A stretch of 63,005 nt of DNA, the filler included, from Actinomycetota bacterium (lineage in GTDB: Bacteria; Actinomycetota; CADDZG01; JAHWKV01; JAOPZY01): NCBI GenBank assembly GCA_025963875.1. It is 6 parts of 6 records of this genome, joined end to end, with 100 filler letters (N's around TTAATTAATTAA, not from the genome) between each part and the next. Parts side by side here need not be neighbours in the genome. Positions count along the whole stretch, not along the records: positions 1 to 17,305 come from JAOPZY010000256.1; 5 more parts are not named here. One strand, written 5' to 3'. Below are positions 1 through 63,005 of this stretch, piece by piece; the first letter of the stretch is position 1, and the number at the start of each line of letters is the position of its first letter. The notes under the pieces were generated by a model. The model did no database searches, was not told the DNA's origin, and saw only the letters and a program-made list of their open reading frames with translations. The translations under genes and the position numbers were made by a program.

Positions 1-380
1 GGCTGGGCCGCCGCCGGGGCGGGCTTGGGGGCCGCGGCAGGCGCGGCGGCGGGAGCCTCGCTGGCCCTCGGCGCAGGAGCCGCCTTCTCTGCCTCCGGCA
101 TCGGCTTCGGCGCCGAAGGCGCAGCCGGTGGTGCTTCTTCGCCGGCGCCCGCGATCTCTGCGATCACGGATCCGACGGTGACGGTCTCGCCCTCCCCGGC
201 GTGGATCCGGCTCACGGTGCCGGAAACGGGGGAAGGGATCTCGCTGTCAACCTTGTCGGTGGACACTTCGACGAGGGGCTCGTCCATGCCGACGGCCTCT
301 CCCTCACGCTTCAGCCAGCGCGTGATGGTGCCCTCGACCACGGTCTCGCCCAGTTGCGGCATCTTGACTTGGGTCGCCAT
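1..380 (-). CDS. 2-oxo acid dehydrogenase E2 (dihydrolipoamide acyltransferase), N-terminal lipoyl domain; runs off window start
   Basis: Not in the ORF track. Hand translation of the reverse strand from ATG at 380 gives [51 protein letters not shown] (lipoyl TDK motif) followed by a Pro/Ala linker. AGGAG RBS upstream. Confidence 0.93.
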
Positions 381-454
381 GGGTTCACTCTCCTGCTATC
401 TGTGGCCGGTCACCTGATCCTACCTGCGAATCGGTCGCCCCTACACTTAGACGC

Positions 455-826
455 GTGGGCATGTTTGCGCGTGACGAGTTCGAAGTATTGGTCGGGGAGG
501 CCCTGGACGAGCTGCCCCCCAGGCTCATGAAGGCGATCTCCAACGTCCAGGTCGTCGTCCAGGACCTGCCGGGACCCGAGGCCGGCGGGGCGCATCTCGC
601 TCCCAACGCCATCCTGCTCGGCCTCTACACCGGCATCCCCCTCACGCAGCGGGGCACGGGCTATGCCGGGGTCCTGCCGGACCGGATCACGATCTACCAG
701 GACAACATCGAACGGGTAGCGGGCTCGCCCGACGCCATCCGGGCCCAGGTGCGCCAGACCGTGATCCACGAGTTCGCCCACCACTTCGGCATCAGCGACG
801 AGCGCCTGTCGGAGCTCGGCTGGTAA
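455..826 (+). CDS. Zincin-like metallopeptidase family protein (DUF1025/MMP-like)
   Basis: LLGLYTGIPLT...LPDRITIY...TVIHEFAHHFGI (HExxH). Start may be ATG 461. Confidence 0.9.
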   Translation: MGMFARDEFEVLVGEALDELPPRLMKAISNVQVVVQDLPGPEAGGAHLAPNAILLGLYTGIPLTQRGTGYAGVLPDRITIYQDNIERVAGSPDAIRAQVRQTVIHEFAHHFGISDERLSELGW

Positions 827-1763
827 ATCTGTGGCTCGGTCCTAGGTTCTGTGGGCCTCCCGGACCGCAATGATCCGAGCCATCTGCGCCGACGAGTCGC
901 ACCGGGTCGCGAACCTTGATCTCGGTCACAGGAACGATCAACCACCCTTCGCCGAACAGGTCGATGTTGCGTTCGATATCGGCGGCCCAGTCCGGGAGCG
1001 TCGAGTGATGCTCGTAACTGAGAGCCTCGAAGCCGGTCGAGACGTACGGGTACGCAGTGTCCGGGTACCTCCAGCGCCCGTCCGAGAGCTGGACCGGGTA
1101 CTCGAAGAACGGCTCCGGCAGCAGCCCGGCCCTGTAGGCGTCGAGGGCGATCTTCTCGAACCTGCGCTGCAGTCCGCTGTCGACGTGGCGGCGGTGACCC
1201 TTGCGCTCCTCCAGTAGCTCGAGCAACTCCCCCGCCCCTTTGCGCCCCTTGGTCCCCATCGCCTCCAGGCGGTTGGAGAGCAGGGCGAGGGGCACCTTGC
1301 GCTTGGCAATCAGGTGATCCACAAGCCCCGGGGCCATCGCGGGCATCTCGAGGGACAGGTCGATCGCCGTTCGGGCAAGTGAGGTCACCGGGATCCCGTT
1401 GAGCCTTCGGCGGTCCACCGGCTGAACAAAGGTGGTCCGGTGGACCTCGAAGCCCTCAAGGACCACCTTGCGACGCTGAGGGATGATGACCTCGAGCCTG
1501 GGCTCGATCTCCGGCAACCGCCACAGCGCACCAGCTGCCCGATGAGAGGCAATGGCGTCGCCGGAGAGGCACCCGGCCATAAGGGCTTGCTCCCATGTCT
1601 GGGGCGCCCCCACCCGGCCGTAGACCCCGGCATACACCCTCCGCCAGTTGTTGTTGCTTGCCAGCCAGCGCCACTCGGCGAACGACATGCCCGCTTTGAG
1701 GGCCTGCTCTCGGGAGATCAAGCCATGTTGTGATGCGCAAAGGTCATGTAAAGCACCGTACAT
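792..1763 (-). CDS. AbiEi-antitoxin-like N-terminal domain / DUF559-like nuclease-fold protein
   Basis: QHGLISREQAL...RVYAGVY, ASHRAAGALW, IPVTSLARTAIDL, C-terminal RYPDTAY/EALSYEHH. The extreme C-terminus may be frameshifted (alternative stop 842-844). Confidence 0.8.
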   Translation of the reverse strand: MYGALHDLCASQHGLISREQALKAGMSFAEWRWLASNNNWRRVYAGVYGRVGAPQTWEQALMAGCLSGDAIASHRAAGALWRLPEIEPRLEVIIPQRRKVVLEGFEVHRTTFVQPVDRRRLNGIPVTSLARTAIDLSLEMPAMAPGLVDHLIAKRKVPLALLSNRLEAMGTKGRKGAGELLELLEERKGHRRHVDSGLQRRFEKIALDAYRAGLLPEPFFEYPVQLSDGRWRYPDTAYPYVSTGFEALSYEHHSTLPDWAADIERNIDLFGEGWLIVPVTEIKVRDPVRLVGADGSDHCGPGGPQNLGPSHRFTSRAPTGARR

Positions 1764-1868
1764 ATACCCATTATGGCGGTGAGTGGTGACAAAATGTGGC
1801 GTGTTTCGAGGTTAGGTAAAAAAGTGCTGCTATAGCTGACAAAATTACCTAACCTCCCGGCCCGAGGT

Positions 1869-3248
1869 CTAGCCCAGGGGGGTTCCGGCCGTCTCGATCG
1901 TCTCCCGGTAGGCAGCCGGCAGGACGAGGTCGTTCTCCACCGCCACCTTGCCGTTGGTGGCATCCACCAGCACCGTCGCCGGCTGGCCGTTCAGGTAGGG
2001 GGTCAGGTCGATGCTCGCCCGCTGCCCGGGCGTGACCCCCACGCTGGCAAGCGGGGCCGGCGCCAGCGGGCCGGCAGCGGTGAGGATCGTCACCTTGCAG
2101 AAGGCCTTGTCCGGGCCGTCGGTGACGAGGGCCAGGGTGTCGGTGCCCCCGGCGGCCGAGCCGGCCGCCACGACCCAGCGTGCCGCGGTGGCGGGGGCGC
2201 CCTGGACGGTCTGGTAGGCGCCCTGCGGCCCCACCGTCAGGCGCTCGGCAACGACGGGCACACCGTTGGTCGACGTGAGGATCGTTGCGTGACGGGTCCC
2301 GCCCGGGACCTGATCGGACACCTTGATCGCCTTTCGGCCCCCGGCGGGCACCGGCACGTCCTGGACCCCCACCGGTCCCGTCCCGCTCTCGACCATGTAG
2401 ACGGTGCTGACCAGCGCCTCGTGGTCGCTCGGGTTGGCCACGACGATGTCCTCTTCGCCCGAGGCCGGGACGTCGCCGCCGGGCAGCAGCCAGCGGGCGC
2501 TCGGGGCGGTGGCTCCCACGTCCAGGGCGACGCCGCGCGTCCCATCCCGCGCGGCCACCCGCAGCAGCCGGCCGACCACGACCCGGCCCCGTGACGCGGT
2601 GACGTCCAGCCCGAACGAGGCCATCTCCGGGAAGAAGTCGCCGAGGAACAGGGAGGTCTGGGAGAGCTGCGGGATCTCGACGTGGCTGAGACCGGAAGGG
2701 ATCTGGTCGCCCTTGTCGCCGAGCACGCGCACCGTCACGACCGCCTCTTCCGGGAAGGGGTTCGTCACGAGCAGGTAGCTGTCGTAGCCGGGCGCCGTGC
2801 TGGCGACGGGAAAGAGCCACCGCGTGCCCGGCTGCCGGCTGCACCGGCCCGTCGTCCCGCCGATGATCGCGGCGAGCGTCGAAACGTGGCTGCCGGTGGC
2901 CCCGCCGAAGGCCTCGACCGTGACCGGCACCTTGGCGGCCGACGGGGCGGCGGGTACGCCACCGAGGGTCCCCGCGCCGAGGTCCGCCTCGGCGGTGGCC
3001 CCGGACGCCCCCGTCCCCGAGCGGCGCACGTGGACCGGCCCGGCGCCGAGGTTGGCCGTCCAGACGGTCGACCCGAGGCCCTGCGCCGTCGGGGCCGGGC
3101 AGTACCAGGCCTCCGAGAGGGGCGCCGGGGTCGCCGAGACGGTCACCGGGCTGGCGGCGGTCCTCGAGGGCACGATGCCGTCGAGCGCCCAGGCCCCGCC
3201 CATGACGATCACGATCACCAGGGCGAAGGTGAGCTCCGCTCGACGCAT
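1869..3248 (-). CDS. DUF5719-like secreted/membrane-anchored protein
   Basis: Start MRRAELTFALVIVIVMGG overlaps the upstream GT2 stop (TGATG). WYCP, YLLVTNPF and VANPS repeats. Typical position after the actinobacterial GT2. Confidence 0.75.
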   Translation of the reverse strand: MRRAELTFALVIVIVMGGAWALDGIVPSRTAASPVTVSATPAPLSEAWYCPAPTAQGLGSTVWTANLGAGPVHVRRSGTGASGATAEADLGAGTLGGVPAAPSAAKVPVTVEAFGGATGSHVSTLAAIIGGTTGRCSRQPGTRWLFPVASTAPGYDSYLLVTNPFPEEAVVTVRVLGDKGDQIPSGLSHVEIPQLSQTSLFLGDFFPEMASFGLDVTASRGRVVVGRLLRVAARDGTRGVALDVGATAPSARWLLPGGDVPASGEEDIVVANPSDHEALVSTVYMVESGTGPVGVQDVPVPAGGRKAIKVSDQVPGGTRHATILTSTNGVPVVAERLTVGPQGAYQTVQGAPATAARWVVAAGSAAGGTDTLALVTDGPDKAFCKVTILTAAGPLAPAPLASVGVTPGQRASIDLTPYLNGQPATVLVDATNGKVAVENDLVLPAAYRETIETAGTPLG

Positions 3249-6200
3249 CAGCGACGCCCCTGGCGAGGGCGAGGGCGAGGGGCCTCCGGTGCCGGGGCCC
3301 GGGGGGTGGGTGCCACGACGCGCACCCGGGAGCTCGGCACCCGCGCCAGAGGACGCTCGGCCTTGACGTCCAGGAGCGGAGGGGGCCCTTTCCCGTCGGC
3401 CTTGTGCATCCGGGCTGCGAACGCCATTGCCAGCGCAAGCGCGATCAGCGCCCCTCCGCCGACCACCCAGGCAATGCGGATCCACTCCCCTGCGTAGCTG
3501 ATCCGGACGGTCCCGGAGGCGCCGGGCGGCACGGTGAAACGGTTGGCCCAGCCGAACGCCTCGCCGTGCTGCAAGCTCTCGACCCCGATGGTGGCGTTCC
3601 ATCCCGGGCTGTAGACCTCGCCCAGCACGAGGGAGCGGGACGGAATGGCCGCCGTCACGTGCCCGGAGAAGGACCCCAGCGACCGCCGCCCCAGACCGCT
3701 CTCCGCCGGTACGGGGGGCCACTGCGCCCGCAGGACCGCCTCGGGGTCGCTGCTGCCACTCGCCGCCGCGGCCTCGAGCGGCGGCGGCGCCAGGGCAGCG
3801 ATCGGGAGGGATCCGAGGTTGGTGTAGATGTCGACCTGGGCGAGCTGCTGCTGCAGGGCGAGGTCCTGCTGGATGATGACCGCCTGCATCGTGGCGGCGT
3901 CCGCGTGGTCGACGATCACGAAGCGGATCCCCGCGGTCGCCAGGAGGTGCCCGGCCAGATGGGTGCGCCCTGCCAGGAGCGCGTCGACCCCCCTGGACAG
4001 CCAGGCACCGGCCGGCCCACCGCCGGGCGGTGCCGTGTCGAGCAGGGACAGCCCGTCCGGACCGGTGACGACGTAGGGCACCGTCCTCTCCGGCCTGAGG
4101 CCCGTCCGGAGCGGGTCGACGAAGTGCTGCCCCAGCCAGAGGACGCGGAACTGGCTGTCGCTGGTGGCGGCCGAACCCTGCACCGCAGCCAGCGCCGCCG
4201 ACTCGGGACCGGTCCCCGTGACGGCGCTGGCCGGCGGGGCGCTCCACGATGCCAGCGTCGGTACCCAGCCGCCCAGCACGGCGGCGGCGGAGAGGATCGC
4301 CGCACCTGCCCCGACCGTATGGCGCAGACCCGCCGCATGGCGAGGGAGGTCCTGGGCAAGACCGGCCAGCAGGTAGCCGGCACAGGCAGCGAGGGCGACG
4401 AGCGGCAGGACCAGCCAGAGGGCCGGGGAGGCGACCGGCGCCGGGAGCCACCCCTTGGCGACCAGCCCCGCCCACAACCCGAAGACCACGATCACGCTGG
4501 CGAGGACGCGGACCTCCCGCCGCCGCGAGGTCGAGACGACCAGGAGCGATCCCACGACGATGGCGATCGCGGCGAGCCCGGCGAGGGTCGAGACACCGGG
4601 AGCCAGCAGCAACGCATGCGCAAAGCTCACCGGCGACCAGAGGGGCCGCAGGGCATTGCCCCCGCCCGCGCCGGCGAAGAGTGGGCCGAGGATGGCCCCG
4701 TGGGGGTGCAGGGCCTCGAGCGACCAGGGGACGAGGACCACGGCGGCGACGACCGAGGAACCAAGCAGCCACGCCAGCCGCCGGGGCGCCTCGCCCGACG
4801 AGGGACGCTCCCTGAGCGCCCGGAAGCCGGCGACGAGCCAGAGCGCAACGATCGCCACGAGCGCGCTCGGCGCCAACGCGACGACAACGGCGCTCAGCAG
4901 GGCGAGGCGCATGGCCTGGCGTGCGAGGGCGTCCGACGAGGCAGGGACCGCTGGCCGCACTCCCCCGCCCGGCGAACCCGGCGGGGCCGCGCCGGGGGCG
5001 GGGCCGAGCATCCGCAGGGCCATCTCGAGGAGGTACGGGGCCGCGGCGTACAGGGCCAGGGCGCCGAGGTCCCCGGTGACCATGGTGAGGCGCATGACCG
5101 GCGCCAGGGCATAGATGGCGACCGCCGCGATGCGGGCGGGGATGAAGGTCGTCCGCCGCTTGACGAACCGGTTGATGCCGAAGAGCCCGAGGGCGAGCAG
5201 CAGGCCGACCAGCAGCTTCTGGGCAAGCGCCGCGTTGCCGAACGCGGCGATCCCGACCAGCCAGAACAGCGGCAGGGCGGGCGACGGCGCCCCCGTGGTC
5301 CCGAGTCCGATCTCACGCCAACGGGCGAAGTAATCGCTGAGCAACCGGTGGGTCTCGACGGGGAACGGCCAGAGCGACCCGGCCCCCACCGGGGGCCCGA
5401 GCAGCACGTGGCGGGCGGCGAGCACCAGCACGAGGGCAATGAGGAGGGAGGCAAGCGCCGACGGCGACCGGGCCCAGCGCCCGAGGCGCGAGGCGATGGC
5501 GCCCGGGGTCAGGTTCGCGAAGGTCTTGGCGCCGAGCCGGACGGTCTCCTCGCCCCACTGCATGAGCCGGCGCTCGAGGAAGATCCGGGCGCGCGGAAGA
5601 TCCCGCACCATGTACCGGCGGACCCGCCGGTCGGAGATCTTCCGGCGTCGCTGGATCGCGCGCCGCCGCCGGGCGACGTCCGGCACGGTTTTGAGGAACC
5701 ACGCGTAGGCCCGCAGGTAGGGGGGGATCTCGCTGAAGCGCCGGAGGGCCGCCAGCAGCACCATCTCGGCCCCCAGCACGCCCGTGTAGAGCGCGACGAG
5801 CAGCAGCACCCGGGTCGTCGAGGTGTTCTTGGCGATGGTCCGCAACCGGTTGCGTCGGGTGAAGTAGCGGATGGACTGAGCGGGGGGACTCTCGCGCCGC
5901 CCCGTCGCCATCGCCATCGCATGGTAGAAGTACGCCTTCGGCGCCACCACCACGGGGAACCCCAGCATCCGGGCACGGATGCACAGGTCGAGGTCCTCCC
6001 CGAACAGGAAGTACGCGGGGTCCCAGGAGCCCCCCCGCTCCACCGTCGCCCGGCTGACCAGGATGCAGGCGCTCGTGACGAACAGGACGTCCCGGCGCAC
6101 GTCGTGCTGGCCCTGGTCGATCTCACCCTCCTCGAGGCCCGAGACCGGGTAGCCGAACTCGTCCGCCGACATCCCGACCTCGAGCAGGACCTCGGGCTCG

Positions 6201-6601
6201 TCCCAGGACAGCCCCTTGCCGCCGACCACGCCCGCCTCGGTCTCGAGGGCCGACGCGACGAGGAGGCCGACGCAGTCCTGGTCGAGAGCGACGTCGTCAT
6301 GGAGGAAGAGGTAGTACTCGGCCCTCCGGGCGTCCGGGGAGACCTCGAGCACCCGGTTGGCGGCGGCCCCGAAACCGACATTACGGCTGAAGTGCATGAC
6401 GGAGGCGTCGGGCAAGAGCTGCTCGACCAGGCCAGGCACCAGATCCCGATCCTCCGAGGCGTTGTCGACGACGACGACCTCGAGGGCCGGATAGGACTGG
6501 AGCGCGAGGGACTTGAGACAGGTGGGAAGCCAGCGACGCCCGTTGCGGGTCACCACGACCGCCAGGACCAGCGGCCAGGGGATTGCGTCCGGCTCGGTCA
6601 T
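3248..6601 (-). CDS. Large glycosyltransferase family 2 integral membrane protein
   Basis: N-terminal GT2 (VVVTRNG, VDNAS, NVGFGAAAN, LHDD, GEDLDLCIRA) followed by many hydrophobic segments. Start taken at ATG 6601. Confidence 0.88.
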   Translation of the reverse strand: MTEPDAIPWPLVLAVVVTRNGRRWLPTCLKSLALQSYPALEVVVVDNASEDRDLVPGLVEQLLPDASVMHFSRNVGFGAAANRVLEVSPDARRAEYYLFLHDDVALDQDCVGLLVASALETEAGVVGGKGLSWDEPEVLLEVGMSADEFGYPVSGLEEGEIDQGQHDVRRDVLFVTSACILVSRATVERGGSWDPAYFLFGEDLDLCIRARMLGFPVVVAPKAYFYHAMAMATGRRESPPAQSIRYFTRRNRLRTIAKNTSTTRVLLLVALYTGVLGAEMVLLAALRRFSEIPPYLRAYAWFLKTVPDVARRRRAIQRRRKISDRRVRRYMVRDLPRARIFLERRLMQWGEETVRLGAKTFANLTPGAIASRLGRWARSPSALASLLIALVLVLAARHVLLGPPVGAGSLWPFPVETHRLLSDYFARWREIGLGTTGAPSPALPLFWLVGIAAFGNAALAQKLLVGLLLALGLFGINRFVKRRTTFIPARIAAVAIYALAPVMRLTMVTGDLGALALYAAAPYLLEMALRMLGPAPGAAPPGSPGGGVRPAVPASSDALARQAMRLALLSAVVVALAPSALVAIVALWLVAGFRALRERPSSGEAPRRLAWLLGSSVVAAVVLVPWSLEALHPHGAILGPLFAGAGGGNALRPLWSPVSFAHALLLAPGVSTLAGLAAIAIVVGSLLVVSTSRRREVRVLASVIVVFGLWAGLVAKGWLPAPVASPALWLVLPLVALAACAGYLLAGLAQDLPRHAAGLRHTVGAGAAILSAAAVLGGWVPTLASWSAPPASAVTGTGPESAALAAVQGSAATSDSQFRVLWLGQHFVDPLRTGLRPERTVPYVVTGPDGLSLLDTAPPGGGPAGAWLSRGVDALLAGRTHLAGHLLATAGIRFVIVDHADAATMQAVIIQQDLALQQQLAQVDIYTNLGSLPIAALAPPPLEAAAASGSSDPEAVLRAQWPPVPAESGLGRRSLGSFSGHVTAAIPSRSLVLGEVYSPGWNATIGVESLQHGEAFGWANRFTVPPGASGTVRISYAGEWIRIAWVVGGGALIALALAMAFAARMHKADGKGPPPLLDVKAERPLARVPSSRVRVVAPTPRAPAPEAPRPRPRQGRR

Positions 6602-6659
6602 GCCGAAGGAGGACCGAGGCGAGGACTGGGGAGGGGCGGCGGGAGAAGAATGGGGCAAA

Positions 6660-7703
6660 TTATAGGGGCGGTTTGCGACTGCGACGGCCGCGGCGCCCGG
6701 CATCGCCTTCTTCGGGGGAGTAGCTCCCCCGAACCCCCTGTTCGCGAACCGGGGTCGGGCCGGCCAGGTCGTGCGGGCCAGCCGGGGCCGACACCTGGTG
6801 CGGGCCGGACGGCCCGGACACGTAGTTCCCACCGGGAGGCGGCTGGCCTCCCACCATCCCGACGCCGTAGGCATCGAGCGGAGGCGGCGGCAAACTGCCG
6901 TCGCGTTTGCGGGTCCGGCCGGCATCCCTGCGCTGCTTGCGGTTGTCGTCCGCCTCACGCAGGCCCGCAGCGATCCGGTTGCGCTCCCGCGGCTTGGCGA
7001 CCCCTGCGAACTCGTCCAGGAGGTCGGCCAGGATCTGGTCGCGCTGGCGCTCGAGGCGCTCCTCCCGCTCGGCCAGACGGGCGAACAGGGACCCTTGAGC
7101 GACCGCGAGCTCGGATGCCGCCCGCACCAGCCGGCTCTGGACCACCTGCATGATCCGACCGACGGGGTCGAGGGCCTTGAGGATCGCCTCCGCAACCTCC
7201 TGCTGGCGGGTTTCGATGTTCTCGCCGAGCTCCTTGAGGGCAGCAACGGTGGTGGCCGTCAGGTCCCCGTCCCCGAACGAGCTCTGCAGCTCGCCGACGC
7301 GGTTCGCCAGGACCGACATCCCCTCCTGGGTGCGCCACTCCACGGCTTCGAGCGTACGGGCGATTCCGTCGAGCTTGACCGTCAGCGCCTTCTTGAGGGA
7401 CGCCTGCTCGCCTTCCAGGAGTTCGATGCGGTGCTGGAGGGACTCCATCGCATCCTGGCGGGCGACCAGCTCGACGACACCACGCATCCCGTCGAGCTCG
7501 GTCCGCACGGCCGTGAGGGCGTCACGGGACGCCTGCAGGACCTCCATGAAGCCCTGCTGCTCGCGTCCCTGCTCCGCGATCGCCGACTCCAGCAACTTGT
7601 CGAGGCGGCTGCGGAAGCCGGGGTTGTCGGGGTACTCAGTTGCGATGGCGTCCCACCTGGATGTTCCTCCTGCCGGATCGCGGACATTGCGCTTTGCGGG
7701 CAT
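6660..7703 (-). CDS. Hypothetical coiled-coil protein with Pro/Gly-rich C-terminal tail
   Basis: 347-aa ORF with host-like codon usage and heptad-rich E/L/R/A composition. Confidence 0.7.
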   Translation of the reverse strand: MPAKRNVRDPAGGTSRWDAIATEYPDNPGFRSRLDKLLESAIAEQGREQQGFMEVLQASRDALTAVRTELDGMRGVVELVARQDAMESLQHRIELLEGEQASLKKALTVKLDGIARTLEAVEWRTQEGMSVLANRVGELQSSFGDGDLTATTVAALKELGENIETRQQEVAEAILKALDPVGRIMQVVQSRLVRAASELAVAQGSLFARLAEREERLERQRDQILADLLDEFAGVAKPRERNRIAAGLREADDNRKQRRDAGRTRKRDGSLPPPPLDAYGVGMVGGQPPPGGNYVSGPSGPHQVSAPAGPHDLAGPTPVREQGVRGSYSPEEGDAGRRGRRSRKPPL

Positions 7704-7707
7704 CTCG

Positions 7708-7737
7708 TTTTCGCAGACCGCCCATTTTCGCAGACCG
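7708..7737. repeat. 13-bp direct repeat pair TTTTCGCAGACCG
   Basis: Exact copies at 7708-7720 and 7725-7737, just upstream of the 7703 start codon. Confidence 0.7.
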
Positions 7738-7943
7738 GGGCCTCACCGGCACGGATACCGGTGCTCACTACGTCGCCCGGCCGGCGCCTCACCAAATCTC
7801 TCGGTGCAGACCGGAGAGTTAAATGAAGGTTAAATTCATCCAGTAAATTCAACAAAGTACCTCAATCATTCCCGTTCCAGGTCTTAAACACTTACAATCA
7901 CGCCTCCCGGAGAACCGGCACGAAGTTAACAGAAGAGAAATGG

Positions 7944-8375
7944 ATGAAAACTACGTGCCCAAAGTCGGTGATCATTCTTGGAGCCGACGGATACCTCGGC
8001 TGGCCGATGTGCCTGCACCTGTCGCGGCCGGGCCATCGGGTCGTCGCGGTCGACAACCTGGTACGGCGGCAGTGGAACGTCGAGGGCGGCTCCTACAGCC
8101 TCGTGCCGATCGCTCCGATGGAGCAGCGGGTTGCACGCTGGCGGGCTGAGACCGGGCTCGAGATCGAGTGGCGGCCGATGGACATCTGCGATGGGGAGCC
8201 CCCACCCGCCTCTTCGGCGAGGTCAAGCCCGAGGCCGTGGTCCATTTCGCCGAGCACCGGTCGGCTCCCTTCTCGATGATCGACCAGGAGCACGCCGTCC
8301 GCACCCAGATCAACAACGTCGTGGGGAGGCTGAATGTCATGTTCGCCATCAAGCAGGCGGTTCCCGACTGCCACC
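7944..8375 (+). pseudogene. sqdB: UDP-sulfoquinovose synthase-like (SqdB/Agl3) NAD-dependent epimerase, frameshifted and truncated
   Basis: VIILGADGYLGWP...VDNLVRR...SLVPIA in one frame continues as VVHFAEHRSAPFSMID...QINNVVG.LNVMFAI...PDCH in another (shift near 8195-8210). Similarity then stops. Confidence 0.85.
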
Positions 8376-8901
8376 GTACGGCGATGGATACCCAGACGCC
8401 GACCGGGAAGCCGACCCCGTGTCGGCGTCGCTGCCGCTGCCTGGTCCGCGCTGAAGGGCCGAGTCCGACCCCAATGGCCACGGGCGCCGCGCTTCCCCCA
8501 CGACGAGCAGACGCAGGGAAAGTCGGGCAAACCTCCAGTGGTGGGGACGAGGGCTCCAGGCGGAGAGGCGCTTGATCTCCGCGGAAACTGGTAACGGGCC
8601 GTGTTCCCTCGGCGCGGGCCAGTGACACACCAGGATTTGTGGCGACGAAATCCAAACCTGGCTCGGGATCAACAGGTTGAAACTAAACTGGTCACATCTT
8701 TTCCCTAAGAGTGCAAACGTATCGTATGTTACCGAATGGGTGGGGGTCGGTCGAGTCAAGCACTACGGATGGAGGTGTCAAGGGGGACGTGGTGGCGCGC
8801 AATCCGACGGCTCGCTGGGGAGGAGTGGCGGCGGCCGGCAAGGTGATGGCTGGCTCGGTCCGGGCAATGGTTGTCTCGTCCCGGCCGGTTTGGGTCCACC
8901 G

Positions 8902-10083
8902 GTGAACCTCCTGCGGTACATCTACCTGCCCCTGGGCGCCCTGGGCCTGGTGCGGTGGCTGTCTTGGCTGGTGCACCGGATCCCCGCCGCCTTTTACCGC
9001 CCCGTCACCACCGGCTACCGAGAGTCCTTGGCCGTGGTGACGCCGGTCTACCAGGAGGATCCCGACATTTTTCGTCAGGCAATAGAGTCGTGGCTTGCCA
9101 ATGGCGTGGATGAAGTGATTTGCGTGATCGATGTCACTGATACGGTCTGTCGCGATATCGCCGCCGAATATCCGGTACGGATCATCATGACGGAGGTCCC
9201 GGGCAAGCGCGATGCGCTGCGCAAGGGGTGGGAAGCGGCATCTACAGTCCTCGTCGCTCTGGTCGACTCGGACACGATCTGGGCCCCCGACGTCCGCGCC
9301 CGGGTGTGCGAGCCCTTCGTCGATCCGAAGGTCGGGGGTGTCGGCACCCGCCAGAGCGTCTTCAAGCCGCGTACACTCTGGCAGAACGCAGCAGACATGT
9401 ACCTGGACTACCGCTATTTCGATGAGCTCGCAGCCCAAACGGTCGTGGGACAGGCGGTCTCGTGCCTGTCAGGGCGTACGGCGGTCTATCGCCGACTCCT
9501 GCTCGAGGACGTCAGTGAAGAATTCATGAACGAGACATTTCTCGGCATTCCCTGCCTGTCCGGCGATGACAAGCGCCTGACGTGTCTGACCATCAAGCGG
9601 GGCTACAAGACCTGTCTCCAGCGCAATGCACGCGTATGGTCCACATTCCCGGCCAAGTTCACCGGGTTTCGCAAGCAGCGCCTGCGGTGGGCCCGCAACA
9701 CATGGCGGAGCGACCTCAGAGCGATCGGCGAAGGCTGGGCGTTCAGGCATCCGATGCTGGCGTTCATGATGGTGGACAAGATGGTGAGCGGCTTCACCCT
9801 CCTCAGCTCGCTTGCCTTCCTCATACTCGCGGTAGTCCTCGGGCACTGGCTCATCGCCCTCACCCTGGTGTGCTGGTGGTTTCTCAGCCGCTGCGCCAAG
9901 CTACTCCCCCATCTGCGCAACCGCCCCGAGGAGCTGCGCATCGTCCCCGCATTCATCATGGTGTCGATCGTGATGGCGGTCATCAAGATCTGGGCACTCA
10001 TCACGATCAAGGAGCAGCGCTGGCTCACTCGCCAGGTACAGGTCGAACATGGCGAGGTTGTCCGCACCCAGGGAGACTCATAG
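8902..10083 (+). CDS. Processive glycosyltransferase family 2 (hyaluronan synthase/NodC/Alg8-like polysaccharide synthase)
   Basis: PVYQE, GKRDAL, VDSD (DxD), CLSGRTAVYR, GDDKRLT, QRLRW (QxxRW); N- and C-terminal TM helices. GTG start at 8902 inferred. Confidence 0.88.
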   Translation: MNLLRYIYLPLGALGLVRWLSWLVHRIPAAFYRPVTTGYRESLAVVTPVYQEDPDIFRQAIESWLANGVDEVICVIDVTDTVCRDIAAEYPVRIIMTEVPGKRDALRKGWEAASTVLVALVDSDTIWAPDVRARVCEPFVDPKVGGVGTRQSVFKPRTLWQNAADMYLDYRYFDELAAQTVVGQAVSCLSGRTAVYRRLLLEDVSEEFMNETFLGIPCLSGDDKRLTCLTIKRGYKTCLQRNARVWSTFPAKFTGFRKQRLRWARNTWRSDLRAIGEGWAFRHPMLAFMMVDKMVSGFTLLSSLAFLILAVVLGHWLIALTLVCWWFLSRCAKLLPHLRNRPEELRIVPAFIMVSIVMAVIKIWALITIKEQRWLTRQVQVEHGEVVRTQGDS

Positions 10084-11775
10084 TTGATTCGACGCCTGCT
10101 TGCCGGACTGCTGTGTCTCTTCGCCCTCGTGGGGCCCGTGGTTGCTGCTCTGAAGACCCACGTCCTGGCGCACCGCCACCCCGCGGTAGCCGTAACCAGG
10201 GGCGCCTCACCCGTCGTGACCACACCACCGCCGCCGGTGGTGTCGCCCGGTCCGGTATCCCTTCATGACCGTGTCGTACTCATCGGACCCACCGCCATTG
10301 AGCTCGTCCAAGGCCCCGCCGTCGTTCGGTCAATCCCGTTCGCGGGCGGCACAACCGTGGGCTTCGAATCAGTGGTCACAGCAGTGGCCGACCCCGCCTG
10401 GTTGGCCGAGGACGGTCCCGGCATCTTTGCGGTTCGGGCCGCTGTGGTGCAGTCGCCCTCCACGGACCTGACTTTCGCCGCGCCGGCGGTGCGGGAAGTG
10501 CGCCTGATCAATCTTCCCGAGGTGTACCTGGCCGGTGATCACGCGCACGCAAGGTTCGACGGCGTGAGGGTCATCTCATGGGACCCGCCGGCAGGCCAGC
10601 CGGTCCTCCGAACGGTTGCGGGTCGCCCGTTCGTGCTTTACCAGAATGGGTCCCGGGTCGACATGGCCAAGAGCGAGATGGCCTACCTGGGATCGGATCG
10701 GGCACCCGCCGTCGGTGTTGCGTGGACGAAACATAGCTCCGGGACCGTGACCGACTCGCGCTTCGACCACAACGCCGTCGGCGCCTATGTGAGCCTGTCC
10801 GACCACTTCATCATGCAGCGCAACACGTTCGAAGGCAATGCAAAGGACGGACTCCAGGTGAGAGAGGGAAGCACCGCCGCCCTCCTGGACGGCAACGAGG
10901 CGAGCGGCAACGGGGGCAACGGCATCCTGGTCACCGGTGCGTCAACGGGCAGCACGGTGAGCGGCAACCACGTGCACAACAATGCCGGGGACGGCATCGC
11001 CGTCCGGTTGAGATCCGACACCACGACGCTCACGGGGAACCAGGCCGATCACAACGGGGCCAATGGCCTCACCATCTCGGGCTCTGGGGCCACCTCGGTA
11101 ACCCGCAACCGTTCAGTGTCGAACCGAGTCGGGATCAACGCGACCGAAGGCACAAGTGGCGCAATCGTCCGGGCCAACCAGGTCGCCGGCAACCAGGTTG
11201 GCATCGCGATCGGCGATGAGGCCCCGGGGACGATCGTCTCTGCCAACACCGTCCTGGGACCGGGCAAGCTCGGGATCCTCATAGCCGGCCCAGGTACGTC
11301 CGTCGTCGGCGGATCCGTGAGCGAGGCCACCGTCGGTGTCGACGTGCGGGTTAACGCCATCCTCGACTCAGTCTCCCTGACGCAGGTCAGCCGGGGGGTT
11401 GTCGTCCGGCACTCAGCGGTGCTGGATGGCCGGTCGCTGCACGTTGTCGCCGACAGCATCGGGATCGCCTTCGAACCTGGGGGGATGGCCAACGTCACCG
11501 GTTCCGACGTCCGCGCTATCGTCCCGCTATCGGGCGGTAACCTCGCTGGCCATACCGGGACATCGCTGTCCTCCACCCGCCCCGTCGCTCCATTGACGAT
11601 CTTCGGAGCCGCGGTCCTGCTCGTGGCGGTGCTGGTCGAGTTGATTCGGAGGATCCGCGAGCGCCACGATCCTCCGGTGGCGCCGGCGCCGCCCACCTCC
11701 AGCCCCAGTGGCCGGTCAGAGGACCCCCTTTCCTTGCCGGAGCTGGCCCATGATGTGAACGTAGTGCGTGGGTGA
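10084..11775 (+). CDS. Right-handed parallel beta-helix protein (AlgG/NosD-like), signal peptide plus C-terminal TM anchor
   Basis: Repeated N-x-x-x-G-N-x-x-(D/N)-G-I rungs. VISWD...GRPFV...SEMAYLG segment resembles AlgG-type proteins. Hydrophobic N- and C-termini. Starts directly after the GT2 stop. Confidence 0.8.
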   Translation: MIRRLLAGLLCLFALVGPVVAALKTHVLAHRHPAVAVTRGASPVVTTPPPPVVSPGPVSLHDRVVLIGPTAIELVQGPAVVRSIPFAGGTTVGFESVVTAVADPAWLAEDGPGIFAVRAAVVQSPSTDLTFAAPAVREVRLINLPEVYLAGDHAHARFDGVRVISWDPPAGQPVLRTVAGRPFVLYQNGSRVDMAKSEMAYLGSDRAPAVGVAWTKHSSGTVTDSRFDHNAVGAYVSLSDHFIMQRNTFEGNAKDGLQVREGSTAALLDGNEASGNGGNGILVTGASTGSTVSGNHVHNNAGDGIAVRLRSDTTTLTGNQADHNGANGLTISGSGATSVTRNRSVSNRVGINATEGTSGAIVRANQVAGNQVGIAIGDEAPGTIVSANTVLGPGKLGILIAGPGTSVVGGSVSEATVGVDVRVNAILDSVSLTQVSRGVVVRHSAVLDGRSLHVVADSIGIAFEPGGMANVTGSDVRAIVPLSGGNLAGHTGTSLSSTRPVAPLTIFGAAVLLVAVLVELIRRIRERHDPPVAPAPPTSSPSGRSEDPLSLPELAHDVNVVRG

Positions 11776-11789
11776 CAGGGCCCGAATCC

Positions 11790-13058
11790 TCAACCACACG
11801 GCGCCATCAGACCTAGATCTCCCATCGAGATCCCCGTCTGGATCCTCGAAGTGTCGAAGGTATTCCCGCAGAGGGTTCCCTGGCTTCCGATCTGCTTGTT
11901 GGTGATCGACACGCCTGCCGCCGGCGAGAAGCTGTTGTTCTGGATGGCGTTTCCCCCTTGGAGGTATGGCCCCGAATCGCTCCCCATCTTGAGCCCATAC
12001 CCGCGGCTCTGCGTCACGCGGTTCCCAACGATCACGTTGTTGTAGCCGCGCAACTCGATGTTGCTGCCGTTGAAGCTGAGCGGTTCGTCGTTGTAACCAC
12101 AATCGTTGTTCTGGAAGCGATTGCCATAGGAGTTCTCCTTGACATCCAGGCACTCCGAGCCGAACGTGTTGATGGTGTTGTCGTGGATGTAGTTGTTGTT
12201 CGTGGTGTCGCTGGCGAACATGGGTTGATCCGTGGAGCTCGGACTGGTGCCGAGGTACACGCCCTCGCCATTGTGGTACTTGTATTGCGAGACGTCGTGG
12301 CCCTGCCCGAACAGTCCACACCACTGGATGACGGAGTCCGCTACCTCATTGTGATTCGCTGCGTTGCGCATCCGAAGACATTCACCCCCAGCGCCATTGA
12401 GGAACATGTTCCGGATGATGATGCCGGTGAGGTTGCGGGAAGTGTCGGCAGCTCCGATGTAGATAAGGTGGCCGTCGGCCACCTTGGTCTGGACCGAGTC
12501 TTTGAAGGCACGCACGTTGGAGAGTGACTTGGGGTAGGCCGTCGTCGACAAACGTTCCTGGCCGTCGATCGTGAAACCGTCGAAGACGTAATAGCTGTGG
12601 TTCACACTCACCAGCCGGGAGGTCCCGAAGAGGACTGCCTTGTACCGGCCAGACCAATCCTTTCCAGTTTCGGGACCCTTGATCGTGATGGGATGTCCGG
12701 ACGTGCCGGCGGTGAGGGTGGTGAGTTGCTCGTGGTAGGCACCTGCCGCCAGCTTGATCGTGTCACCGGATCGGACGCGCTTCAGGGCTGTCTGGATCAG
12801 CCGAAGAGGCTGGGATGACGACTTGCCGCTATTGCTGTCACTGCCCTTGGGACTCACGTAGTACGTAATCGCAGAGGCTGTCGCAGCGGATGCCGTGGTG
12901 ATGCCCGTTGGGACTCCTGCGAGGCTGCCGGAGGGAGCCAGCGCGATCCCCGTCAGAAGCAGCGATGCCAGCGCGCCGGCACTTCCAAACCTCACCACGC
13001 GCGACAAAAAAAGGTGGGAGACGGACCCATGTTGCAGAAGCAGCCTTAGCATTTTCAT
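11790..13058 (-). CDS. Secreted beta-helix protein (DUF1565 N-terminus), probable polysaccharide lyase (PL31-like)
   Basis: YYVSPKGSDSNSG...P...IQTAL...GDTIKLAAGAY...P.TIKG, then GECLRMR, GEGVYLG and ECLDVKE motifs. Start uncertain. Confidence 0.72.
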   Translation of the reverse strand: MKMLRLLLQHGSVSHLFLSRVVRFGSAGALASLLLTGIALAPSGSLAGVPTGITTASAATASAITYYVSPKGSDSNSGKSSSQPLRLIQTALKRVRSGDTIKLAAGAYHEQLTTLTAGTSGHPITIKGPETGKDWSGRYKAVLFGTSRLVSVNHSYYVFDGFTIDGQERLSTTAYPKSLSNVRAFKDSVQTKVADGHLIYIGAADTSRNLTGIIIRNMFLNGAGGECLRMRNAANHNEVADSVIQWCGLFGQGHDVSQYKYHNGEGVYLGTSPSSTDQPMFASDTTNNNYIHDNTINTFGSECLDVKENSYGNRFQNNDCGYNDEPLSFNGSNIELRGYNNVIVGNRVTQSRGYGLKMGSDSGPYLQGGNAIQNNSFSPAAGVSITNKQIGSQGTLCGNTFDTSRIQTGISMGDLGLMAPCG

Positions 13059-13222
13059 CGCGCGGCACCAATCGATCGAGCGAGCGGGGGACCCTGCTCC
13101 TAGTTCATCGGTCGGCACCGACGACCCATGAATAGGCCGTTTGAGCCATCTCGGGTCAGGGGATGCAAACCCGCGCACGTCTGGGCGCTACCACTGGCTG
13201 TTGGTTGGGAGAGGTTCCGGGC

Positions 13223-14146
13223 CTAGCCCGTCGTCGCCGCGGCCGGCTCGTTCACGGCGTGAGGACTAACGGTGAAGTCCGCAAAATCGGCATACGTGTC
13301 GACGGGCGTTGCCCAGGTGGAATCGCCTCCACCGAAGAACGTGGAGAACAGCACACCCTCGATCTGCAGGCTGGCACTGGAGCGAAACAGGACCCCGGTT
13401 TCCGCGAGGACGCGCTTTCCATCGAACCACACCGTAATCCGGCCGTTGCCCTTCCCGACATCGTTGAGGACGATCTCCTGCTGGATCTCGTGCCACGTGC
13501 CGGTCGAGAACGTCCAGTTTCCTCGACCGATGGAGGTCCCGTGCTCCTGGCTGGTCGGCAGGTAGGCATACACCTCGCCTGCCCCCCCTGCCCGCCACAT
13601 GTACCGGGTCGACAAGCCATTCGTGCCATCTGGTATCCGTCTACCACTGGTCTGGATCCCACCATAGAGACCGGGTAGCTTTCCGCCTTTCACAAAGTCA
13701 AACCCGTTAGGAAATCGGACGAAATATCGAAGAGCCAGCGAGTCAGCAGGGACTGAGTTCCGAGGAACAAGATACCGCTGCCCTCCGCCGACGGGAGCAC
13801 CGTTGTTGTTCTTCACGAGCTCGCTGGCAGAACCCTTGGGGTAATGCACGCGGAGGATCAAGGGGAAGCGTCCGGCCGGCTCGGGAATGACCTCCATGTT
13901 CTGGTCGCCGAAGCTTCCACTTTGGCGGGTCGTGAACGCTGGCGACCAGAATGCGTCCACCGGGATCGCGCTCTGGATCCCACGCCGGGCAGGCGGGGCC
14001 GTGTGCCGCACCGATGTAAGGATGGCCAACGCCAAGGCGAGAAGGGCGATTGCCACTACGAGTGCCACGCGACCGCGCTTCGATGGACGGCTTGATTCGT
14101 CAGGCGGGAGGCTGCGCCGGTACTCGTCGACATCGGGTTGCCCCAT
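13223..14146 (-). CDS. Polysaccharide lyase family 14 protein with N-terminal membrane anchor
   Basis: YPKGS, YFVRFPNGFDFVKGGKLPGLYGG, LSTRYMWR, GEVYAY and FSTFFGG are characteristic of PL14. TM helix near the N-terminus. Confidence 0.88.
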   Translation of the reverse strand: MGQPDVDEYRRSLPPDESSRPSKRGRVALVVAIALLALALAILTSVRHTAPPARRGIQSAIPVDAFWSPAFTTRQSGSFGDQNMEVIPEPAGRFPLILRVHYPKGSASELVKNNNGAPVGGGQRYLVPRNSVPADSLALRYFVRFPNGFDFVKGGKLPGLYGGIQTSGRRIPDGTNGLSTRYMWRAGGAGEVYAYLPTSQEHGTSIGRGNWTFSTGTWHEIQQEIVLNDVGKGNGRITVWFDGKRVLAETGVLFRSSASLQIEGVLFSTFFGGGDSTWATPVDTYADFADFTVSPHAVNEPAAATTG

Positions 14147-14468
14147 TCGGAGAGTATAGAACCGCGCTTCCAGAGCGGGTGGGCGACACGGGCATCGAAC
14201 GGGTCCCCGTGACCGGCCGTCCCCCGTCGCCCGCTGTACCTCCGTCGCGCGCTGTACAGGCAACCAATCCTTCAGCGGATTGGGTCCATTTCAATGCCAA
14301 TGTTTCGGGTATGTGAACGGCGGGTATCCGTACTTTTTACATTAACTTTTCGTAATGGTTTACCGGCATTTCCCCTTGACTAGCCGATAGCACTCATGGG
14401 CAGACTAACGCGATAAGTTTGTCACTACGCCGGCGAAGCGTACAAAGTGGATCCTCCCGGGGGTGGTC

Positions 14469-15485
14469 ATGGCACGCGTCATTGTGGTGGGGTCTGGAGT
14501 TGTTGGCACAGCGTCCGGCAAGGGTATGGCCCGATTGGGTCACGATGTCACATTCGTGGACGTGAATCCGGTTCGGCTGGAAGCCTTGGCCAGCGAGGGC
14601 CTCGATGCAACGGATCGCATCGATCTGCGAGGAGCAGCGGCCGTGGTCCTCATGACGCTGCCCACTCCCTATGTTGACGGACAGGGCTATGACCTGTCTG
14701 CCTTCATGGCGGGGACCAGGGCGGTGGGAGAGGCCCTGCGGCACGCCCGGGAGCTGCACACAGTTGTCGTCCGTTCCACGGTTCCGCCTGGGACCACGGA
14801 AGGCATGATCCAGCCACTGCTGGAACAGACCTCCGGCAAGCGGGTGGATGAGGGGTTCGCTCTGGCCTCCAACCCTGAATTCCTTCGCGCCCTGTCGGCC
14901 CTCGAGGATTTCCTCTCCCCATGGATGACCGTGATCGGATCCCGGAATCCAGCCACCATCGAGCGCTTGGAGACTCTCTATCGGCCGCTGGGCGGAGAGA
15001 TGCGTACATTCCCCAATCCCGCAACCGCCGAAATGATCAAGTGCTGCCACAACATCTACAACGCCACCAAGATCAGCTTCTGGAACGAGATGTGGCTCGT
15101 GGCAGAGCGCCTGGGCATTCCGTCCAACGACGTAGCCAAGACGGTGGCACGCTCCTCGGAGGGATCCTTCAACATCGATTACGGCATCCGCGGAGGGGCC
15201 CCGTACGGCGGAGCATGTCTCCCCAAGGACGCCAGGGGCTTCCTCGGATTCGCCGAGGGCCTCGGCATGACCATGCCGCTGCTCGGGGCGGTTGTCGCCG
15301 TCAACGCGCTGATGGAACAGGTGGAGAGCCAGGAAGTCGTGGCTGCCGAGGCGCTGCTCCTGCAGGCCCGCGAGGTCCGGGCCCCCGTCATCGACCTCAC
15401 GGCTGTCGAAGAGGAGAACTGGGTAGCAGTCGAAGAGGAGAACTGGGTAGCAGAAGAGGCGGCCTCCGAGCAGCTCTCGGCCTGA
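14469..15485 (+). CDS. UDP-glucose/GDP-mannose dehydrogenase family protein (short form)
   Basis: GSGVVG Rossmann motif, RSTVPPGTT, NPEFLR, AEMIK...NATKISFWNE, YGGACLPKD with catalytic Cys. Confidence 0.92.
   Translation: MARVIVVGSGVVGTASGKGMARLGHDVTFVDVNPVRLEALASEGLDATDRIDLRGAAAVVLMTLPTPYVDGQGYDLSAFMAGTRAVGEALRHARELHTVVVRSTVPPGTTEGMIQPLLEQTSGKRVDEGFALASNPEFLRALSALEDFLSPWMTVIGSRNPATIERLETLYRPLGGEMRTFPNPATAEMIKCCHNIYNATKISFWNEMWLVAERLGIPSNDVAKTVARSSEGSFNIDYGIRGGAPYGGACLPKDARGFLGFAEGLGMTMPLLGAVVAVNALMEQVESQEVVAAEALLLQAREVRAPVIDLTAVEEENWVAVEEENWVAEEAASEQLSA
15405..15452 (+). repeat. Perfect 24-bp tandem duplication (VEEENWVA x2)
   Basis: GTCGAAGAGGAGAACTGGGTAGCA at 15405-15428 and 15429-15452. 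Confidence 0.95.
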
Positions 15486-15588
15486 GGGCCCTACGACGCC
15501 CGTCTTGCTCCGCCGATAGAGTGCCGAGACTGGGATGTCCGGGCGACCAGATACTCAATCAACTCAGGCCTCGAAAGGAAAGGGGAAG

Positions 15589-16491
15589 GTGAAGCAGAGC
15601 CCAAAGCACAGACTGCGGCCCAGCCGCGCCTGGTCCTGGGCTGGTCTCGTGGCGATATCCGCATTGGCCCTCGCGGGGGCCGGGGCAGCCTTGTCCGGAA
15701 CCGCAGCGGCTGTGGATGGGCCCGGGGCAACCTCCGCCCTCGCCCCTGACGCCGTAGTCAATCCGCTTGGGAGCACCGTCAGCGCGACCGCCGGGGGCGG
15801 CCAAGACAGTAAGAGGCACGCGCCAGGCCAGGCCGATCCCACGCCGGTGCCCACGCCCACCTGGGACGATGATGACGGTCTTCCGCCCACACCCACACCG
15901 GTTGACATGCCCACACCGACGCCGACCCCGGCGGACACTCCGCCGCCCACCCCCACCCCCACTCCGACACCGCTGCCCACGCCCACCCCTGCTCCCGCAC
16001 CCGTAGTGGCAGCCATCGAACCCAGTCCCGCCCAGACGGTGATCGAGCCCTCACCGGCTCTAACGACTCCGAGCCCAGCAGCCGTCCCCGAGGTCGCAGC
16101 AGTCCACAACACCGCACCCCACGAGACGGTGCCCCATGAGCACATCCCTCACCGCGTAACCCCGCATTCGTCAACGCCCCACGAGCACGTTGCGCACGAG
16201 CACCTTCCGCACTCCGTGGCCACGCAGGCATCCGGGTCGTCTGCGGTGATCAAGCACTTCGACAACCTCCAAACGCAACCGAAAGACGCGCCGGCGCCGT
16301 CGCCTACCCCCCACTTTCTCAGTCGGCTGGGTCACCCCCAAACCGCAGCAAGCGAGGGGGCCTTGGTGATCGTGCTGGCCTGCGTCTTGTACCTCGTTGG
16401 CGTCGCCATCTCAAGGTCGAGATGGGGCTCGGAACGCTCTACCCGACGCCGCTTCCTGAAGGCAGATCCAAGCCGCCACAGCCAGGACTGA
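15589..16491 (+). CDS. Secreted Pro/Thr-rich surface protein with His-repeat region and C-terminal TM anchor
   Basis: GTG after a purine-rich RBS; signal peptide, PT repeats, His every fifth residue, TM helix and basic tail. Confidence 0.7.
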   Translation: MKQSPKHRLRPSRAWSWAGLVAISALALAGAGAALSGTAAAVDGPGATSALAPDAVVNPLGSTVSATAGGGQDSKRHAPGQADPTPVPTPTWDDDDGLPPTPTPVDMPTPTPTPADTPPPTPTPTPTPLPTPTPAPAPVVAAIEPSPAQTVIEPSPALTTPSPAAVPEVAAVHNTAPHETVPHEHIPHRVTPHSSTPHEHVAHEHLPHSVATQASGSSAVIKHFDNLQTQPKDAPAPSPTPHFLSRLGHPQTAASEGALVIVLACVLYLVGVAISRSRWGSERSTRRRFLKADPSRHSQD

Positions 16492-16675
16492 CTTCGAGAC
16501 AGTCAGACAACTCAGCGGTGCCGTATGCTGTGCGCGCCCGCCCTCGTCGCCACCGTTCTGGCCACCCAAGTGCCCGCCGGGCCCCAGCGGGTTGCTCGTT
16601 GACTGCCATGAGATGGTCGGATGGTGGGCGCGTCCGGACTTTCCGCCGACCGCCTAACTCCGGACCCCGCTCATC

Positions 16676-16969
16676 ATGCTGGCCGTCGCGGCATCGATCC
16701 TTGCTCCCACGGCCCGCCACACCCTGGCCGTGGTGGTGACCCTCAACGTGGTGGTCATCGCCCCGATCTTCGCCCTCTTCTTCCTTCTCTCCCTCTCCTA
16801 CGGACAGCTGCGGGAGCTTCGCTACCTGCCGCTGTACTTCCCGTTCCAGATGGCCAGGCGCCTGGCGAAGTTCGAGTCGACGCTTTCGCTGCCCACGCGC
16901 CCCTCGCCGTTCCTCCGGCGGAGGGGCCGCGTGCCGGGCCCGCAGCCGGCCGACCTCCTGAAGGTCTGA
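16676..16969 (+). pseudogene. Probable C-terminal membrane fragment of a glycosyltransferase
   Basis: Hydrophobic 97-aa segment ending [26 protein letters not shown], resembling GT2 C-terminal TM regions. No intact N-terminal domain upstream. Confidence 0.45.
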
Positions 16970-17013
16970 GCCTGGGAGGGAGCCCCGAGGCACCCGGCTA
17001 TAGTCGATCTGAG

Positions 17014-17305
17014 ATGCAAGATCCTGTCCAGCCCGACCGCACCGACGAGCTCACGGCCCTGCTGCGCGAGCGGATCCTGGTCCTCGACGGCGCCATGGGC
17101 ACGATGGTCCAGACCTACGACCTCGAGGAGCGCGACTACCGGGGCGAGCGGTTCAAGGACTGGCACTGCGACCTCAAGAACAACAACGACCTGCTGGTGC
17201 TCACCAGGCCGCAGATCATCAGGGAGATCCACCGCCGCTACCTGGAGGCGGGGGCGGACATCATCGAGACGAACACCTTCGCCGCCCAGGCGATCTCCCA
17301 GGCGG
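17014..17305 (+). CDS. metH: B12-dependent methionine synthase, 5' part (truncated by contig end)
   Basis: [15 protein letters not shown]...[10 protein letters not shown]...[16 protein letters not shown]. Confidence 0.93.
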
Positions 17306-17405
17306 NNNNNNNNNNNNNNNNNNNNNNNNNNNNNNNNNNNNNNNNNNNNTTAATTAATTAANNNNNNNNNNNNNNNNNNNNNNNNNNNNNNNNNNNNNNN
17401 NNNNN
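17306..17405. other. Artificial contig spacer
   Basis: N-run, TTAATTAATTAA (stops in all frames), N-run; 100 bp. Confidence 0.98.
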
Positions 17406-18635
17406 GATCAGCAGGTTGATCCCTGGAATCAAAGAGTACCCGACATTGCCTGCGGCGCTCGTTGCCGCAGCTACAGCCGTGTAGAAGCCCGCAGCGAGGC
17501 CGGAGGTTGCCACCGACCAAGTCACCGACGACATGCCGCACCCGGAACAAGAAGCGGGCCGGACTGCCAGTTGCCCGCCGAAGAAGGGCGTGAAGGTGAC
17601 GGCAACGGAGGCGATGGCCGCCGACGTGTCAGTCGCCGAGCCCGTGAGCGCAGCGCCCGGTGGGATGAAGAGACCGTGGTCGTTGATCGCCGGGACCGGC
17701 AGGAGGGGAGCGACCAGGGCGTCCTCTCGGGCGCGGTAGTCCGTCAGTGCCTCCGGCGAGACTCCCGCATGGACAAAGCTGTCCAAGCCTGCAGCGAGAC
17801 GGTCTGTATCCACGTACGCGCCGGGGTGAGCTGCCTTGATCGCGGCCGCAAGATCGGTGGCCTGCTCGAAGGGCACGGCCATGTCCTCGTAGGCCTCCGC
17901 CAGGAGCAGGCGGGCACGAACGCCGGCGGCGTGGAGGATCGGGCTGGCGACGCCAAGGGAGCCGGGGTCGGCGCCGAACGCGGCGCCTGCCCAGCCCTGG
18001 ATGAGGGTTGGGCCGAGCGTCTGGTCGAAGGCATAGTCGAAGGGATCGAAGGCACTTTCCGTCGCCAGGCCGGTCAGGTCGGTGGGCGCAGCCTGGCCGA
18101 TCGCGCACCCGAGATCGGGGAACGTCGCAGCCAGGAGGGTGGCGAGATGCCCTCCCGCCGAGCTGCCGGTGGCGCAGACCTCGTAGCCGGGTCCGACCAT
18201 TTGGCGCACTCGCTGGTAGAACCAGGAGACGTCGGCGATGCTGTCGGCGCACCCTCGGTAGGTGATGTTGACCGTGAGCCAGCCGGCGGCCCGCCACCGC
18301 TCCACCTCCAGCCGCTCTGTCGCGGCCGCGGCTGGGCCGACGAAAAACCAGGCGCCGCCGTGGATCGTCAGCATGACGGCCTTCGGGCGAAGCCCTGCGT
18401 ACGCACCGGTCGGGAGGCCGACCTCGTAGTAGGCAGGAGCTCCCGGGCCGAGGCCGGTCGTCGAGACGCCCGGGCCGAGCGGCGTGGAGATCGGACCCGC
18501 GTCGATGGGCACGCAGGGGCTGCCCGGCAGCCCGAGGTTCGGTGGGTAGGTCGCTGCCTGAAGGGGGGTGGGGGTCAGCGGCCCGGCGACCGTGATGGCC
18601 GCGACCAGGGCCATCGTAATCCGGCGCGAGAGCAC
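17406..18635 (-). CDS. Secreted alpha/beta hydrolase (esterase/lipase) with C-terminal Ig-like segment; 3' end at contig edge
   Basis: Signal peptide, HGGAW oxyanion motif, GSSAGG nucleophile, D..VP and H of the catalytic triad. Confidence 0.85.
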
Positions 18636-18687
18636 AGGGACGGAGTGTGGCAGTTATAAGGCCAAAAAGATAGGCGTGTTAAGTGAT

Positions 18688-19728
18688 TTAAGCGGTACGA
18701 CGGGCGATCTCGTCCCGGACGACAGGAGCGACCTCGGTACCGAAGAGCTCGATTGCCCGCATGATCCGCTTGTGCGGCATCGGCCCGACGCTCAACTGGG
18801 CCAGGAAGCGGTCGTTGCGGAACAGGTCGTGCTCGAACAGGATCTTCTCGACGACCTGATCGACGCTCCCGACGGCCAGGGCGCCCCGCGGCCCCCGTGA
18901 CGCATCGAACTGCTGGCGCGTCATGGGCGGCCAGCCCCGCTCACGTCCGATCCTGGTCATGGCTTCGGCGTAGGACGGATAGAACTCGTCCGCGGCCTGC
19001 TGCGACGTATCGGCCACGTAGGCGTGGGAATTGATGCTCACCGGCAGGGTGGCGGGGTGGTGGCCGGCCCGGGCCGCGGCGTGGCGGTAGAGCTCGACCA
19101 GCGGGACGAACCGCTCGGGCTGGCCCCCGATGATGGCGAGCGCCATCGGCAGGCCCAGCGTCGCCGCCCTCACCACCGACTCGGGGGTTCCGCCGACTGC
19201 CAGCCACACCGGTAGCGGTGTCTGCTGTGGCCGGGGATAGACGCCCTGGCCGTTGAGGGGTGCCCGGTGGATTCCCCGCCAGGACACGTGCTCGGCCTCC
19301 CGGAGCTTGAGGAGCAGCTCCAGCTTCTCGGCGAAGAGCTCGTCGTAGTCGTCGAGCTCGTAGCCGAAGAGCGGGAACGACTCGACGAACGAGCCCCGGC
19401 CCGCCATGATCTCCGCCCGCCCGCCCGACAGCAGGTCCAGGGTGGCGAAGTCCTGGAAGACCCGGACGGGATCGTCGGAACTCAGCACTGTCACGGCGCT
19501 GGAGAGGCGGATGTTCCGGGTACGCGCCGCGGCGGCGCCTAGGACGACGGCGGGCGACGAGACCGCGTAGTCGGGCCGGTGGTGCTCGCCGACGCCGAAG
19601 ACGTCGAGGCCCACCTAGTCGGCGAGCTCGATCTCCTCGACGAGATCCCGCAGCCGCTCCCCGGCGCTGCCGGGGGCCCCGCTCAGGCCGGGGTCAATCT
19701 CTGCAAAGCTGTAGATGCCGAGTTCCAT
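18688..19728 (-). pseudogene. LLM class flavin-dependent oxidoreductase interrupted by one in-frame TAG
   Basis: From ATG 19728: MELGIYSFAE...[25 protein letters not shown], with TAG at 19615-19617. The rest is intact ([34 protein letters not shown]). Confidence 0.85.
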
Positions 19729-19785
19729 GCCAGTGGGAACGCCCTCTGCCCGAGGTGCTATTCCGGGTTGTCCCTTCCGGTGCGG

Positions 19786-20229
19786 TCAGCGGGGCAGCGT
19801 CGGGAGCCCGTCCGGGCCGAGGGGGAAGTCGGGGTTGTAGGCGACCTCCCACAGGTGGCCGTCCGGGTCGGCGAAGGAGCCGGTGTACCCGCCCCAATCC
19901 GCCCTCGCAGGCGCCTTGACGATGCGCCCGCCCGCACCCAGGATCCCCTCGAAGGCGGCGTCGACCTCCTCGGGGGATTCCAGGTTCATTGCGAGCATGG
20001 TGGGGCGGAAGCCTGCTCCGGGCGTCTCACCTGGGGTCTGACCCGTGTCTGCGGCGAGCGCTGCCAGGTCCCAGAGGGCCAGCCGGGCGCCGTCGGTGTG
20101 GAAGAAGCTCACCTCACCGGCCACGGAGTAGGGGGAGAGGCGCCAACCCAATGTCAGGTAAAAGTCGGTCGCCCGCTCGACGTCCGCGACGCCGAGTGTC
20201 GCAAGGCTGACCCGCGCCGGCACCGTCAT
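19786..20229 (-). CDS. VOC family (glyoxalase/bleomycin resistance) protein
   Basis: SLATLGVADVERATDFY...WGGYTGSFADPDGHLWEVAYNP. Confidence 0.9.
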   Translation of the reverse strand: MTVPARVSLATLGVADVERATDFYLTLGWRLSPYSVAGEVSFFHTDGARLALWDLAALAADTGQTPGETPGAGFRPTMLAMNLESPEEVDAAFEGILGAGGRIVKAPARADWGGYTGSFADPDGHLWEVAYNPDFPLGPDGLPTLPR

Positions 20230-20321
20230 GCCCCGAACTGTAGCTGGTTCAAACTGACGACAGTGGTTGTTCCTGGAGAACATTCAGTGTCGTCAGAACT
20301 TTTCAGGAGGCCCTGAGCCGC

Positions 20322-21485
20322 CTACTTCCAGTCCAGGCACACGATGGTCGCGTCATCCCGGAGCTGCGTGTTGCGGTAGCTCCGGACGCCCGCCGCGATC
20401 AGCCGGACCGCCTCGTGCGGTCGCAGGTGGCGGGTCGCGAGGAGGGCGCCCTCCAGGCGGCGGTCCCCGTAGGGTTCGCCGCCGTCACGGGGTTCGGCCT
20501 CCAGGACACCGTCGCTCACCAGGACCAGGCGCTGCCCCGACCGCAGGGTGGAGTGCTGGACCGTGTACGGCGTCGACCCGAACATGCCCAGGGGAAGATC
20601 CGCTTCGAACTTCACCGTCTCCACCGCCCCGCCGTTGATCCGGTAGGCCGGGGGCGAGCCGGCGTTCACGACGTCGACCTCGCCGGTGGCCAGGTCGACC
20701 TCCATGATCAGGGCCGTGACGAACTGGTCCCCGCCGAACTGCGTGTTGAGGGTCCGGTCCGCCGTGGCGGCCTGGGCGTCTATGGAGGCTCCGGAGCGGC
20801 GGGCATTGCGGAGCGTGTTGACGGCGAGGGTCGTGAGCAGCGAGGCACGGAGCCCGTGGCCCATCGCGTCGGTGGCGGTGACCAGCAGTGACTCCCTTCC
20901 CATGGCGTGGTCGAACATGTCCCCGCCCACCTCGTAGGCGGGGACGAGCTGCCCGGCGATGCCGAACGCTGTGCATTCGAAGGCCCGGATGGGAAGCAGG
21001 GCCCACTGCATCTCCGCCGCCAGCGCCATGGGTTCGTGGCGGCGTGCTCCCTCGAGGACGTCGCTCAGCGGCACGACGGCCTGCAGCACATGGGCCACGC
21101 ACGTCCCCACGTGGGCCAGATCGGGAAGCAGGTCGCTTGCCGACGTTGCAGCAGGCAGTTCGATCTCGAGGATCCCAAGCTGTTCGGCACGAAGCGTCAA
21201 CGGGACGAACACCCGTGCCCCCTTCGGTGAGGACACCTGGACGATCTCCTGGGTGCGGAAGGCATCACCCGCGTCGCTGCCGTCGACCGGGGTGCCGCCT
21301 CCCAGCGGCGAAGCTTGGCGGGGTAGGGGGGTGAGCATGTCCAGGTCGTAGTCGATCACCAGTACGTCGGAGCCCCGGGCGCCGAAGGCCTCGTGCAGAA
21401 ATTGCTCCACCACATCGACGACCGCCGTGGGAGATGCATCGTCGAGCGCCGACAGCAGCCGTCCGATGAGATCCGTTGTGTGCAT
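20322..21485 (-). CDS. PP2C/SpoIIE family serine phosphatase (RsbU-like)
   Basis: AEMQWALLP, PAYEVGGDMFD, DAMGHG, NAG, SDGV, DDAT. Confidence 0.92.
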   Translation of the reverse strand: MHTTDLIGRLLSALDDASPTAVVDVVEQFLHEAFGARGSDVLVIDYDLDMLTPLPRQASPLGGGTPVDGSDAGDAFRTQEIVQVSSPKGARVFVPLTLRAEQLGILEIELPAATSASDLLPDLAHVGTCVAHVLQAVVPLSDVLEGARRHEPMALAAEMQWALLPIRAFECTAFGIAGQLVPAYEVGGDMFDHAMGRESLLVTATDAMGHGLRASLLTTLAVNTLRNARRSGASIDAQAATADRTLNTQFGGDQFVTALIMEVDLATGEVDVVNAGSPPAYRINGGAVETVKFEADLPLGMFGSTPYTVQHSTLRSGQRLVLVSDGVLEAEPRDGGEPYGDRRLEGALLATRHLRPHEAVRLIAAGVRSYRNTQLRDDATIVCLDWK

Positions 21486-21577
21486 TGAGCCCTCCCGGGG
21501 TGGGAGGCTACCAGTGGTCGCCCCAGGCAGATCCTGGTACCACGGCAAGAAGGGACGCCTGGGGCAGAATCAGGGAC

Positions 21578-23221
21578 ATGGAACTCGAAGTGGCCACTCC
21601 GCCTGCATTGACCGAGCCTGCGACGACGGCGGCGAGCCGGGGGCGCCCTGCCCCGGTCGAGGCCACGGCGACCAACCGGCCCGAGGTCCTCGCCGCCGTC
21701 GATATCGGGACCAACTCCGTGCACCTCGTCGTCGCCCGCGTGCGGGGCCTCCAGGGCCTGGAGGTCCTCGAGCGGGAGAAGGAAATGGTGCGTCTCGGCT
21801 CGGGGGGCGGGGACATGAAGCACCTCGACGAGGGGGCGATCGACCGGGGGATCGCCGCCCTGGCCCGCTTCCGTGAGGTGGCCGATGTCCACGATGCCGC
21901 GGTCACGGCTGTGGCGACCAGCGCGGTCCGGGAGGCCGAGAACCGCAGGGTGTTCCTCCGGCGGGCCAGCACCGAGGCGGGGGTGGACGTGGACATCATC
22001 TCCGGCGTCGAGGAGGCCCGCCTCATCCACCTCGGCGTGCTCCAGGCGGTGCCGGTGTTCGACCAGCGCCTGCTGCTGTGCGACATCGGCGGTGGCTCGA
22101 CGGAGCTGCTCATCGGGCTGAAGGGGGAGACGCTCACGGCCCGCAGCATGAAGCTCGGGTCCAACCGGCTCACCCAGCGCTTCTTCGGCGCCAACAAGCT
22201 GCAGTCCGGCGACGTGGACTCCTGCCGCCGGGAGGTGCGAGCGATGCTGTCCTCGTTCTCCCGCGAGGCCCGGCGCCACGGCTACGACGTGGCGGTCGGA
22301 TCGTCCGGCACCATCGGGGCGGTCTGCGCGATGGCGGTCGCGCGCCGGGAGGAAGCGCCGCCCCGCACCTGGAACAACTTCCAGCTCTCGCGCCAGGACC
22401 TGGCCGCCGTGGTGAAGTCGGTCGTCAAGGCGCCGTCGGTGGCGGCGAGGGCGAAGCTGCCGGGGCTCGACCCGGGGCGGGCCGACATCATCCTCGCCGG
22501 TGCCCTGATCCTCGAGCAGGTGTTCGAGGAGTTCGGAATCGAAGAAATGACCTTCTCCGACTACGCCCTGCGCGAGGGCGTCCTGCTCGACGCCTGGCAG
22601 CGCCGCCACGGGGGATCGCTGCACCACCTCTCCACGATCCGGCGCAGCGGCGTGGAGCACCTCGCCGAGCTCATGGACGAGGACCGCGAGCACTCGCAGC
22701 ATGTCGCCACCCTGGCCCTCGACCTCTTCGACCGCACCGCCGAGCTGCACGGACTCGGCGACGATGCCCGCGAGTACCTCGAAGCGGCGGCCCTGCTCTG
22801 CAACGTCGGCCTCTTCCTGTCCCACGCCGGGCACCACCGGCACACCTACTACGTCATCCGCAACAGCGACCTGCTCACCGGGTTCACCGACCGGGAGATC
22901 GAGTTGATCGCCGTCATCGCCCGGTACCACCGCAAGGGCCTGCCGCGTCCCGCCCACCCGGAGTTCGCCGCCCTCTCCAAGGCCGACCAGCGCCTCGTGC
23001 GGGCCTGCGCCGGCCTGCTCCGCATCGCCATCGGCCTCGACCGCACCCACGGGGCCCGCGTGGCGGGCGTCGAGGTGGAGGTGGACGACGGCACGCTGAC
23101 CGTGACCGCCCTGCCACGCAACGGGGCGGACATCGGGCTTGAGCTTTTCTCCGCTGCCGAGCGCACGGACCTGCTGGCCGAGGCGCTGGAGTTGTCGGTC
23201 GAGGTGGCGGGCGCCGAGTAG
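21578..23221 (+). CDS. ppx: Ppx/GppA exopolyphosphatase
   Basis: AAVDIGTNSVHL, VATSAVREAEN, ISGVEEARL, DIGGGSTE, ALREG, HD-like C-terminal domain. Confidence 0.93.
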   Translation: MELEVATPPALTEPATTAASRGRPAPVEATATNRPEVLAAVDIGTNSVHLVVARVRGLQGLEVLEREKEMVRLGSGGGDMKHLDEGAIDRGIAALARFREVADVHDAAVTAVATSAVREAENRRVFLRRASTEAGVDVDIISGVEEARLIHLGVLQAVPVFDQRLLLCDIGGGSTELLIGLKGETLTARSMKLGSNRLTQRFFGANKLQSGDVDSCRREVRAMLSSFSREARRHGYDVAVGSSGTIGAVCAMAVARREEAPPRTWNNFQLSRQDLAAVVKSVVKAPSVAARAKLPGLDPGRADIILAGALILEQVFEEFGIEEMTFSDYALREGVLLDAWQRRHGGSLHHLSTIRRSGVEHLAELMDEDREHSQHVATLALDLFDRTAELHGLGDDAREYLEAAALLCNVGLFLSHAGHHRHTYYVIRNSDLLTGFTDREIELIAVIARYHRKGLPRPAHPEFAALSKADQRLVRACAGLLRIAIGLDRTHGARVAGVEVEVDDGTLTVTALPRNGADIGLELFSAAERTDLLAEALELSVEVAGAE

Positions 23222-23313
23222 CCCGGGCCGAGAGGAGGTCCGCAACGAAAACCGTGTCCTACGCGGAAAACGTTGCGGACTTCTTCCTGGAACGCGAAGG
23301 CCGAGTTGAAGCG

Positions 23314-23457
23314 CTACGAGCCCTCGGGTTCCGGGGCCGGGGGAGCGGACTCGGGCCGGAGGTCGGGCTTGTCCTCGTGCTGGACGCCCGTGCCCTCCTG
23401 CGGCTGGTCGCCGCTGCCGGGCGTGTCGGTGGGCTGCTCCTCGCTGTTGTCGCTCAC
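23314..23457 (-). CDS. Small acidic disordered protein (47 aa)
   Basis: Below the ORF-track cutoff. GGGAGG RBS then GTG: MSDNSEEQPTDTPGSGDQPQEGTGVQHEDKPDLRPESAPPAPEPEGS*. Confidence 0.6.
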   Translation of the reverse strand: MSDNSEEQPTDTPGSGDQPQEGTGVQHEDKPDLRPESAPPAPEPEGS

Positions 23458-23534
23458 TCAGGTCCTCCCGCTCGGTGGTCGGGGGCGGGTTACCCGGGCC
23501 GCCTGCCCCGCAAACGGATCCTCACGGACGTGGA

Positions 23535-24683
23535 TCACCAGGCGACGGGGATCTCCAGCACCCGCCCGTCGGAGCGGTCCGCTCTTGCGCGGAGCTGTTC
23601 GAGAGGGACGTCGAGACGCAGCGTGGGGAACCGGCCGAAGAGCTGCCCGAAGAGGAGTTGCAGCTCCATGCGGGCGACCGAGGCCCCCAGGCAGAAGTGG
23701 AGGCCGTGGCTGAACGCCAGGTGCGGGTTCTCCTGGCGGGTGACGTCGAAGTGTGCCGGATGGCGGAAGACGTCCGCATCCTCGTTGGCGTCCTGGAGGG
23801 CGAACATCACGAGGTCTCCGGAGCGGATCTTGGCTCCGCCGGCCTCGAGGTCGACCGAGGCGTAGCGGGGGAGGCCGCCGCGGCGGTTGCCGCGCTGGCG
23901 CTCGAGGGGGCTGGCGAACCGAAGGATCTCCTCCACGGCCTGGGTCGCCAGGCTCGGGTTGCGCCGGAGGGCCTCCCGCTGCTTGGCAGAAGGAAGATGG
24001 TTGAGCAGCAGCAGGATCCCCCGGTCGATGACCGCCACGGTGGAGCCGTGTCCCGCGAACAGCAGGCCCGAGGCGAGGTGGGCGATGGCGTCGTCGCTCA
24101 TCGCCGGGTCGGCCGTCCCGGCCGCCAGCATGTCGGAGATGACGTCCTCCCCCGGAGCCGCGTGCTTCCGCTCGATCGTGGCCCCCAGACACCGCCAGAG
24201 CGACTGGAGGCCGGCGCGGGAGCGGGCGGGGTGCTCCATGTGGGTGGCGTCCTCGGACCAGCGAAGGAAGTCCGCACGGTCGGCTTCGGAGATGCCGATG
24301 ACCTCGCACATCACGAGGCCGGGCAGAGGAAAGGAAACGGCGGCGTGGAAGTCGGCGGGGGAGCCGGCCGCCTCCATGCCGTCGAGCACGTGGCCGACGA
24401 TGCGCTCGATCCGCGGCCGCAGGCTCTCCATGCGGCGGGCCGAGAACGACTTTGTCAGGAGCCGCCGCATCCTGACGTGGTCCTGCCGCTCGGTTTCGGG
24501 GTCGCCCATCGGGCCTCCGAACAGGGCGGGCTGCGTCATGCGGACAGGATGCCGCGGGTCGGCATGGGAGCGACTGAGCCGCGGGTCGGCCAGCAAGGCC
24601 TTCACCAGTTCGTAGCCAGACACGAGCCATGCAGGTTCGCCCGTCGAGCTGGTCAGCCGCTCGACCGAGTCGCGCGCGGTCAA
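23535..24683 (-). CDS. Cytochrome P450 (CYP105/107-like)
   Basis: AWLVSGY, H.RMRRL, EEILR (ExxR), HLAFSHGLHFCLG heme motif. The start is uncertain (TTG 24683; similarity extends slightly upstream). Confidence 0.92.
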   Translation of the reverse strand: MTARDSVERLTSSTGEPAWLVSGYELVKALLADPRLSRSHADPRHPVRMTQPALFGGPMGDPETERQDHVRMRRLLTKSFSARRMESLRPRIERIVGHVLDGMEAAGSPADFHAAVSFPLPGLVMCEVIGISEADRADFLRWSEDATHMEHPARSRAGLQSLWRCLGATIERKHAAPGEDVISDMLAAGTADPAMSDDAIAHLASGLLFAGHGSTVAVIDRGILLLLNHLPSAKQREALRRNPSLATQAVEEILRFASPLERQRGNRRGGLPRYASVDLEAGGAKIRSGDLVMFALQDANEDADVFRHPAHFDVTRQENPHLAFSHGLHFCLGASVARMELQLLFGQLFGRFPTLRLDVPLEQLRARADRSDGRVLEIPVAW

Positions 24684-24763
24684 GGCCGCGAGCCACTTTG
24701 GGGAGACAACGGGCGGCTCACGCCGGTATGCGACCGCCGCGGCGGCCGGGGGAGTCCGGGGCT

Positions 24764-25261
24764 TTACGGCTCGTGGGTGGGGCGCTGCTCGGCAGGGTCG
24801 GTGCCCTCGCCGGCCTCGAGGTCCTCGTCCTCGCCGTCTCCGTACATCCCGACCTGCTCCGCGATCGTGATGGCGAAGCACATCTGGTCCACGTCGAGCT
24901 CGCCTTCCAGGCTGTCGAGCCACTGGACCGCGGCCGGCGCGCGCTGAGAGAGGTCGAGGTCGTCCGCCCACTCCTTGGCGGTCTTGGACGCGGTCATGCT
25001 GGCCGCCATCTTGGCTCGCTCCTCGGGGGTCCTCGACGCCTTGACCTCCGACTGGATCGCCTTGATCTGGTTCGGCAGGGCGAACTCGTCGATCACCTTG
25101 AGCTCCGAGAGCGACGTCGTCAGCTGCTGGGCGAGAGCGTCGCGGATCTGGTTGCGGACCTCGCCGACGTTGTTGCCGCGGGTCGTCAGGCCCGTCCCTG
25201 CGATCTCCGCCACCCACTGGTCCCCATCACGTGCATACACCGCGGTGTAGGTCTCGCTCAC
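24764..25261 (-). CDS. HicB-like antitoxin-fold protein with acidic C-terminus
   Basis: GTG start; TYTAVYARDGDQWVAEI....T.G....EVRNQIRDAL resembles the HicB N-terminal domain. Confidence 0.55.
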   Translation of the reverse strand: MSETYTAVYARDGDQWVAEIAGTGLTTRGNNVGEVRNQIRDALAQQLTTSLSELKVIDEFALPNQIKAIQSEVKASRTPEERAKMAASMTASKTAKEWADDLDLSQRAPAAVQWLDSLEGELDVDQMCFAITIAEQVGMYGDGEDEDLEAGEGTDPAEQRPTHEP

Positions 25262-25340
25262 GTCAACCAACCTCCCGATCTGGTCCCTGTCAGATTCCCG
25301 TGACGACAGTGTGGTGCACCAGGATACGGCAATCCGAACC

Positions 25341-25899
25341 TCACGAGGCGACCACGACCTGCACCTGGTAGTGGCCCGCGGAACCCTGACACCGCATGGC
25401 CTCGCCGCAGCTCGTGCGGGTCGCCACGACCGTCGCCTGGCCGGGGGCCACGGCGGTGAACGTTTCGGCGGCAGTCCCGCATCCCGCGCCCGGGACGCAT
25501 CCGGGGCTCGGGGACGTCGCCGGCGTTCCGTCGGCACGCAGCACCGAGGGGTCGGAGCTGGCCTGGATCTGCCAGTAGGTCGAGGCGAGGGCAACCCGGA
25601 GGTGCTCGCCCGGATGCAGGGTGACCGTCTGCCCGTCGTTGGCGTCGGCCACCGTGACGGTACCGTTCACCGCCACGGGCTGCGCGGGGGGCGAGGCTGC
25701 CGGGGTGGTCCTGGCGGGGGTGGGCGCCGGCGTCGTCGTCGCCTTGACCGTCGGCGGCGGGCTCGATGCCGGGGATGCGGCGGTGATCGTGGGCGTCGCC
25801 GAGACGGACGCGGTCACTGACGGGCTGCCCGCTGAGCTGGCGCTCGGGCTGGCACTGGTGGACGTGGCCGGCTTGGACGAGCACGCGCCCAGCAGCATC
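25341..25899 (-). CDS. Lipoprotein with Ser/Thr/Pro linker and chagasin/inhibitor I42-like domain (5' truncated)
   Basis: LLGAC lipobox; ADANDGQTVTLHPGEHLRVAL..TYW, FTAVAPG. Confidence 0.65.
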
Positions 25900-25999
25900 N
25901 NNNNNNNNNNNNNNNNNNNNNNNNNNNNNNNNNNNNNNNNNNNTTAATTAATTAANNNNNNNNNNNNNNNNNNNNNNNNNNNNNNNNNNNNNNNNNNNN
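25900..25999. other. Artificial contig spacer
   Basis: N-run, TTAATTAATTAA, N-run. Confidence 0.98.
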
Positions 26000-26091
26000 T
26001 CACCCGCAACCAGATCATGAACCAGGCAGGCACGGCCATGCTGGCCCAGGCCAACCAGATCCCCCAGAGCATCCTGAAGCTCCTGCAGTAG
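26000..26091 (+). CDS. fliC: Flagellin, C-terminal end (5' truncated)
   Basis: Hand translation TRNQIMNQAGTAMLAQANQIPQSILKLLQ*, the canonical flagellin D0 C-terminus. Confidence 0.95.
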
Positions 26092-26155
26092 GAGCAGCTC
26101 GGTGAAGTAGCACCACCTCCGAACCATGCAGCATGAGCAAACCATCCACTCGGGA

Positions 26156-26183
26156 GGCGGCGCCGGCAACGTCCGGCGCCGCC
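26156..26183 (+). terminator. GC-rich hairpin between flagellin and fliD (terminator/attenuator or mRNA stabiliser)
   Basis: GGCGGCGCCGG-CAACGT-CCGGCGCCGCC, perfect 11-bp stem; no U-tract. Confidence 0.65.
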
Positions 26184-26208
26184 GTTCCCCACCAAGGGAG
26201 TGACCACA

Positions 26209-28134
26209 ATGACAACTCCGGTCTCCTCCATCACGGGTCTGTCGTCCGGCATCGACACCAACAAGATCGTCACGCAGCTGATGACACTCGAGCAGGCACC
26301 GTTGACCCGGATGCAGAGCCGCGTCGCGACGTACCAGAGCCAGGTGGCAGCCTGGACGGCCGTTCGGACCAAGCTCTCCGTGCTGCAGTCCGCCGCCGCC
26401 GCCCTCACCAACGCCTCGGACATCGGGGCGATGGTCACGGCCACGACATCCTCTGCCGCGGCCACCGCCGCCGTCACCGGATCACCGTCCGTGGGGGCGG
26501 TGAGCTTCACGATCGATCAGCTCGCCGCGGCGCACCAGGCCGCGGCTGCGTCGACGTTCTCCGGCGCGGGAGACTTCGTCGGGGCGGGCACGTTCTCCCT
26601 GACCGTGGGATCGACCACGTCGTCGTTCTCCACGACCGCCGGGACCACGGTCTCGCAGCTCGCTGCCCAGATCAGCGCCTCCAACGCCGGGGTCTCCGCC
26701 GCGGTGGTCGCGGTGGACGCAACCACCTCCAAGCTGGTGCTGACGGCGAAGGCCACGGGTGTCGCCGCGGCCTTCACGGCCTCCGGCACGCAGGCGTCCC
26801 TCGCCACGTTCAACGTCCTGCAGCAGGGCCTCGATGCGAAGATCAGCGTGGGGGCTACCAACCCCATTCAGCTGTCCCGTCCCTCCAACCAGATCTCCGA
26901 CTTCATCTCCGGCGTGACCCTCAGCCTGACGGCCACGACCACCGCCACCACACCCGTGACCGTGACCGTCGCCCAGGACCCCGCGCTGGTGGTGAAGGCC
27001 GTCCAGGCTGTGGTCGACGCCTACAACGGCGCGTACGCGACCCTCAAGCAGTACACCGCCTACGACCCCACGACCAAGTCGGCCGGCCTGCTCCTGGGCG
27101 ACCCGACGGCCGGCGGCATGCTTGGCCAGCTCAACCAGGTCCTCGCCGACCAGGTGAAGGGCCTTGGCGGCTCCTACACGTCGGTGAGCTCCGTTGGCAT
27201 CACCATGCAGGCCGACGGAACGTTCGCCCTCGACCAGGGCAAGCTGACGACCGCCCTGTCCGCCGACCCGCGCGCCGTGACGAACCTCCTGGCCCGCTCG
27301 GGCAGCGCCGGGGACACCCGTATCGCCTCGGTCACCGGATCGGACGCGACGGCCGGCGGCAGCTATGCCGTCGTCGTGACGCGGGCCGCCCAGGCTGCGA
27401 CCGTCACCGGCGGAGTCTTCTACTCGCCCGTCGCGCCCTATTCGTTCACGGTCACGTCGAACGGCAACACCGCCACCGTGAACGTCGCCGCCGGCGACGA
27501 CCTCTCCGCGATCCTGACCAAGGTCAACGACGCCCTCAAGGCCGCAGGCATCTCGCAGATCTCGGCGTCAGCCAACAGCGGTGCCATCCAGATCCAGAGC
27601 TCGGTCTACGGCTCCAGCACCGCGTTCACCGTTGCCGGCGACACGAACTTCGGCCTGAACGGCAGCTACGCCGGCCTCGATGTCGCCGGGACGATCAACG
27701 GTCAAGCGGCCACGGGCACGGGGCAGATCCTTTCCGCCTCCTCCGGAGCTTCCTCCGGCCTCCAGGTGCGGGTTACCGCCACGCCGACGGACGTCTCCGA
27801 CGCGGGCGGGACCCTCTCCCTCGGCTCGGCGTCCTTCTCCCAGGGCGTCGCCGGGCGTCTGGGGTCGTTCCTCAGCAGCGCCACGGCGACGACCGGGACC
27901 GTCACCGACGCCGCCAACGCGTACAGCTCGCAGATCGACACCGTCAAGAAGCAGATGGCGGCACTGCAGCTGCAGCTGGCCCAGAAGGAGCTGGTTCTCC
28001 GCCAGCGGTTCTCCGCCATGGAGACGGCCCTCGTGCGCCTCCAGAGCCAGGGCAGCTTCCTGTCCCAGTTCGGCGCGACGACCACAACGTCGTCGGGTGT
28101 GGGCAACAGCCCGACCTCCTCCTCGGGCGCATGA
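26209..28134 (+). CDS. fliD: Flagellar filament capping protein FliD
   Basis: ITGLSSGIDTNKIVTQLM..E, IDQLA.AHQ, VDAYN, LLLGD, RQRFSAME...LQSQ. Confidence 0.95.
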   Translation: MTTPVSSITGLSSGIDTNKIVTQLMTLEQAPLTRMQSRVATYQSQVAAWTAVRTKLSVLQSAAAALTNASDIGAMVTATTSSAAATAAVTGSPSVGAVSFTIDQLAAAHQAAAASTFSGAGDFVGAGTFSLTVGSTTSSFSTTAGTTVSQLAAQISASNAGVSAAVVAVDATTSKLVLTAKATGVAAAFTASGTQASLATFNVLQQGLDAKISVGATNPIQLSRPSNQISDFISGVTLSLTATTTATTPVTVTVAQDPALVVKAVQAVVDAYNGAYATLKQYTAYDPTTKSAGLLLGDPTAGGMLGQLNQVLADQVKGLGGSYTSVSSVGITMQADGTFALDQGKLTTALSADPRAVTNLLARSGSAGDTRIASVTGSDATAGGSYAVVVTRAAQAATVTGGVFYSPVAPYSFTVTSNGNTATVNVAAGDDLSAILTKVNDALKAAGISQISASANSGAIQIQSSVYGSSTAFTVAGDTNFGLNGSYAGLDVAGTINGQAATGTGQILSASSGASSGLQVRVTATPTDVSDAGGTLSLGSASFSQGVAGRLGSFLSSATATTGTVTDAANAYSSQIDTVKKQMAALQLQLAQKELVLRQRFSAMETALVRLQSQGSFLSQFGATTTTSSGVGNSPTSSSGA

Positions 28135-28430
28135 CCTGGCCGGAGATGGTGCAGACGCTCGAGCATTCCCTCTGGGACGCCGAGCAGGCCCTCAACGGGG
28201 ACGTCTGGGAACAGCCGGCACCGTCGTGGACCCCTCCGTTGGTGCCGCTGGGCCATCCCTCCGCCCTGGAGGCCGCCAGCCTGCAGGAGCTGTCGTCGCG
28301 TTGCGAGCTCCTTCGCCGGCGCCTGGAACGTGCGATGGCCGACATCTCGGCGCAGCTCGACGGGACCCGCCGCCTCCGGGAGGGGGCGCACGGGTACCTG
28401 ATGACCCAGAACCTGACGCCGTCCCGGTAG
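28131..28430 (+). CDS. Small helical protein coupled to fliD (FliT-like position)
   Basis: ATGA overlap with the fliD stop; MTWPEMVQTLEHSL...WTPP...LRRRLERAM. Confidence 0.65.
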   Translation: MTWPEMVQTLEHSLWDAEQALNGDVWEQPAPSWTPPLVPLGHPSALEAASLQELSSRCELLRRRLERAMADISAQLDGTRRLREGAHGYLMTQNLTPSR

Positions 28431-28440
28431 GCAGTCTCCT

Positions 28441-28497
28441 CTCAAGGCCATACCTGTGGAGCCGAATTCGTTAAGCCCTGCCCCCGGATGCCGACGG
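28441..28497 (+). promoter_or_regulatory. Two tandem sigma-28 (FliA/WhiG)-like promoters upstream of fliF
   Basis: CTCA-N16-GCCGAATT (28441-28468) and TTAA-N15-GCCGACGG (28471-28497). Confidence 0.6.
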
Positions 28498-28582
28498 GCA
28501 GGTCGAGGACGTCTATGGACAGACGGTCCGAGCCAGGAAGGCTCGCCTGCGTGATCCCAACATACGAGATCCGAGGGAGCCC

Positions 28583-30127
28583 ATGCACCAGCTCAGAGAC
28601 CGCCTGCGCCCCATGCTCGCCGCCGTGTCGGCCTCGCAGCGCGTGGTCATCGTCGTCGCGCTCGCCGTCCTGGTCCTCGCCGGCTTCATCTTCAGCAAAT
28701 GGCTCGGCACGCCGTCCTACGCCGTTCTCTACAGCAACCTCGACGACGCAAGCCTTTCGAAGGTGCTCGACCAGCTCAACACGTCGAAGGCAACGTACAA
28801 GCTGAACGGCAAGGAGGTCATGGTCCCGATCTCCGAGGTCTACACCGACCGGGCCAAGCTCGCCGCCGCCAAGGTCGGGGGCCCGGCGGCTCCGCCCGGC
28901 TACGAGTTGTTCGACAACCAGAGCCTGACCGCCTCGAGCTTCACCCAGCAGGTGAACTACCAGCGGGCCCTGGAGGGTGAGCTCGACAAGACGCTCATGA
29001 CCCTGTCCGGCGTCCGGACCGCGGCGGTCCGCCTCGCCATCCCCCAGGACGCACTCTTCACCGCCGATCAGAAGTCGGTCACCGCCGCAGTCCTGCTCGA
29101 CACCTCGGGCACCCTGCCGGCCTCGGCGGTCGACACCGTCGTCTTCATCGTCTCCTCGGCCGTGCAGGGCCTCGACGCCAAGAACGTGACCGTCGCGGAC
29201 ACCTCCGGCACCGTCCTCTCGGCCCCCGGCGGCGCGGGGTCGGGCGCGCAAGGCGACCTGCAGACCCGCCAGCGCCAGGATCTCGAGGCCACCCTGACCT
29301 CCGATGTCCAGCGCCTGGTCAGCAGCGCAACCGGCAAGCCCGGCGGCGTCGTCGTGCACGCCCAGCTCAACTTCGACCAGCGCACCTCCCAGGTCGAGAC
29401 CTACGACCCCAAGGCCTCGGCCCCCATCACCCAGGCGACGACGACCGAGACGCTCGCCGGCAACCCTGCCGGTGCGGCGGGCATCATCGGCGTCGCCGGT
29501 GCAGCCCTCGCGTCCACGACCAACACCGCGACCGCCTACAGCAAGGCGGACGCGTCCACCACCTGGGGTACGGGCCACCAGGTGACGAGCACGACGGTGG
29601 CACCGGGCCAGGTGCAGAAACTGTCCGTCGGCATCGTCGTCGACGACGGGACCAAGACGCATGGCACCGCCCCGAATCTGCCGCAGCTCACCCAGCTCGT
29701 CACCGCAGCGCTGGGGCTGGATGCAGCCCGCGGCGACACGATCAGCATCTCCGCCGTGCCCTATCCCGCTGCCGCGGCCGCGGCCAAGGACAGCGCGGCC
29801 AAGCCCGGCATGATGTCGATGGTCACCCAGGCGGCCGGGGCGGCTGTCCTGGTCATCGTCGCTCTCTTCCTGCTGCTGATGGCGAAGGGCCGGCGCAAGT
29901 CCCGGGGAGACCCCATGGAGATCACGGCCACCACGCGCCGTGTCCTCGAGCCCGCCGGCGTCTCGGGGCTGCCTGGAGAGGCCCGGGCCGCGCTCGGCTC
30001 AGCCAGCGGCGGGCTCCCCGTGCTGGCCGGGCCCCGTCAGGACGTGATGGATCTGGTCATTCGCCAGCCTGAGGAGATCGCAATCCTCCTGCGGAGCTGG
30101 CTGGCCGACCGCAAACCCAGCGAATGA
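28583..30127 (+). CDS. fliF: Flagellar MS-ring protein FliF
   Basis: TM, YAVLYSNL, GYELFD...SFTQQVNYQRALEGEL, RGDTISI, second TM, LRSWL. Confidence 0.96.
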   Translation: MHQLRDRLRPMLAAVSASQRVVIVVALAVLVLAGFIFSKWLGTPSYAVLYSNLDDASLSKVLDQLNTSKATYKLNGKEVMVPISEVYTDRAKLAAAKVGGPAAPPGYELFDNQSLTASSFTQQVNYQRALEGELDKTLMTLSGVRTAAVRLAIPQDALFTADQKSVTAAVLLDTSGTLPASAVDTVVFIVSSAVQGLDAKNVTVADTSGTVLSAPGGAGSGAQGDLQTRQRQDLEATLTSDVQRLVSSATGKPGGVVVHAQLNFDQRTSQVETYDPKASAPITQATTTETLAGNPAGAAGIIGVAGAALASTTNTATAYSKADASTTWGTGHQVTSTTVAPGQVQKLSVGIVVDDGTKTHGTAPNLPQLTQLVTAALGLDAARGDTISISAVPYPAAAAAAKDSAAKPGMMSMVTQAAGAAVLVIVALFLLLMAKGRRKSRGDPMEITATTRRVLEPAGVSGLPGEARAALGSASGGLPVLAGPRQDVMDLVIRQPEEIAILLRSWLADRKPSE

Positions 30128-31131
30128 GCCCTCAAACCGCGGAGCTGAGCAGGCCGCAGAAGGCGGCGGCCCTCATGATGGCGGTCGGCCCCCAGCAGGC
30201 GGCCGACCTCCTCGCATTCCTGAGCGAGGCCGAGGTGGAGGCCCTGGCCAAAGAGATCGCTGCGCTGCGGGAGATCCCGATGGGGGCGCTCCAGCAGGTG
30301 GTGGCCGAGCTGCAGTCCCAGGCGTCCTCCCGCAACGGCATGCTCGAAGGCGGACTCGACTACGCCCGCGAGCTGCTGGCGCGCTGGCAGGGCCCCGGCG
30401 GCGAGGTTGCCGCCCGGATCGCGCACGGCGCTGTGGACGCGCCCTTCCGTTTCCTTGCCGATGTCGAGCCCGCCGAAGTCGTCCAGGTCGTCGCCGAAGA
30501 GCACCCGCAGACGCTGGCGCTCGTGCTCGCCCACCTCCCCGCCAGCTACGCGGCCCGGGTCCTCGAGGGCCTCGACCCGCCGCTACGGGCGGATGCCGCG
30601 CTGCGCGTCGCCACGATGGATTATGTGGCCCCCGAAGTCATCCGCCGCACCGAGCAGGTCATCCGCCAGCGTCTCGGCACGGCGTCGACGGGACGTCAGG
30701 ACCGCCTTGGCGGGGCGAAGGACCTGGCCGGGATCCTGAACAAGATGGACAAGGACAACGAAGGCGCGGTGCTGCGCGGCCTGACCGAGCTGCGGCCCGA
30801 GCTGGCCGACGAGGTCCGGTCGCTGATGTTCGTCTTCGACGACATCACGGGGCTGCGGGACCGGGACCTCCAGGAGGTGCTCCGCACCATCGAGCCCAAG
30901 GACCTGGCGCTCGCAGTCAAGGGCGTGGGCGACGAGGTCCGCAACGCCGTGACCCGCAACATCTCCGACCGCGCCCGGGAGTCGTTGCAGGAGGAGACCG
31001 AGGTGCTCGGCGCGGTGCGGCTCACCGATGTGGAGTCCGCCCGCGGGCGGATCATCGCCCAGATCCGGGAACTCGAGGACGCGGGCAAGATCGTGCTGCG
31101 TCGTGAGGCCGGAGGCGGCCTCGTTGAGTAG
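30124..31131 (+). CDS. fliG: Flagellar motor switch protein FliG
   Basis: QKAAALM, GGLDYARELL, EHPQTLALVL, MFVFDDI. Confidence 0.96.
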   Translation: MSPQTAELSRPQKAAALMMAVGPQQAADLLAFLSEAEVEALAKEIAALREIPMGALQQVVAELQSQASSRNGMLEGGLDYARELLARWQGPGGEVAARIAHGAVDAPFRFLADVEPAEVVQVVAEEHPQTLALVLAHLPASYAARVLEGLDPPLRADAALRVATMDYVAPEVIRRTEQVIRQRLGTASTGRQDRLGGAKDLAGILNKMDKDNEGAVLRGLTELRPELADEVRSLMFVFDDITGLRDRDLQEVLRTIEPKDLALAVKGVGDEVRNAVTRNISDRARESLQEETEVLGAVRLTDVESARGRIIAQIRELEDAGKIVLRREAGGGLVE

Positions 31132-31768
31132 GGTCATGCGCGAGCCGGCGTTCACCGCCGCGCCCCGCCTCGTGGCCTTCGGCCCCGACCTGGGACTGCC
31201 GGAGGCCGTGCAGGCGCTCATTTCCACGGCGGCCCGCGAGGCGTTCGACCGCGGCCGCAGGGAGGGGATCGAGGCAGGAACCACTGCCGCCGCCCGCCAG
31301 GCCGCCGCACTCGCCGGGCCGGTGGCCGAAGCCATCGAGGGTGGGATCCAGCAACTGCGTTCCCTGAGGGACGCCGGGCATGCCGAGCTGCTCGAGTTGG
31401 CGGCAGCGATCGCCCGCGCGGTCACCGGCGGGGAGCTCAACGCCGGGGGACCGCAGCTCCTCCAGGACGTCGCTGCGGCCCTGGACGCCCTCGACGACGC
31501 CCCGCTCGTCGTGGTGGTCCACCCCCGCGACCTCCAGCTCCTCGTGGATGGTCTCACCGGCCGGCCGGGTATCTCCGTCGTCGAGGACGCGACGCTGGAG
31601 CCCGGGGAGGCCCTCGTGCGCGGCCCCTGGGCGGTGGCCGAGCTCACCCGTGACGCGCTGTGGTCAGCGGTCGCCGAATCGCTCGGGCTTGGGGAACGGC
31701 CCATCCGCCTGGTGGGGGCCCCCCTGGCTGGGGGAGCGCAAACGGCCCCGAAAGATTATCCAAACTAG
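31124..31768 (+). CDS. fliH: Flagellar assembly protein FliH-like
   Basis: AFDRGRREG repeat, ELLELAAAIA, VVVHP.D, EDATLEPG; follows fliG. Start TTG 31124 or ATG 31136. Confidence 0.8.
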   Translation: MSRVMREPAFTAAPRLVAFGPDLGLPEAVQALISTAAREAFDRGRREGIEAGTTAAARQAAALAGPVAEAIEGGIQQLRSLRDAGHAELLELAAAIARAVTGGELNAGGPQLLQDVAAALDALDDAPLVVVVHPRDLQLLVDGLTGRPGISVVEDATLEPGEALVRGPWAVAELTRDALWSAVAESLGLGERPIRLVGAPLAGGAQTAPKDYPN

Positions 31769-31772
31769 TCCC

Positions 31773-31799
31773 TTAAACCGCAGCCGGGCACGCCGACGA
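31773..31799 (+). promoter_or_regulatory. Sigma-28-like promoter upstream of flgN
   Basis: TTAA-N15-GCCGACGA, same pattern as upstream of fliF. Confidence 0.55.
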
Positions 31800-31806
31800 G
31801 GAACGC

Positions 31807-32316
31807 ATGACTCAGTACCCGTACACCGACGCCCTCCGCACCCTCCTGGGCAAGCTGTGGGTGGAACGCCACACCCTGGAGCTGCTGGCCTACAAGCTGA
31901 CCTGCGCCAAGCTGATCATGGCCGGCGATATCCGCCGGTACGTCGCACCGGCCCTGGTGGGCGTGGAGCACGTGGTGGACAAGGTCCGGGTGGCGGAGCT
32001 CGACCGGAGCATCGCGCTCGCCGAGGTCGCCGACGACTGGGGGGTGCCAATGTCGACGCTCACCCTCGACTACCTCGCCCAGAACGCCCCCGAGCCGGCT
32101 CGGACGATGTTCGAGGAGCACAAGCACTCCTTTCGCCAGCTCGTCGCCGAGATCGAGGACACCGCCATCGAGAACCGCAAGCTGGCGACCTCGTCGCTGC
32201 GGGGCATCCAGGCGGCCCTGGACGACCTGATGCGGTCGGAGGCCGGCGCGACGTATGGGGCCAGCGGCCTCCGCCAGCCGAGTCCCGTGGTCACCCACAT
32301 CTCGAGGATCCTCTAG
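31807..32316 (+). CDS. flgN: Flagellar export chaperone FlgN
   Basis: LWVERHTLELLAYKL...ENRKL...TY, actinobacterial FlgN pattern; precedes flgK. Confidence 0.85.
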   Translation: MTQYPYTDALRTLLGKLWVERHTLELLAYKLTCAKLIMAGDIRRYVAPALVGVEHVVDKVRVAELDRSIALAEVADDWGVPMSTLTLDYLAQNAPEPARTMFEEHKHSFRQLVAEIEDTAIENRKLATSSLRGIQAALDDLMRSEAGATYGASGLRQPSPVVTHISRIL

Positions 32317-33681
32317 ATGTCCGAGTTCGTCTCGCTGCAGACCGCCCTCTCGGGTCTCCGGGCTACGCAGGCCAGGATGGACACGATCGGCCACAACATG
32401 GCGAACGTGGACACTCCCGGCTACACCCGCCAGATCGTCGACCTCACCGAAGCCGCTCCCTACCAGAGCGTGTCGGGCTGGATGGGTGCGGGAGTCGACG
32501 TGACGGGGATCACCCGGGCCCGCGACGCCTTCCTCGATGCCCGCGTCCGCTCCAGCAGTGACACCCAGGCCGGCTTCCAGACGCGGGCCGACCTCCTCCA
32601 GCGCACCGAGACCGTGCTCGGCGAGCCGAGCTCGGGCATCAGCGGGCCGCTCGCCGCCGTCTGGAGCGCGTTCGAGAACGCGGCCAGCTCGCCGTCCGAC
32701 AGCGGGGCGCGGACCGCGGCGCTCAGCGCGCTGGGCAACCTCACGACCCGGATCCAGCAGGTGTCCAGCGGGTGGAGCCAGGTCGCCGGCGACGTCAAGC
32801 AGTCCCTCTCGGCATCGGTCACCGACGTCAACGACAAGCTCGGCCAGCTCGCGAAACTGAACCAGGCCATCGGATCGGCGTCCTCCTCTGGGGCCCCGAA
32901 CGACCTGCTCGACCAGCGCGACCTGTTGATCGACCAGCTGTCCACCGAGGTCGGCGCCACCGGCATCGTCAGCCCCGATGGAACCGCACGGGTGGTCATC
33001 GGCGGCTTGTCGGTGGTCGACGGATCGTCGTCCACACCGCTCACCCTGCGCACCGACGGGACGATCGCGGGCCCCTCCGGCTTGACGGTGAACGCGGGCG
33101 GGAAGATCGGCGGCTACCAGAGCTTCCTGTCGACCGACCTGCCGGGGTACCAGGCCCGGCTCGACGGCGTCGCCACCGACCTCGCCACCGCCTTGAATGC
33201 CCAGCACGCCGCCGGGTTCTCGCCGGACGGCCAGGCGGGTGGGCCGCTGCTCACCTACACGCCGGGCGTCGCCGCCTCGACCCTGGCGGTGGTCCTCACC
33301 GACCCCTCGAAACTCGCCCTCTCCAGCGCCGCGGGGCCGCCGTTCCCCACCTTCAACGGAGTGAACGCCCAGGCCCTCGCCGACCTGCGCACCGCCACGA
33401 GCGCGTCGGGCGGGACGCTCACCCTGGGCGGCGCCGTCACGTCGCTCGTGAGCGTCCTTGCGGCCGGGACGGCCTCGGCCGCCAGCTCCGCTGCGAGCCA
33501 GTCGAGCCTGCTCCAGGCGATGACGTCGGCTCGCCAGGGCGCCCAGGGCGTCTCGATCGACGAGGAGATGACCAACATGATGGAAGCCCAGCGCGCCTAC
33601 CAGGCTGCCGCCCGGGTGATGACGGCCGTCGATCAGAACCTCGACACGCTGGTGAACCACACCGGCATGGCCGGCAGGTAG
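32317..33681 (+). CDS. flgK: Flagellar hook-associated protein FlgK
   Basis: ALSGL...GHNMANVDTPGYTRQ, NDLLDQRD, GVSIDEEM.NMM..QRAY.AAARV. Confidence 0.96.
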   Translation: MSEFVSLQTALSGLRATQARMDTIGHNMANVDTPGYTRQIVDLTEAAPYQSVSGWMGAGVDVTGITRARDAFLDARVRSSSDTQAGFQTRADLLQRTETVLGEPSSGISGPLAAVWSAFENAASSPSDSGARTAALSALGNLTTRIQQVSSGWSQVAGDVKQSLSASVTDVNDKLGQLAKLNQAIGSASSSGAPNDLLDQRDLLIDQLSTEVGATGIVSPDGTARVVIGGLSVVDGSSSTPLTLRTDGTIAGPSGLTVNAGGKIGGYQSFLSTDLPGYQARLDGVATDLATALNAQHAAGFSPDGQAGGPLLTYTPGVAASTLAVVLTDPSKLALSSAAGPPFPTFNGVNAQALADLRTATSASGGTLTLGGAVTSLVSVLAAGTASAASSAASQSSLLQAMTSARQGAQGVSIDEEMTNMMEAQRAYQAAARVMTAVDQNLDTLVNHTGMAGR

Positions 33682-33694
33682 GAGGCAGGCAGGC

Positions 33695-34591
33695 ATGCGC
33701 GTCTCCAACCAGCAGATAGTGTCGAGTGCCCTGAACGGGGCCCAGACCCAGCTCGCCGCCCTGATGCGGGCCCAGGCCCAACTCTCGTCCGGCAAGCGCG
33801 TCATGACCCCCTCCGACGACCCCGCCGCTGCCGGCAGCATCCTGATGCTCCAGGCCGCCACCCAGTCCAACAACCAGGAGCAGCTGAACGCCCAGGACGG
33901 CCAGGCGTGGGTCAACGGCACCGACAGCCAGCTGCAGCAGGCCTCCACGCTCCTCCAGCGGGCGCGGGACCTCGCCGTCCAGGCGGGCTCCAGCCTCGGC
34001 GCTTCGCCGTCGAACGCGATCGCCACGGAGATCCTCAGCATCCGGGACCAGCTCGTTGCCGTCGCCAACAGCCAGCAACAGGGCCGCGGGCTGTTCTCGG
34101 GGTTCGCCGGGGGAGCTGCGGTCACCCAGGTCGCCGGTGCCTGGACCTACACGGGGGACGGCGGTGCGATCCAGCGGCGGATCGGCGAGCAGAACCTGGT
34201 CACGGTCAACGTCACCGCCGATCAGGTCCTCGGCTTCTCGGCTGGCGCCGGCCAGGATTCCGTCACCATGCTCGAAAACCTGGCCACACAGGTCAGCGCC
34301 GGCAACGCTACTGGCGTCTCCGCATCGATCGCCGGCGTCGACGTCGCCCTCGGCCTGGTCAACCAGGGTCTCGCCCAGATCGGCTCGGCTGGCAACCGCA
34401 TCGATGCGGCGCTCGCGCTCAATCTGAACAACGCAGAAACGATCAAAAGCCAGCTGTCCTCGGTCCAGGACGTAGACTTGGCCGAAGCGACCATGAATCT
34501 CCAGACCCAGCAGGTGGCCTACCAGGCGGCGCTCGGAGCCCTCAGCAAGGTGCTGGGGCCGTCCCTGCTCGACTTCATCCCGAGAGGCTGA
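33695..34591 (+). CDS. flgL: Flagellar hook-associated protein FlgL
   Basis: MRVS...SSGKR...PSDDP, LFSG, DVDLAEA...YQAAL...SLLDF. Confidence 0.95.
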   Translation: MRVSNQQIVSSALNGAQTQLAALMRAQAQLSSGKRVMTPSDDPAAAGSILMLQAATQSNNQEQLNAQDGQAWVNGTDSQLQQASTLLQRARDLAVQAGSSLGASPSNAIATEILSIRDQLVAVANSQQQGRGLFSGFAGGAAVTQVAGAWTYTGDGGAIQRRIGEQNLVTVNVTADQVLGFSAGAGQDSVTMLENLATQVSAGNATGVSASIAGVDVALGLVNQGLAQIGSAGNRIDAALALNLNNAETIKSQLSSVQDVDLAEATMNLQTQQVAYQAALGALSKVLGPSLLDFIPRG

Positions 34592-34593
34592 TT

Positions 34594-35037
34594 ATGGCAA
34601 TGGCGAGCACGGACGGGATCGACACCGAAGAGATGCCCGAGAACAAGGTCATCCTGTTCGACGAGGGCATCCCCGGGCTGCCCGATTGCCATCGTTTCGT
34701 GCTCCTCGACCTGGCCCCCGACTCCGCGTTCCAGGTACTGCAGAGCGTGGACAGCCCCGAGGTCAGCATGATCGTCACCGTCCCGTGGCTGTTCTTCCCC
34801 GACTACGCCCCCGAGCTGTCGGATGTGGAGCAGGCGAGCCTGGCCATCGGCGGGCCCGAGGACGTTGCGCTCTTCTGTTCGGTGGTCCTCACGCCGGACG
34901 ACAAGGACACCGTGTTTGTGAACCTCATGGGACCGTTCGTGGTCAACCCGGGCACCCGCCGCGGCTGCCAGTTCGTCCTTGCGGGCTCGGGGTACCCGCT
35001 GCGGGCGCCGGTGAAGCTGCCCGAGGTCCCGCACTAG
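34594..35037 (+). CDS. fliW: Flagellar assembly factor FliW
   Basis: F.EGIPG, LQS, P..FFPDY, VNLMGP.VVN, YPLR. Confidence 0.92.
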   Translation: MAMASTDGIDTEEMPENKVILFDEGIPGLPDCHRFVLLDLAPDSAFQVLQSVDSPEVSMIVTVPWLFFPDYAPELSDVEQASLAIGGPEDVALFCSVVLTPDDKDTVFVNLMGPFVVNPGTRRGCQFVLAGSGYPLRAPVKLPEVPH

Positions 35038-35292
35038 GTGCTGGTCCTCAGCCGCAAGCAGGGGGAGTCGGTCGTCATCGGCAACGACATCCTGGTGACC
35101 GTCCTGGAGGTCCGCGGCGACCAGATCCGCCTTGGGATCGACGCCCCCCGCTCGATCACGGTGCACCGCCAGGAGGTCTACCTGCAGGTGGCCCGCGAGA
35201 ACAGCGCAGCGATCGCCAGTGCCGACCGGGGGTCTCCCCTCCTGCGCCGGCCGGTGCCGGGAGCCGTCGCGAAGCCGGACCTCGAGCCGTAG
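35038..35292 (+). CDS. csrA: Carbon storage regulator CsrA
   Basis: MLVLSRK.GES.VIG.DI.VTVLEV.GDQIRLGIDAP..I.VHR.EVY. Confidence 0.97.
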   Translation: MLVLSRKQGESVVIGNDILVTVLEVRGDQIRLGIDAPRSITVHRQEVYLQVARENSAAIASADRGSPLLRRPVPGAVAKPDLEP

Positions 35293-35356
35293 TTCGCCGA
35301 GATTCTGTGCTCGGACATTCTTTGAGCATCTGACCGCGCTCTACGCGGTGAAACGC

Positions 35357-35875
35357 TCAAAGAATGCGGGGCACTGGGGGCCAGGGCACGCTCAGCTCCC
35401 GCACGGTGAGGCTGGCGAAGCGGACGGCGATCGGATAGTCGCTGTCGTGCCAGACCTCCAGGGCGATACAGGATGGCCCTCCGGGGCCGAAGAGCCCGTT
35501 GCCCCGCAGGAGCTGCCGGCCCTCGCTGATCTGAGCGAGCACGGCGGCCGTGATCGCCTCGCTGTGGAGAGGTTGTTGGCCGGGAATCTTCGTGTGGGCG
35601 AAGCGGGTGCCCTCGGTCTCCTCCTCGTCCCAATGAACCTCGAGCAGGACCTCGTACCATCCGGCAGTCAGGAATTCGATGGCGTCATCTCCGAGCGCCA
35701 CGGCGGAGGACCCTTCGTCGGGCTCCGTCAGCGGAACCCGGGTGAGCCGGCGCTCACCCACGACGAGCGGCCCCTGGGTCTCGAATCGTGTGGACGGAGT
35801 GTCGGCTATCGCCCGCTGCGCCTTCAGCTCCCTGGCGTCTCGGGAGGCTTTCTTCCGCTGGGATGAGGCGCTCAC
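35357..35875 (-). CDS. Hypothetical beta-rich protein coupled to Nramp gene
   Basis: GTG overlaps the Nramp TGA; 172 aa, includes IEFLTAGWYEVLLEVHW. Confidence 0.6.
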   Translation of the reverse strand: MSASSQRKKASRDARELKAQRAIADTPSTRFETQGPLVVGERRLTRVPLTEPDEGSSAVALGDDAIEFLTAGWYEVLLEVHWDEEETEGTRFAHTKIPGQQPLHSEAITAAVLAQISEGRQLLRGNGLFGPGGPSCIALEVWHDSDYPIAVRFASLTVRELSVPWPPVPRIL

Positions 35876-37230
35876 ATGCCACCCCCGGTAGCCACCAGAG
35901 CGATCGCTGCCGCTGCCATCACGCCCACGGTGAGCCATCCGAGCGTCCGGGCCAGACGGCCGTTGCGATGCTCGCCCATGATCCCCGGATCCTTCGAGAT
36001 GAGCATCACCACCACAAGGAACGGCGCAGCCGCCAGGCCGTTGACGACCGCGACCACAACGAGCAGTTTCATGGTGTTGATGCCCAGCAGCGTGAGGGCG
36101 GTGCCCCCCACCGTCCCCGCGAACACGAGGCCGTAGAACACCGGCGCATCCCGGAGGGACCGGGAGAAGCCCCAGCGTTTGCCGAGGAGACCGGAAAGGC
36201 CGGCCGACCCGGAGCCGGCCAGGACCGGAACGGCCAGGAAGCCGGCCCCGATGAATCCTGCGGCGAAGAGCACGCTCGACAACCGGCCGGCAATCGGCCG
36301 CAGGGCCCGGGCCGCCTCGGCGGCCGAGGCGACGTCGTGGTTGCCGTGACGGCCGAGCGTGACGGCCGTCGACACGATGATGGCGAACATGACCACGTTC
36401 GAGAACGTCATGCCCGTGAAGACGTCTCCCCGGCTCGTGCGTACCTTCTTCTTCTCGCCCGCCGTCGAGCGGCTGTCCAGGGTGACGGCATCCTCGCCAC
36501 CCTCGGGTTCGTCCCGGAGCTCCTCGATGCGGTGTGCCGATTGCCAGAAGAACAGGTAGGGGCTGATCGTGGTCCCCAGCACCGCGACCAGCAGCATGAG
36601 GTAGCCGGCCGAGAAGGTGATGTGGGGCACGAAGGTGTGGGACGCCACCGACAGCCAGTCGACCTTCACGACGAAGAGCACGCCGAGGTAGGCGAGCAGC
36701 GCCACGCAGAGCACCTTGAACACCCGGGCGATGGTCTCGAAGGACCCCGTCATCACCAGGACCGTGGTCCCGGCTCCCGCCAGGAGTGCCCACAGCCAGG
36801 GAGAGCCGGCGTGCAGCAGGTGCACGCCCTCCCCGATGGCGGCGAGGTCGGCGGCGATGTTGAGGGCGTTGGCGCCGATGAGCGCCACCAGCAGCACGGC
36901 GATCACGACACGGCCCCGTTTGGCGAAGCGCTCGGCAGCCAGCTCACCCAGACTCTTCGCGGTGGCGAGAGCGGTACGGTCACAGATTTCCTGGACCGCT
37001 GCCATGAGCGGCAGCGTCACCAGCGCCGCCCAGAGGAGCCCAAAACCGAACTTGGCGCCGGCCTGGGAGTAGGTAGCGATCCCTGACGGATCGTCGTCGG
37101 ACGCGCCCGTCACGAGGCCCGGACCGAGGGCCTTGGGGTACTGCCGCCACAACGGGCCGCTCGCCGCGCGGGTGGTGTCGACTCGGGAACGGCGAGGCCG
37201 TGCAGGCTTGCGCAGCGATGCTACGGACAC
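35872..37230 (-). CDS. Nramp family divalent metal transporter
   Basis: LGPGLVTGASDDDPSGIATYSQAGA, GTTISPYLFFWQ, many TM helices. Confidence 0.93.
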   Translation of the reverse strand: MSVASLRKPARPRRSRVDTTRAASGPLWRQYPKALGPGLVTGASDDDPSGIATYSQAGAKFGFGLLWAALVTLPLMAAVQEICDRTALATAKSLGELAAERFAKRGRVVIAVLLVALIGANALNIAADLAAIGEGVHLLHAGSPWLWALLAGAGTTVLVMTGSFETIARVFKVLCVALLAYLGVLFVVKVDWLSVASHTFVPHITFSAGYLMLLVAVLGTTISPYLFFWQSAHRIEELRDEPEGGEDAVTLDSRSTAGEKKKVRTSRGDVFTGMTFSNVVMFAIIVSTAVTLGRHGNHDVASAAEAARALRPIAGRLSSVLFAAGFIGAGFLAVPVLAGSGSAGLSGLLGKRWGFSRSLRDAPVFYGLVFAGTVGGTALTLLGINTMKLLVVVAVVNGLAAAPFLVVVMLISKDPGIMGEHRNGRLARTLGWLTVGVMAAAAIALVATGGGM

Positions 37231-37399
37231 AATCAAACCCCCCTCTTCGCCCAGCGGGGTTTTCCCACCCCCGGACGATGGCAAACCGGCGCCGAGACTG
37301 GCGGCCTGAAATGCCAAGTTCGTCGCGAGCAGGGGGCGGCACAATGTACGGGTCCGCACGACGAAGTGTCCAGATCGCTGTTGAACGCGCAGGGGGCCC

Positions 37400-38029
37400 C
37401 TAGGAGGACGTCGCGGGCAGACCCAGGTACGGGGCGGGGTCCACGGCCACGTCATTGAGGCGGACCTCGAAGTGCAGGTGCGGGCCGGTGGCGTCTCCCG
37501 TCGCCCCCACGGCCCCGATGACCTCTCCGGCCGCCACGGGCTGACCCGCGGTGACCAGCATGGCGCTCTGGTGGGCGTAGCGGGTCGACAGGCCGCCGGC
37601 GTGCTTGATGATGACGATGTTGCCGTAGCCGGACATCTGGCCGGCGAAGCTGACCGTCCCCGAGGCGGCGGCCCGGATCGGTGTGCCCTGGGCTGCGCCG
37701 AGGTCGATGCCTTCGTGGAACTCCTGGACGCCGTTGACGGGGCTGCCGCGGCTGCCGAACGGCGACGTCACAGGGCCGGCCACCGGCAGCGTCAGCGCCC
37801 CGGACCCGGCGGGGGTCTGGCCGGGGGCGAGCGAACCGGCCAGCCCGGCGATCGCACCGGCGGCGGCGGAACCGACCGGCGCGGTCGCAGGGGCGGCTGT
37901 GGTTGCACCTGGGGTGTCACCAAGGGCCCGTGCCAGGGCCGCCTCGAACCCTGTGCCGGCCGGGGAGCGGATCCCGACGGTCGCGCAGAGCGAGTCGATG
38001 CGGTTGATGGAATCGATGATGCCGGCCAT
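37400..38029 (-). CDS. M23 family metallopeptidase
   Basis: TSPFG.R, HEGIDL, YAH, GATGDATGPHLHFEVR. Confidence 0.93.
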   Translation of the reverse strand: MAGIIDSINRIDSLCATVGIRSPAGTGFEAALARALGDTPGATTAAPATAPVGSAAAGAIAGLAGSLAPGQTPAGSGALTLPVAGPVTSPFGSRGSPVNGVQEFHEGIDLGAAQGTPIRAAASGTVSFAGQMSGYGNIVIIKHAGGLSTRYAHQSAMLVTAGQPVAAGEVIGAVGATGDATGPHLHFEVRLNDVAVDPAPYLGLPATSS

Positions 38030-38083
38030 AGTGCCTCCACAACGTCCTGTCGGTCCGCGGCCCCCACAATGAAGGGGATGTGA

Positions 38084-38776
38084 CTACTTCTCCGACGGGG
38101 GGAGCCAGCGGTAGCCGAGACCGGTTTCGGTCATGATCCACCTCGGATGGTCGGAATCGTCGCCTAGCTTGCGGCGAAGCTGGCGCATATAGACCCGAAG
38201 GTACGTAGACTCTGTTGCGTAGCCCACGCCCCAGACTTTTTGGAGCAACCACTGGTGCGTAAGGAGCTTGCCGGGGTTGCGCGCCATGGCTTCGAGCAGG
38301 TCGTATTCCTTGGGCGTGAACTTCAGCAATTCGCCGTTCAAGTGGACGAGGTGCCGGGCGCTGTCGATCTCGAGGTCCCCGAACTGCAGGGTCGGGTCGT
38401 GTTCCTCCTTGGCGGTCCGGCGGAGCAGCGCCCGCATCCTGGCGACCAGCTCCTCTTCCGCGAACGGTTTCGTCAGGTAGTCGTCCGCGCCGGCGTCCAG
38501 CGCCGCCACCTTGTCCTCGACCGTATCGCGGCTGGTCAGGACGATAATCGGCACTGACGACCAGGTCCGGATCCGGCGGATGAGGGTCAGCCCGTCGATG
38601 CCGGGCAGGCCGAGGTCGACCAGTGCGATGTCCACGGCGTTCCCGCCGAGCGTCTCCAGGGCCACCTCACCGCTCTCGGCCGCCCGCACCCGGCTTCCCT
38701 GGGCTTCGAGGACGCCCACGACGTAGCGCCGGATCGCTGGCTCGTCCTCGACGACCAGGACGGTTCCAAAGTTCAT
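38084..38776 (-). CDS. OmpR-family response regulator (KdpE-like)
   Basis: VVEDE, DLGLPGIDG, GADDYLTKPF, LRVYMRQLRRKL..D...PRWI.TE.G.GYR. Confidence 0.93.
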   Translation of the reverse strand: MNFGTVLVVEDEPAIRRYVVGVLEAQGSRVRAAESGEVALETLGGNAVDIALVDLGLPGIDGLTLIRRIRTWSSVPIIVLTSRDTVEDKVAALDAGADDYLTKPFAEEELVARMRALLRRTAKEEHDPTLQFGDLEIDSARHLVHLNGELLKFTPKEYDLLEAMARNPGKLLTHQWLLQKVWGVGYATESTYLRVYMRQLRRKLGDDSDHPRWIMTETGLGYRWLPPSEK

Positions 38777-38929
38777 CCGTACGCTCGAACGGCGTGCCCT
38801 TGGGGACTTGGAAATGCAATTTTCACGGCGTCTTTACGCCTCTCGGTGATCTTTTTACCAGCTACTTACGTCGTGCTGACGACCTTATCAGAGAGCGGAA
38901 AACCCCCCCCGGAACTATCGGAGGTCAGC

Positions 38930-39766
38930 ATGGCGGTCCTTGCAGGAGAGCGGGAAGGCTTGATCCTCGATCACATCGACCTCGTCCAGCACGCGGTCAA
39001 CCAGGTTTCGTCGCGCTATCCCTCCCATGTCGACCGGGGCGAGCTGTGGAACGCCGGCGCCCTCGGCCTGGTCGAGGCGGCAGCGCGCTTCCGCGAGGAG
39101 GCGGGCGTCCCCTTCGGTCGCTACGCCTCGACACGGATCAAGGGAGCCATCATCGACTCGACCCGGCAGCGGGACTGGGCCGGCAGGGCCATCCGCCGCA
39201 ACACCCGGGACATCCGGCGTGCCGAGGAGGCACTCACCGACGAGCGGGGTTGCCTGCCCTCCGACCCGACGCTGGCCGCAGCACTCGGCATCACCGAGGA
39301 GCAGCTCCGCACCCGCCGCAACGCTGCGGCGGCTGCGTCCCTGCTCCACCTCGACTACCAGGTCGACGACGAGGATCCCCTCGCGGTGGTCGTGGCCGAG
39401 AATCACCCCGACTGCCTTCCGGAGGACTCGCTGCTGAGCCGCGAGCTGTCCGGCACGCTCCACGTGGCCGTGGCCGGCCTGCCCGACCCTCAGCGAGAGG
39501 TCGTCGAGCGCTACTTCTTCGGTGCGGAGCTCCTGCAGGACATCGCCGCATCCCTCGGCGTCACCGAGGCCCGGACGTCGCAGATCTGTGCCGAGGCGCT
39601 GAACGCGCTGCGCTCGTACTTCGGCGCCGTGTACGACGGCGTACCGCAGGTCCCGGCCGACGCGCCCGGCAAGCGAAGCCGAGCCGCCTACGTCGCTACC
39701 CTGACGACCGACGCCACCTGGCGCACCCGCATCGGGGCCGCCGCCGCCTTCCAGCAGGCGGTCTGA
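38930..39766 (+). CDS. fliA: FliA/WhiG family (sigma-28) RNA polymerase sigma factor
   Basis: GALGLVEAA.RF....GVPF..YA..RIKGAIID..R..DW, LGVTEARTSQI; GGAGG RBS before ATG 38930. Confidence 0.88.
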   Translation: MAVLAGEREGLILDHIDLVQHAVNQVSSRYPSHVDRGELWNAGALGLVEAAARFREEAGVPFGRYASTRIKGAIIDSTRQRDWAGRAIRRNTRDIRRAEEALTDERGCLPSDPTLAAALGITEEQLRTRRNAAAAASLLHLDYQVDDEDPLAVVVAENHPDCLPEDSLLSRELSGTLHVAVAGLPDPQREVVERYFFGAELLQDIAASLGVTEARTSQICAEALNALRSYFGAVYDGVPQVPADAPGKRSRAAYVATLTTDATWRTRIGAAAAFQQAV

Positions 39767-39836
39767 CCGCACCTCCCGGCAGGAAATGTTGCGGGCATCA
39801 CCTGCAGCTTCCGCCAAAACGCCCGATACTACCAAC

Positions 39837-40202
39837 ATGGTGCACGGCGCAGAGCCTCCCGTCACGCTCGACCTCGAGCGACTCGATCGGATACGCAAGC
39901 TCCTCGGCAGGCGCCCGCGGTCCTTCGACGAGTTGCTCGGGCTGTTCATCTCCGAAGCCTACGAGCGCGTCCGCCAGGTCGGGGAGGCGCTGGGAAAAGG
40001 TGACCCGGACGCCGCCGCGACGTTGGCCCACGGCCTGCGCGGCAGCAGCTCGGCATTCGGGGCGGTTCGCCTGGCAGGGCTCTGCCAGGAGTTCGAGCAG
40101 GTTGGACAGGCCAGGGGGCTGGCGGGCGTCCGGGAGGCCTTCCCGGCCCTCGAGGCCGAGTTGGCCGCCGTGTCCTGCGAGCTGAAGTCGACGTTGGGCT
40201 GA
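39837..40202 (+). CDS. Stand-alone Hpt domain protein
   Basis: LAHGLRGSSSAFGA.RLA.LC..FE phosphotransfer motif. Confidence 0.88.
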   Translation: MVHGAEPPVTLDLERLDRIRKLLGRRPRSFDELLGLFISEAYERVRQVGEALGKGDPDAAATLAHGLRGSSSAFGAVRLAGLCQEFEQVGQARGLAGVREAFPALEAELAAVSCELKSTLG

Positions 40203-40211
40203 GCACGGCCC

Positions 40212-41039
40212 TCAGGACCGCCCGAGGTGCTCGGCGAAGAAGCCGAGCAGGCGGGCCCAGGCGTCCCTCGCTGCGTCCACCCGGTACGAGGGGCGGGTGT
40301 CGTTGAAGAACGCGTGCGGCGCCCGCGGATAGATGTGGTATTCGAAGGAGGCGCCCATCTCCTCAATCGTCTTCGCCATGGTGGGGACGGCATCGCTGAT
40401 GCGGTGGTCGTCACCCCCGTAGAAGCCCAGCAGGGGGCAGGACAGCCCCTGGAGGTCCTCCTCCGACGGCGGCATGCCGTAGAAGATCGCGGCGGCCCCG
40501 AGATTGGGTTCGGAGCAGGCGAGCCGGCCGGACAGCGACCCCCCCAGGCAGAAGCCGACGCAGCCGACCGGCTTGCCGGCGGCGTGGGGATCGGCCCGCA
40601 GGTGACCCACGGCCGCCCGCAGCACGTGGAGGTGGTCGCCGCTTGTCAGCGCTGCCGACATCGCCGTCATCGACTCGGCCACCTCTCCCCGCTCGGGTTC
40701 CGGCAGGAGGTCGAGCGCCTCCTGCCGCGAGCGGGTGTCGGTCCAGGCACTCGGCGGCATGGTGTTCATGAACCGCTTCAGCGCCTCCATCCGTTCGGCT
40801 CGAAGCGGCTCGGGCCGCTCGCCACCGGCGGCGTACAGGTCGGGTGCCAGGGTCAGGTAGCCGGCGGTCGCCAGTCGTGCCGCCACGTCGATGATGTGGT
40901 CGTCCACCCCCCAGGCCTCCTGGATCACGATCACCGCGGGAAGCGGATCCGGAGCCGCTGCCGGCCTCGCCCGGTAAGCCGGGACGGGTCCCGCTTCCCA
41001 CTCGTAGGTCGTCCAGCCCGCAGCAAGGTCCATATCCAT
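40212..41039 (-). CDS. Dienelactone hydrolase family protein
   Basis: IQEAWGV, APDLY, GFCLGG, YG..D, HAFFND. Confidence 0.93.
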   Translation of the reverse strand: MDMDLAAGWTTYEWEAGPVPAYRARPAAAPDPLPAVIVIQEAWGVDDHIIDVAARLATAGYLTLAPDLYAAGGERPEPLRAERMEALKRFMNTMPPSAWTDTRSRQEALDLLPEPERGEVAESMTAMSAALTSGDHLHVLRAAVGHLRADPHAAGKPVGCVGFCLGGSLSGRLACSEPNLGAAAIFYGMPPSEEDLQGLSCPLLGFYGGDDHRISDAVPTMAKTIEEMGASFEYHIYPRAPHAFFNDTRPSYRVDAARDAWARLLGFFAEHLGRS

Positions 41040-41177
41040 CCTCCTTGGTAGTTTGTCCCACGATCGAACGATGACGCCGAGGCATACTTTTCTACAGATC
41101 AAGCTCTTCCACAGATCAAGGCCGAAGGGGAAGCCGCTATCGAGGGACCACGAGGAGCCGGCCGCCGCGGGTTCGCC

Positions 41178-42011
41178 ATGCCGGCGACACCCGACCTGGA
41201 GCTCGCCGCCACCGTCGCGGCGAGCGCGGAGGAGCTGGGGTATTCCTCTGTCTGGACCAACGATGCCCCACCCGGGGACGGGCTCGAGATGGCCGGCGCC
41301 ATGCTCGCCGCCACGAGGGCGATCCGCGTGGGCATCGGGGCCGCGCCCTGCGACCGCCGGCCGCCGGCCGCCGTCGCCAACCAACTCCTGGCGGCATCCC
41401 TGCCGCTCGAGCGCCTGGTGCTCGTCGTGGGATCGGGCGCCTCGCGCTCCATCGAAGTCGTCCGCAGGGCGGTGAACGACCTCCGGGACCGGCTCGGCGC
41501 CGAGATCTCCATCGGCGTCGCCGCCATGGGGCCGCGCATGTGCCGCCTTGGCGGCGAGATCGCCGACCTGGTCCAGCTCAACTGGATGACGCCCGAGCGC
41601 ATCGTGTGGGCACGCCAGCAGGTGCGTGAGGGTGCCGCCGGCCGCGCCGCCGGCCTGCGTGCCTCGGAGCCGGAGCTGGCCTGCTATATCCGGGTCTCGC
41701 TCGGCCACGGGGCGGCGATGCGGGTGGGAGCCGAGGCTGCCCGCTACGGGGCCATGCCCGCCTACGCCCAGAATTTCGCTGCCATGGGGGTCGCCTCGCC
41801 GGGCATCGCGGTATCCGACCCGCTCCTTGCCCTCGCGATGCTGGAGCCCTACGAGGAGGTCCTGGACGAGGCCATCGTGCGGCCCATCGTCAAGGTCCCC
41901 GCCTCGCCGCGCCCCGAGCTCGACGAGGTCCTCGAGACCCTGGGTGTCATCATGGAGATCGCCGGGGTCTTCGCTCCCAACCCACCCCCCGACAAGCCGA
42001 CCGAGGAGTAG
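41178..42011 (+). CDS. LLM class flavin-dependent oxidoreductase (divergent)
   Basis: AEELGYSSVWTND, VAAMGPRMCRLGGEIAD.V.LNW; start uncertain. Confidence 0.78.
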   Translation: MPATPDLELAATVAASAEELGYSSVWTNDAPPGDGLEMAGAMLAATRAIRVGIGAAPCDRRPPAAVANQLLAASLPLERLVLVVGSGASRSIEVVRRAVNDLRDRLGAEISIGVAAMGPRMCRLGGEIADLVQLNWMTPERIVWARQQVREGAAGRAAGLRASEPELACYIRVSLGHGAAMRVGAEAARYGAMPAYAQNFAAMGVASPGIAVSDPLLALAMLEPYEEVLDEAIVRPIVKVPASPRPELDEVLETLGVIMEIAGVFAPNPPPDKPTEE

Positions 42012-42016
42012 CCGCC

Positions 42017-42265
42017 ATGTGCCGCAGTATCAAGACGCTCCGGGGCACGGGCCCCAGCGAGGAGGAGATCCGCGCGGCGGCACTGCAGTTCGTGCGCAAG
42101 GTGAGTGGCTACCGTGCCCCCTCGAAGGCCAACGCCGCAGCGTTCGAGGCCGCAGTGGAGGAGATCGCCGGGGTCTCGGCCCGCCTGCTCGATGCCCTCC
42201 CCGACACGCCGCCCCCGCCACCGAGGCCCTCGTCCCGGCAGCGGTACGCCGAGCGGGCTTCCTAG
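42017..42265 (+). CDS. DUF2277 domain protein
   Basis: MCRSIKTL...EEIRAAALQFVRKVSG...AF..AV.EI. Confidence 0.9.
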   Translation: MCRSIKTLRGTGPSEEEIRAAALQFVRKVSGYRAPSKANAAAFEAAVEEIAGVSARLLDALPDTPPPPPRPSSRQRYAERAS

Positions 42266-42281
42266 CACCCTCGGGCGCCCG

Positions 42282-43205
42282 GTGGACCGAGCGCCATCCG
42301 GCGAGCAGTACGGTATCGCCCACGGAGACCAGTGGGCCACCATCGTCGAGGTCGGCGGCGGTGTCCGGGAGTACTCGCAGGGCGGCCGGCCGGTCCTGGA
42401 TCCCTACGACGCCACCAGCATGTGCGACGGTGCCCATGGCACCCCGCTCATCCCCTGGCCCAACAGGCTCGCCGATGGCCGCTACCGTTTCGACGGCCGG
42501 GACTACCAGGTGGCCCTGACCGAGCCGGCGAAGCACAACGCCATCCACGGATTCCTGCGGTGGCGTCCGTGGAGGGCGATACGGCATGACCCGGACCGCG
42601 TGGTGATGGCCACGACGCTGTTCCCCCAGACCGGGTATCCGTTCCTGCTGGACGTCGCGGTCGACTACCGCTTGACCGGCGACGGCCTGGTGGTCACCAC
42701 CACGGCCACGAACGCAGGCGACCGGGCCTGCCCGTACGGGTGCGGCCAGCATCCCTACCTCTCGCCCGGCTCGGGTCTCCTGGACGAATGCGACCTCGAG
42801 CTTGCCGCGGGGACCAGGATCGCCACGGACGAGGACCGGCAGTTGCCGGTGGGAACCGAGAGCGTCGCCGGCACGCCGTTCGACTTCCGGGCCCGGCGGC
42901 GGATCGGCTCGTTGCACGTTGACTTCGCCTTCACCGACCTCGCCCGCGACCGGGAGGGTCGTGCCTGGGTCCGCCTGTGGGGAGCAGACGGGCGCTGCGC
43001 CGAGCTGTGGGTGGACGAGGGGTACCCCTTCGTCGAGATCTACACGGGCGACACCCTCGCGCCGGACCGTCGCCGCCGGGGCCTCGGAGCGGAGCCGATG
43101 TCGTGCCCTCCGAACGCCCTTCAGTCCGGCGAGGGAGTCATCCGCCTCGAGCCCGGAGCCTCCGTGGCGGCCCAGTGGGGGGCTCGACTGAGCGGGATTC
43201 AGTAG
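42282..43205 (+). CDS. Aldose 1-epimerase family protein
   Basis: PWPNRL.DG.Y.FDG, NAIHG, YPF, G.HPY, EPM.CP.NA. Confidence 0.92.
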   Translation: MDRAPSGEQYGIAHGDQWATIVEVGGGVREYSQGGRPVLDPYDATSMCDGAHGTPLIPWPNRLADGRYRFDGRDYQVALTEPAKHNAIHGFLRWRPWRAIRHDPDRVVMATTLFPQTGYPFLLDVAVDYRLTGDGLVVTTTATNAGDRACPYGCGQHPYLSPGSGLLDECDLELAAGTRIATDEDRQLPVGTESVAGTPFDFRARRRIGSLHVDFAFTDLARDREGRAWVRLWGADGRCAELWVDEGYPFVEIYTGDTLAPDRRRRGLGAEPMSCPPNALQSGEGVIRLEPGASVAAQWGARLSGIQ

Positions 43206-43633
43206 TAGCCGTACGCTCGCTTGACCTGGAACTCGTAGATCAGCCGCTGCTCCTCGCGCATCGTGGCGAGGAACTCCTCCTTCGAGAGCATGCCGCTGAA
43301 CCAGGCGACCTTCCCCTCGGGCGCCCTGTCCTTCTGCATCGTCCGAAAGAGGCGGAAGCTCAGCTCGGGAACGTCGGGACCCTCGAGGATCGTGACCTCC
43401 GTCTCGAGGCCGAGCCATTTCGAATCGGGCGAGGTGTCGAACACGAAGAGGTTCGAGCGTGGGTCGCGCCGCAGATGCTTCGTCCGCACGCGTGTCTGGG
43501 TCCCCGAGCTCCAGATCTTGCCGTCGACCACCGCGACGCCGACCCGGGCCGAGTGCGGCGTGCCGTCCTCCCGCAACGTGACCATTGCCGCGGAGGAGTG
43601 CTGATCGATGAAGGCAGCGACCCGCTCGTTCAC
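43199..43633 (-). CDS. Pyridoxamine 5'-phosphate oxidase (PPOX/F420-binding) family protein
   Basis: MVTLREDGTPH, R.KHLRRDPR, M..EQR. Confidence 0.85.
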   Translation of the reverse strand: MNERVAAFIDQHSSAAMVTLREDGTPHSARVGVAVVDGKIWSSGTQTRVRTKHLRRDPRSNLFVFDTSPDSKWLGLETEVTILEGPDVPELSFRLFRTMQKDRAPEGKVAWFSGMLSKEEFLATMREEQRLIYEFQVKRAYGYY

Positions 43634-43658
43634 CCGGCCATGCTACTTGGCTCGGGCC

Positions 43659-44921
43659 CTACGGCGAGGTCCAGCTCCCCAACGGCGTGCCGTTCGTCGA
43701 GTTCGAAGTCGGCGCCGGGGTCGGCCGCGGGGAGGGGTTGCCGCCGAAGTATCCGAATAACGCCTGCCACCACTGGAGGTAGGCCGGCATCGAGGGCGAC
43801 GGTGACGCCGACGGCTGGATCCTCACCGGGGCCGCCTGCACCGAAGCCGTGTCCACCGGGACCGCCGCCTCGACTACGGGGGCGGCCGGGGTCAGGGGGG
43901 CGGTCCTGGCGATGGTGGCGGGCTTCACGACCTTCGTCTGGGCGACGCCCGCAACCGGCTGGGCGGCGGCAGCCGCCGGAGGCGCCGCCGGGGGAGGGGC
44001 TGCCTGAGCAGCCGGAGGCGCGCTGTCGGTCGGTGACGGCGAGGTCGCAGGCACTGCCGGGGCCGCTGCCGGCACGTGGCTCGGGAGCTGCGCCGCCCGC
44101 GGCTCGCCGGCCGGGGAGACGGCTCCGCCAAGGTACAGGCCGACCATGGCCGCAACGCCGCAGGTGGCGGCGGTCGAAACGAGCGCGAGCTTTCGGCGCG
44201 ACCGCCGGGCGGATGCCACCCCCACCGCGACGGGCTCGGCCAGGGGAGGAGGCGCCAGCTTGATCTGGTCGTCGCAGAGGTGGGCGATCCGCGGATCGTG
44301 GGTGACGACCATGACAGGGATCGTCTTGCCGATCCGCTTCAGGACGGCGACGGTCTCGTCCCCGAGCTGGGTGTTCAGGTTCGCGGTCGGCTCGTCGGCG
44401 AGGATGAGCTCCACGTTGCGCACCAGGGCCCGGGCGATCGCAACCCGCTGCTTCTGCCCTCCCGACATGTCGGCGATCCTCCGGTCCGCGTAGGCGTCGA
44501 GGTCCATCTGCGAGAGCGCCCTGAGCACCCGGTCGTCGCACTCCTTCTTCGGTACGCCCGCGTCGAGGAGGGCCTGAGAGAGCATCTGCCGCGGCGTCTG
44601 GTTCGGTAGGAGCCCGAGATCCTGCGGGATCAGCCCGATCCGGCGGAGGTGGAACTGCCGGGACCGGTCGCTGCGCAGCTCGGCCCACTCCTTGCCGAGG
44701 ACCTGCAGCGAACCCGTGTATCCCTCACGGAGCGTCCCGGCCAGCAACTCGATCAGCGTGCTCTTGCCCGCCCCGCTCGGTCCCGTGATGGCGACGAGCC
44801 CGGGCCGGCTGATGACCAGCGCCGGCATCCAGAGCGCATCGTGGTTCATGCCGGGGTAGCGGAAGCGCAGGTCGCGAATCCGGATGATCGGTGCTGGGAA
44901 ATGGTCGCTTGACAAGGGCAC
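43659..44921 (-). CDS. ABC ATP-binding protein (LolD/MacB-like) fused to TM helix and Pro/Ala-rich tail
   Basis: GPSGAGKST, SGGQKQRVAIARAL, LADEPTANL, VTHD; then basic patch, hydrophobic segment and low-complexity tail. Confidence 0.85.
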   Translation of the reverse strand: MPLSSDHFPAPIIRIRDLRFRYPGMNHDALWMPALVISRPGLVAITGPSGAGKSTLIELLAGTLREGYTGSLQVLGKEWAELRSDRSRQFHLRRIGLIPQDLGLLPNQTPRQMLSQALLDAGVPKKECDDRVLRALSQMDLDAYADRRIADMSGGQKQRVAIARALVRNVELILADEPTANLNTQLGDETVAVLKRIGKTIPVMVVTHDPRIAHLCDDQIKLAPPPLAEPVAVGVASARRSRRKLALVSTAATCGVAAMVGLYLGGAVSPAGEPRAAQLPSHVPAAAPAVPATSPSPTDSAPPAAQAAPPPAAPPAAAAAQPVAGVAQTKVVKPATIARTAPLTPAAPVVEAAVPVDTASVQAAPVRIQPSASPSPSMPAYLQWWQALFGYFGGNPSPRPTPAPTSNSTNGTPLGSWTSP

Positions 44922-44995
44922 TACTCCTTCCGTAGCAGCGCCGGGCTGGCACCCGCCGAGTGCCAGGCCGGGATGAGCGTCGCGGTCAGTGCGAG
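44921..44995 (-). CDS. FtsX/MacB-like ABC permease, C-terminal end (truncated by contig edge)
   Basis: Hand translation LALTATLIPAWHSAGASPALLRKE*; the TAG overlaps the GTG of the ATPase gene. Confidence 0.7.
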   Translation of the reverse strand, partial: LALTATLIPAWHSAGASPALLRKE

Positions 44996-45095
44996 NNNNN
45001 NNNNNNNNNNNNNNNNNNNNNNNNNNNNNNNNNNNNNNNTTAATTAATTAANNNNNNNNNNNNNNNNNNNNNNNNNNNNNNNNNNNNNNNNNNNN
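44996..45095. other. Artificial contig spacer
   Basis: N-run, TTAATTAATTAA, N-run. Confidence 0.98.
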
Positions 45096-45176
45096 CGAGA
45101 TCAACCCTTGCAGCTGATCGTGGAGCGCCCGCTTGCCTCCGCCACTGGGCAGGTCATGCCAAACCGCAATCTTCAT
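45096..45176 (-). CDS. Probable glycosyltransferase family 4, N-terminal fragment
   Basis: MKIAVWHDLPSGGGKRAL, a typical GT-B start. Confidence 0.65.
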
Positions 45177-45562
45177 ATGCCGTTCAATGCTACAGACCGT
45201 TGGCCAGCGATCGTCGCGATAGAGCGCATCAGCACGATCTGCTCCCAAGGGCCGGTAGAAGGTTAGGGCCCCAGCGCGCGCATGCGCGCGATTCGCTCCC
45301 AAGTTCGGCCCGCCCACCGCGGCCAGGGAGACGGTGGTGCAACGCTACTCGGGACAGCAGTGGGCGCGCCCCGTTTCGTCGAAGTGCTGGGAGGAGGCCA
45401 GGCAGACCGGCCCGATCCGTTAGACGGCCACGTGCGATTGTGGCAGTACCCTGGAAGAAAGTGGCCACGCAAAGCAGGACTCCGAGGCAGTTGGCTGGCG
45501 AAGCCGTCGTCCGGGCCCGGGGAGCGTCCCACCGGTCGAGCCAGGCCCACCGGGGTCGCCGC

Positions 45563-46222
45563 GTGGCCGGCAACGTCACCACGATCGAGGACCTGCAGGC
45601 CGAGGGACCGGAATTCGAACGCCTGCGCCAGATGATCCGGGCATCCGGAACCGACTGCCTGAAGCACTTCGAAAACGGATATACGCACGAAGGCGGACTC
45701 TCCCTCCAGCAGAACCCCGACGAGTTCGCCGCACTCTGCCGTTTCCTGAAGCTGCGCGGCCCGTACGCGACGTACATGGAGATCGGGTCGGCGAGCGGGG
45801 GCACCGCCTTGGTGCTGTCCCGGGAGGTCGGCTTCGACCGGGCCATCAGCATCGACGACGGACGGCACCTCCGTGCCCAGGAGCAGGGGGTCAATCTGGC
45901 GGCGATCCCTGGCATCCGCCAGTTCGTTGGAGACAGCCACAGTGCGGCGGCCGGGACGTTCCTTGAGGAGGTCCTGCAAGGAGCCCCGATCGACCTTGCG
46001 TTCGTCGACGGCGACCATTCGACCGAGGGGGTCTGGCAGGACATCAAGTTGGCGCTGCGGTTCTGCCGGCCGGGCACGCTGCTGGTCCTCCACGACACGA
46101 GGGCCTGCGAGGCGGTCGAACTGGCCTGGTTGGGACTGATCCGGAAGGGAGTCGTCGAACCACTCGCCGAGTTCGTGGGGGAGCACCGGCCGCTCGGCAT
46201 CGGGGTGGGGCGCGTGGCGTAG
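45563..46222 (+). CDS. Class I SAM-dependent methyltransferase (Methyltransf_24-like)
   Basis: MEIGSASGGT, GDSH, DLAFVDGDHS..GV..D, PG...VLHD. Confidence 0.85.
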   Translation: MAGNVTTIEDLQAEGPEFERLRQMIRASGTDCLKHFENGYTHEGGLSLQQNPDEFAALCRFLKLRGPYATYMEIGSASGGTALVLSREVGFDRAISIDDGRHLRAQEQGVNLAAIPGIRQFVGDSHSAAAGTFLEEVLQGAPIDLAFVDGDHSTEGVWQDIKLALRFCRPGTLLVLHDTRACEAVELAWLGLIRKGVVEPLAEFVGEHRPLGIGVGRVA

Positions 46223-46292
46223 GGGCGTTGCCCGAAGTATTCGCGGAATGTTCACAGATACGTCTTACGGCGCCAACGTATAGTTTTGACTC

Positions 46293-47258
46293 GTGCGCGC
46301 ACTCATCACCGGCGGCGCCGGCTTCATCGGATCACACCTCGGGGACGCTCTCCTCGCCCGCGGGGACTCGGTCATCGCGCTCGACAACCTCGCTACCGGG
46401 CGCCACGACAACATCCGCGAGCACCTGGCCGACCCAAGGTTCGAGTTCGTCCTGGGATCCATCGTCAACGCCGATCTCGTCGACGACCTGGTGGCCCGGG
46501 CGGATGTCGTCTTCCATCTGGCGGCAGCCGTCGGCGTCAAGCTCATCGTGGAGCGCCCGCTCGAATCGCTGGTGACCAACATCCGCGGCTCGGAGATCCT
46601 CCTCGAGAAGGCCCACAAGTACGGCAGGAAGGTGCTCATCACCTCGACCTCGGAGATCTACGGCAAAAGCCCCGTCATCCCGATGCACGAGGACAGCGAC
46701 CGGCTCCTCGGCTCGCCGCTGGTTGGCCGGTGGAGCTACTCCACCTCCAAGGCAGTCGACGAGATCCTCGCCCACGCCTACTGGAAGGCGAAGGGCCTGC
46801 CGACGGTCATCGTCCGGCTCTTCAACACCGTCGGCCCCCGGCAGTCGCCGGACTACGGGATGGTCCTGCCCCGCTTCGTCGAGGCGGCGCTGTCGGGCCG
46901 CGACCTCAAGGTCCACGGTGACGGCACCCAGTCCCGCTGCTTCGGCCACGTGCGCGACATCGTCCCAGCCCTGCTGGCCCTCATGGAGTCCCGGGAGGCG
47001 GAGGGCCTCGCCGTCAACCTCGGCTCCCTGGAGGAGATCACCATCCTGGGTCTGGCGAAGCTGGTGATCGAGCGAAGCGGGTCCTCCTCCAAGGTCCAGC
47101 TGATCCCCTACCAGGACGTCTACGTCGGAGGGTTCGAGGACATGCCTCGGCGTGTGCCCGACATCAACAGGGCGCGCAAGCTGATCGGCTTCGAGCCGGT
47201 GACCACGCTGGCCGAGATCATCGATTCGATGATCGACGACGCCCGGCGCCGCCACTGA
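46293..47258 (+). CDS. NAD-dependent nucleotide-sugar epimerase/dehydratase
   Basis: ITGGAGFIGSH, HLAAAVGV, STSEIYG, YSTSK (YxxxK), RLFNTVGPRQ. Confidence 0.93.
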   Translation: MRALITGGAGFIGSHLGDALLARGDSVIALDNLATGRHDNIREHLADPRFEFVLGSIVNADLVDDLVARADVVFHLAAAVGVKLIVERPLESLVTNIRGSEILLEKAHKYGRKVLITSTSEIYGKSPVIPMHEDSDRLLGSPLVGRWSYSTSKAVDEILAHAYWKAKGLPTVIVRLFNTVGPRQSPDYGMVLPRFVEAALSGRDLKVHGDGTQSRCFGHVRDIVPALLALMESREAEGLAVNLGSLEEITILGLAKLVIERSGSSSKVQLIPYQDVYVGGFEDMPRRVPDINRARKLIGFEPVTTLAEIIDSMIDDARRRH

Positions 47259-47292
47259 GTGTCCGGGCCCCGGCGGACGACCGACTGAGGGT

Positions 47293-48309
47293 ATGGGCGC
47301 CGTCTACGCCGCCGCCTTCGCTGCCGCGCTCCTGGGGGCACTGTTCGCCACTCCCGTTGCCCGGAAGGTGGCGCTGCGCCTCGACATCGTCGACATGCCG
47401 GCGGCCCGGAAAGTCCACACCGACCCCATCCCGTACCTCGGGGGCCTCGCCATCATCCTTGCCTTCGTCGGGGCGATGGTGCTGGGCGTCATCGTCCATC
47501 CCCTCGCCGGCTCCTACGAGCAGGTGGCAGCGATCCTCGGCGGCGGACTTGTGCTTGCCGGCATGGGCCTCGTCGACGACCTCAAGGTGGTTCCCGGGTG
47601 GATCAAGGTCCCCCTCGAGATGGTCGCGGCATTGGTCCTCTATGCGTCCGGCGTGGCCGCCCACCCGTTCAAGAACATCGCGCTCGACCTACCCCTCAAT
47701 GTCGCGTGGGTCGTCGGCATCACCAACGCTGTCAACTACATGGACAACATGGACGGGCTGAGTGCCGGCGTGGTCGCCATCGCGTCGGGCTACTTCTTCG
47801 TCCTCGCGGCGCTGTCGCGGCAGATCCTCGTCGCCAGCCTCGCCGCGGCACTCACGGGCTGCGCCCTGGGCTTCCTCTGGTGGAACCGGCCCCCCGCCCG
47901 CATATTCATGGGGGACACCGGCAGCCTGTTCCTCGGCTTCATGCTGGCTTCCATCGGGCTGAAGCTGCGGTTCCACGCCCTGCCCGACCGGGTGGGGTTC
48001 CTCGTGCCCATCGCCGTGATGGCGATCCCGATCCTCGATGCCCTCATGGTCTCGGTCTCACGGGTGCAGCGGGGCCTGTCCCCCATCCACCCCGGCAAGG
48101 ACCACATGTCGCACCGGCTGGTGCGGGTCGGAATCCCCTCGAAAGCTGCGGTAGGCTTGATCTACTTCGCCTCCGCATCGTGCGGTTGGCTTGGCGTGAT
48201 CATTGTCTACGCCAGCCCGACGACTGCCTACCTGCTCATGGGCTGGCTCATCGTGGTGGCTGTGTTCCTCGGATGGCTGCTTCTTCGTGTAAAGGTCGAA
48301 TCGCAGTGA
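47293..48309 (+). CDS. WecA/TagO-like polyprenyl-phosphate GlcNAc-1-phosphate transferase (MraY family)
   Basis: P.LGGLAI, G..DD, TNAVN.MDNMDGL, PARIFMGDTGS, DH..HRL. Confidence 0.93.
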   Translation: MGAVYAAAFAAALLGALFATPVARKVALRLDIVDMPAARKVHTDPIPYLGGLAIILAFVGAMVLGVIVHPLAGSYEQVAAILGGGLVLAGMGLVDDLKVVPGWIKVPLEMVAALVLYASGVAAHPFKNIALDLPLNVAWVVGITNAVNYMDNMDGLSAGVVAIASGYFFVLAALSRQILVASLAAALTGCALGFLWWNRPPARIFMGDTGSLFLGFMLASIGLKLRFHALPDRVGFLVPIAVMAIPILDALMVSVSRVQRGLSPIHPGKDHMSHRLVRVGIPSKAAVGLIYFASASCGWLGVIIVYASPTTAYLLMGWLIVVAVFLGWLLLRVKVESQ

Positions 48310-48325
48310 GAGCCCCGAGAGCCAC

Positions 48326-50512
48326 ATGAGAACCTGGATCCTCCAGAAATGGCATGGCTACGCGCGCGCGGTCCTGCTGTTCGGCCTCGTGTTCAATGCG
48401 ATCATCTTCTGGCGGCCCACGGTGGACGTCTTCAACCTCGTCAAGATCACGTCGCTGTGGATCACCGGCATCGTGAGCCTGGCCATCTGGGTGGCCTGGG
48501 CGGCCGAGCGAGGAGCGTGGCTCCCAAAGATGCGCCTCTTCTGGGCAGCCGGGGCGTTCCTTGCGGCAGTGCTTCTGTCGACGCTGTTCTCCCAGGACCC
48601 CGGTCTCTCCCTCATCGGCCTCTACCATCGCTACGGCGGCCTCCTGCCGTTCGCCCTCTACGCAGCCATCGCCCTCACGATCGTCGGCCTGTACTGGGAG
48701 CGCCCCGACCGCCTGAAGGAGATCCCCTGGGCGATTGCGCTGGCATGCGTCGTCATGATTCCCCTGACGCTGTGGCAGGCCACCAAGATCCAGTGCAGCG
48801 CGACGGCGCAGGGTCCGTTCTGTATCCCGTGGCGTGACAGCAACGGCCAGCCGCCGTCCTTCCCGGTGGGCACCATGGGCAACTCCAACTTCGCCGGCGG
48901 GTTCATGGCCATGGCGGTGCCGATGTTCCTCTACGTGGTGCTCACCGCGAGGAACTCCGTCGTCAGGATCGTCATGGGCGTGCTCTTCGCCGCCGACCTG
49001 CTGGCGCTCTGGTTCACCCAGACCCGAGGCGCCTTCATCGCGGTCGGCGTCTCGTTCCTCGTGGCAGCGTTCCTCTACCGTGACAAGCTGCCCCGTTGGG
49101 TCCGGCTCCTGGCGGCGGTGGGGGCGGTTGGCGGCGTTCTGGTTGCGGTTGAGGTCCTCGTGCATCCGGGCACGAAGACGGCGCCGGGCCTTTTCGCCCA
49201 TGCGGGGGCCTTCAGCCCGTTCCGTACCGGCACGTTCCAGGACCGCGGCTACTACTGGATCACGGCCCTCAGGATCTTCCGCCACCACCCCATCCTCGGG
49301 ACCGGGCCGGACACCTACTACGCCAACTATCCGTTGTTCCGCCTGGCCAAGGATGGGGCGAAGCTCGGTCTCACCATCACGGACAAGCCCCACAACATCT
49401 TTCTCGAGTACGCCTCGAACACGGGCATCCTCGGCATCGGGACCTACCTCACCCTGGTGGGGCTGGCGCTGACCTACGGCTACCGGCGGGTGCGGCAGCT
49501 CGAGGGGCCGATGCGCCTCCTGCTCGTGGCCTTCATGACCACGCTGGTGGCCTACCTCGTCAACCAGTTCTTCTCGATCGACGTGCCGCCGCTGGCGGTC
49601 ATGGGATGGGTATCCCTGGCCGGCATCGCCGTCCTCGCGGATCCCGGCGCCGTCGCGGCCCGGGAGGCCATCGCCGCCGCACGGGCGTCCCAGGGACCGA
49701 AAGGGATGCGGAAGAAGAAGAAGGTGCCGGGCGCGAAGACCTCGGCGCCCTACGGCGGCACGCGGGTGACGCGCCAAGGGCAGACCCGCTGGCTGGTGCA
49801 CATCCTCGCCGCGGTCGGCGCCCTCGTCCTGCTCGCCGTCGGCGTCCGCCCGTTCTGGGCGGACCACCTCGCCCACAACGGGCAGCAGGCGCAGGCGAAC
49901 CAGTCCCCGCTCGCGGACGTCAGGGCTGCCTTCCTCCATGCGGCAGCCTTCCAGCCCCTCGAGCCCAGCTACCTGTCCCTCGCCGGCTCCCTGGACGAGT
50001 CCCAGGGCGACGGCGCCCAGGATCCCGCTGCCCGGACCACCAGCTTCAACGCCGCACTCGATCGCTACCGGCAGGCGCTGAATCTGCAGCCCGAAAACGT
50101 CTTCTATGTTATGAACATCGCCAGGGTCTACACGCGCTGGGGGGCCACGGACGTCGCCAAATACGGGGAGGCCGACAAGTGGTGGCAGCGGGCCGTGAAC
50201 CAGGACCCGACCGACTGGCAGGTCCACACGCAGTACGCCGGCATGCTCGCCTCCTGGGTGGCTGCCGCCCCGACCGACGCCGGCCTCCGCAACAAGACAA
50301 TCGGCCAGATGATGGCCGTGGTGCGCATCAGGCCCCAGGACGCAGCCACGTGGGTCAACATCTCCAAGGTCTACCTCCTCGGGGGCCAGAACAGCGAGGC
50401 GAAAGCTGCCGCCACGACCGCCCTCAGCCTCGACCCGACGAATGCCGACGCCAAAGGCGCCCTGGTCTCGGCAACCGCGTCGTCGACCGCGACCTCCACG
50501 ACGGGCGGGTAG
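48326..50512 (+). CDS. O-antigen ligase/polymerase family membrane protein with C-terminal TPR repeats
   Basis: GTMGNSN, TQTRGA, R...W..A......P.LGTGPDTY, HN..LE....G..G; TPR-like C-terminus. Confidence 0.88.
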   Translation: MRTWILQKWHGYARAVLLFGLVFNAIIFWRPTVDVFNLVKITSLWITGIVSLAIWVAWAAERGAWLPKMRLFWAAGAFLAAVLLSTLFSQDPGLSLIGLYHRYGGLLPFALYAAIALTIVGLYWERPDRLKEIPWAIALACVVMIPLTLWQATKIQCSATAQGPFCIPWRDSNGQPPSFPVGTMGNSNFAGGFMAMAVPMFLYVVLTARNSVVRIVMGVLFAADLLALWFTQTRGAFIAVGVSFLVAAFLYRDKLPRWVRLLAAVGAVGGVLVAVEVLVHPGTKTAPGLFAHAGAFSPFRTGTFQDRGYYWITALRIFRHHPILGTGPDTYYANYPLFRLAKDGAKLGLTITDKPHNIFLEYASNTGILGIGTYLTLVGLALTYGYRRVRQLEGPMRLLLVAFMTTLVAYLVNQFFSIDVPPLAVMGWVSLAGIAVLADPGAVAAREAIAAARASQGPKGMRKKKKVPGAKTSAPYGGTRVTRQGQTRWLVHILAAVGALVLLAVGVRPFWADHLAHNGQQAQANQSPLADVRAAFLHAAAFQPLEPSYLSLAGSLDESQGDGAQDPAARTTSFNAALDRYRQALNLQPENVFYVMNIARVYTRWGATDVAKYGEADKWWQRAVNQDPTDWQVHTQYAGMLASWVAAAPTDAGLRNKTIGQMMAVVRIRPQDAATWVNISKVYLLGGQNSEAKAAATTALSLDPTNADAKGALVSATASSTATSTTGG

Positions 50513-50519
50513 GTAGCCG

Positions 50520-50752
50520 GTGGCCGCCAGGCTGACGCGCTGGGACGGTTCGCCTCCCTCCGACTCGGCGCTGCGCGACGCCTTCCGTGCCGAGGGCCTC
50601 TCCCCCTACGCCTGGTCGAACGGTCCGGGGGATCGCTACGGCGTCCACACGCACAGCTACGACAAGGTGCTGTACTGCGCCAGCGGCAGCATCACCTTCC
50701 ACGTCGAGGGGGCCGACGTGACGATGAAGGCGGGCGACCGCCTCGACCTGCC
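50520..50752 (+). CDS. Cupin domain protein (3' truncated)
   Basis: WSNGPGDRY..HTH.YDKVLYC..GSITF...GDRLDL. Confidence 0.8.
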
Positions 50753-50852
50753 NNNNNNNNNNNNNNNNNNNNNNNNNNNNNNNNNNNNNNNNNNNNTTAA
50801 TTAATTAANNNNNNNNNNNNNNNNNNNNNNNNNNNNNNNNNNNNNNNNNNNN
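50753..50852. other. Artificial contig spacer
   Basis: N-run, TTAATTAATTAA, N-run. Confidence 0.98.
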
Positions 50853-51739
50853 TGCAGCTCGAGGAGCTGGGCGGGGCGTTGCGGTCCTACCGCGATGGCG
50901 TCGAGTACGACCCCGAGCGGCTGGCGCAGGTCGAGGAGCGGCTGGGGGCGATCTTCTCGTTGAAGCGAAAGTACGGCGGCACCGTGGAGGAGATCCTGGC
51001 CTTTGCCGAGGGAGCGGAGGCCGAGCTGGCCGGCCTGGCCGGCCGGGAGCAGACCATCGTTGCCCTGGAGGCGGACGAGGCGTCGCTGCACCGGGAGCTT
51101 GGCAGCGTCGCCGGCGAGTTGTCGGCCGGTCGGCGCCGGGCGGCACGGAGCCTGGAGCGACACGTCGAGGAGCAGCTCGGAACCCTGGCGATGTCGGGAA
51201 GTTTCGGCGTCCAGTTTCGCCCGGAGGCGGCCCTCAAGGCGCCGGATAAGAACAAAGACCCGTCCGCAGGCGAGCTCGAATCCGTGGAGTTCCTGCTCTC
51301 GCTCAACCCCGGCGAGCCACCCCGTCCCCTTGCCAGGATCGCATCCGGCGGCGAGACCTCCCGGGTGATGCTGGCGATCAAGGCGGCGCTGACCGGGGCC
51401 GACCCTCATCCCACGCTGGTCTTCGACGAGATCGACTCCGGCATCGGGGGGCGGGTGGGCGAGGTGGTCGGTCGCAAGCTGTGGGACCTGGCTCGCCACA
51501 GCCAGGTGCTCGCCGTCACCCACCTCCCGCAGATTGCCGCCTATGGCGACGTCCACCTGCACGTCGGCAAGCACGTGGCCGAGGGCAGGACGGTGACAAG
51601 TGTGGACAGCCTCGTAGCCGAGGATCGCCTGGACGAGCTGAGCGACATGTTCGGCTCCGACCGGGAGGCCGGGCGCCTCCAGGCGACGGCCCTCCTGGAC
51701 CGGGCGCGAGCCGCGGACCGTCTCGCCGAGGGACGATAG
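50853..51739 (+). CDS. recN: DNA repair protein RecN, 3' part
   Basis: LKRKYG, NPGE..RPL.RIASGGE.SR.MLAIK, FDEIDSGIGG, VTHLPQIAA. Confidence 0.96.
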
Positions 51740-51761
51740 GCGGTTCCTCGAAGGGGGAGGC

Positions 51762-53138
51762 ATGGACATCCCGTCGGAATCCGATCGAGCGCTGCGGGAC
51801 GAGATCGTGGAACGGGCGAGGACCGCCGGCCTCCGGCTCGTCCGGTTCCTCTACTGCGACAACGACGGGCTGATCCGGGGCAAGGCCACGGGCATGTCGA
51901 GCCTGGCCCGGCGGCTGGAGACGGGGATCGGCCTGACGGTGGCGATGCAGGCATTCAGCCTGCTCGACCAGCTGGCGCCCGTGGAGGGCATGGGCCCGGT
52001 GGGGGAGATCCGCCTGGTTCCCGACCTCAAGACGTTCGTCGTCGCCCCGTACTCCGTGGTCACCGGGGTCGTGCTGGTGGACATGACGACCCTGGAGGGA
52101 GCCCCCTATCCCGCCGACGGCAGGGGTTTCCTCAGGCGGATGGTGGGGCGCGCCCGCGACGCGGACATGGAGATCGTGGCGGCCTTCGAGCCGGAGTGGT
52201 CCCTGGCGAGGTCGGAGGCCGGTTCCTACGTGCCCCTCGACGAGAGCAACTGCTTCTCCACCTCGGGAATGGTCGCTGCTGCTGGTGTGATCGACGAATT
52301 GGTCGCCGCCCTCGAGGCGCAGGGCATGGCGGTGGAGCAGTACTACCCCGAGCTGGGCTGGGGCCAGCAGGAGCTTTCCATAGGACGCGCCCCGGCCCTG
52401 CGGGCTGCCGACAACCACCTTCTCTACCGGGAGACGGTCCGCGACGTGGCGGCCCGGCACGGACTCGTGGCCTCGTTCGCCCCCAAGCCCTGGCCCGACC
52501 AGGCCGGGAATGGCTGCCACCTCCACTGGTCGGGTTGGAACCGCGACCTGACGGTCAACCGCTTCCATGAAGCCGGCGGTCCCTACGGCCTCTCGGAGGC
52601 CGCCCGGCAGTTCATAGCGGGCGTCCTCGACCACCTGCCGGCGCTGGTGGCGCTCACGTGTGCCTCGGTCAATTCCTACCGGCGCCTTCAGCCCCAGACG
52701 TGGGCGTCCGCCTACCGCACGTGGGGCTTCGACAACCGGGAGGCGGCGCTGCGGGTCCCGTCGCCACTGCGGGGGTTGGAGGCGGAGTCGACCAACGTGG
52801 AGCTCAAGGCCTCGGATTCCAGCGCCAACCCGTACCTGGCGCTTGGCGGGGTTATCGCTGCCGGGCTAGACGGGATCGAGCGCGGCCTCGACCTGCCCCG
52901 CCCCGTCGCCGTCGACCCGGCCTCGCTGAGCGAGAAGGAAAGGGAGGAGCTGGGAGCCGTCCGTTTGCCGACGAGTCTCGGGGAGGCCATCGACAACCTC
53001 GAGCGGGACGCGGTCCTCCTGGATGCTCTCGGCGATCGCCTTGCCGCCTCGTACCTCGCCGTGAAGAGATCCAACATCGCGGCCTTCGCAGCGCACGACG
53101 AGGCGTTCGAGTTCGCCCAGCACTTCTCCAAATTTTGA
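51762..53138 (+). CDS. Glutamine synthetase-like protein (gamma-glutamyl-amine ligase / FluG-NodGS GS-domain type)
   Basis: D.DG.IRGK, EPEW, E...GQQE, F.PKP....GNG.HLH, NSYRRL, WG.DNREA..R, ELK..D..ANPY. Confidence 0.92.
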   Translation: MDIPSESDRALRDEIVERARTAGLRLVRFLYCDNDGLIRGKATGMSSLARRLETGIGLTVAMQAFSLLDQLAPVEGMGPVGEIRLVPDLKTFVVAPYSVVTGVVLVDMTTLEGAPYPADGRGFLRRMVGRARDADMEIVAAFEPEWSLARSEAGSYVPLDESNCFSTSGMVAAAGVIDELVAALEAQGMAVEQYYPELGWGQQELSIGRAPALRAADNHLLYRETVRDVAARHGLVASFAPKPWPDQAGNGCHLHWSGWNRDLTVNRFHEAGGPYGLSEAARQFIAGVLDHLPALVALTCASVNSYRRLQPQTWASAYRTWGFDNREAALRVPSPLRGLEAESTNVELKASDSSANPYLALGGVIAAGLDGIERGLDLPRPVAVDPASLSEKEREELGAVRLPTSLGEAIDNLERDAVLLDALGDRLAASYLAVKRSNIAAFAAHDEAFEFAQHFSKF

Positions 53139-54274
53139 TGGAGGCCCTCCTGGCGGAATGGGAGGGCGTCCGAGCGGTCGACCACCACTGCCACCCCCTG
53201 CTGCGCTGGCCGCTTGACCTGACGCCCTTCGGGTTGCGGGCCGTCTTCACCGAGGCGGCTGACCCGACGATGATCCGGGAGCACGTCCCATGCACCGCCG
53301 CCTACCGAGGCGCCCTCGCCTGCCTCGCCGGCGCGCTGGGCTGTGCAGCCACCGAGGAGGCGATCCTGGAGGTCCGGGCGGGACGAGACCCGGGCACCTA
53401 CGCCAACGCCCTGCTGGAGCGGAGCGGCACGGGTGTCCTGCTCCTCGACCATGGGTTCGCTGGCGGGGATGCGTTCACCGTTGCGGAGCATCACCGTGAG
53501 GTCACGCTGCCCCAGCACGAGATCGTGCGGCTCGAGACGCTTGGCGAGGACCTTGCGGCCGGCGTCGACGATCCCCAGGAATGGTTCCAGGCGGTGCGAG
53601 CCGCCCTCCAGGCGGCGGTCGAGGATGGTGCCTGCGCCGTCAAGACCATCGCGGCCTACCGATCGGGCCTGCGGCTCCGGCGGCATTCGCCGGAAGACGT
53701 CGCCAGAGAGTTCTCCCTGTTCCGGGCGGCTGTGCCGCCGCGTCTCACCGGCAAGGCACTCTGCCACACGCTCGTGTTCGAGGCGGCGGCCTGCTGCCGA
53801 GTGCTCGACGTGCCGCTGCAGGTCCACTGCGGTCTGGGCGACCCTGACGAGGACCTGGCCCTCGCCTCACCGCTCGGGCTGCGGCCCCTGTTCGAGGACC
53901 CCGGCCTGAGGGGCCTGAACGTGGTGCTGCTGCACTGCTACCCGTACCACCGGGAGGCCGCCTACCTCTCGGCGATGTACCTCGGCGTCTTCATGGACCT
54001 GTCGCTGGCCATCCCGCTCGCCGCCGCCGACGGCGCCCGCGCCTTGAAGGAGGCGCTGGGCCTGTGCCCCTGGAGCAAACTGCTGTACGCGACGGATGCC
54101 AGCCGGCTGCCCGAGCTCTACTTCGTCGCAGCGACCCGGCAGCGCGAGGCGCTGGCGGCGGCGCTCTCGGACCTCGTCACCGCTGGCTTCCTCAGCCGGG
54201 ACGAGGGCGTTGAGGCGGGGCGGCGGGTCCTGGCGGGCAACGCCACTGCCCTGTACCGCCTCCAGCCGAGGTAG
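53138..54274 (+). CDS. Amidohydrolase family protein (FluG/NodGS N-terminal type)
   Basis: TGATG overlap; VDHHCH, KTIAAYRSGL, PLQVH.GLGD, LLHCYPYHREA, KLLYATD. Confidence 0.9.
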   Translation: MEALLAEWEGVRAVDHHCHPLLRWPLDLTPFGLRAVFTEAADPTMIREHVPCTAAYRGALACLAGALGCAATEEAILEVRAGRDPGTYANALLERSGTGVLLLDHGFAGGDAFTVAEHHREVTLPQHEIVRLETLGEDLAAGVDDPQEWFQAVRAALQAAVEDGACAVKTIAAYRSGLRLRRHSPEDVAREFSLFRAAVPPRLTGKALCHTLVFEAAACCRVLDVPLQVHCGLGDPDEDLALASPLGLRPLFEDPGLRGLNVVLLHCYPYHREAAYLSAMYLGVFMDLSLAIPLAAADGARALKEALGLCPWSKLLYATDASRLPELYFVAATRQREALAAALSDLVTAGFLSRDEGVEAGRRVLAGNATALYRLQPR

Positions 54275-54325
54275 CGCACGGGGGTCTTGGGCTCCTCGCG
54301 GGTTCGAGTGGATGATCACAGCAAT

Positions 54326-54374
54326 CTTCTTTGTATGATTAAGCATCATTATCATGTTTATTCATACAAAGAAG
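54326..54374. promoter_or_regulatory. AT-rich 21-bp-arm inverted repeat (operator or hairpin) upstream of dioxygenase
   Basis: CTTCTTTGTATGATTAAGCAT-CATTATC-ATGTTTATTCATACAAAGAAG; arms match at 19 of 21 positions. Confidence 0.7.
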
Positions 54375-54485
54375 GGCAGCGCCGGCACCAGTGGGGGGGT
54401 GGCCTCGCCACCGCACCGGGCGTTCGTTCAAGGAATACCCCCCGGCCCGCGGCGTTGTTCGATGAAGATAGTAAGGAGGCTAATT

Positions 54486-55418
54486 ATGAAGCTTGAAGGT
54501 ATTCACCACATCACTGCAATCACCGGCGATGCCCCCGGCAACGTGGGCTTTTACGCCGGAACGATGGGGCTGCGCCTGGTCAAGAAAACTGTCAACCAGG
54601 ACGACCCCACCGTGTACCACCTGTTCTACGCCGACGAGGCGGGCAGCCCCGGCGCCGACCTCACGTTTTTCGAATACCCAGGTGCCGGTCCGGGGAGTCC
54701 CGGTGCCGGCATGGTGCACCGCGTCGTATGGCGCGTGGCGTCGGAAGAGGCGCTGACCTTCTGGGAGGAGCGGCTCCTCGCTGACGGCATCGCGTCGCAG
54801 CGCAGCCCGGGACGCCTCGAGTTCAACGACCCCGAAGGCCTGGGCCTCGCACTCACGGTGTCGGCGGTCGCCGACCAGCCGCTCATCGCCGAGCATCCCG
54901 AGATCCCCGGCGACCTTGCCCTCCAGGGCTTCGACGGCGTCCGGGCCTACAGCTTCGACCCCGACCGCAGCCGGGGCCTCCTCCAGGAGACACTGGGGTT
55001 CACGCCGGTAGCCGGGGGCTCGTTCGAGGCCCGTGGCGAGCAGCGTGGCGGCTTCTACGTCTACGACGACGCACCCGGACGGGGCATCCCCGGTGCCGGA
55101 ACGGTGCACCACGTCGCCTGGGCATCGCCCATGGACGATCACGAGGCCTGGCAGCGCCGCCTCGTCGAGGCGGGGGCCCGGCCGACGCCCATCATCGATC
55201 GCTTCTACTTCCGGTCGATCTACTTCCGGGAGCCGAGCGGCGTCCTGTTCGAGATCGCCACCATCGGTCCGGGGTTCGCCACCGACGAGGACCGGGCACA
55301 CCTTGGCGAGTCCCTGTCGCTGCCGCCGGCGTTCGAACACCTGCGCGCCCAGCTCGACGGCATCCTGACCCCGCTCCCCAACCCGCGCCGGGACCTCGTC
55401 AAGGACGTGTCGCGATGA
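54486..55418 (+). CDS. VOC family ring-cleaving dioxygenase (MhqA/MhqO-like)
   Basis: GIHHITAI, LGLRLVKKTVNQDD type motif, YHLFY, VHHVAW, DRFYFRSIYFREP.G.LFEIAT; AAGGAGG RBS. Confidence 0.93.
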   Translation: MKLEGIHHITAITGDAPGNVGFYAGTMGLRLVKKTVNQDDPTVYHLFYADEAGSPGADLTFFEYPGAGPGSPGAGMVHRVVWRVASEEALTFWEERLLADGIASQRSPGRLEFNDPEGLGLALTVSAVADQPLIAEHPEIPGDLALQGFDGVRAYSFDPDRSRGLLQETLGFTPVAGGSFEARGEQRGGFYVYDDAPGRGIPGAGTVHHVAWASPMDDHEAWQRRLVEAGARPTPIIDRFYFRSIYFREPSGVLFEIATIGPGFATDEDRAHLGESLSLPPAFEHLRAQLDGILTPLPNPRRDLVKDVSR

Positions 55419-56080
55419 CTCGGCTCGACGAGCTCACGCATCTCGTCCGCCATTCCGCCGGGGCGCCCGAGGGAGCCCTCGTGCTGTTCCACGGCAGGGG
55501 ATCCGACGAGTACGACCTGTACCGGCTCCTCGACGATCTCGACCCGGACCAGCGCCTCCTCGGCGTGACGCCACGCGGCCCGCTGTCGCTTCCCCCGGGC
55601 GGGGCGCACTGGTATATCACCCGCCAGGTCGGCTACCCGGATCCCGGCACGTTCCACGCGACGTACCGCCTCGTGTCCGGCTGGCTCGACGAGCTGGCTC
55701 GCTCCACCGGCATCCCCACGGAGCGCACCATTCTCGGTGGCTTCTCGCAGGGCGCGGTGATGACGCATGCGATGGGGCTTGGGGCCGGACGCCCGAGGCC
55801 GGCGGCGATGCTCGCCTTCAGCGGCTTCATCCCGACGGTCGAGGGCTTCGACATCGACCTGTCGGCGCCTCTGCCCCCAGTCGCAATCGGGCACGGGACC
55901 TACGACAACATCATCGCCGTCGAGTTCGGCCGTGAGGCCCGTGACCGCCTCACGGCGGCGGGGGCCGACGTGACGTACCGGGAGTCCCCGATCCGCCACG
56001 GCATCGACCCGGGGTTCCTCGACGAGCTCGTGCCGTGGGTGGCATCGGCGATCGACCGGGCGGCCGTCGCGCGGGGGTAG
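55415..56080 (+). CDS. Phospholipase/carboxylesterase (MhqD-like)
   Basis: HGRG, GGFSQGA, HG..D.II, H; ATGA overlap with the dioxygenase. Confidence 0.9.
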   Translation: MTRLDELTHLVRHSAGAPEGALVLFHGRGSDEYDLYRLLDDLDPDQRLLGVTPRGPLSLPPGGAHWYITRQVGYPDPGTFHATYRLVSGWLDELARSTGIPTERTILGGFSQGAVMTHAMGLGAGRPRPAAMLAFSGFIPTVEGFDIDLSAPLPPVAIGHGTYDNIIAVEFGREARDRLTAAGADVTYRESPIRHGIDPGFLDELVPWVASAIDRAAVARG

Positions 56081-56682
56081 CCTGCGTAGGTGGTCGCCCA
56101 CGCCATCACGTCGGCGACGTAGGCATCCGAGTCGTTGTAGCGGTGCAGGGCCGCGGCCAGGGCAGCGGGATCGCTGAGGTCCGCCGGCGGCTGGCAGAGG
56201 ATCACCCCCGCCGTCAGCGCCGCGTCGGCGGGGTCCTGCGGATCCGCAACGCCGTCGCCGTTGGCGTCCTGTCCCCACCGGCGCCACATCGAGGGCAGGA
56301 TCTGCATCGGTCCCAGCGCGTGGTCCCAGACGGGATCCCCGTCGAGGGATCCGCCATCGGTGTCGGGCACGACCGCCGTGCCAGGGATGGACCCGTCGAG
56401 TGCCGGCCCGATGACCGGCGCAGTGGCATGGTTGCTCTCGACCTTCCCGATGGCCAGGAGCACGGGGGCCGGGACGGCGCAACCGGTCACGAGGCTGCCG
56501 ATGCGGTTGGACGCGTCGGTCGAGGCCGCCATCGCCACCGGGGGAATGTCCCCGGCGGATGCGACGTTGGCCGCAACGGGAGGGGCCGTGCCGGCCACCA
56601 GGAGGAAGATCACCAGGAGCGGAGCCCCGAAGAGGCACAGCAGCGCCAGGCAGAGCCCGATGGCAACGGTCTTGATGCTCAT
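55900..56682 (-). CDS. Membrane-anchored lytic murein transglycosylase (MltB/SLT_2-like); C-terminus runs into the convergent gene
   Basis: LLAIGKVESNH, IGPALDG, DTDGG.LDGD..WD.A.GPMQ..P..W, DANGDG..DP, YN.S..YV..V. Confidence 0.85.
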   Translation of the reverse strand: MSIKTVAIGLCLALLCLFGAPLLVIFLLVAGTAPPVAANVASAGDIPPVAMAASTDASNRIGSLVTGCAVPAPVLLAIGKVESNHATAPVIGPALDGSIPGTAVVPDTDGGSLDGDPVWDHALGPMQILPSMWRRWGQDANGDGVADPQDPADAALTAGVILCQPPADLSDPAALAAALHRYNDSDAYVADVMAWATTYAGYPRATAARSIADATHGTSSSRNPGSMPWRIGDSRYVTSAPAAVRRSRASRPNSTAMMLS

Positions 56683-56698
56683 AGAGGATGATTAAAAC

Positions 56699-57352
56699 AT
56701 GAATACGACCGCAGATGGGCAGATCGTCTCCGTCAATGTCGGTGCCGTTCGGGAGATCGTCTACCGCGGCCGCCCCCGCACGACTGCCATCTGGAAGGAG
56801 CCGGTGGCCGGGCGGCTGCCGGTTCTCGCCGAGCAGGTGAGCGGCGATCACCAGGCGGATCCAGCGGTGCACGGCGGGCCCGCCAAGGCCGTCTACTCGT
56901 ACACCTCCGAGGACTACGCCTGGTGGAGCGAAGAGTTGGGCGAGACGCTAGGGCCCGGGACGTTCGGCGAGAACCTGACCACCGCCGGCATCGACCTCAG
57001 CGACCTTCGGATCGGTGAGCAGGTGCGGGCCGGGACCGCCCTCCTGGAGGTCACCGCGCCGCGCTTTCCCTGCTGGAAGCTCGGCTTTCGGATGGGCACG
57101 CAGAAGTTTCCCCGGCGGTTCCTGGAGGCCGCCCGGGCGGGTACCTACTTTGCGGTCGTCGAGGAGGGCGACGTGGGTGCAGGTGATCCCATCGTGTCGG
57201 TGTCCCGGCCGAACCACCCGGTGACCGTAGGTCTGATCGCGCACCTGAACCACGCCGATCGGGAGCTCGCGGCCTTGCTGATGGAGGCGGTCCAGGCGGG
57301 GGTGTCCGGTGCGGAATGGGATGCCCTGCTGGCGAGGGTCGCCACCCCCTGA
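56699..57352 (+). CDS. MOSC domain protein (YiiM-like)
   Basis: TAIWK.PV, GD.QAD..VHGG..KAVY, FGENLT, PRFPC.KL. Confidence 0.92.
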   Translation: MNTTADGQIVSVNVGAVREIVYRGRPRTTAIWKEPVAGRLPVLAEQVSGDHQADPAVHGGPAKAVYSYTSEDYAWWSEELGETLGPGTFGENLTTAGIDLSDLRIGEQVRAGTALLEVTAPRFPCWKLGFRMGTQKFPRRFLEAARAGTYFAVVEEGDVGAGDPIVSVSRPNHPVTVGLIAHLNHADRELAALLMEAVQAGVSGAEWDALLARVATP

Positions 57353-57354
57353 TC

Positions 57355-57978
57355 ATGGCGCTCCACATCGACCACATCGTCTGGGGGGTCGACGACCTCG
57401 ACCGGGCCGCAGCGCAGGTGCAGGAACGCTACGGGCTGGCGTCGGTCCCGGGGGGACGGCATCCCGGCTGGGGGACGGCCAACCGCATCATCCCGCTCGG
57501 TCCAAGCTACCTCGAGCTGATCGCCGTGGCCGACGCCGGTGAGGCGGCAGCCGATCCGGTCGGCAGCGGTTACGCCCGGCACATCCAGGCAGCGACCGGC
57601 CTGATGCTGTGGTGTCTCGCCACCGACGAGCTCGACACCGTCGCGGCCAGGCTGGATCTGCCAATTGAGGCGAAGTCACGGGTGCTGCCCGACGGCACCA
57701 GCCTCGGTTGGCGCCTCGTCGGTCTGCCGGCGGCCCTGGACAACCCGTCGCTGCCCTTCTTCATCGAATGGGATGTCTCCCCGGAGCGCCACCCCGGTCG
57801 CATGCAGGCCGAGCACGCGGCAGCGCCGGAGGGCATCGCCTCGGTGACGGTGGGGGCCGATCCCTCGGAGCTGTCCGCCTGGCTCGGCGGTGCGTCGTTG
57901 CCGGTGCGCCTCGCGGGGCCGCCGGGTGTGAACTCGGTGACCGTCGCCACGGCGGGGGGCGACATCGTCATCCCGTGA
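57355..57978 (+). CDS. VOC family protein (glyoxalase-like domain 3)
   Basis: IDHIV..V.DL, GGRHPGWGTAN..I.LG..YLELIA, LPFFIEW. Confidence 0.9.
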   Translation: MALHIDHIVWGVDDLDRAAAQVQERYGLASVPGGRHPGWGTANRIIPLGPSYLELIAVADAGEAAADPVGSGYARHIQAATGLMLWCLATDELDTVAARLDLPIEAKSRVLPDGTSLGWRLVGLPAALDNPSLPFFIEWDVSPERHPGRMQAEHAAAPEGIASVTVGADPSELSAWLGGASLPVRLAGPPGVNSVTVATAGGDIVIP

Positions 57979-58450
57979 CGTCGGCCTGATCGGCCAAGCC
58001 CGCGCCGGGGTCCTTGATCTATAGCTGAACGATCCTTCGTGCCAGGGCAGACAGCGCTGTAGTTCTTCCTGAATAGAACTTAACGTGACTTTCGCCCTGA
58101 ATAGGCCCAACAATAGGCCTAGGGTTTCGGGCAGAGACTCTTCTGATGAAGACAGAAAGGGGGGATGTCTTCATGCATGCAAAGGTCGGAGTCGTTGCCG
58201 CGGGAGTATGCCTCTCGGAGTTCAGGATGGGGGGAACCCGATGGGGGGCCTCAGTCTGGATGCGGCCTGCGGAGGGACCCGGGACATGACCATCCGGCAG
58301 TATTTCAGGCAGTAACAGCTCCTCGACCGCACCTTTTCCCGGCACACGAGATGGATCATCTTTCTCACCCTGCGCGGCGACGGCTCTTTCTTATGCAGCA
58401 TCGATCGGGAATGCCCATTCAATGTCGCACCAGTGGGGGAGATCTACGGA

Positions 58451-59027
58451 ATGAAAGAGCTTGATACGTTCATGGCGTCCGAAGCCCCGATCCGGGCCCG
58501 GAAGCCTCAAGGTTTGCACGTCCGAGGCCGGGCAACGGCTTGCCCCGGCAGGTCCATCGTCGGAACCATCGGCACGCTGGCCATCGTTCTCCTGATGGCC
58601 GCCTGCAGCCGCGGGAGCGCAACCGCCTCCTCCACGCCGACGCCGACGCCCACTCCGTCTCCGTCGTCCTCCGCCACGCCCTCTCCCACCGACCCCTCCA
58701 CGCCATCTGCCACGCCGTCTCCAGTCGCCACCGACTCACCCGCGCCGGCGCCGTCGCCGTCGCCGTCGCGCGTCCCATCGACGCCCACCCCCGGCGCCGC
58801 CGACACCCCGGTCACGAGCCTGCTCATACCCGAGAGCACCGCGAACTACGACTTCGGCCCGACGACCATCAACGGTGTCGACTACGCGCAGTCCCTGAAG
58901 ATCTCTCCACGAAACGCTTCCGCGAACGTCCAGATCGACGCCGGCAGATCCAAGCACCGCTTCGTGGGGTCCCTTGGCATCCCCGACAACCAATCCTCCG
59001 GCGCGTCCTACCAGGTGGACATCAGCC
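58451..59027 (+). CDS. Lipoprotein with Ser/Thr/Pro linker and NPCBM-like domain (3' truncated)
   Basis: LLMAAC lipobox, PTPSPS linker, TINGVDY..SL...RF...LGI.D; start uncertain. Confidence 0.65.
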
Positions 59028-59127
59028 NNNNNNNNNNNNNNNNNNNNNNNNNNNNNNNNNNNNNNNNNNNNTTAATTAATTAANNNNNNNNNNNNNNNNN
59101 NNNNNNNNNNNNNNNNNNNNNNNNNNN
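59028..59127. other. Artificial contig spacer
   Basis: N-run, TTAATTAATTAA, N-run. Confidence 0.98.
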
Positions 59128-59417
59128 CCGAACGCCGTTTGCAACGCATCGCGCTGAGGCGGCGGTAGGCGTTCCAGGCGATCCAGCATCGGCGCGCACA
59201 GCAGCTGCAGGCCGGCGAACGCCAGCTCCATCTCAGACTGCACACCGGCAGCACGCGCCAGGCGAAACCCCGACGTCTGCTTGGCCACGTACTCCAACAA
59301 CGCCGACTTCCCCACGCCCGGCTCCCCGCGCAGTACCAGCACCCGGCTCTGACCCCCCCGAACGGCCACGAGCAGGCGGTCGAGCACCTCGCACTCGCTG
59401 CGCCGGTCCAGCAACAT
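59128..59417 (-). CDS. AAA-ATPase/LuxR (LAL) family transcriptional regulator, 5' part
   Basis: MLLDRRSE...LDRL...VLRGEPGVGKSALL...GVQSEMELAFAGL. Confidence 0.9.
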
Positions 59418-59603
59418 CTAGCCCCACCGCCGTGGGGGCGACGCTATGTCGCGCCCGCTCAAGCAAGCAGTTCTGGCCATCGATTGGGCGCCCACCGTAT
59501 ACCGGACCAAGCCGGCCCGCCGGTGCGGCCCCCTCGCCCAGCGATGGGGACTGGCCAGTTGGCGGATGCGAGGGCGCTGAGGCGGCCTCAGATTCTTGAG
59601 GCA

Positions 59604-60140
59604 ATGAACGGCGAGCCCCACGAGCAGTCACCCGGCCATGTCACCGCCTTGATCCGGCACTTCAACGATCTTCGGGACAGGACGCACGGCGGGTCGGTCA
59701 GTCGCGAAGACAAGGAGGCACATTTCGCCCATGCCGTGGAGCTGCTGGCGCCCGTTGCCCGCCAGGCACTCGAGGAGATCAACACGCACCTGCTGCTCGA
59801 TACCGGCAGGGTGATCGCGACGGGCCTGCAGCGTGAGGCCGATGGCAGCTTGAGCGCGTCGTGGGACCTCGCCTGGCCCGAACAGCTGGCAGCCGGGGTG
59901 GGCCCAGTGACGCTCCTTGCCTACTACGGGATCGGCTTCCACCATCCGCACCTGCGCGGCGCCACCGTGCGCGACTGGCCCCTGAACGTCTTCACGATCC
60001 ACGACGCCGCCGACCTTTTGCCGATCATGCGCGCCATCGCCACCGGTGACCTGCACAACCTGGTCTTCCAGGCCGACTACCGGATCATCCCCGCCGTCAC
60101 GAGACCACCGCCAGAGCCGCCGCGGCGGCGCGCGTCATGA
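59604..60140 (+). CDS. Hypothetical protein
   Basis: Host-like codon usage; RHF.DLRD.THGG and FHHPHLRG His-rich motifs. Confidence 0.7.
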   Translation: MNGEPHEQSPGHVTALIRHFNDLRDRTHGGSVSREDKEAHFAHAVELLAPVARQALEEINTHLLLDTGRVIATGLQREADGSLSASWDLAWPEQLAAGVGPVTLLAYYGIGFHHPHLRGATVRDWPLNVFTIHDAADLLPIMRAIATGDLHNLVFQADYRIIPAVTRPPPEPPRRRAS

Positions 60141-60248
60141 CCTCCACAAGGAATCCGCGTGGCCCGCCGGCCATGACCGGCCAGCAACATCACAACCAAT
60201 CAACAGCCCGAGATCGCAAGCCTCGCCGACGCAGAAAGAGAGACAGTC

Positions 60249-61121
60249 ATGGGGGACATCACCGAACACGAAGAGGACCAGATCAACAGAGCAAACGCTT
60301 CCGGGCTCCCCCCGGTGGTGTTCGTCCACGGTTTGTGGTTGCTCCCCAGCAGCTGGGACCGGTGGCGGACAGTTTTCGAGGAGAGCGGCTACACCACCCT
60401 GGCCCCGGACTGGCCCGACGACCCGGACACCGTCGAAGAGGCAAACGAGCACCCCGAGGTGTTCGCCAACAAGTCGCTCGGCCAGATCACTGACCACTCC
60501 GAGGCTGTCATCGGCAAGCTCGACCGCAAGCCGGCCGTGATCGGCCACAGCTTCGGCGGCCTCCTCACCCAGATCCTCGCCGGCCGGGGCGTCTCGGCGG
60601 TCTCCGTGGCGATCGACCCAGCGCCCTTCCGCGGTGTGCTCCCATTGCCGATCTCGGCTCTGCGTTCGAGCTCGCCGGTGCTTCGCAACCCGGCCAACCG
60701 CCGCCGGGCGGTTCCGCTCACCTACGACCAGTTCCGGTACGCCTTCGCCAACGCGCTCGGCGAGGACGAGGCGAAGTCCCTCTATGACGAGTTCGCGGTG
60801 CCGGGCTCGGGCGAGACGGTCTTCCAGGCCGCTGCCGAGAACCTCAACCCCTGGACCGAGGCCAAAGTCGACAGCAAGAACCCCGCGCGTGGCCCGCTCC
60901 TCATCATCTCCGGCGACCTCGACCACACAGCGCCGTGGGCCGTCGCCGACGCGTCGTACAAGCGGGAGAAGCGCAACCTCGGTGTCACCGAGATCGTGCA
61001 GATGCCCAATCGCGGCCACTCGTTGACGATCGACAACGGATGGCGGGAAGTCGCCGACACCGCCCTCGCCTTCGTCGAGCGGTTCGTCAGGATGAGCCAC
61101 CAGATCGGAGAGACCCAGTGA
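60249..61121 (+). CDS. Alpha/beta hydrolase (non-heme haloperoxidase-like)
   Basis: VVFVHGLW, GHSFGG, G..DHT.P, RGHSL.ID.GW. Confidence 0.92.
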   Translation: MGDITEHEEDQINRANASGLPPVVFVHGLWLLPSSWDRWRTVFEESGYTTLAPDWPDDPDTVEEANEHPEVFANKSLGQITDHSEAVIGKLDRKPAVIGHSFGGLLTQILAGRGVSAVSVAIDPAPFRGVLPLPISALRSSSPVLRNPANRRRAVPLTYDQFRYAFANALGEDEAKSLYDEFAVPGSGETVFQAAAENLNPWTEAKVDSKNPARGPLLIISGDLDHTAPWAVADASYKREKRNLGVTEIVQMPNRGHSLTIDNGWREVADTALAFVERFVRMSHQIGETQ

Positions 61122-61672
61122 ACTCCACTGTCACCCTCGTCCTGAGAGGGATCCTCGCAATCGCCGTCGGCGTCATCGCCGTCGCCTGGCCCAACATCAC
61201 GATCGGGGCGTTTGTCATCCTATTTGCCGTATACGCGTTCCTCGCCGCGTTCATGGAGGCGGCCCGGGCGTTCCGGTCCCAGCGTGCCGGACCCGTTGTC
61301 GGGCGCCTGGGATTGGCAGTCGTCGACATCGCGGCCGGAGTCGCTGCGATCGCCTGGCCCGGTATCACCGCCCTCTCCCTCGTGCTCCTGGTCGCCGGCT
61401 GGGCGTTCGCCACGGGCACCTTTGAAGTCATCCTCGCCTTTCGCGCCGGCGAGAACGCCGGCGAGCGTGCACGGCTCGGACTGACCGGGCTGGTCTCGCT
61501 GGCGTTGGCCGCTGTGTTCGCCATCCGACCCGACATCGGGGCTGTCACCCTCGCTCAGGTCTACGGCCTGTTCAGCATCGTGTCGGGCATCTCGTTGTTG
61601 GTCACCTCCGCCAGCATGCCGGAGACCGGCCGCATTCAAAGACCGGGCTCACAGCCCAGCCGCGTCGCTTGA
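61118..61672 (+). CDS. HdeD/DUF308 family membrane protein
   Basis: LRGILAIAVGVIA.AWP.IT pattern repeated; GTGA overlap. Confidence 0.85.
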   Translation: MNSTVTLVLRGILAIAVGVIAVAWPNITIGAFVILFAVYAFLAAFMEAARAFRSQRAGPVVGRLGLAVVDIAAGVAAIAWPGITALSLVLLVAGWAFATGTFEVILAFRAGENAGERARLGLTGLVSLALAAVFAIRPDIGAVTLAQVYGLFSIVSGISLLVTSASMPETGRIQRPGSQPSRVA

Positions 61673-61743
61673 GCCGAATCGGTCCGACGACACCAGAGTC
61701 GATTTCGTCAGACATGTCTAACCGACAAACGAAGGAGAATACG

Positions 61744-62112
61744 ATGAACGGGCAGGTTTCCTGGGTGAACGAGCTGGCAGTCAAAGACGGCAAGCTCGAG
61801 ACGTTCAAAGAGCTCATGGAGGAGATGGTCTCAGGCGCGAGGAACCAGCCGGGGACACTCTCGTACGAGTGGTACATCTCGCCCGACGGCGGCACCGTCC
61901 ACGTCGTCGAGACGTACGCGGACTCTGCGGCGGTGGTGGCCCACCACGTCAGCGAGGGGTTCGCCTTGAAGAACTGGGCGGGGCGGTTCATGGACTGTGC
62001 CGACGTGACCCGGGTCAACGCCTACGGCGACCCCGACGCGTCAGCCCGCGAGATCCTCGACCGCCTCGGCGCCACCTACCACTCCGCTTGGGGAGGCTTC
62101 TCGCGCTTCTGA
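61744..62112 (+). CDS. Antibiotic biosynthesis monooxygenase (ABM) family protein
   Basis: PGTLSYEW......HVVE.YADS.A...H; AAGGAG RBS. Confidence 0.85.
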   Translation: MNGQVSWVNELAVKDGKLETFKELMEEMVSGARNQPGTLSYEWYISPDGGTVHVVETYADSAAVVAHHVSEGFALKNWAGRFMDCADVTRVNAYGDPDASAREILDRLGATYHSAWGGFSRF

Positions 62113-62239
62113 GCGCATTTCTTCCACACCTCTTCTGTCGGCCCTGCCGCACGGCCGGGCGGCGAGCGTTCGTTCTGCCACCAAGTGTGCGCCTGGGAGC
62201 CCATGACCGTGGAGCCGCCGACATGGGAGTGTGGTCACC

Positions 62240-62821
62240 ATGCCCTTTATCGCTCCGCCCCCGACCGCGGCGTGGCAGCATCGGGACGCCCGCTCAGGTT
62301 TTGAAGTCGTGTACTTCCACCTGCTCGCCGACGGCTGCCGCATCGAGGGGTGCACGACCGCAATCGAGGGCGGCCAGACCTGGGCCGTCGACTACTCGAT
62401 CACGCTGGACATCACCTGGACGACCCGGCGATCTCGCCTCTGGGGCCGGTCGGCCTCCGGGTCGCGTTCAATCGTCCTCGAGGCAGACGGGTTGGGCCAC
62501 TGGCGGGTCGATGGTGAGGCCGCGCCGCACCTGGACGGCTGCGTTGACGTGGACCTGGAGTCCTCCGCGATGACAAACGCCCTGCCCGTGCACCGTATGG
62601 ATCTGCCGGTCGGCGGGCGAGCAGCCGCCCCCGCCGCGTACGTGCGCGCACGCGACTTCGCCGTCGAACGGCTGGAACAGACCTACGCGCGTATCGCCGA
62701 TCAGGGCTCCCACCAGCGCTACGATTACACCGCTCCCATCTTCGACTTCGCCTGCCGCTTGGTCTACGACGAGTCTGGTCTGGTCCTCGATTATCCCGGA
62801 ATCGCCGTTCGTGCAGGCTGA
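62240..62821 (+). CDS. Putative glycolipid-binding domain protein (DUF1089-like)
   Basis: G.W.VDG...P.L.GC.DVDL..S..TN.LP, LEQ.Y, D..GLV.DYP. Confidence 0.88.
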   Translation: MPFIAPPPTAAWQHRDARSGFEVVYFHLLADGCRIEGCTTAIEGGQTWAVDYSITLDITWTTRRSRLWGRSASGSRSIVLEADGLGHWRVDGEAAPHLDGCVDVDLESSAMTNALPVHRMDLPVGGRAAAPAAYVRARDFAVERLEQTYARIADQGSHQRYDYTAPIFDFACRLVYDESGLVLDYPGIAVRAG

Positions 62822-63005
62822 CCGGCACCATCTCGTCTGATTGACCGAGGCCATGGTCGGACTCCGAGACGGTGCCGTGCGTACCACCAGCGCAGTAGGC
62901 CTCACCGCTCGCCTACCGCACCGGGCGTAGAAGAGAGAGCCACCCCCGACTGACGACAGCCCCGGGACTGGTCGGGACAATGAGCACATGAATCCGACCC
63001 TCCTT

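Follow-up and report, generated by a model that had tools for sequence, protein, structure and literature searches.

The alginate system of Pseudomonas and Azotobacter is made up of AlgD, Alg8-Alg44, AlgG, AlgL, AlgK/E and AlgI/J/F/X. Brown algae, which use PL41 lyases, have an alginate pathway with short GDP-mannose dehydrogenases (GMDs) in Saccharina and Ectocarpus and the ManC5-E family, the mannuronan synthase being not yet known. Class I hyaluronan synthases (HAS) include chlorovirus CvHAS, Xenopus HAS1 and streptococcal HasA with hasB/hasC, and beta-1,4-glucuronan is produced by Sinorhizobium meliloti M5N1CS and Peteryoungia rosettiformans, together with a lyase by which these producers trim it. 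The ManC5-Es of brown algae carry DPHD and have their closest bacterial relatives among actinobacteria, and according to reviews an actinobacterial source has been proposed for the alginate-specific steps of these algae. However, a 2024 analysis gave no strong support to an actinobacterial origin of GMD, and found an actinobacterial dehydrogenase cluster to be ~30% identical to brown-algal GMD and UGD alike.

An earlier note had proposed that a block of six adjacent genes in an actinobacterial genome encodes an undescribed synthase-dependent polyuronide system. The window, that is the whole stretch of DNA analysed (63,005 nucleotides), consists of several contigs of a metagenome-assembled genome joined by N spacers; the block lies on the contig at window positions 1-17305 and its true context is therefore limited to that stretch. 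All six open reading frames (ORFs) were confirmed within 8902-16491 and the folds proposed for them were borne out by HMM and structure searches:

8902..10083, plus strand: processive GT2 synthase, HAS/NodC-like, 393 aa (PF13641)
10084..11775, plus strand: AlgG-like beta-helix protein, 563 aa (PF13229)
11790..13058 (frame open to 13178), minus strand: PL31-like polyuronate lyase, secreted, of beta-helix fold, 422 aa (fold and profile match to 6kfn)
13223..14146 (frame open to 14263), minus strand: membrane-anchored PL14 polysaccharide lyase (PF21294)
14463..15485, plus strand: short two-domain NDP-hexose 6-dehydrogenase, 340 aa (PF03721 and PF00984, TIGR03026)
15535..16491, plus strand: PT-/His-rich protein with two transmembrane (TM) segments, 318 aa (no family)

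Of the six genes, five are members of an accessory cassette conserved in Actinomycetota, and we put at roughly 0.55 the probability that they are a rearranged copy of a cassette for the synthesis, export and trimming of a beta-1,4-linked polyuronate, most likely polymannuronate (alginate-type). The system is read as an Alg8/Alg44-independent one of polymannuronate type. Synteny was examined in the best 80 of 196 confirmed loci, one genome per species, a sample that includes many related Streptomyces and whose members are not independent. The gene set recurs jointly in these 80 loci, from many actinobacterial lineages, so the arrangement is beyond chance; a failure of the genes to co-occur elsewhere was what the earlier note had named as evidence against itself. 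Immediately 5' of the GT2 gene, in the same orientation and no more than 600 nt away, 65/80 loci have a short dehydrogenase gene, and a beta-helix match is present in 69/80. The PT/His protein, which had been counted as a surface component of the system, drops out: it has no Pfam or NCBIfam family and gave a tblastn match in 0/80 loci, although a distant relative of so low-complexity a protein could escape such a search. It has TM segments at 36-54 and 275-293 and is a lineage-specific neighbour outside the conserved cassette. In line with the earlier note, a characterised counterpart from actinobacteria did not turn up in literature searches, but GMD-like, GT2 and ManC5-E-like genes of Actinobacteria have been noted separately in the brown-alga literature, and 'undescribed' therefore applies to the system and not to every part.

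The synthase matched PF13641 (108.9 bits) and its AF2 model (pLDDT 77.5) has a processive, membrane-integrated HAS-like fold, in keeping with the processive synthase proposed, with HAS as the top Foldseek matches (TMq 0.75-0.78) compared with <=0.66 for BcsA and <=0.57 for Chs1. The DSD, GDD and QRLRW motifs of processive enzymes are invariant across 19 orthologues, TM segments lie at the C-terminus, and the gene start is backed by a 97%-identical homologue of 393 aa. None of the Alg8-type families matched. We regard the protein as a candidate polyuronate (mannuronan) synthase-translocase. Its affinities would also suit a GlcNAc-containing polymer or oligomer of the hyaluronan, chitin or NodC type, for which the dehydrogenase would supply uronate to a heteropolymer as in has operons: HAS are the best matches in fold and in sequence (chlorovirus HAS 7sp7 is the best PDB sequence match, 69 bits), NodC is the best NCBIfam match and aligns over the whole length, public pipelines label the orthologues 'hyaluronan synthase', and the dehydrogenase-GT2 order resembles hasB/hasA. 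Such a product is nevertheless improbable, as the match to the NodC model reaches 104 bits where 550 are required, identity to HAS is ~20%, and the cassette has no GlcNAc-supply, deacetylase or PL8 genes. AlgG-type beta-helix epimerases, moreover, act on homopolyuronates, and hyaluronan or chitin activity is not listed for PL14 or PL31 in the literature consulted. Of the alginate- or hyaluronan-like polymers suggested, hyaluronan is the weaker option, the accessory enzymes pointing to a homopolyuronate, most likely mannuronan.

The dehydrogenase was correctly placed as a nucleotide-sugar 6-dehydrogenase (TIGR03026, 204 bits, the cut-off being 189.8, over profile positions 2-304 of 413), but it is a short two-domain form and not of the AlgD/HasB type that had been invoked. 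It matches PF03721 and PF00984 only, the C-terminal nucleotide-sugar domain PF03720 being absent here and in all of its best 120 homologues (295-371 aa), and the catalytic set GxGVVG, T106, NPE, K193, N197, C252, K255 and D256 is invariant in 34 homologues. Proven brown-algal GMDs are 315-320 aa long, and the window enzyme agrees with them in the size and motifs by which the two were compared: both have GxGxVG, in which Val stands where Tyr is canonical, and a Pro at the second position ahead of GGxCLPKD. This resemblance makes it a candidate GMD of the brown-alga type. The short form counts in favour of mannuronate, as does AlgD (1mfz, 196.2 bits) as the top PDB match of the family profile; the archaeal UDP-glucose dehydrogenase 3vtf scores almost the same (194.2 bits), which counts against it.

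The main rival product is beta-1,4-glucuronan, made by the same machinery, with the dehydrogenase yielding UDP-glucuronate, the GT2 polymerising it and the PL14 and PL31-like proteins acting as glucuronan lyases. This we hold to be possible but unlikely. The enzymes nearest to the GT2 in fold and in sequence (HAS, NodC, chitin and cellulose synthases) all work with UDP-sugars, UDP-GlcA being bound by chlorovirus HAS; the best NCBIfam matches of the dehydrogenase are UDP-glucose dehydrogenases (AglM, 174.9 bits), and 3vtf tops its single-sequence PDB search. According to the literature the biosynthesis genes of glucuronan are still not known. Against this product are the size and the two special motif features that the dehydrogenase shares with proven GMDs, and the presence of two canonical three-domain dehydrogenases elsewhere in this genome.

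The lyases bear on the same choice. Both calls stood, and in the PL31-like protein the catalytic residues are conserved. Its AF2 model (pLDDT 85.2) has as nearest solved structure the PL31 lyase PsAly (6kfn; Foldseek E 2.9e-9, TM 0.77 on target), also the top match in a profile search (E 3.6e-8). PsAly prefers polyM and has catalytic Tyr184 and Lys221, which align with the family-invariant Y268 and K307. The N-terminus carries a hydrophobic signal region, and the gene probably starts at 13058 rather than 13178, since a 99%-identical homologue has 422 aa. The PL14 protein matched PF21294 (203.2 bits), carries a TM anchor (residues 66-84 when counted in the long ORF) and, from a reading of the ORF, probably begins with the ATG at 14146; the PL14 proteins of Streptomyces have lengths of 298-304 aa. 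It is far nearer to the Aplysia polyM lyase AkAly30 (5gmt, 109.2 bits), its closest solved structure, than to the glucuronan lyase vAL-1 (3a0n, 25 bits). For each of the two lyases, then, the closest relative of solved structure is a polyM lyase. In the other direction, PL14 and PL31 each include beta-1,4-glucuronan lyases, vAL-1 being listed under EC 4.2.2.14 and the founding PL31 enzymes, one from Streptomyces hygroscopicus, being endo-beta-1,4-glucuronan lyases, and the Cys-Cys loop to which AkAly30 owes its polyM specificity is not conserved here. A PL14 gene was found in 42/80 loci and a PL31-like gene in 13/80; as one or the other occurs in 54/80 and both in only 1, they are read as alternative lyases for one substrate. 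Neither lies within the examined DNA in 26/80 loci, some of which are short contigs.

Relatives supply further pointers to mannuronate. A YG[LFIV]DPH[DT] motif follows the GT2 in 45/80 loci, and YG-DPHD has been described as typical of the catalytic site of mannuronan C5-epimerases, which speaks against glucuronan. In 14 Streptomyces loci and in locus L055 a nucleotidyltransferase gene lies 3' of PL14, followed in 8 of these loci by PMM/PGM; its best matches are mannose-1-P guanylyltransferases (112.6 bits, a UDP-glucose enzyme giving 76.9), and no GalU-type match was obtained for it. The beta-helix protein of the window matches PF13229 (86.3 bits) and is homologous to the AlgG structures 4ozy/4nk6 (E 2.4e-12), but scores only 44.3 bits against the AlgG model NF038177 (cut-off 700). 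The AlgG 'YGIDPHDRS' aligns with 'DGLQVREGS', in which QVRE replaces DPHD, and the flanking Tyr and one downstream His are also missing. With this loss of the catalytic motif, epimerisation in this genome appears unlikely; of the 'AlgG-like' secreted, membrane-tethered protein proposed, the fold and the membrane anchors (TM segments 5-23 and 503-521, one at each end) hold and the epimerase probably does not. The protein probably serves the synthase as a partner or guide without catalysis of its own. Its gene start abuts the GT2 stop, and the two are fused in frame in 4/80 loci.

The present copy is rearranged, has both lyase types and lacks the epimerase motif, and could be recently acquired or decaying. 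That the block is no working system here, being a horizontally acquired, rearranged and decaying remnant or a pair of lyases degrading foreign alginate or glucuronan beside an unrelated GT2, is quite unlikely. Besides motif loss and a dehydrogenase displaced from the GT2, unlike in 65/80 loci, such a reading can draw on the GC3 of the block genes (0.76-0.80, against 0.90 for the big GT2 gene at 3248-7246 of the same contig, and lower, too, than in most ORFs on the window's other contigs), on the rarity of the family (5/400 other genomes of a phylum sample) and on a LacI regulator and ABC binding protein after PL14 in 9 to 11 Streptomyces loci, which would suit oligomer uptake. Yet none of the five ORFs is disrupted, the GT2 and dehydrogenase keep their catalytic residues as does the PL31-like protein, the GT2 and beta-helix genes still abut, and the beta-helix protein keeps both anchors and its conserved C-terminal tail. 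No uptake or uronate catabolism genes were seen among the scanned genes of the contig, and lyases accompany the GT2 in 54/80 loci.

If the cassette does make polymannuronate, the cytoplasmic dehydrogenase would convert GDP-mannose to GDP-mannuronate by means of its conserved Cys and NAD+, and the HAS-fold GT2 would polymerise the sugar and pass the growing polymer across the membrane by way of its own membrane domain. Judged by their TM and signal segments, the beta-helix protein and both lyases are located outside the membrane, where the former, doubly anchored beside the synthase, would handle the chain as it emerges. Many relatives have the mannuronan C5-epimerase motif in this protein or in a second copy of it; here the polymer would probably stay unepimerised. 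The secreted PL31-like and anchored PL14 enzymes may then cut it through beta-elimination, which could serve to release the polymer, control its length or turn it over.

Like the Pseudomonas and Azotobacter system, the cassette, which is common to some Streptomyces and other actinobacteria, brings together in one locus an NDP-hexose 6-dehydrogenase, a GT2 synthase, an AlgG homologue and a lyase, and has relatives with YG-DPHD and some with GDP-mannose supply genes. It differs in a synthase of HAS/NodC-type fold that is not recognisably Alg8-type, a dehydrogenase without the C-terminal domain, PL14 and PL31-like lyases in place of PL5, and a beta-helix protein that has a membrane anchor at either end and, in the window copy, no catalytic motif. 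PilZ co-polymerase, outer-membrane export and acetylation genes are also lacking, in agreement with the earlier note: none of the PilZ (Alg44), AlgK/AlgE-like or acetylation kind occurred among the scanned genes of the contig. With class I HAS it shares similar synthase size, an N-terminal helix, GT-A domain and C-terminal membrane bundle, and an adjoining dehydrogenase gene, but that dehydrogenase is no full-length UGDH, and the AlgG-like, PL14 and PL31-like partners fit a homopolyuronate, not hyaluronan. Glucuronan, compared by polymer and lyases and not by genes, is likewise acidic, a homopolymer that members of PL14 and PL31 cleave, but most of the accessory evidence favours mannuronate. 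The brown-algal dehydrogenases with GxGxVG and P-x-GGxCLPKD, of proven activity on GDP-mannose, belong to dispersed eukaryotic multigene families, and it is these seaweeds, more than Pseudomonas, that parts of the cassette resemble.

The six open reading frames named in the earlier note were all found at exactly the positions it had assigned to them, and the families it had claimed for them were borne out by profile searches (PF13641, PF13229, PF21294 and TIGR03026). Together with a 1332-aa protein encoded on the same contig they are as follows.

Genes of the cassette and its contig
3248-7246, minus strand: 1332-aa protein with a GT2 domain of non-processive type at residues 227-490 and, after it, at least 10 membrane segments
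8902-10083, plus strand: GT2 synthase of the processive kind (PF13641, 108.9 bits)
10084-11775, plus strand: right-handed beta-helix protein (PF13229, 86.3 bits), its sole specific relative being AlgG
11790-13058 (probable start; the frame is open to 13178), minus strand: gene 3, a beta-helix protein, DUF1565/Pel9A-like
13223-14146 (probable start; the frame is open to 14263), minus strand: gene 4, a PL14 lyase (PF21294, 203.2 bits against a cut-off of 27)
14463-15485, plus strand: nucleotide-sugar dehydrogenase (TIGR03026, 204 bits against a cut-off of 189.8)
15535-16491, plus strand: PT/His-rich protein without a family

The cassette lies on one contig of 17,305 bases (window 1-17305), so genes past 17305 are not its neighbours, and the flagellar genes, being on another contig, were ruled out as its context. 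The runs of N at window 17306-17405, 25900-25999, 44996-45095, 50753-50852 and 59028-59127 are joins between MAG contigs, and ORFs that extend across these spacers (e.g. 16621-17361 and 17358-18635) represent artefacts or truncated genes. The 1332-aa protein was also rejected as a member of the cassette since just one of the 80 related loci has a counterpart close to the cassette. The GC3 of its gene is 0.90, unlike that of the cassette (0.76-0.80), which is also lower than in most ORFs on the window's other contigs.

The distribution of the cassette was investigated by scanning a single genome for each prokaryotic species, which gave 196 confirmed GT2 relatives. The best 80 loci of these 196 (handles beginning with L) were taken and features were counted by tblastn with the window's six proteins. 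They came from Streptomyces, Pseudonocardia, Frankia, Thermopolyspora, Dermatophilus, Piscicoccus, Acidimicrobiia and many MAGs; the closest relatives of the GT2 and the dehydrogenase were all from Actinomycetota. The cassette is rare, with an orthologue (E <=1e-90) in 5 of 400 other genomes of an even sample of the phylum, four of them in one genus.

Features in the best 80 loci
Short dehydrogenase-like gene, any position: 72/80
Dehydrogenase directly upstream of the GT2, same strand, within 600 nt: 65/80 (63/77 with enough upstream DNA)
Beta-helix match: 69/80 (63/68 with at least 2.5 kb downstream)
PL14: 42/80
PL31-like protein: 13/80
Either lyase: 54/80 (39/49 where each flank has 6 kb or more)
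Both lyases: 1/80 (L022, from Piscicoccus intestinalis NBRC 104926)
PT/His protein: 0/80

The two lyase types thus behave as alternatives and are read as acting on the same polymer. In four loci the GT2 and the beta-helix protein form single frames of 943-1141 aa, which argues that the two proteins would work together.

GT2-beta-helix fusions (locus: coordinates)
L045: 2123-4951
L068: 9128-12100
L069: 9953-12907
L077: 8015-11437

A fusion of the dehydrogenase to the GT2, suggested by long frames in L016 and L024, was ruled out as none of 65 loci had the two in frame without stops; the long frames are alternative frames that stay open in high-GC DNA. A nucleotidyltransferase gene directly follows PL14 in 14 Streptomyces loci and in one other (L055), with a PMM/PGM gene next in 8 loci; the tblastn total was 16/80, including two weak matches at 33-34% identity. 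It is nearest to mannose-1-phosphate guanylyltransferases, with 112.6 bits to human GMPPB as against 76.9 to UDP-glucose pyrophosphorylase. In L005 (15719-18293), L043 (16370-19168) and 7 to 9 more Streptomyces loci, PL14 is followed by genes for a regulator of the LacI family and an ABC sugar-binding protein, and the gene content suggests uptake of lyase products in those species; nothing similar to either was present on the window's contig.

What recurs is a dehydrogenase, a synthase, a tethered AlgG-like protein and a polyuronate lyase; a DPHD enzyme is often added and genes for GDP-mannose supply sometimes, and the set follows the logic of alginate biosynthesis with different parts. Against this background the window's copy is atypical. 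Its dehydrogenase gene is downstream, beyond two inverted lyase genes, it has both lyase types and it is without the epimerase motif. That this copy was recently acquired or is decaying seems improbable, and its ORFs are all intact. The PT/His protein has two transmembrane segments with a Pro/Thr-rich stretch and His-x-His-like repeats between these anchors; our guess is a metal-binding surface protein. The interpretation in the earlier note, that of a synthase-dependent polyuronide system, largely stands, with three amendments: the putative epimerase is a probably dead homologue here, the dehydrogenase has two domains and the PT/His protein lies outside the set.

The dehydrogenase has only the NAD-binding and central domains (PF03721 and PF00984) and ends where the C-terminal nucleotide-sugar domain should begin, its match to AlgD (1mfz) stopping at residue 302 of 436. 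PF03720 was absent from it and from all of its 120 best homologues (295-371 aa), the gene codes for about 292-354 aa across the related loci, and of the 150 best representatives at 50% clustering, 103 fell within 270-360 aa and only 16 had at least 400. Given this constant short length and the lack of PF03720 in homologues, the two-domain form is no accident of truncation. The catalytic set is invariant in 34 sequences (GxGxxG, Thr106, Asn-Pro-Glu, Lys193, Asn197, Cys252, Lys255 and Asp256). Two canonical three-domain dehydrogenases are encoded elsewhere in the same genome. Two side observations concern this family: the C-terminus of the window's protein (window 15400-15485) carries an acidic tandem repeat, VEEENWVA twice, beyond the usual ~300 aa, and in L009, L013, L021 and L022 (Dermatophilus and Piscicoccus) the dehydrogenase shares no more than 34-36% identity with its counterpart in the window, with GT2 identities of 62-64%. 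These four represent a divergent subfamily, equal in length and position.

The glycine motif reads G10-S-G-V13-V-G15 and the cysteine motif P247-Y-GG-A-C252-LPKD. The Val-type glycine motif was found in 83 of the 103 short representatives and the canonical GxGYVG in one. The enzyme of the brown alga Ectocarpus (Tenhaken et al. 2011) is reportedly without a C-terminal domain of about 120 aa. Two GDP-mannose dehydrogenases (GMDs) of 320 and 315 aa, with GxGxVG and GGxCLPKDV, are described from Saccharina japonica; they are stated to convert GDP-mannose to GDP-mannuronate in vitro and to differ from bacterial GMDs at, for example, the Val in the glycine motif and the Pro that precedes GG by two residues. 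In size and motifs the window's dehydrogenase answers the description of the brown-alga-type short GMD (~315-320 aa, Val before VG, Pro before GGxCLPKD). A mapping of Ala146/Val147 of SjGMD1 onto A143/L144 of the window's protein was dropped because the motif offsets (4 to 10) forbid it. With a profile of the family the top solved match was Pseudomonas AlgD with 196.2 bits, then an archaeal UDP-glucose dehydrogenase with 194.2, and these scores taken alone amount to a tie. Public databases name the homologues '2-dehydropantoate 2-reductase N-terminal domain-containing protein'. Look-alike clusters in the ESM Atlas, a lead only, were labelled mostly as from phages (Uroviricota) and Bathyarchaeota, plus Actinomycetota, and one viral cluster was automatically named GDP-mannose 6-dehydrogenase.

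The GT2 is a protein of 393 aa whose start is backed by a homologue of the same length and 97% identity, and DSD, GDD and QRLRW are invariant across 19 orthologues. The best NCBIfam match was NodC, but its 104.4 bits fall far under the equivalog cut-off of 550. By sequence the best PDB match was a chlorovirus hyaluronan synthase (69 bits). In fold comparison the AlphaFold model (pLDDT 77.5) was closest to hyaluronan synthases, with a TM-score on the query of 0.75-0.78 alongside an identity of 17-21%, compared with at most 0.66 for the cellulose synthase BcsA and at most 0.57 for the chitin synthase Chs1. The predicted fold is thus that of a membrane-integrated processive synthase of hyaluronan synthase architecture; such a predicted fold does not reveal the donor sugar. 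A hyaluronan- or chitin-like heteropolymer would suit the synthase fold but suits none of the partner proteins, and we regard it as very unlikely. Neither the six proteins nor those flanking genes that were scanned gave an Alg8 or PilZ family match, and there were no brown-algal members among the ESM Atlas look-alikes, which serve as a lead only. The public names of the orthologues are generic, being either 'glycosyltransferase' or an automatic 'hyaluronan synthase'.

The beta-helix protein has N- and C-terminal membrane segments, which would place the helix outside the cell, held at both ends. Residues 92-354 match the AlgG structures 4ozy/4nk6 (E 2.4e-12); the AlgG model NF038177, whose cut-off is 700, gives it no more than 44 bits, making it an AlgG homologue and not an equivalog. 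YG-DPH-D/T and a conserved downstream His are found in 12 of 12 aligned orthologues, and the window alone deviates, at Y255, D258, P259, H260 and H279. YGIDPHDRS of AlgG aligns with DGLQVREGS, and the epimerase motif YG(F/I/L)DPH(D/E) is absent. The fold positions, both anchors and the LELIRR-RER tail are retained. The YG-DPH-D motif was not found in any of the six frames of the window's contig, nor was a second AlgG-like gene found in the organism's own genome (94.6% complete). With the motif absent and no other AlgG-like gene, the protein is in this organism most likely a non-catalytic partner and not an epimerase. Elsewhere, 45/80 loci carry YG[LFIV]DPH[DT] downstream of the GT2 and on its strand. 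MAG-type cassettes have the motif within the tethered protein, Streptomyces loci have it in another beta-helix gene that follows a motif-less one, and in the fusions of L045 and L068 it is inside the fused frame. One locus, L024, has two separate YGFDPHD genes (at about 8127 and 10130) downstream of one GT2. Predictions of a complex between the GT2 and the beta-helix protein, run without controls, scored 0.03, 0.46 and 0.03.

Gene 3 has a signal-like N-terminus and was modelled with pLDDT 85.2, and its best match both by fold and by profile (E 3.6e-8) was the PL31 alginate lyase PsAly (6kfn). PsAly is described as preferring polymannuronate, with catalysis by Tyr184 and Lys221. A single offset of 34 between chain index and published numbering sets these residues on the invariant Y268 and K307, and gene 3 was classed as PL31-like on closeness of fold together with the catalytic Tyr/Lys. 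The founding PL31 enzymes, one of them from Streptomyces hygroscopicus, are reported to be endo-beta-1,4-glucuronan lyases. Gene 4 is membrane-anchored and its nearest solved relative is AkAly30 of Aplysia (5gmt; 109 bits, E 1.9e-30), with GGKLPG and YAY aligned, compared with 25 bits to vAL-1. AkAly30 is described as a polyM lyase and vAL-1 is listed in a review as a chlorovirus glucuronan lyase. The Cys-Cys loop of AkAly30, said to set its polyM specificity, is not conserved in gene 4.

All of the accessory enzymes that have relatives of known substrate would by homology point to a beta-1,4 homopolyuronate, and most of them to mannuronate. These pointers favour polymannuronate, an alginate-type polymer, as the probable product, to which we give a probability of roughly 0.55. 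The main rival is beta-1,4-glucuronan, which we consider rather unlikely: in its favour the relatives of the synthase use UDP-sugars, a UDP-glucose enzyme is as near to the dehydrogenase as AlgD is, and glucuronan lyases are known from both lyase families. According to a 2023 paper, no genes for the biosynthesis of glucuronan are known.

The GT2 is a testable candidate for an Alg8-independent polyuronate synthase, and the cassette is one for the actinobacterial side of the story of alginate in brown algae. According to reviews, Michel et al. 2010 proposed that GMD, mannuronan synthase and the epimerase ManC5-E came to brown algae from an actinobacterium. A 2024 analysis found the closest bacterial homologues of ManC5-E in Actinobacteria, at about 30% identity, and a distant cluster of actinobacterial dehydrogenases; it doubted the transfer of GMD, noted that no alginate pathway is known from Streptomyces, and described the brown-algal mannuronan synthase as unvalidated. 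A tentative and somewhat doubtful extension is that the cassette is this long-postulated actinobacterial pathway, its GT2 a second, Alg8/Alg44-independent mannuronan synthase which, with the short dehydrogenase and the DPHD beta-helix enzymes, represents the bacterial source of the brown-algal alginate genes; if so, it would also offer a lead to the mannuronan synthase sought in brown algae. The conserved cassette combines a brown-alga-type short dehydrogenase with a synthase of hyaluronan synthase fold, AlgG-type enzymes and polyuronate lyases. One of these questions can thereby be put to the test, because it is carried by cultured strains of Piscicoccus and of Streptomyces, such as the non-pathogenic Streptomyces ochraceiscleroticus. 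The cassette would further give actinobacteria a matrix or capsule polymer new to their biology, and it would provide a compact polyuronate-making set of two to three genes.

Detailed knowledge of how bacteria make alginate comes from Pseudomonas and Azotobacter. A search of the open full-text literature found no characterised actinobacterial system of this kind. The Pseudomonas operon has an Alg8-type GT2 with the PilZ co-polymerase Alg44, whereas the cassette has a GT2 related to NodC and hyaluronan synthases. AlgD of Pseudomonas has three domains and the cassette's dehydrogenase two, the PL5 lyase AlgL contrasts with the PL14 and PL31-like enzymes of the window, and the DPHD motif of AlgG is missing from the window's homologue. 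Genes for AlgK/AlgE export, AlgI/J/F/X acetylation and PL5 were absent from those scanned on window 1-17305. The cassette would work like the Pseudomonas operon but is not a member of it.
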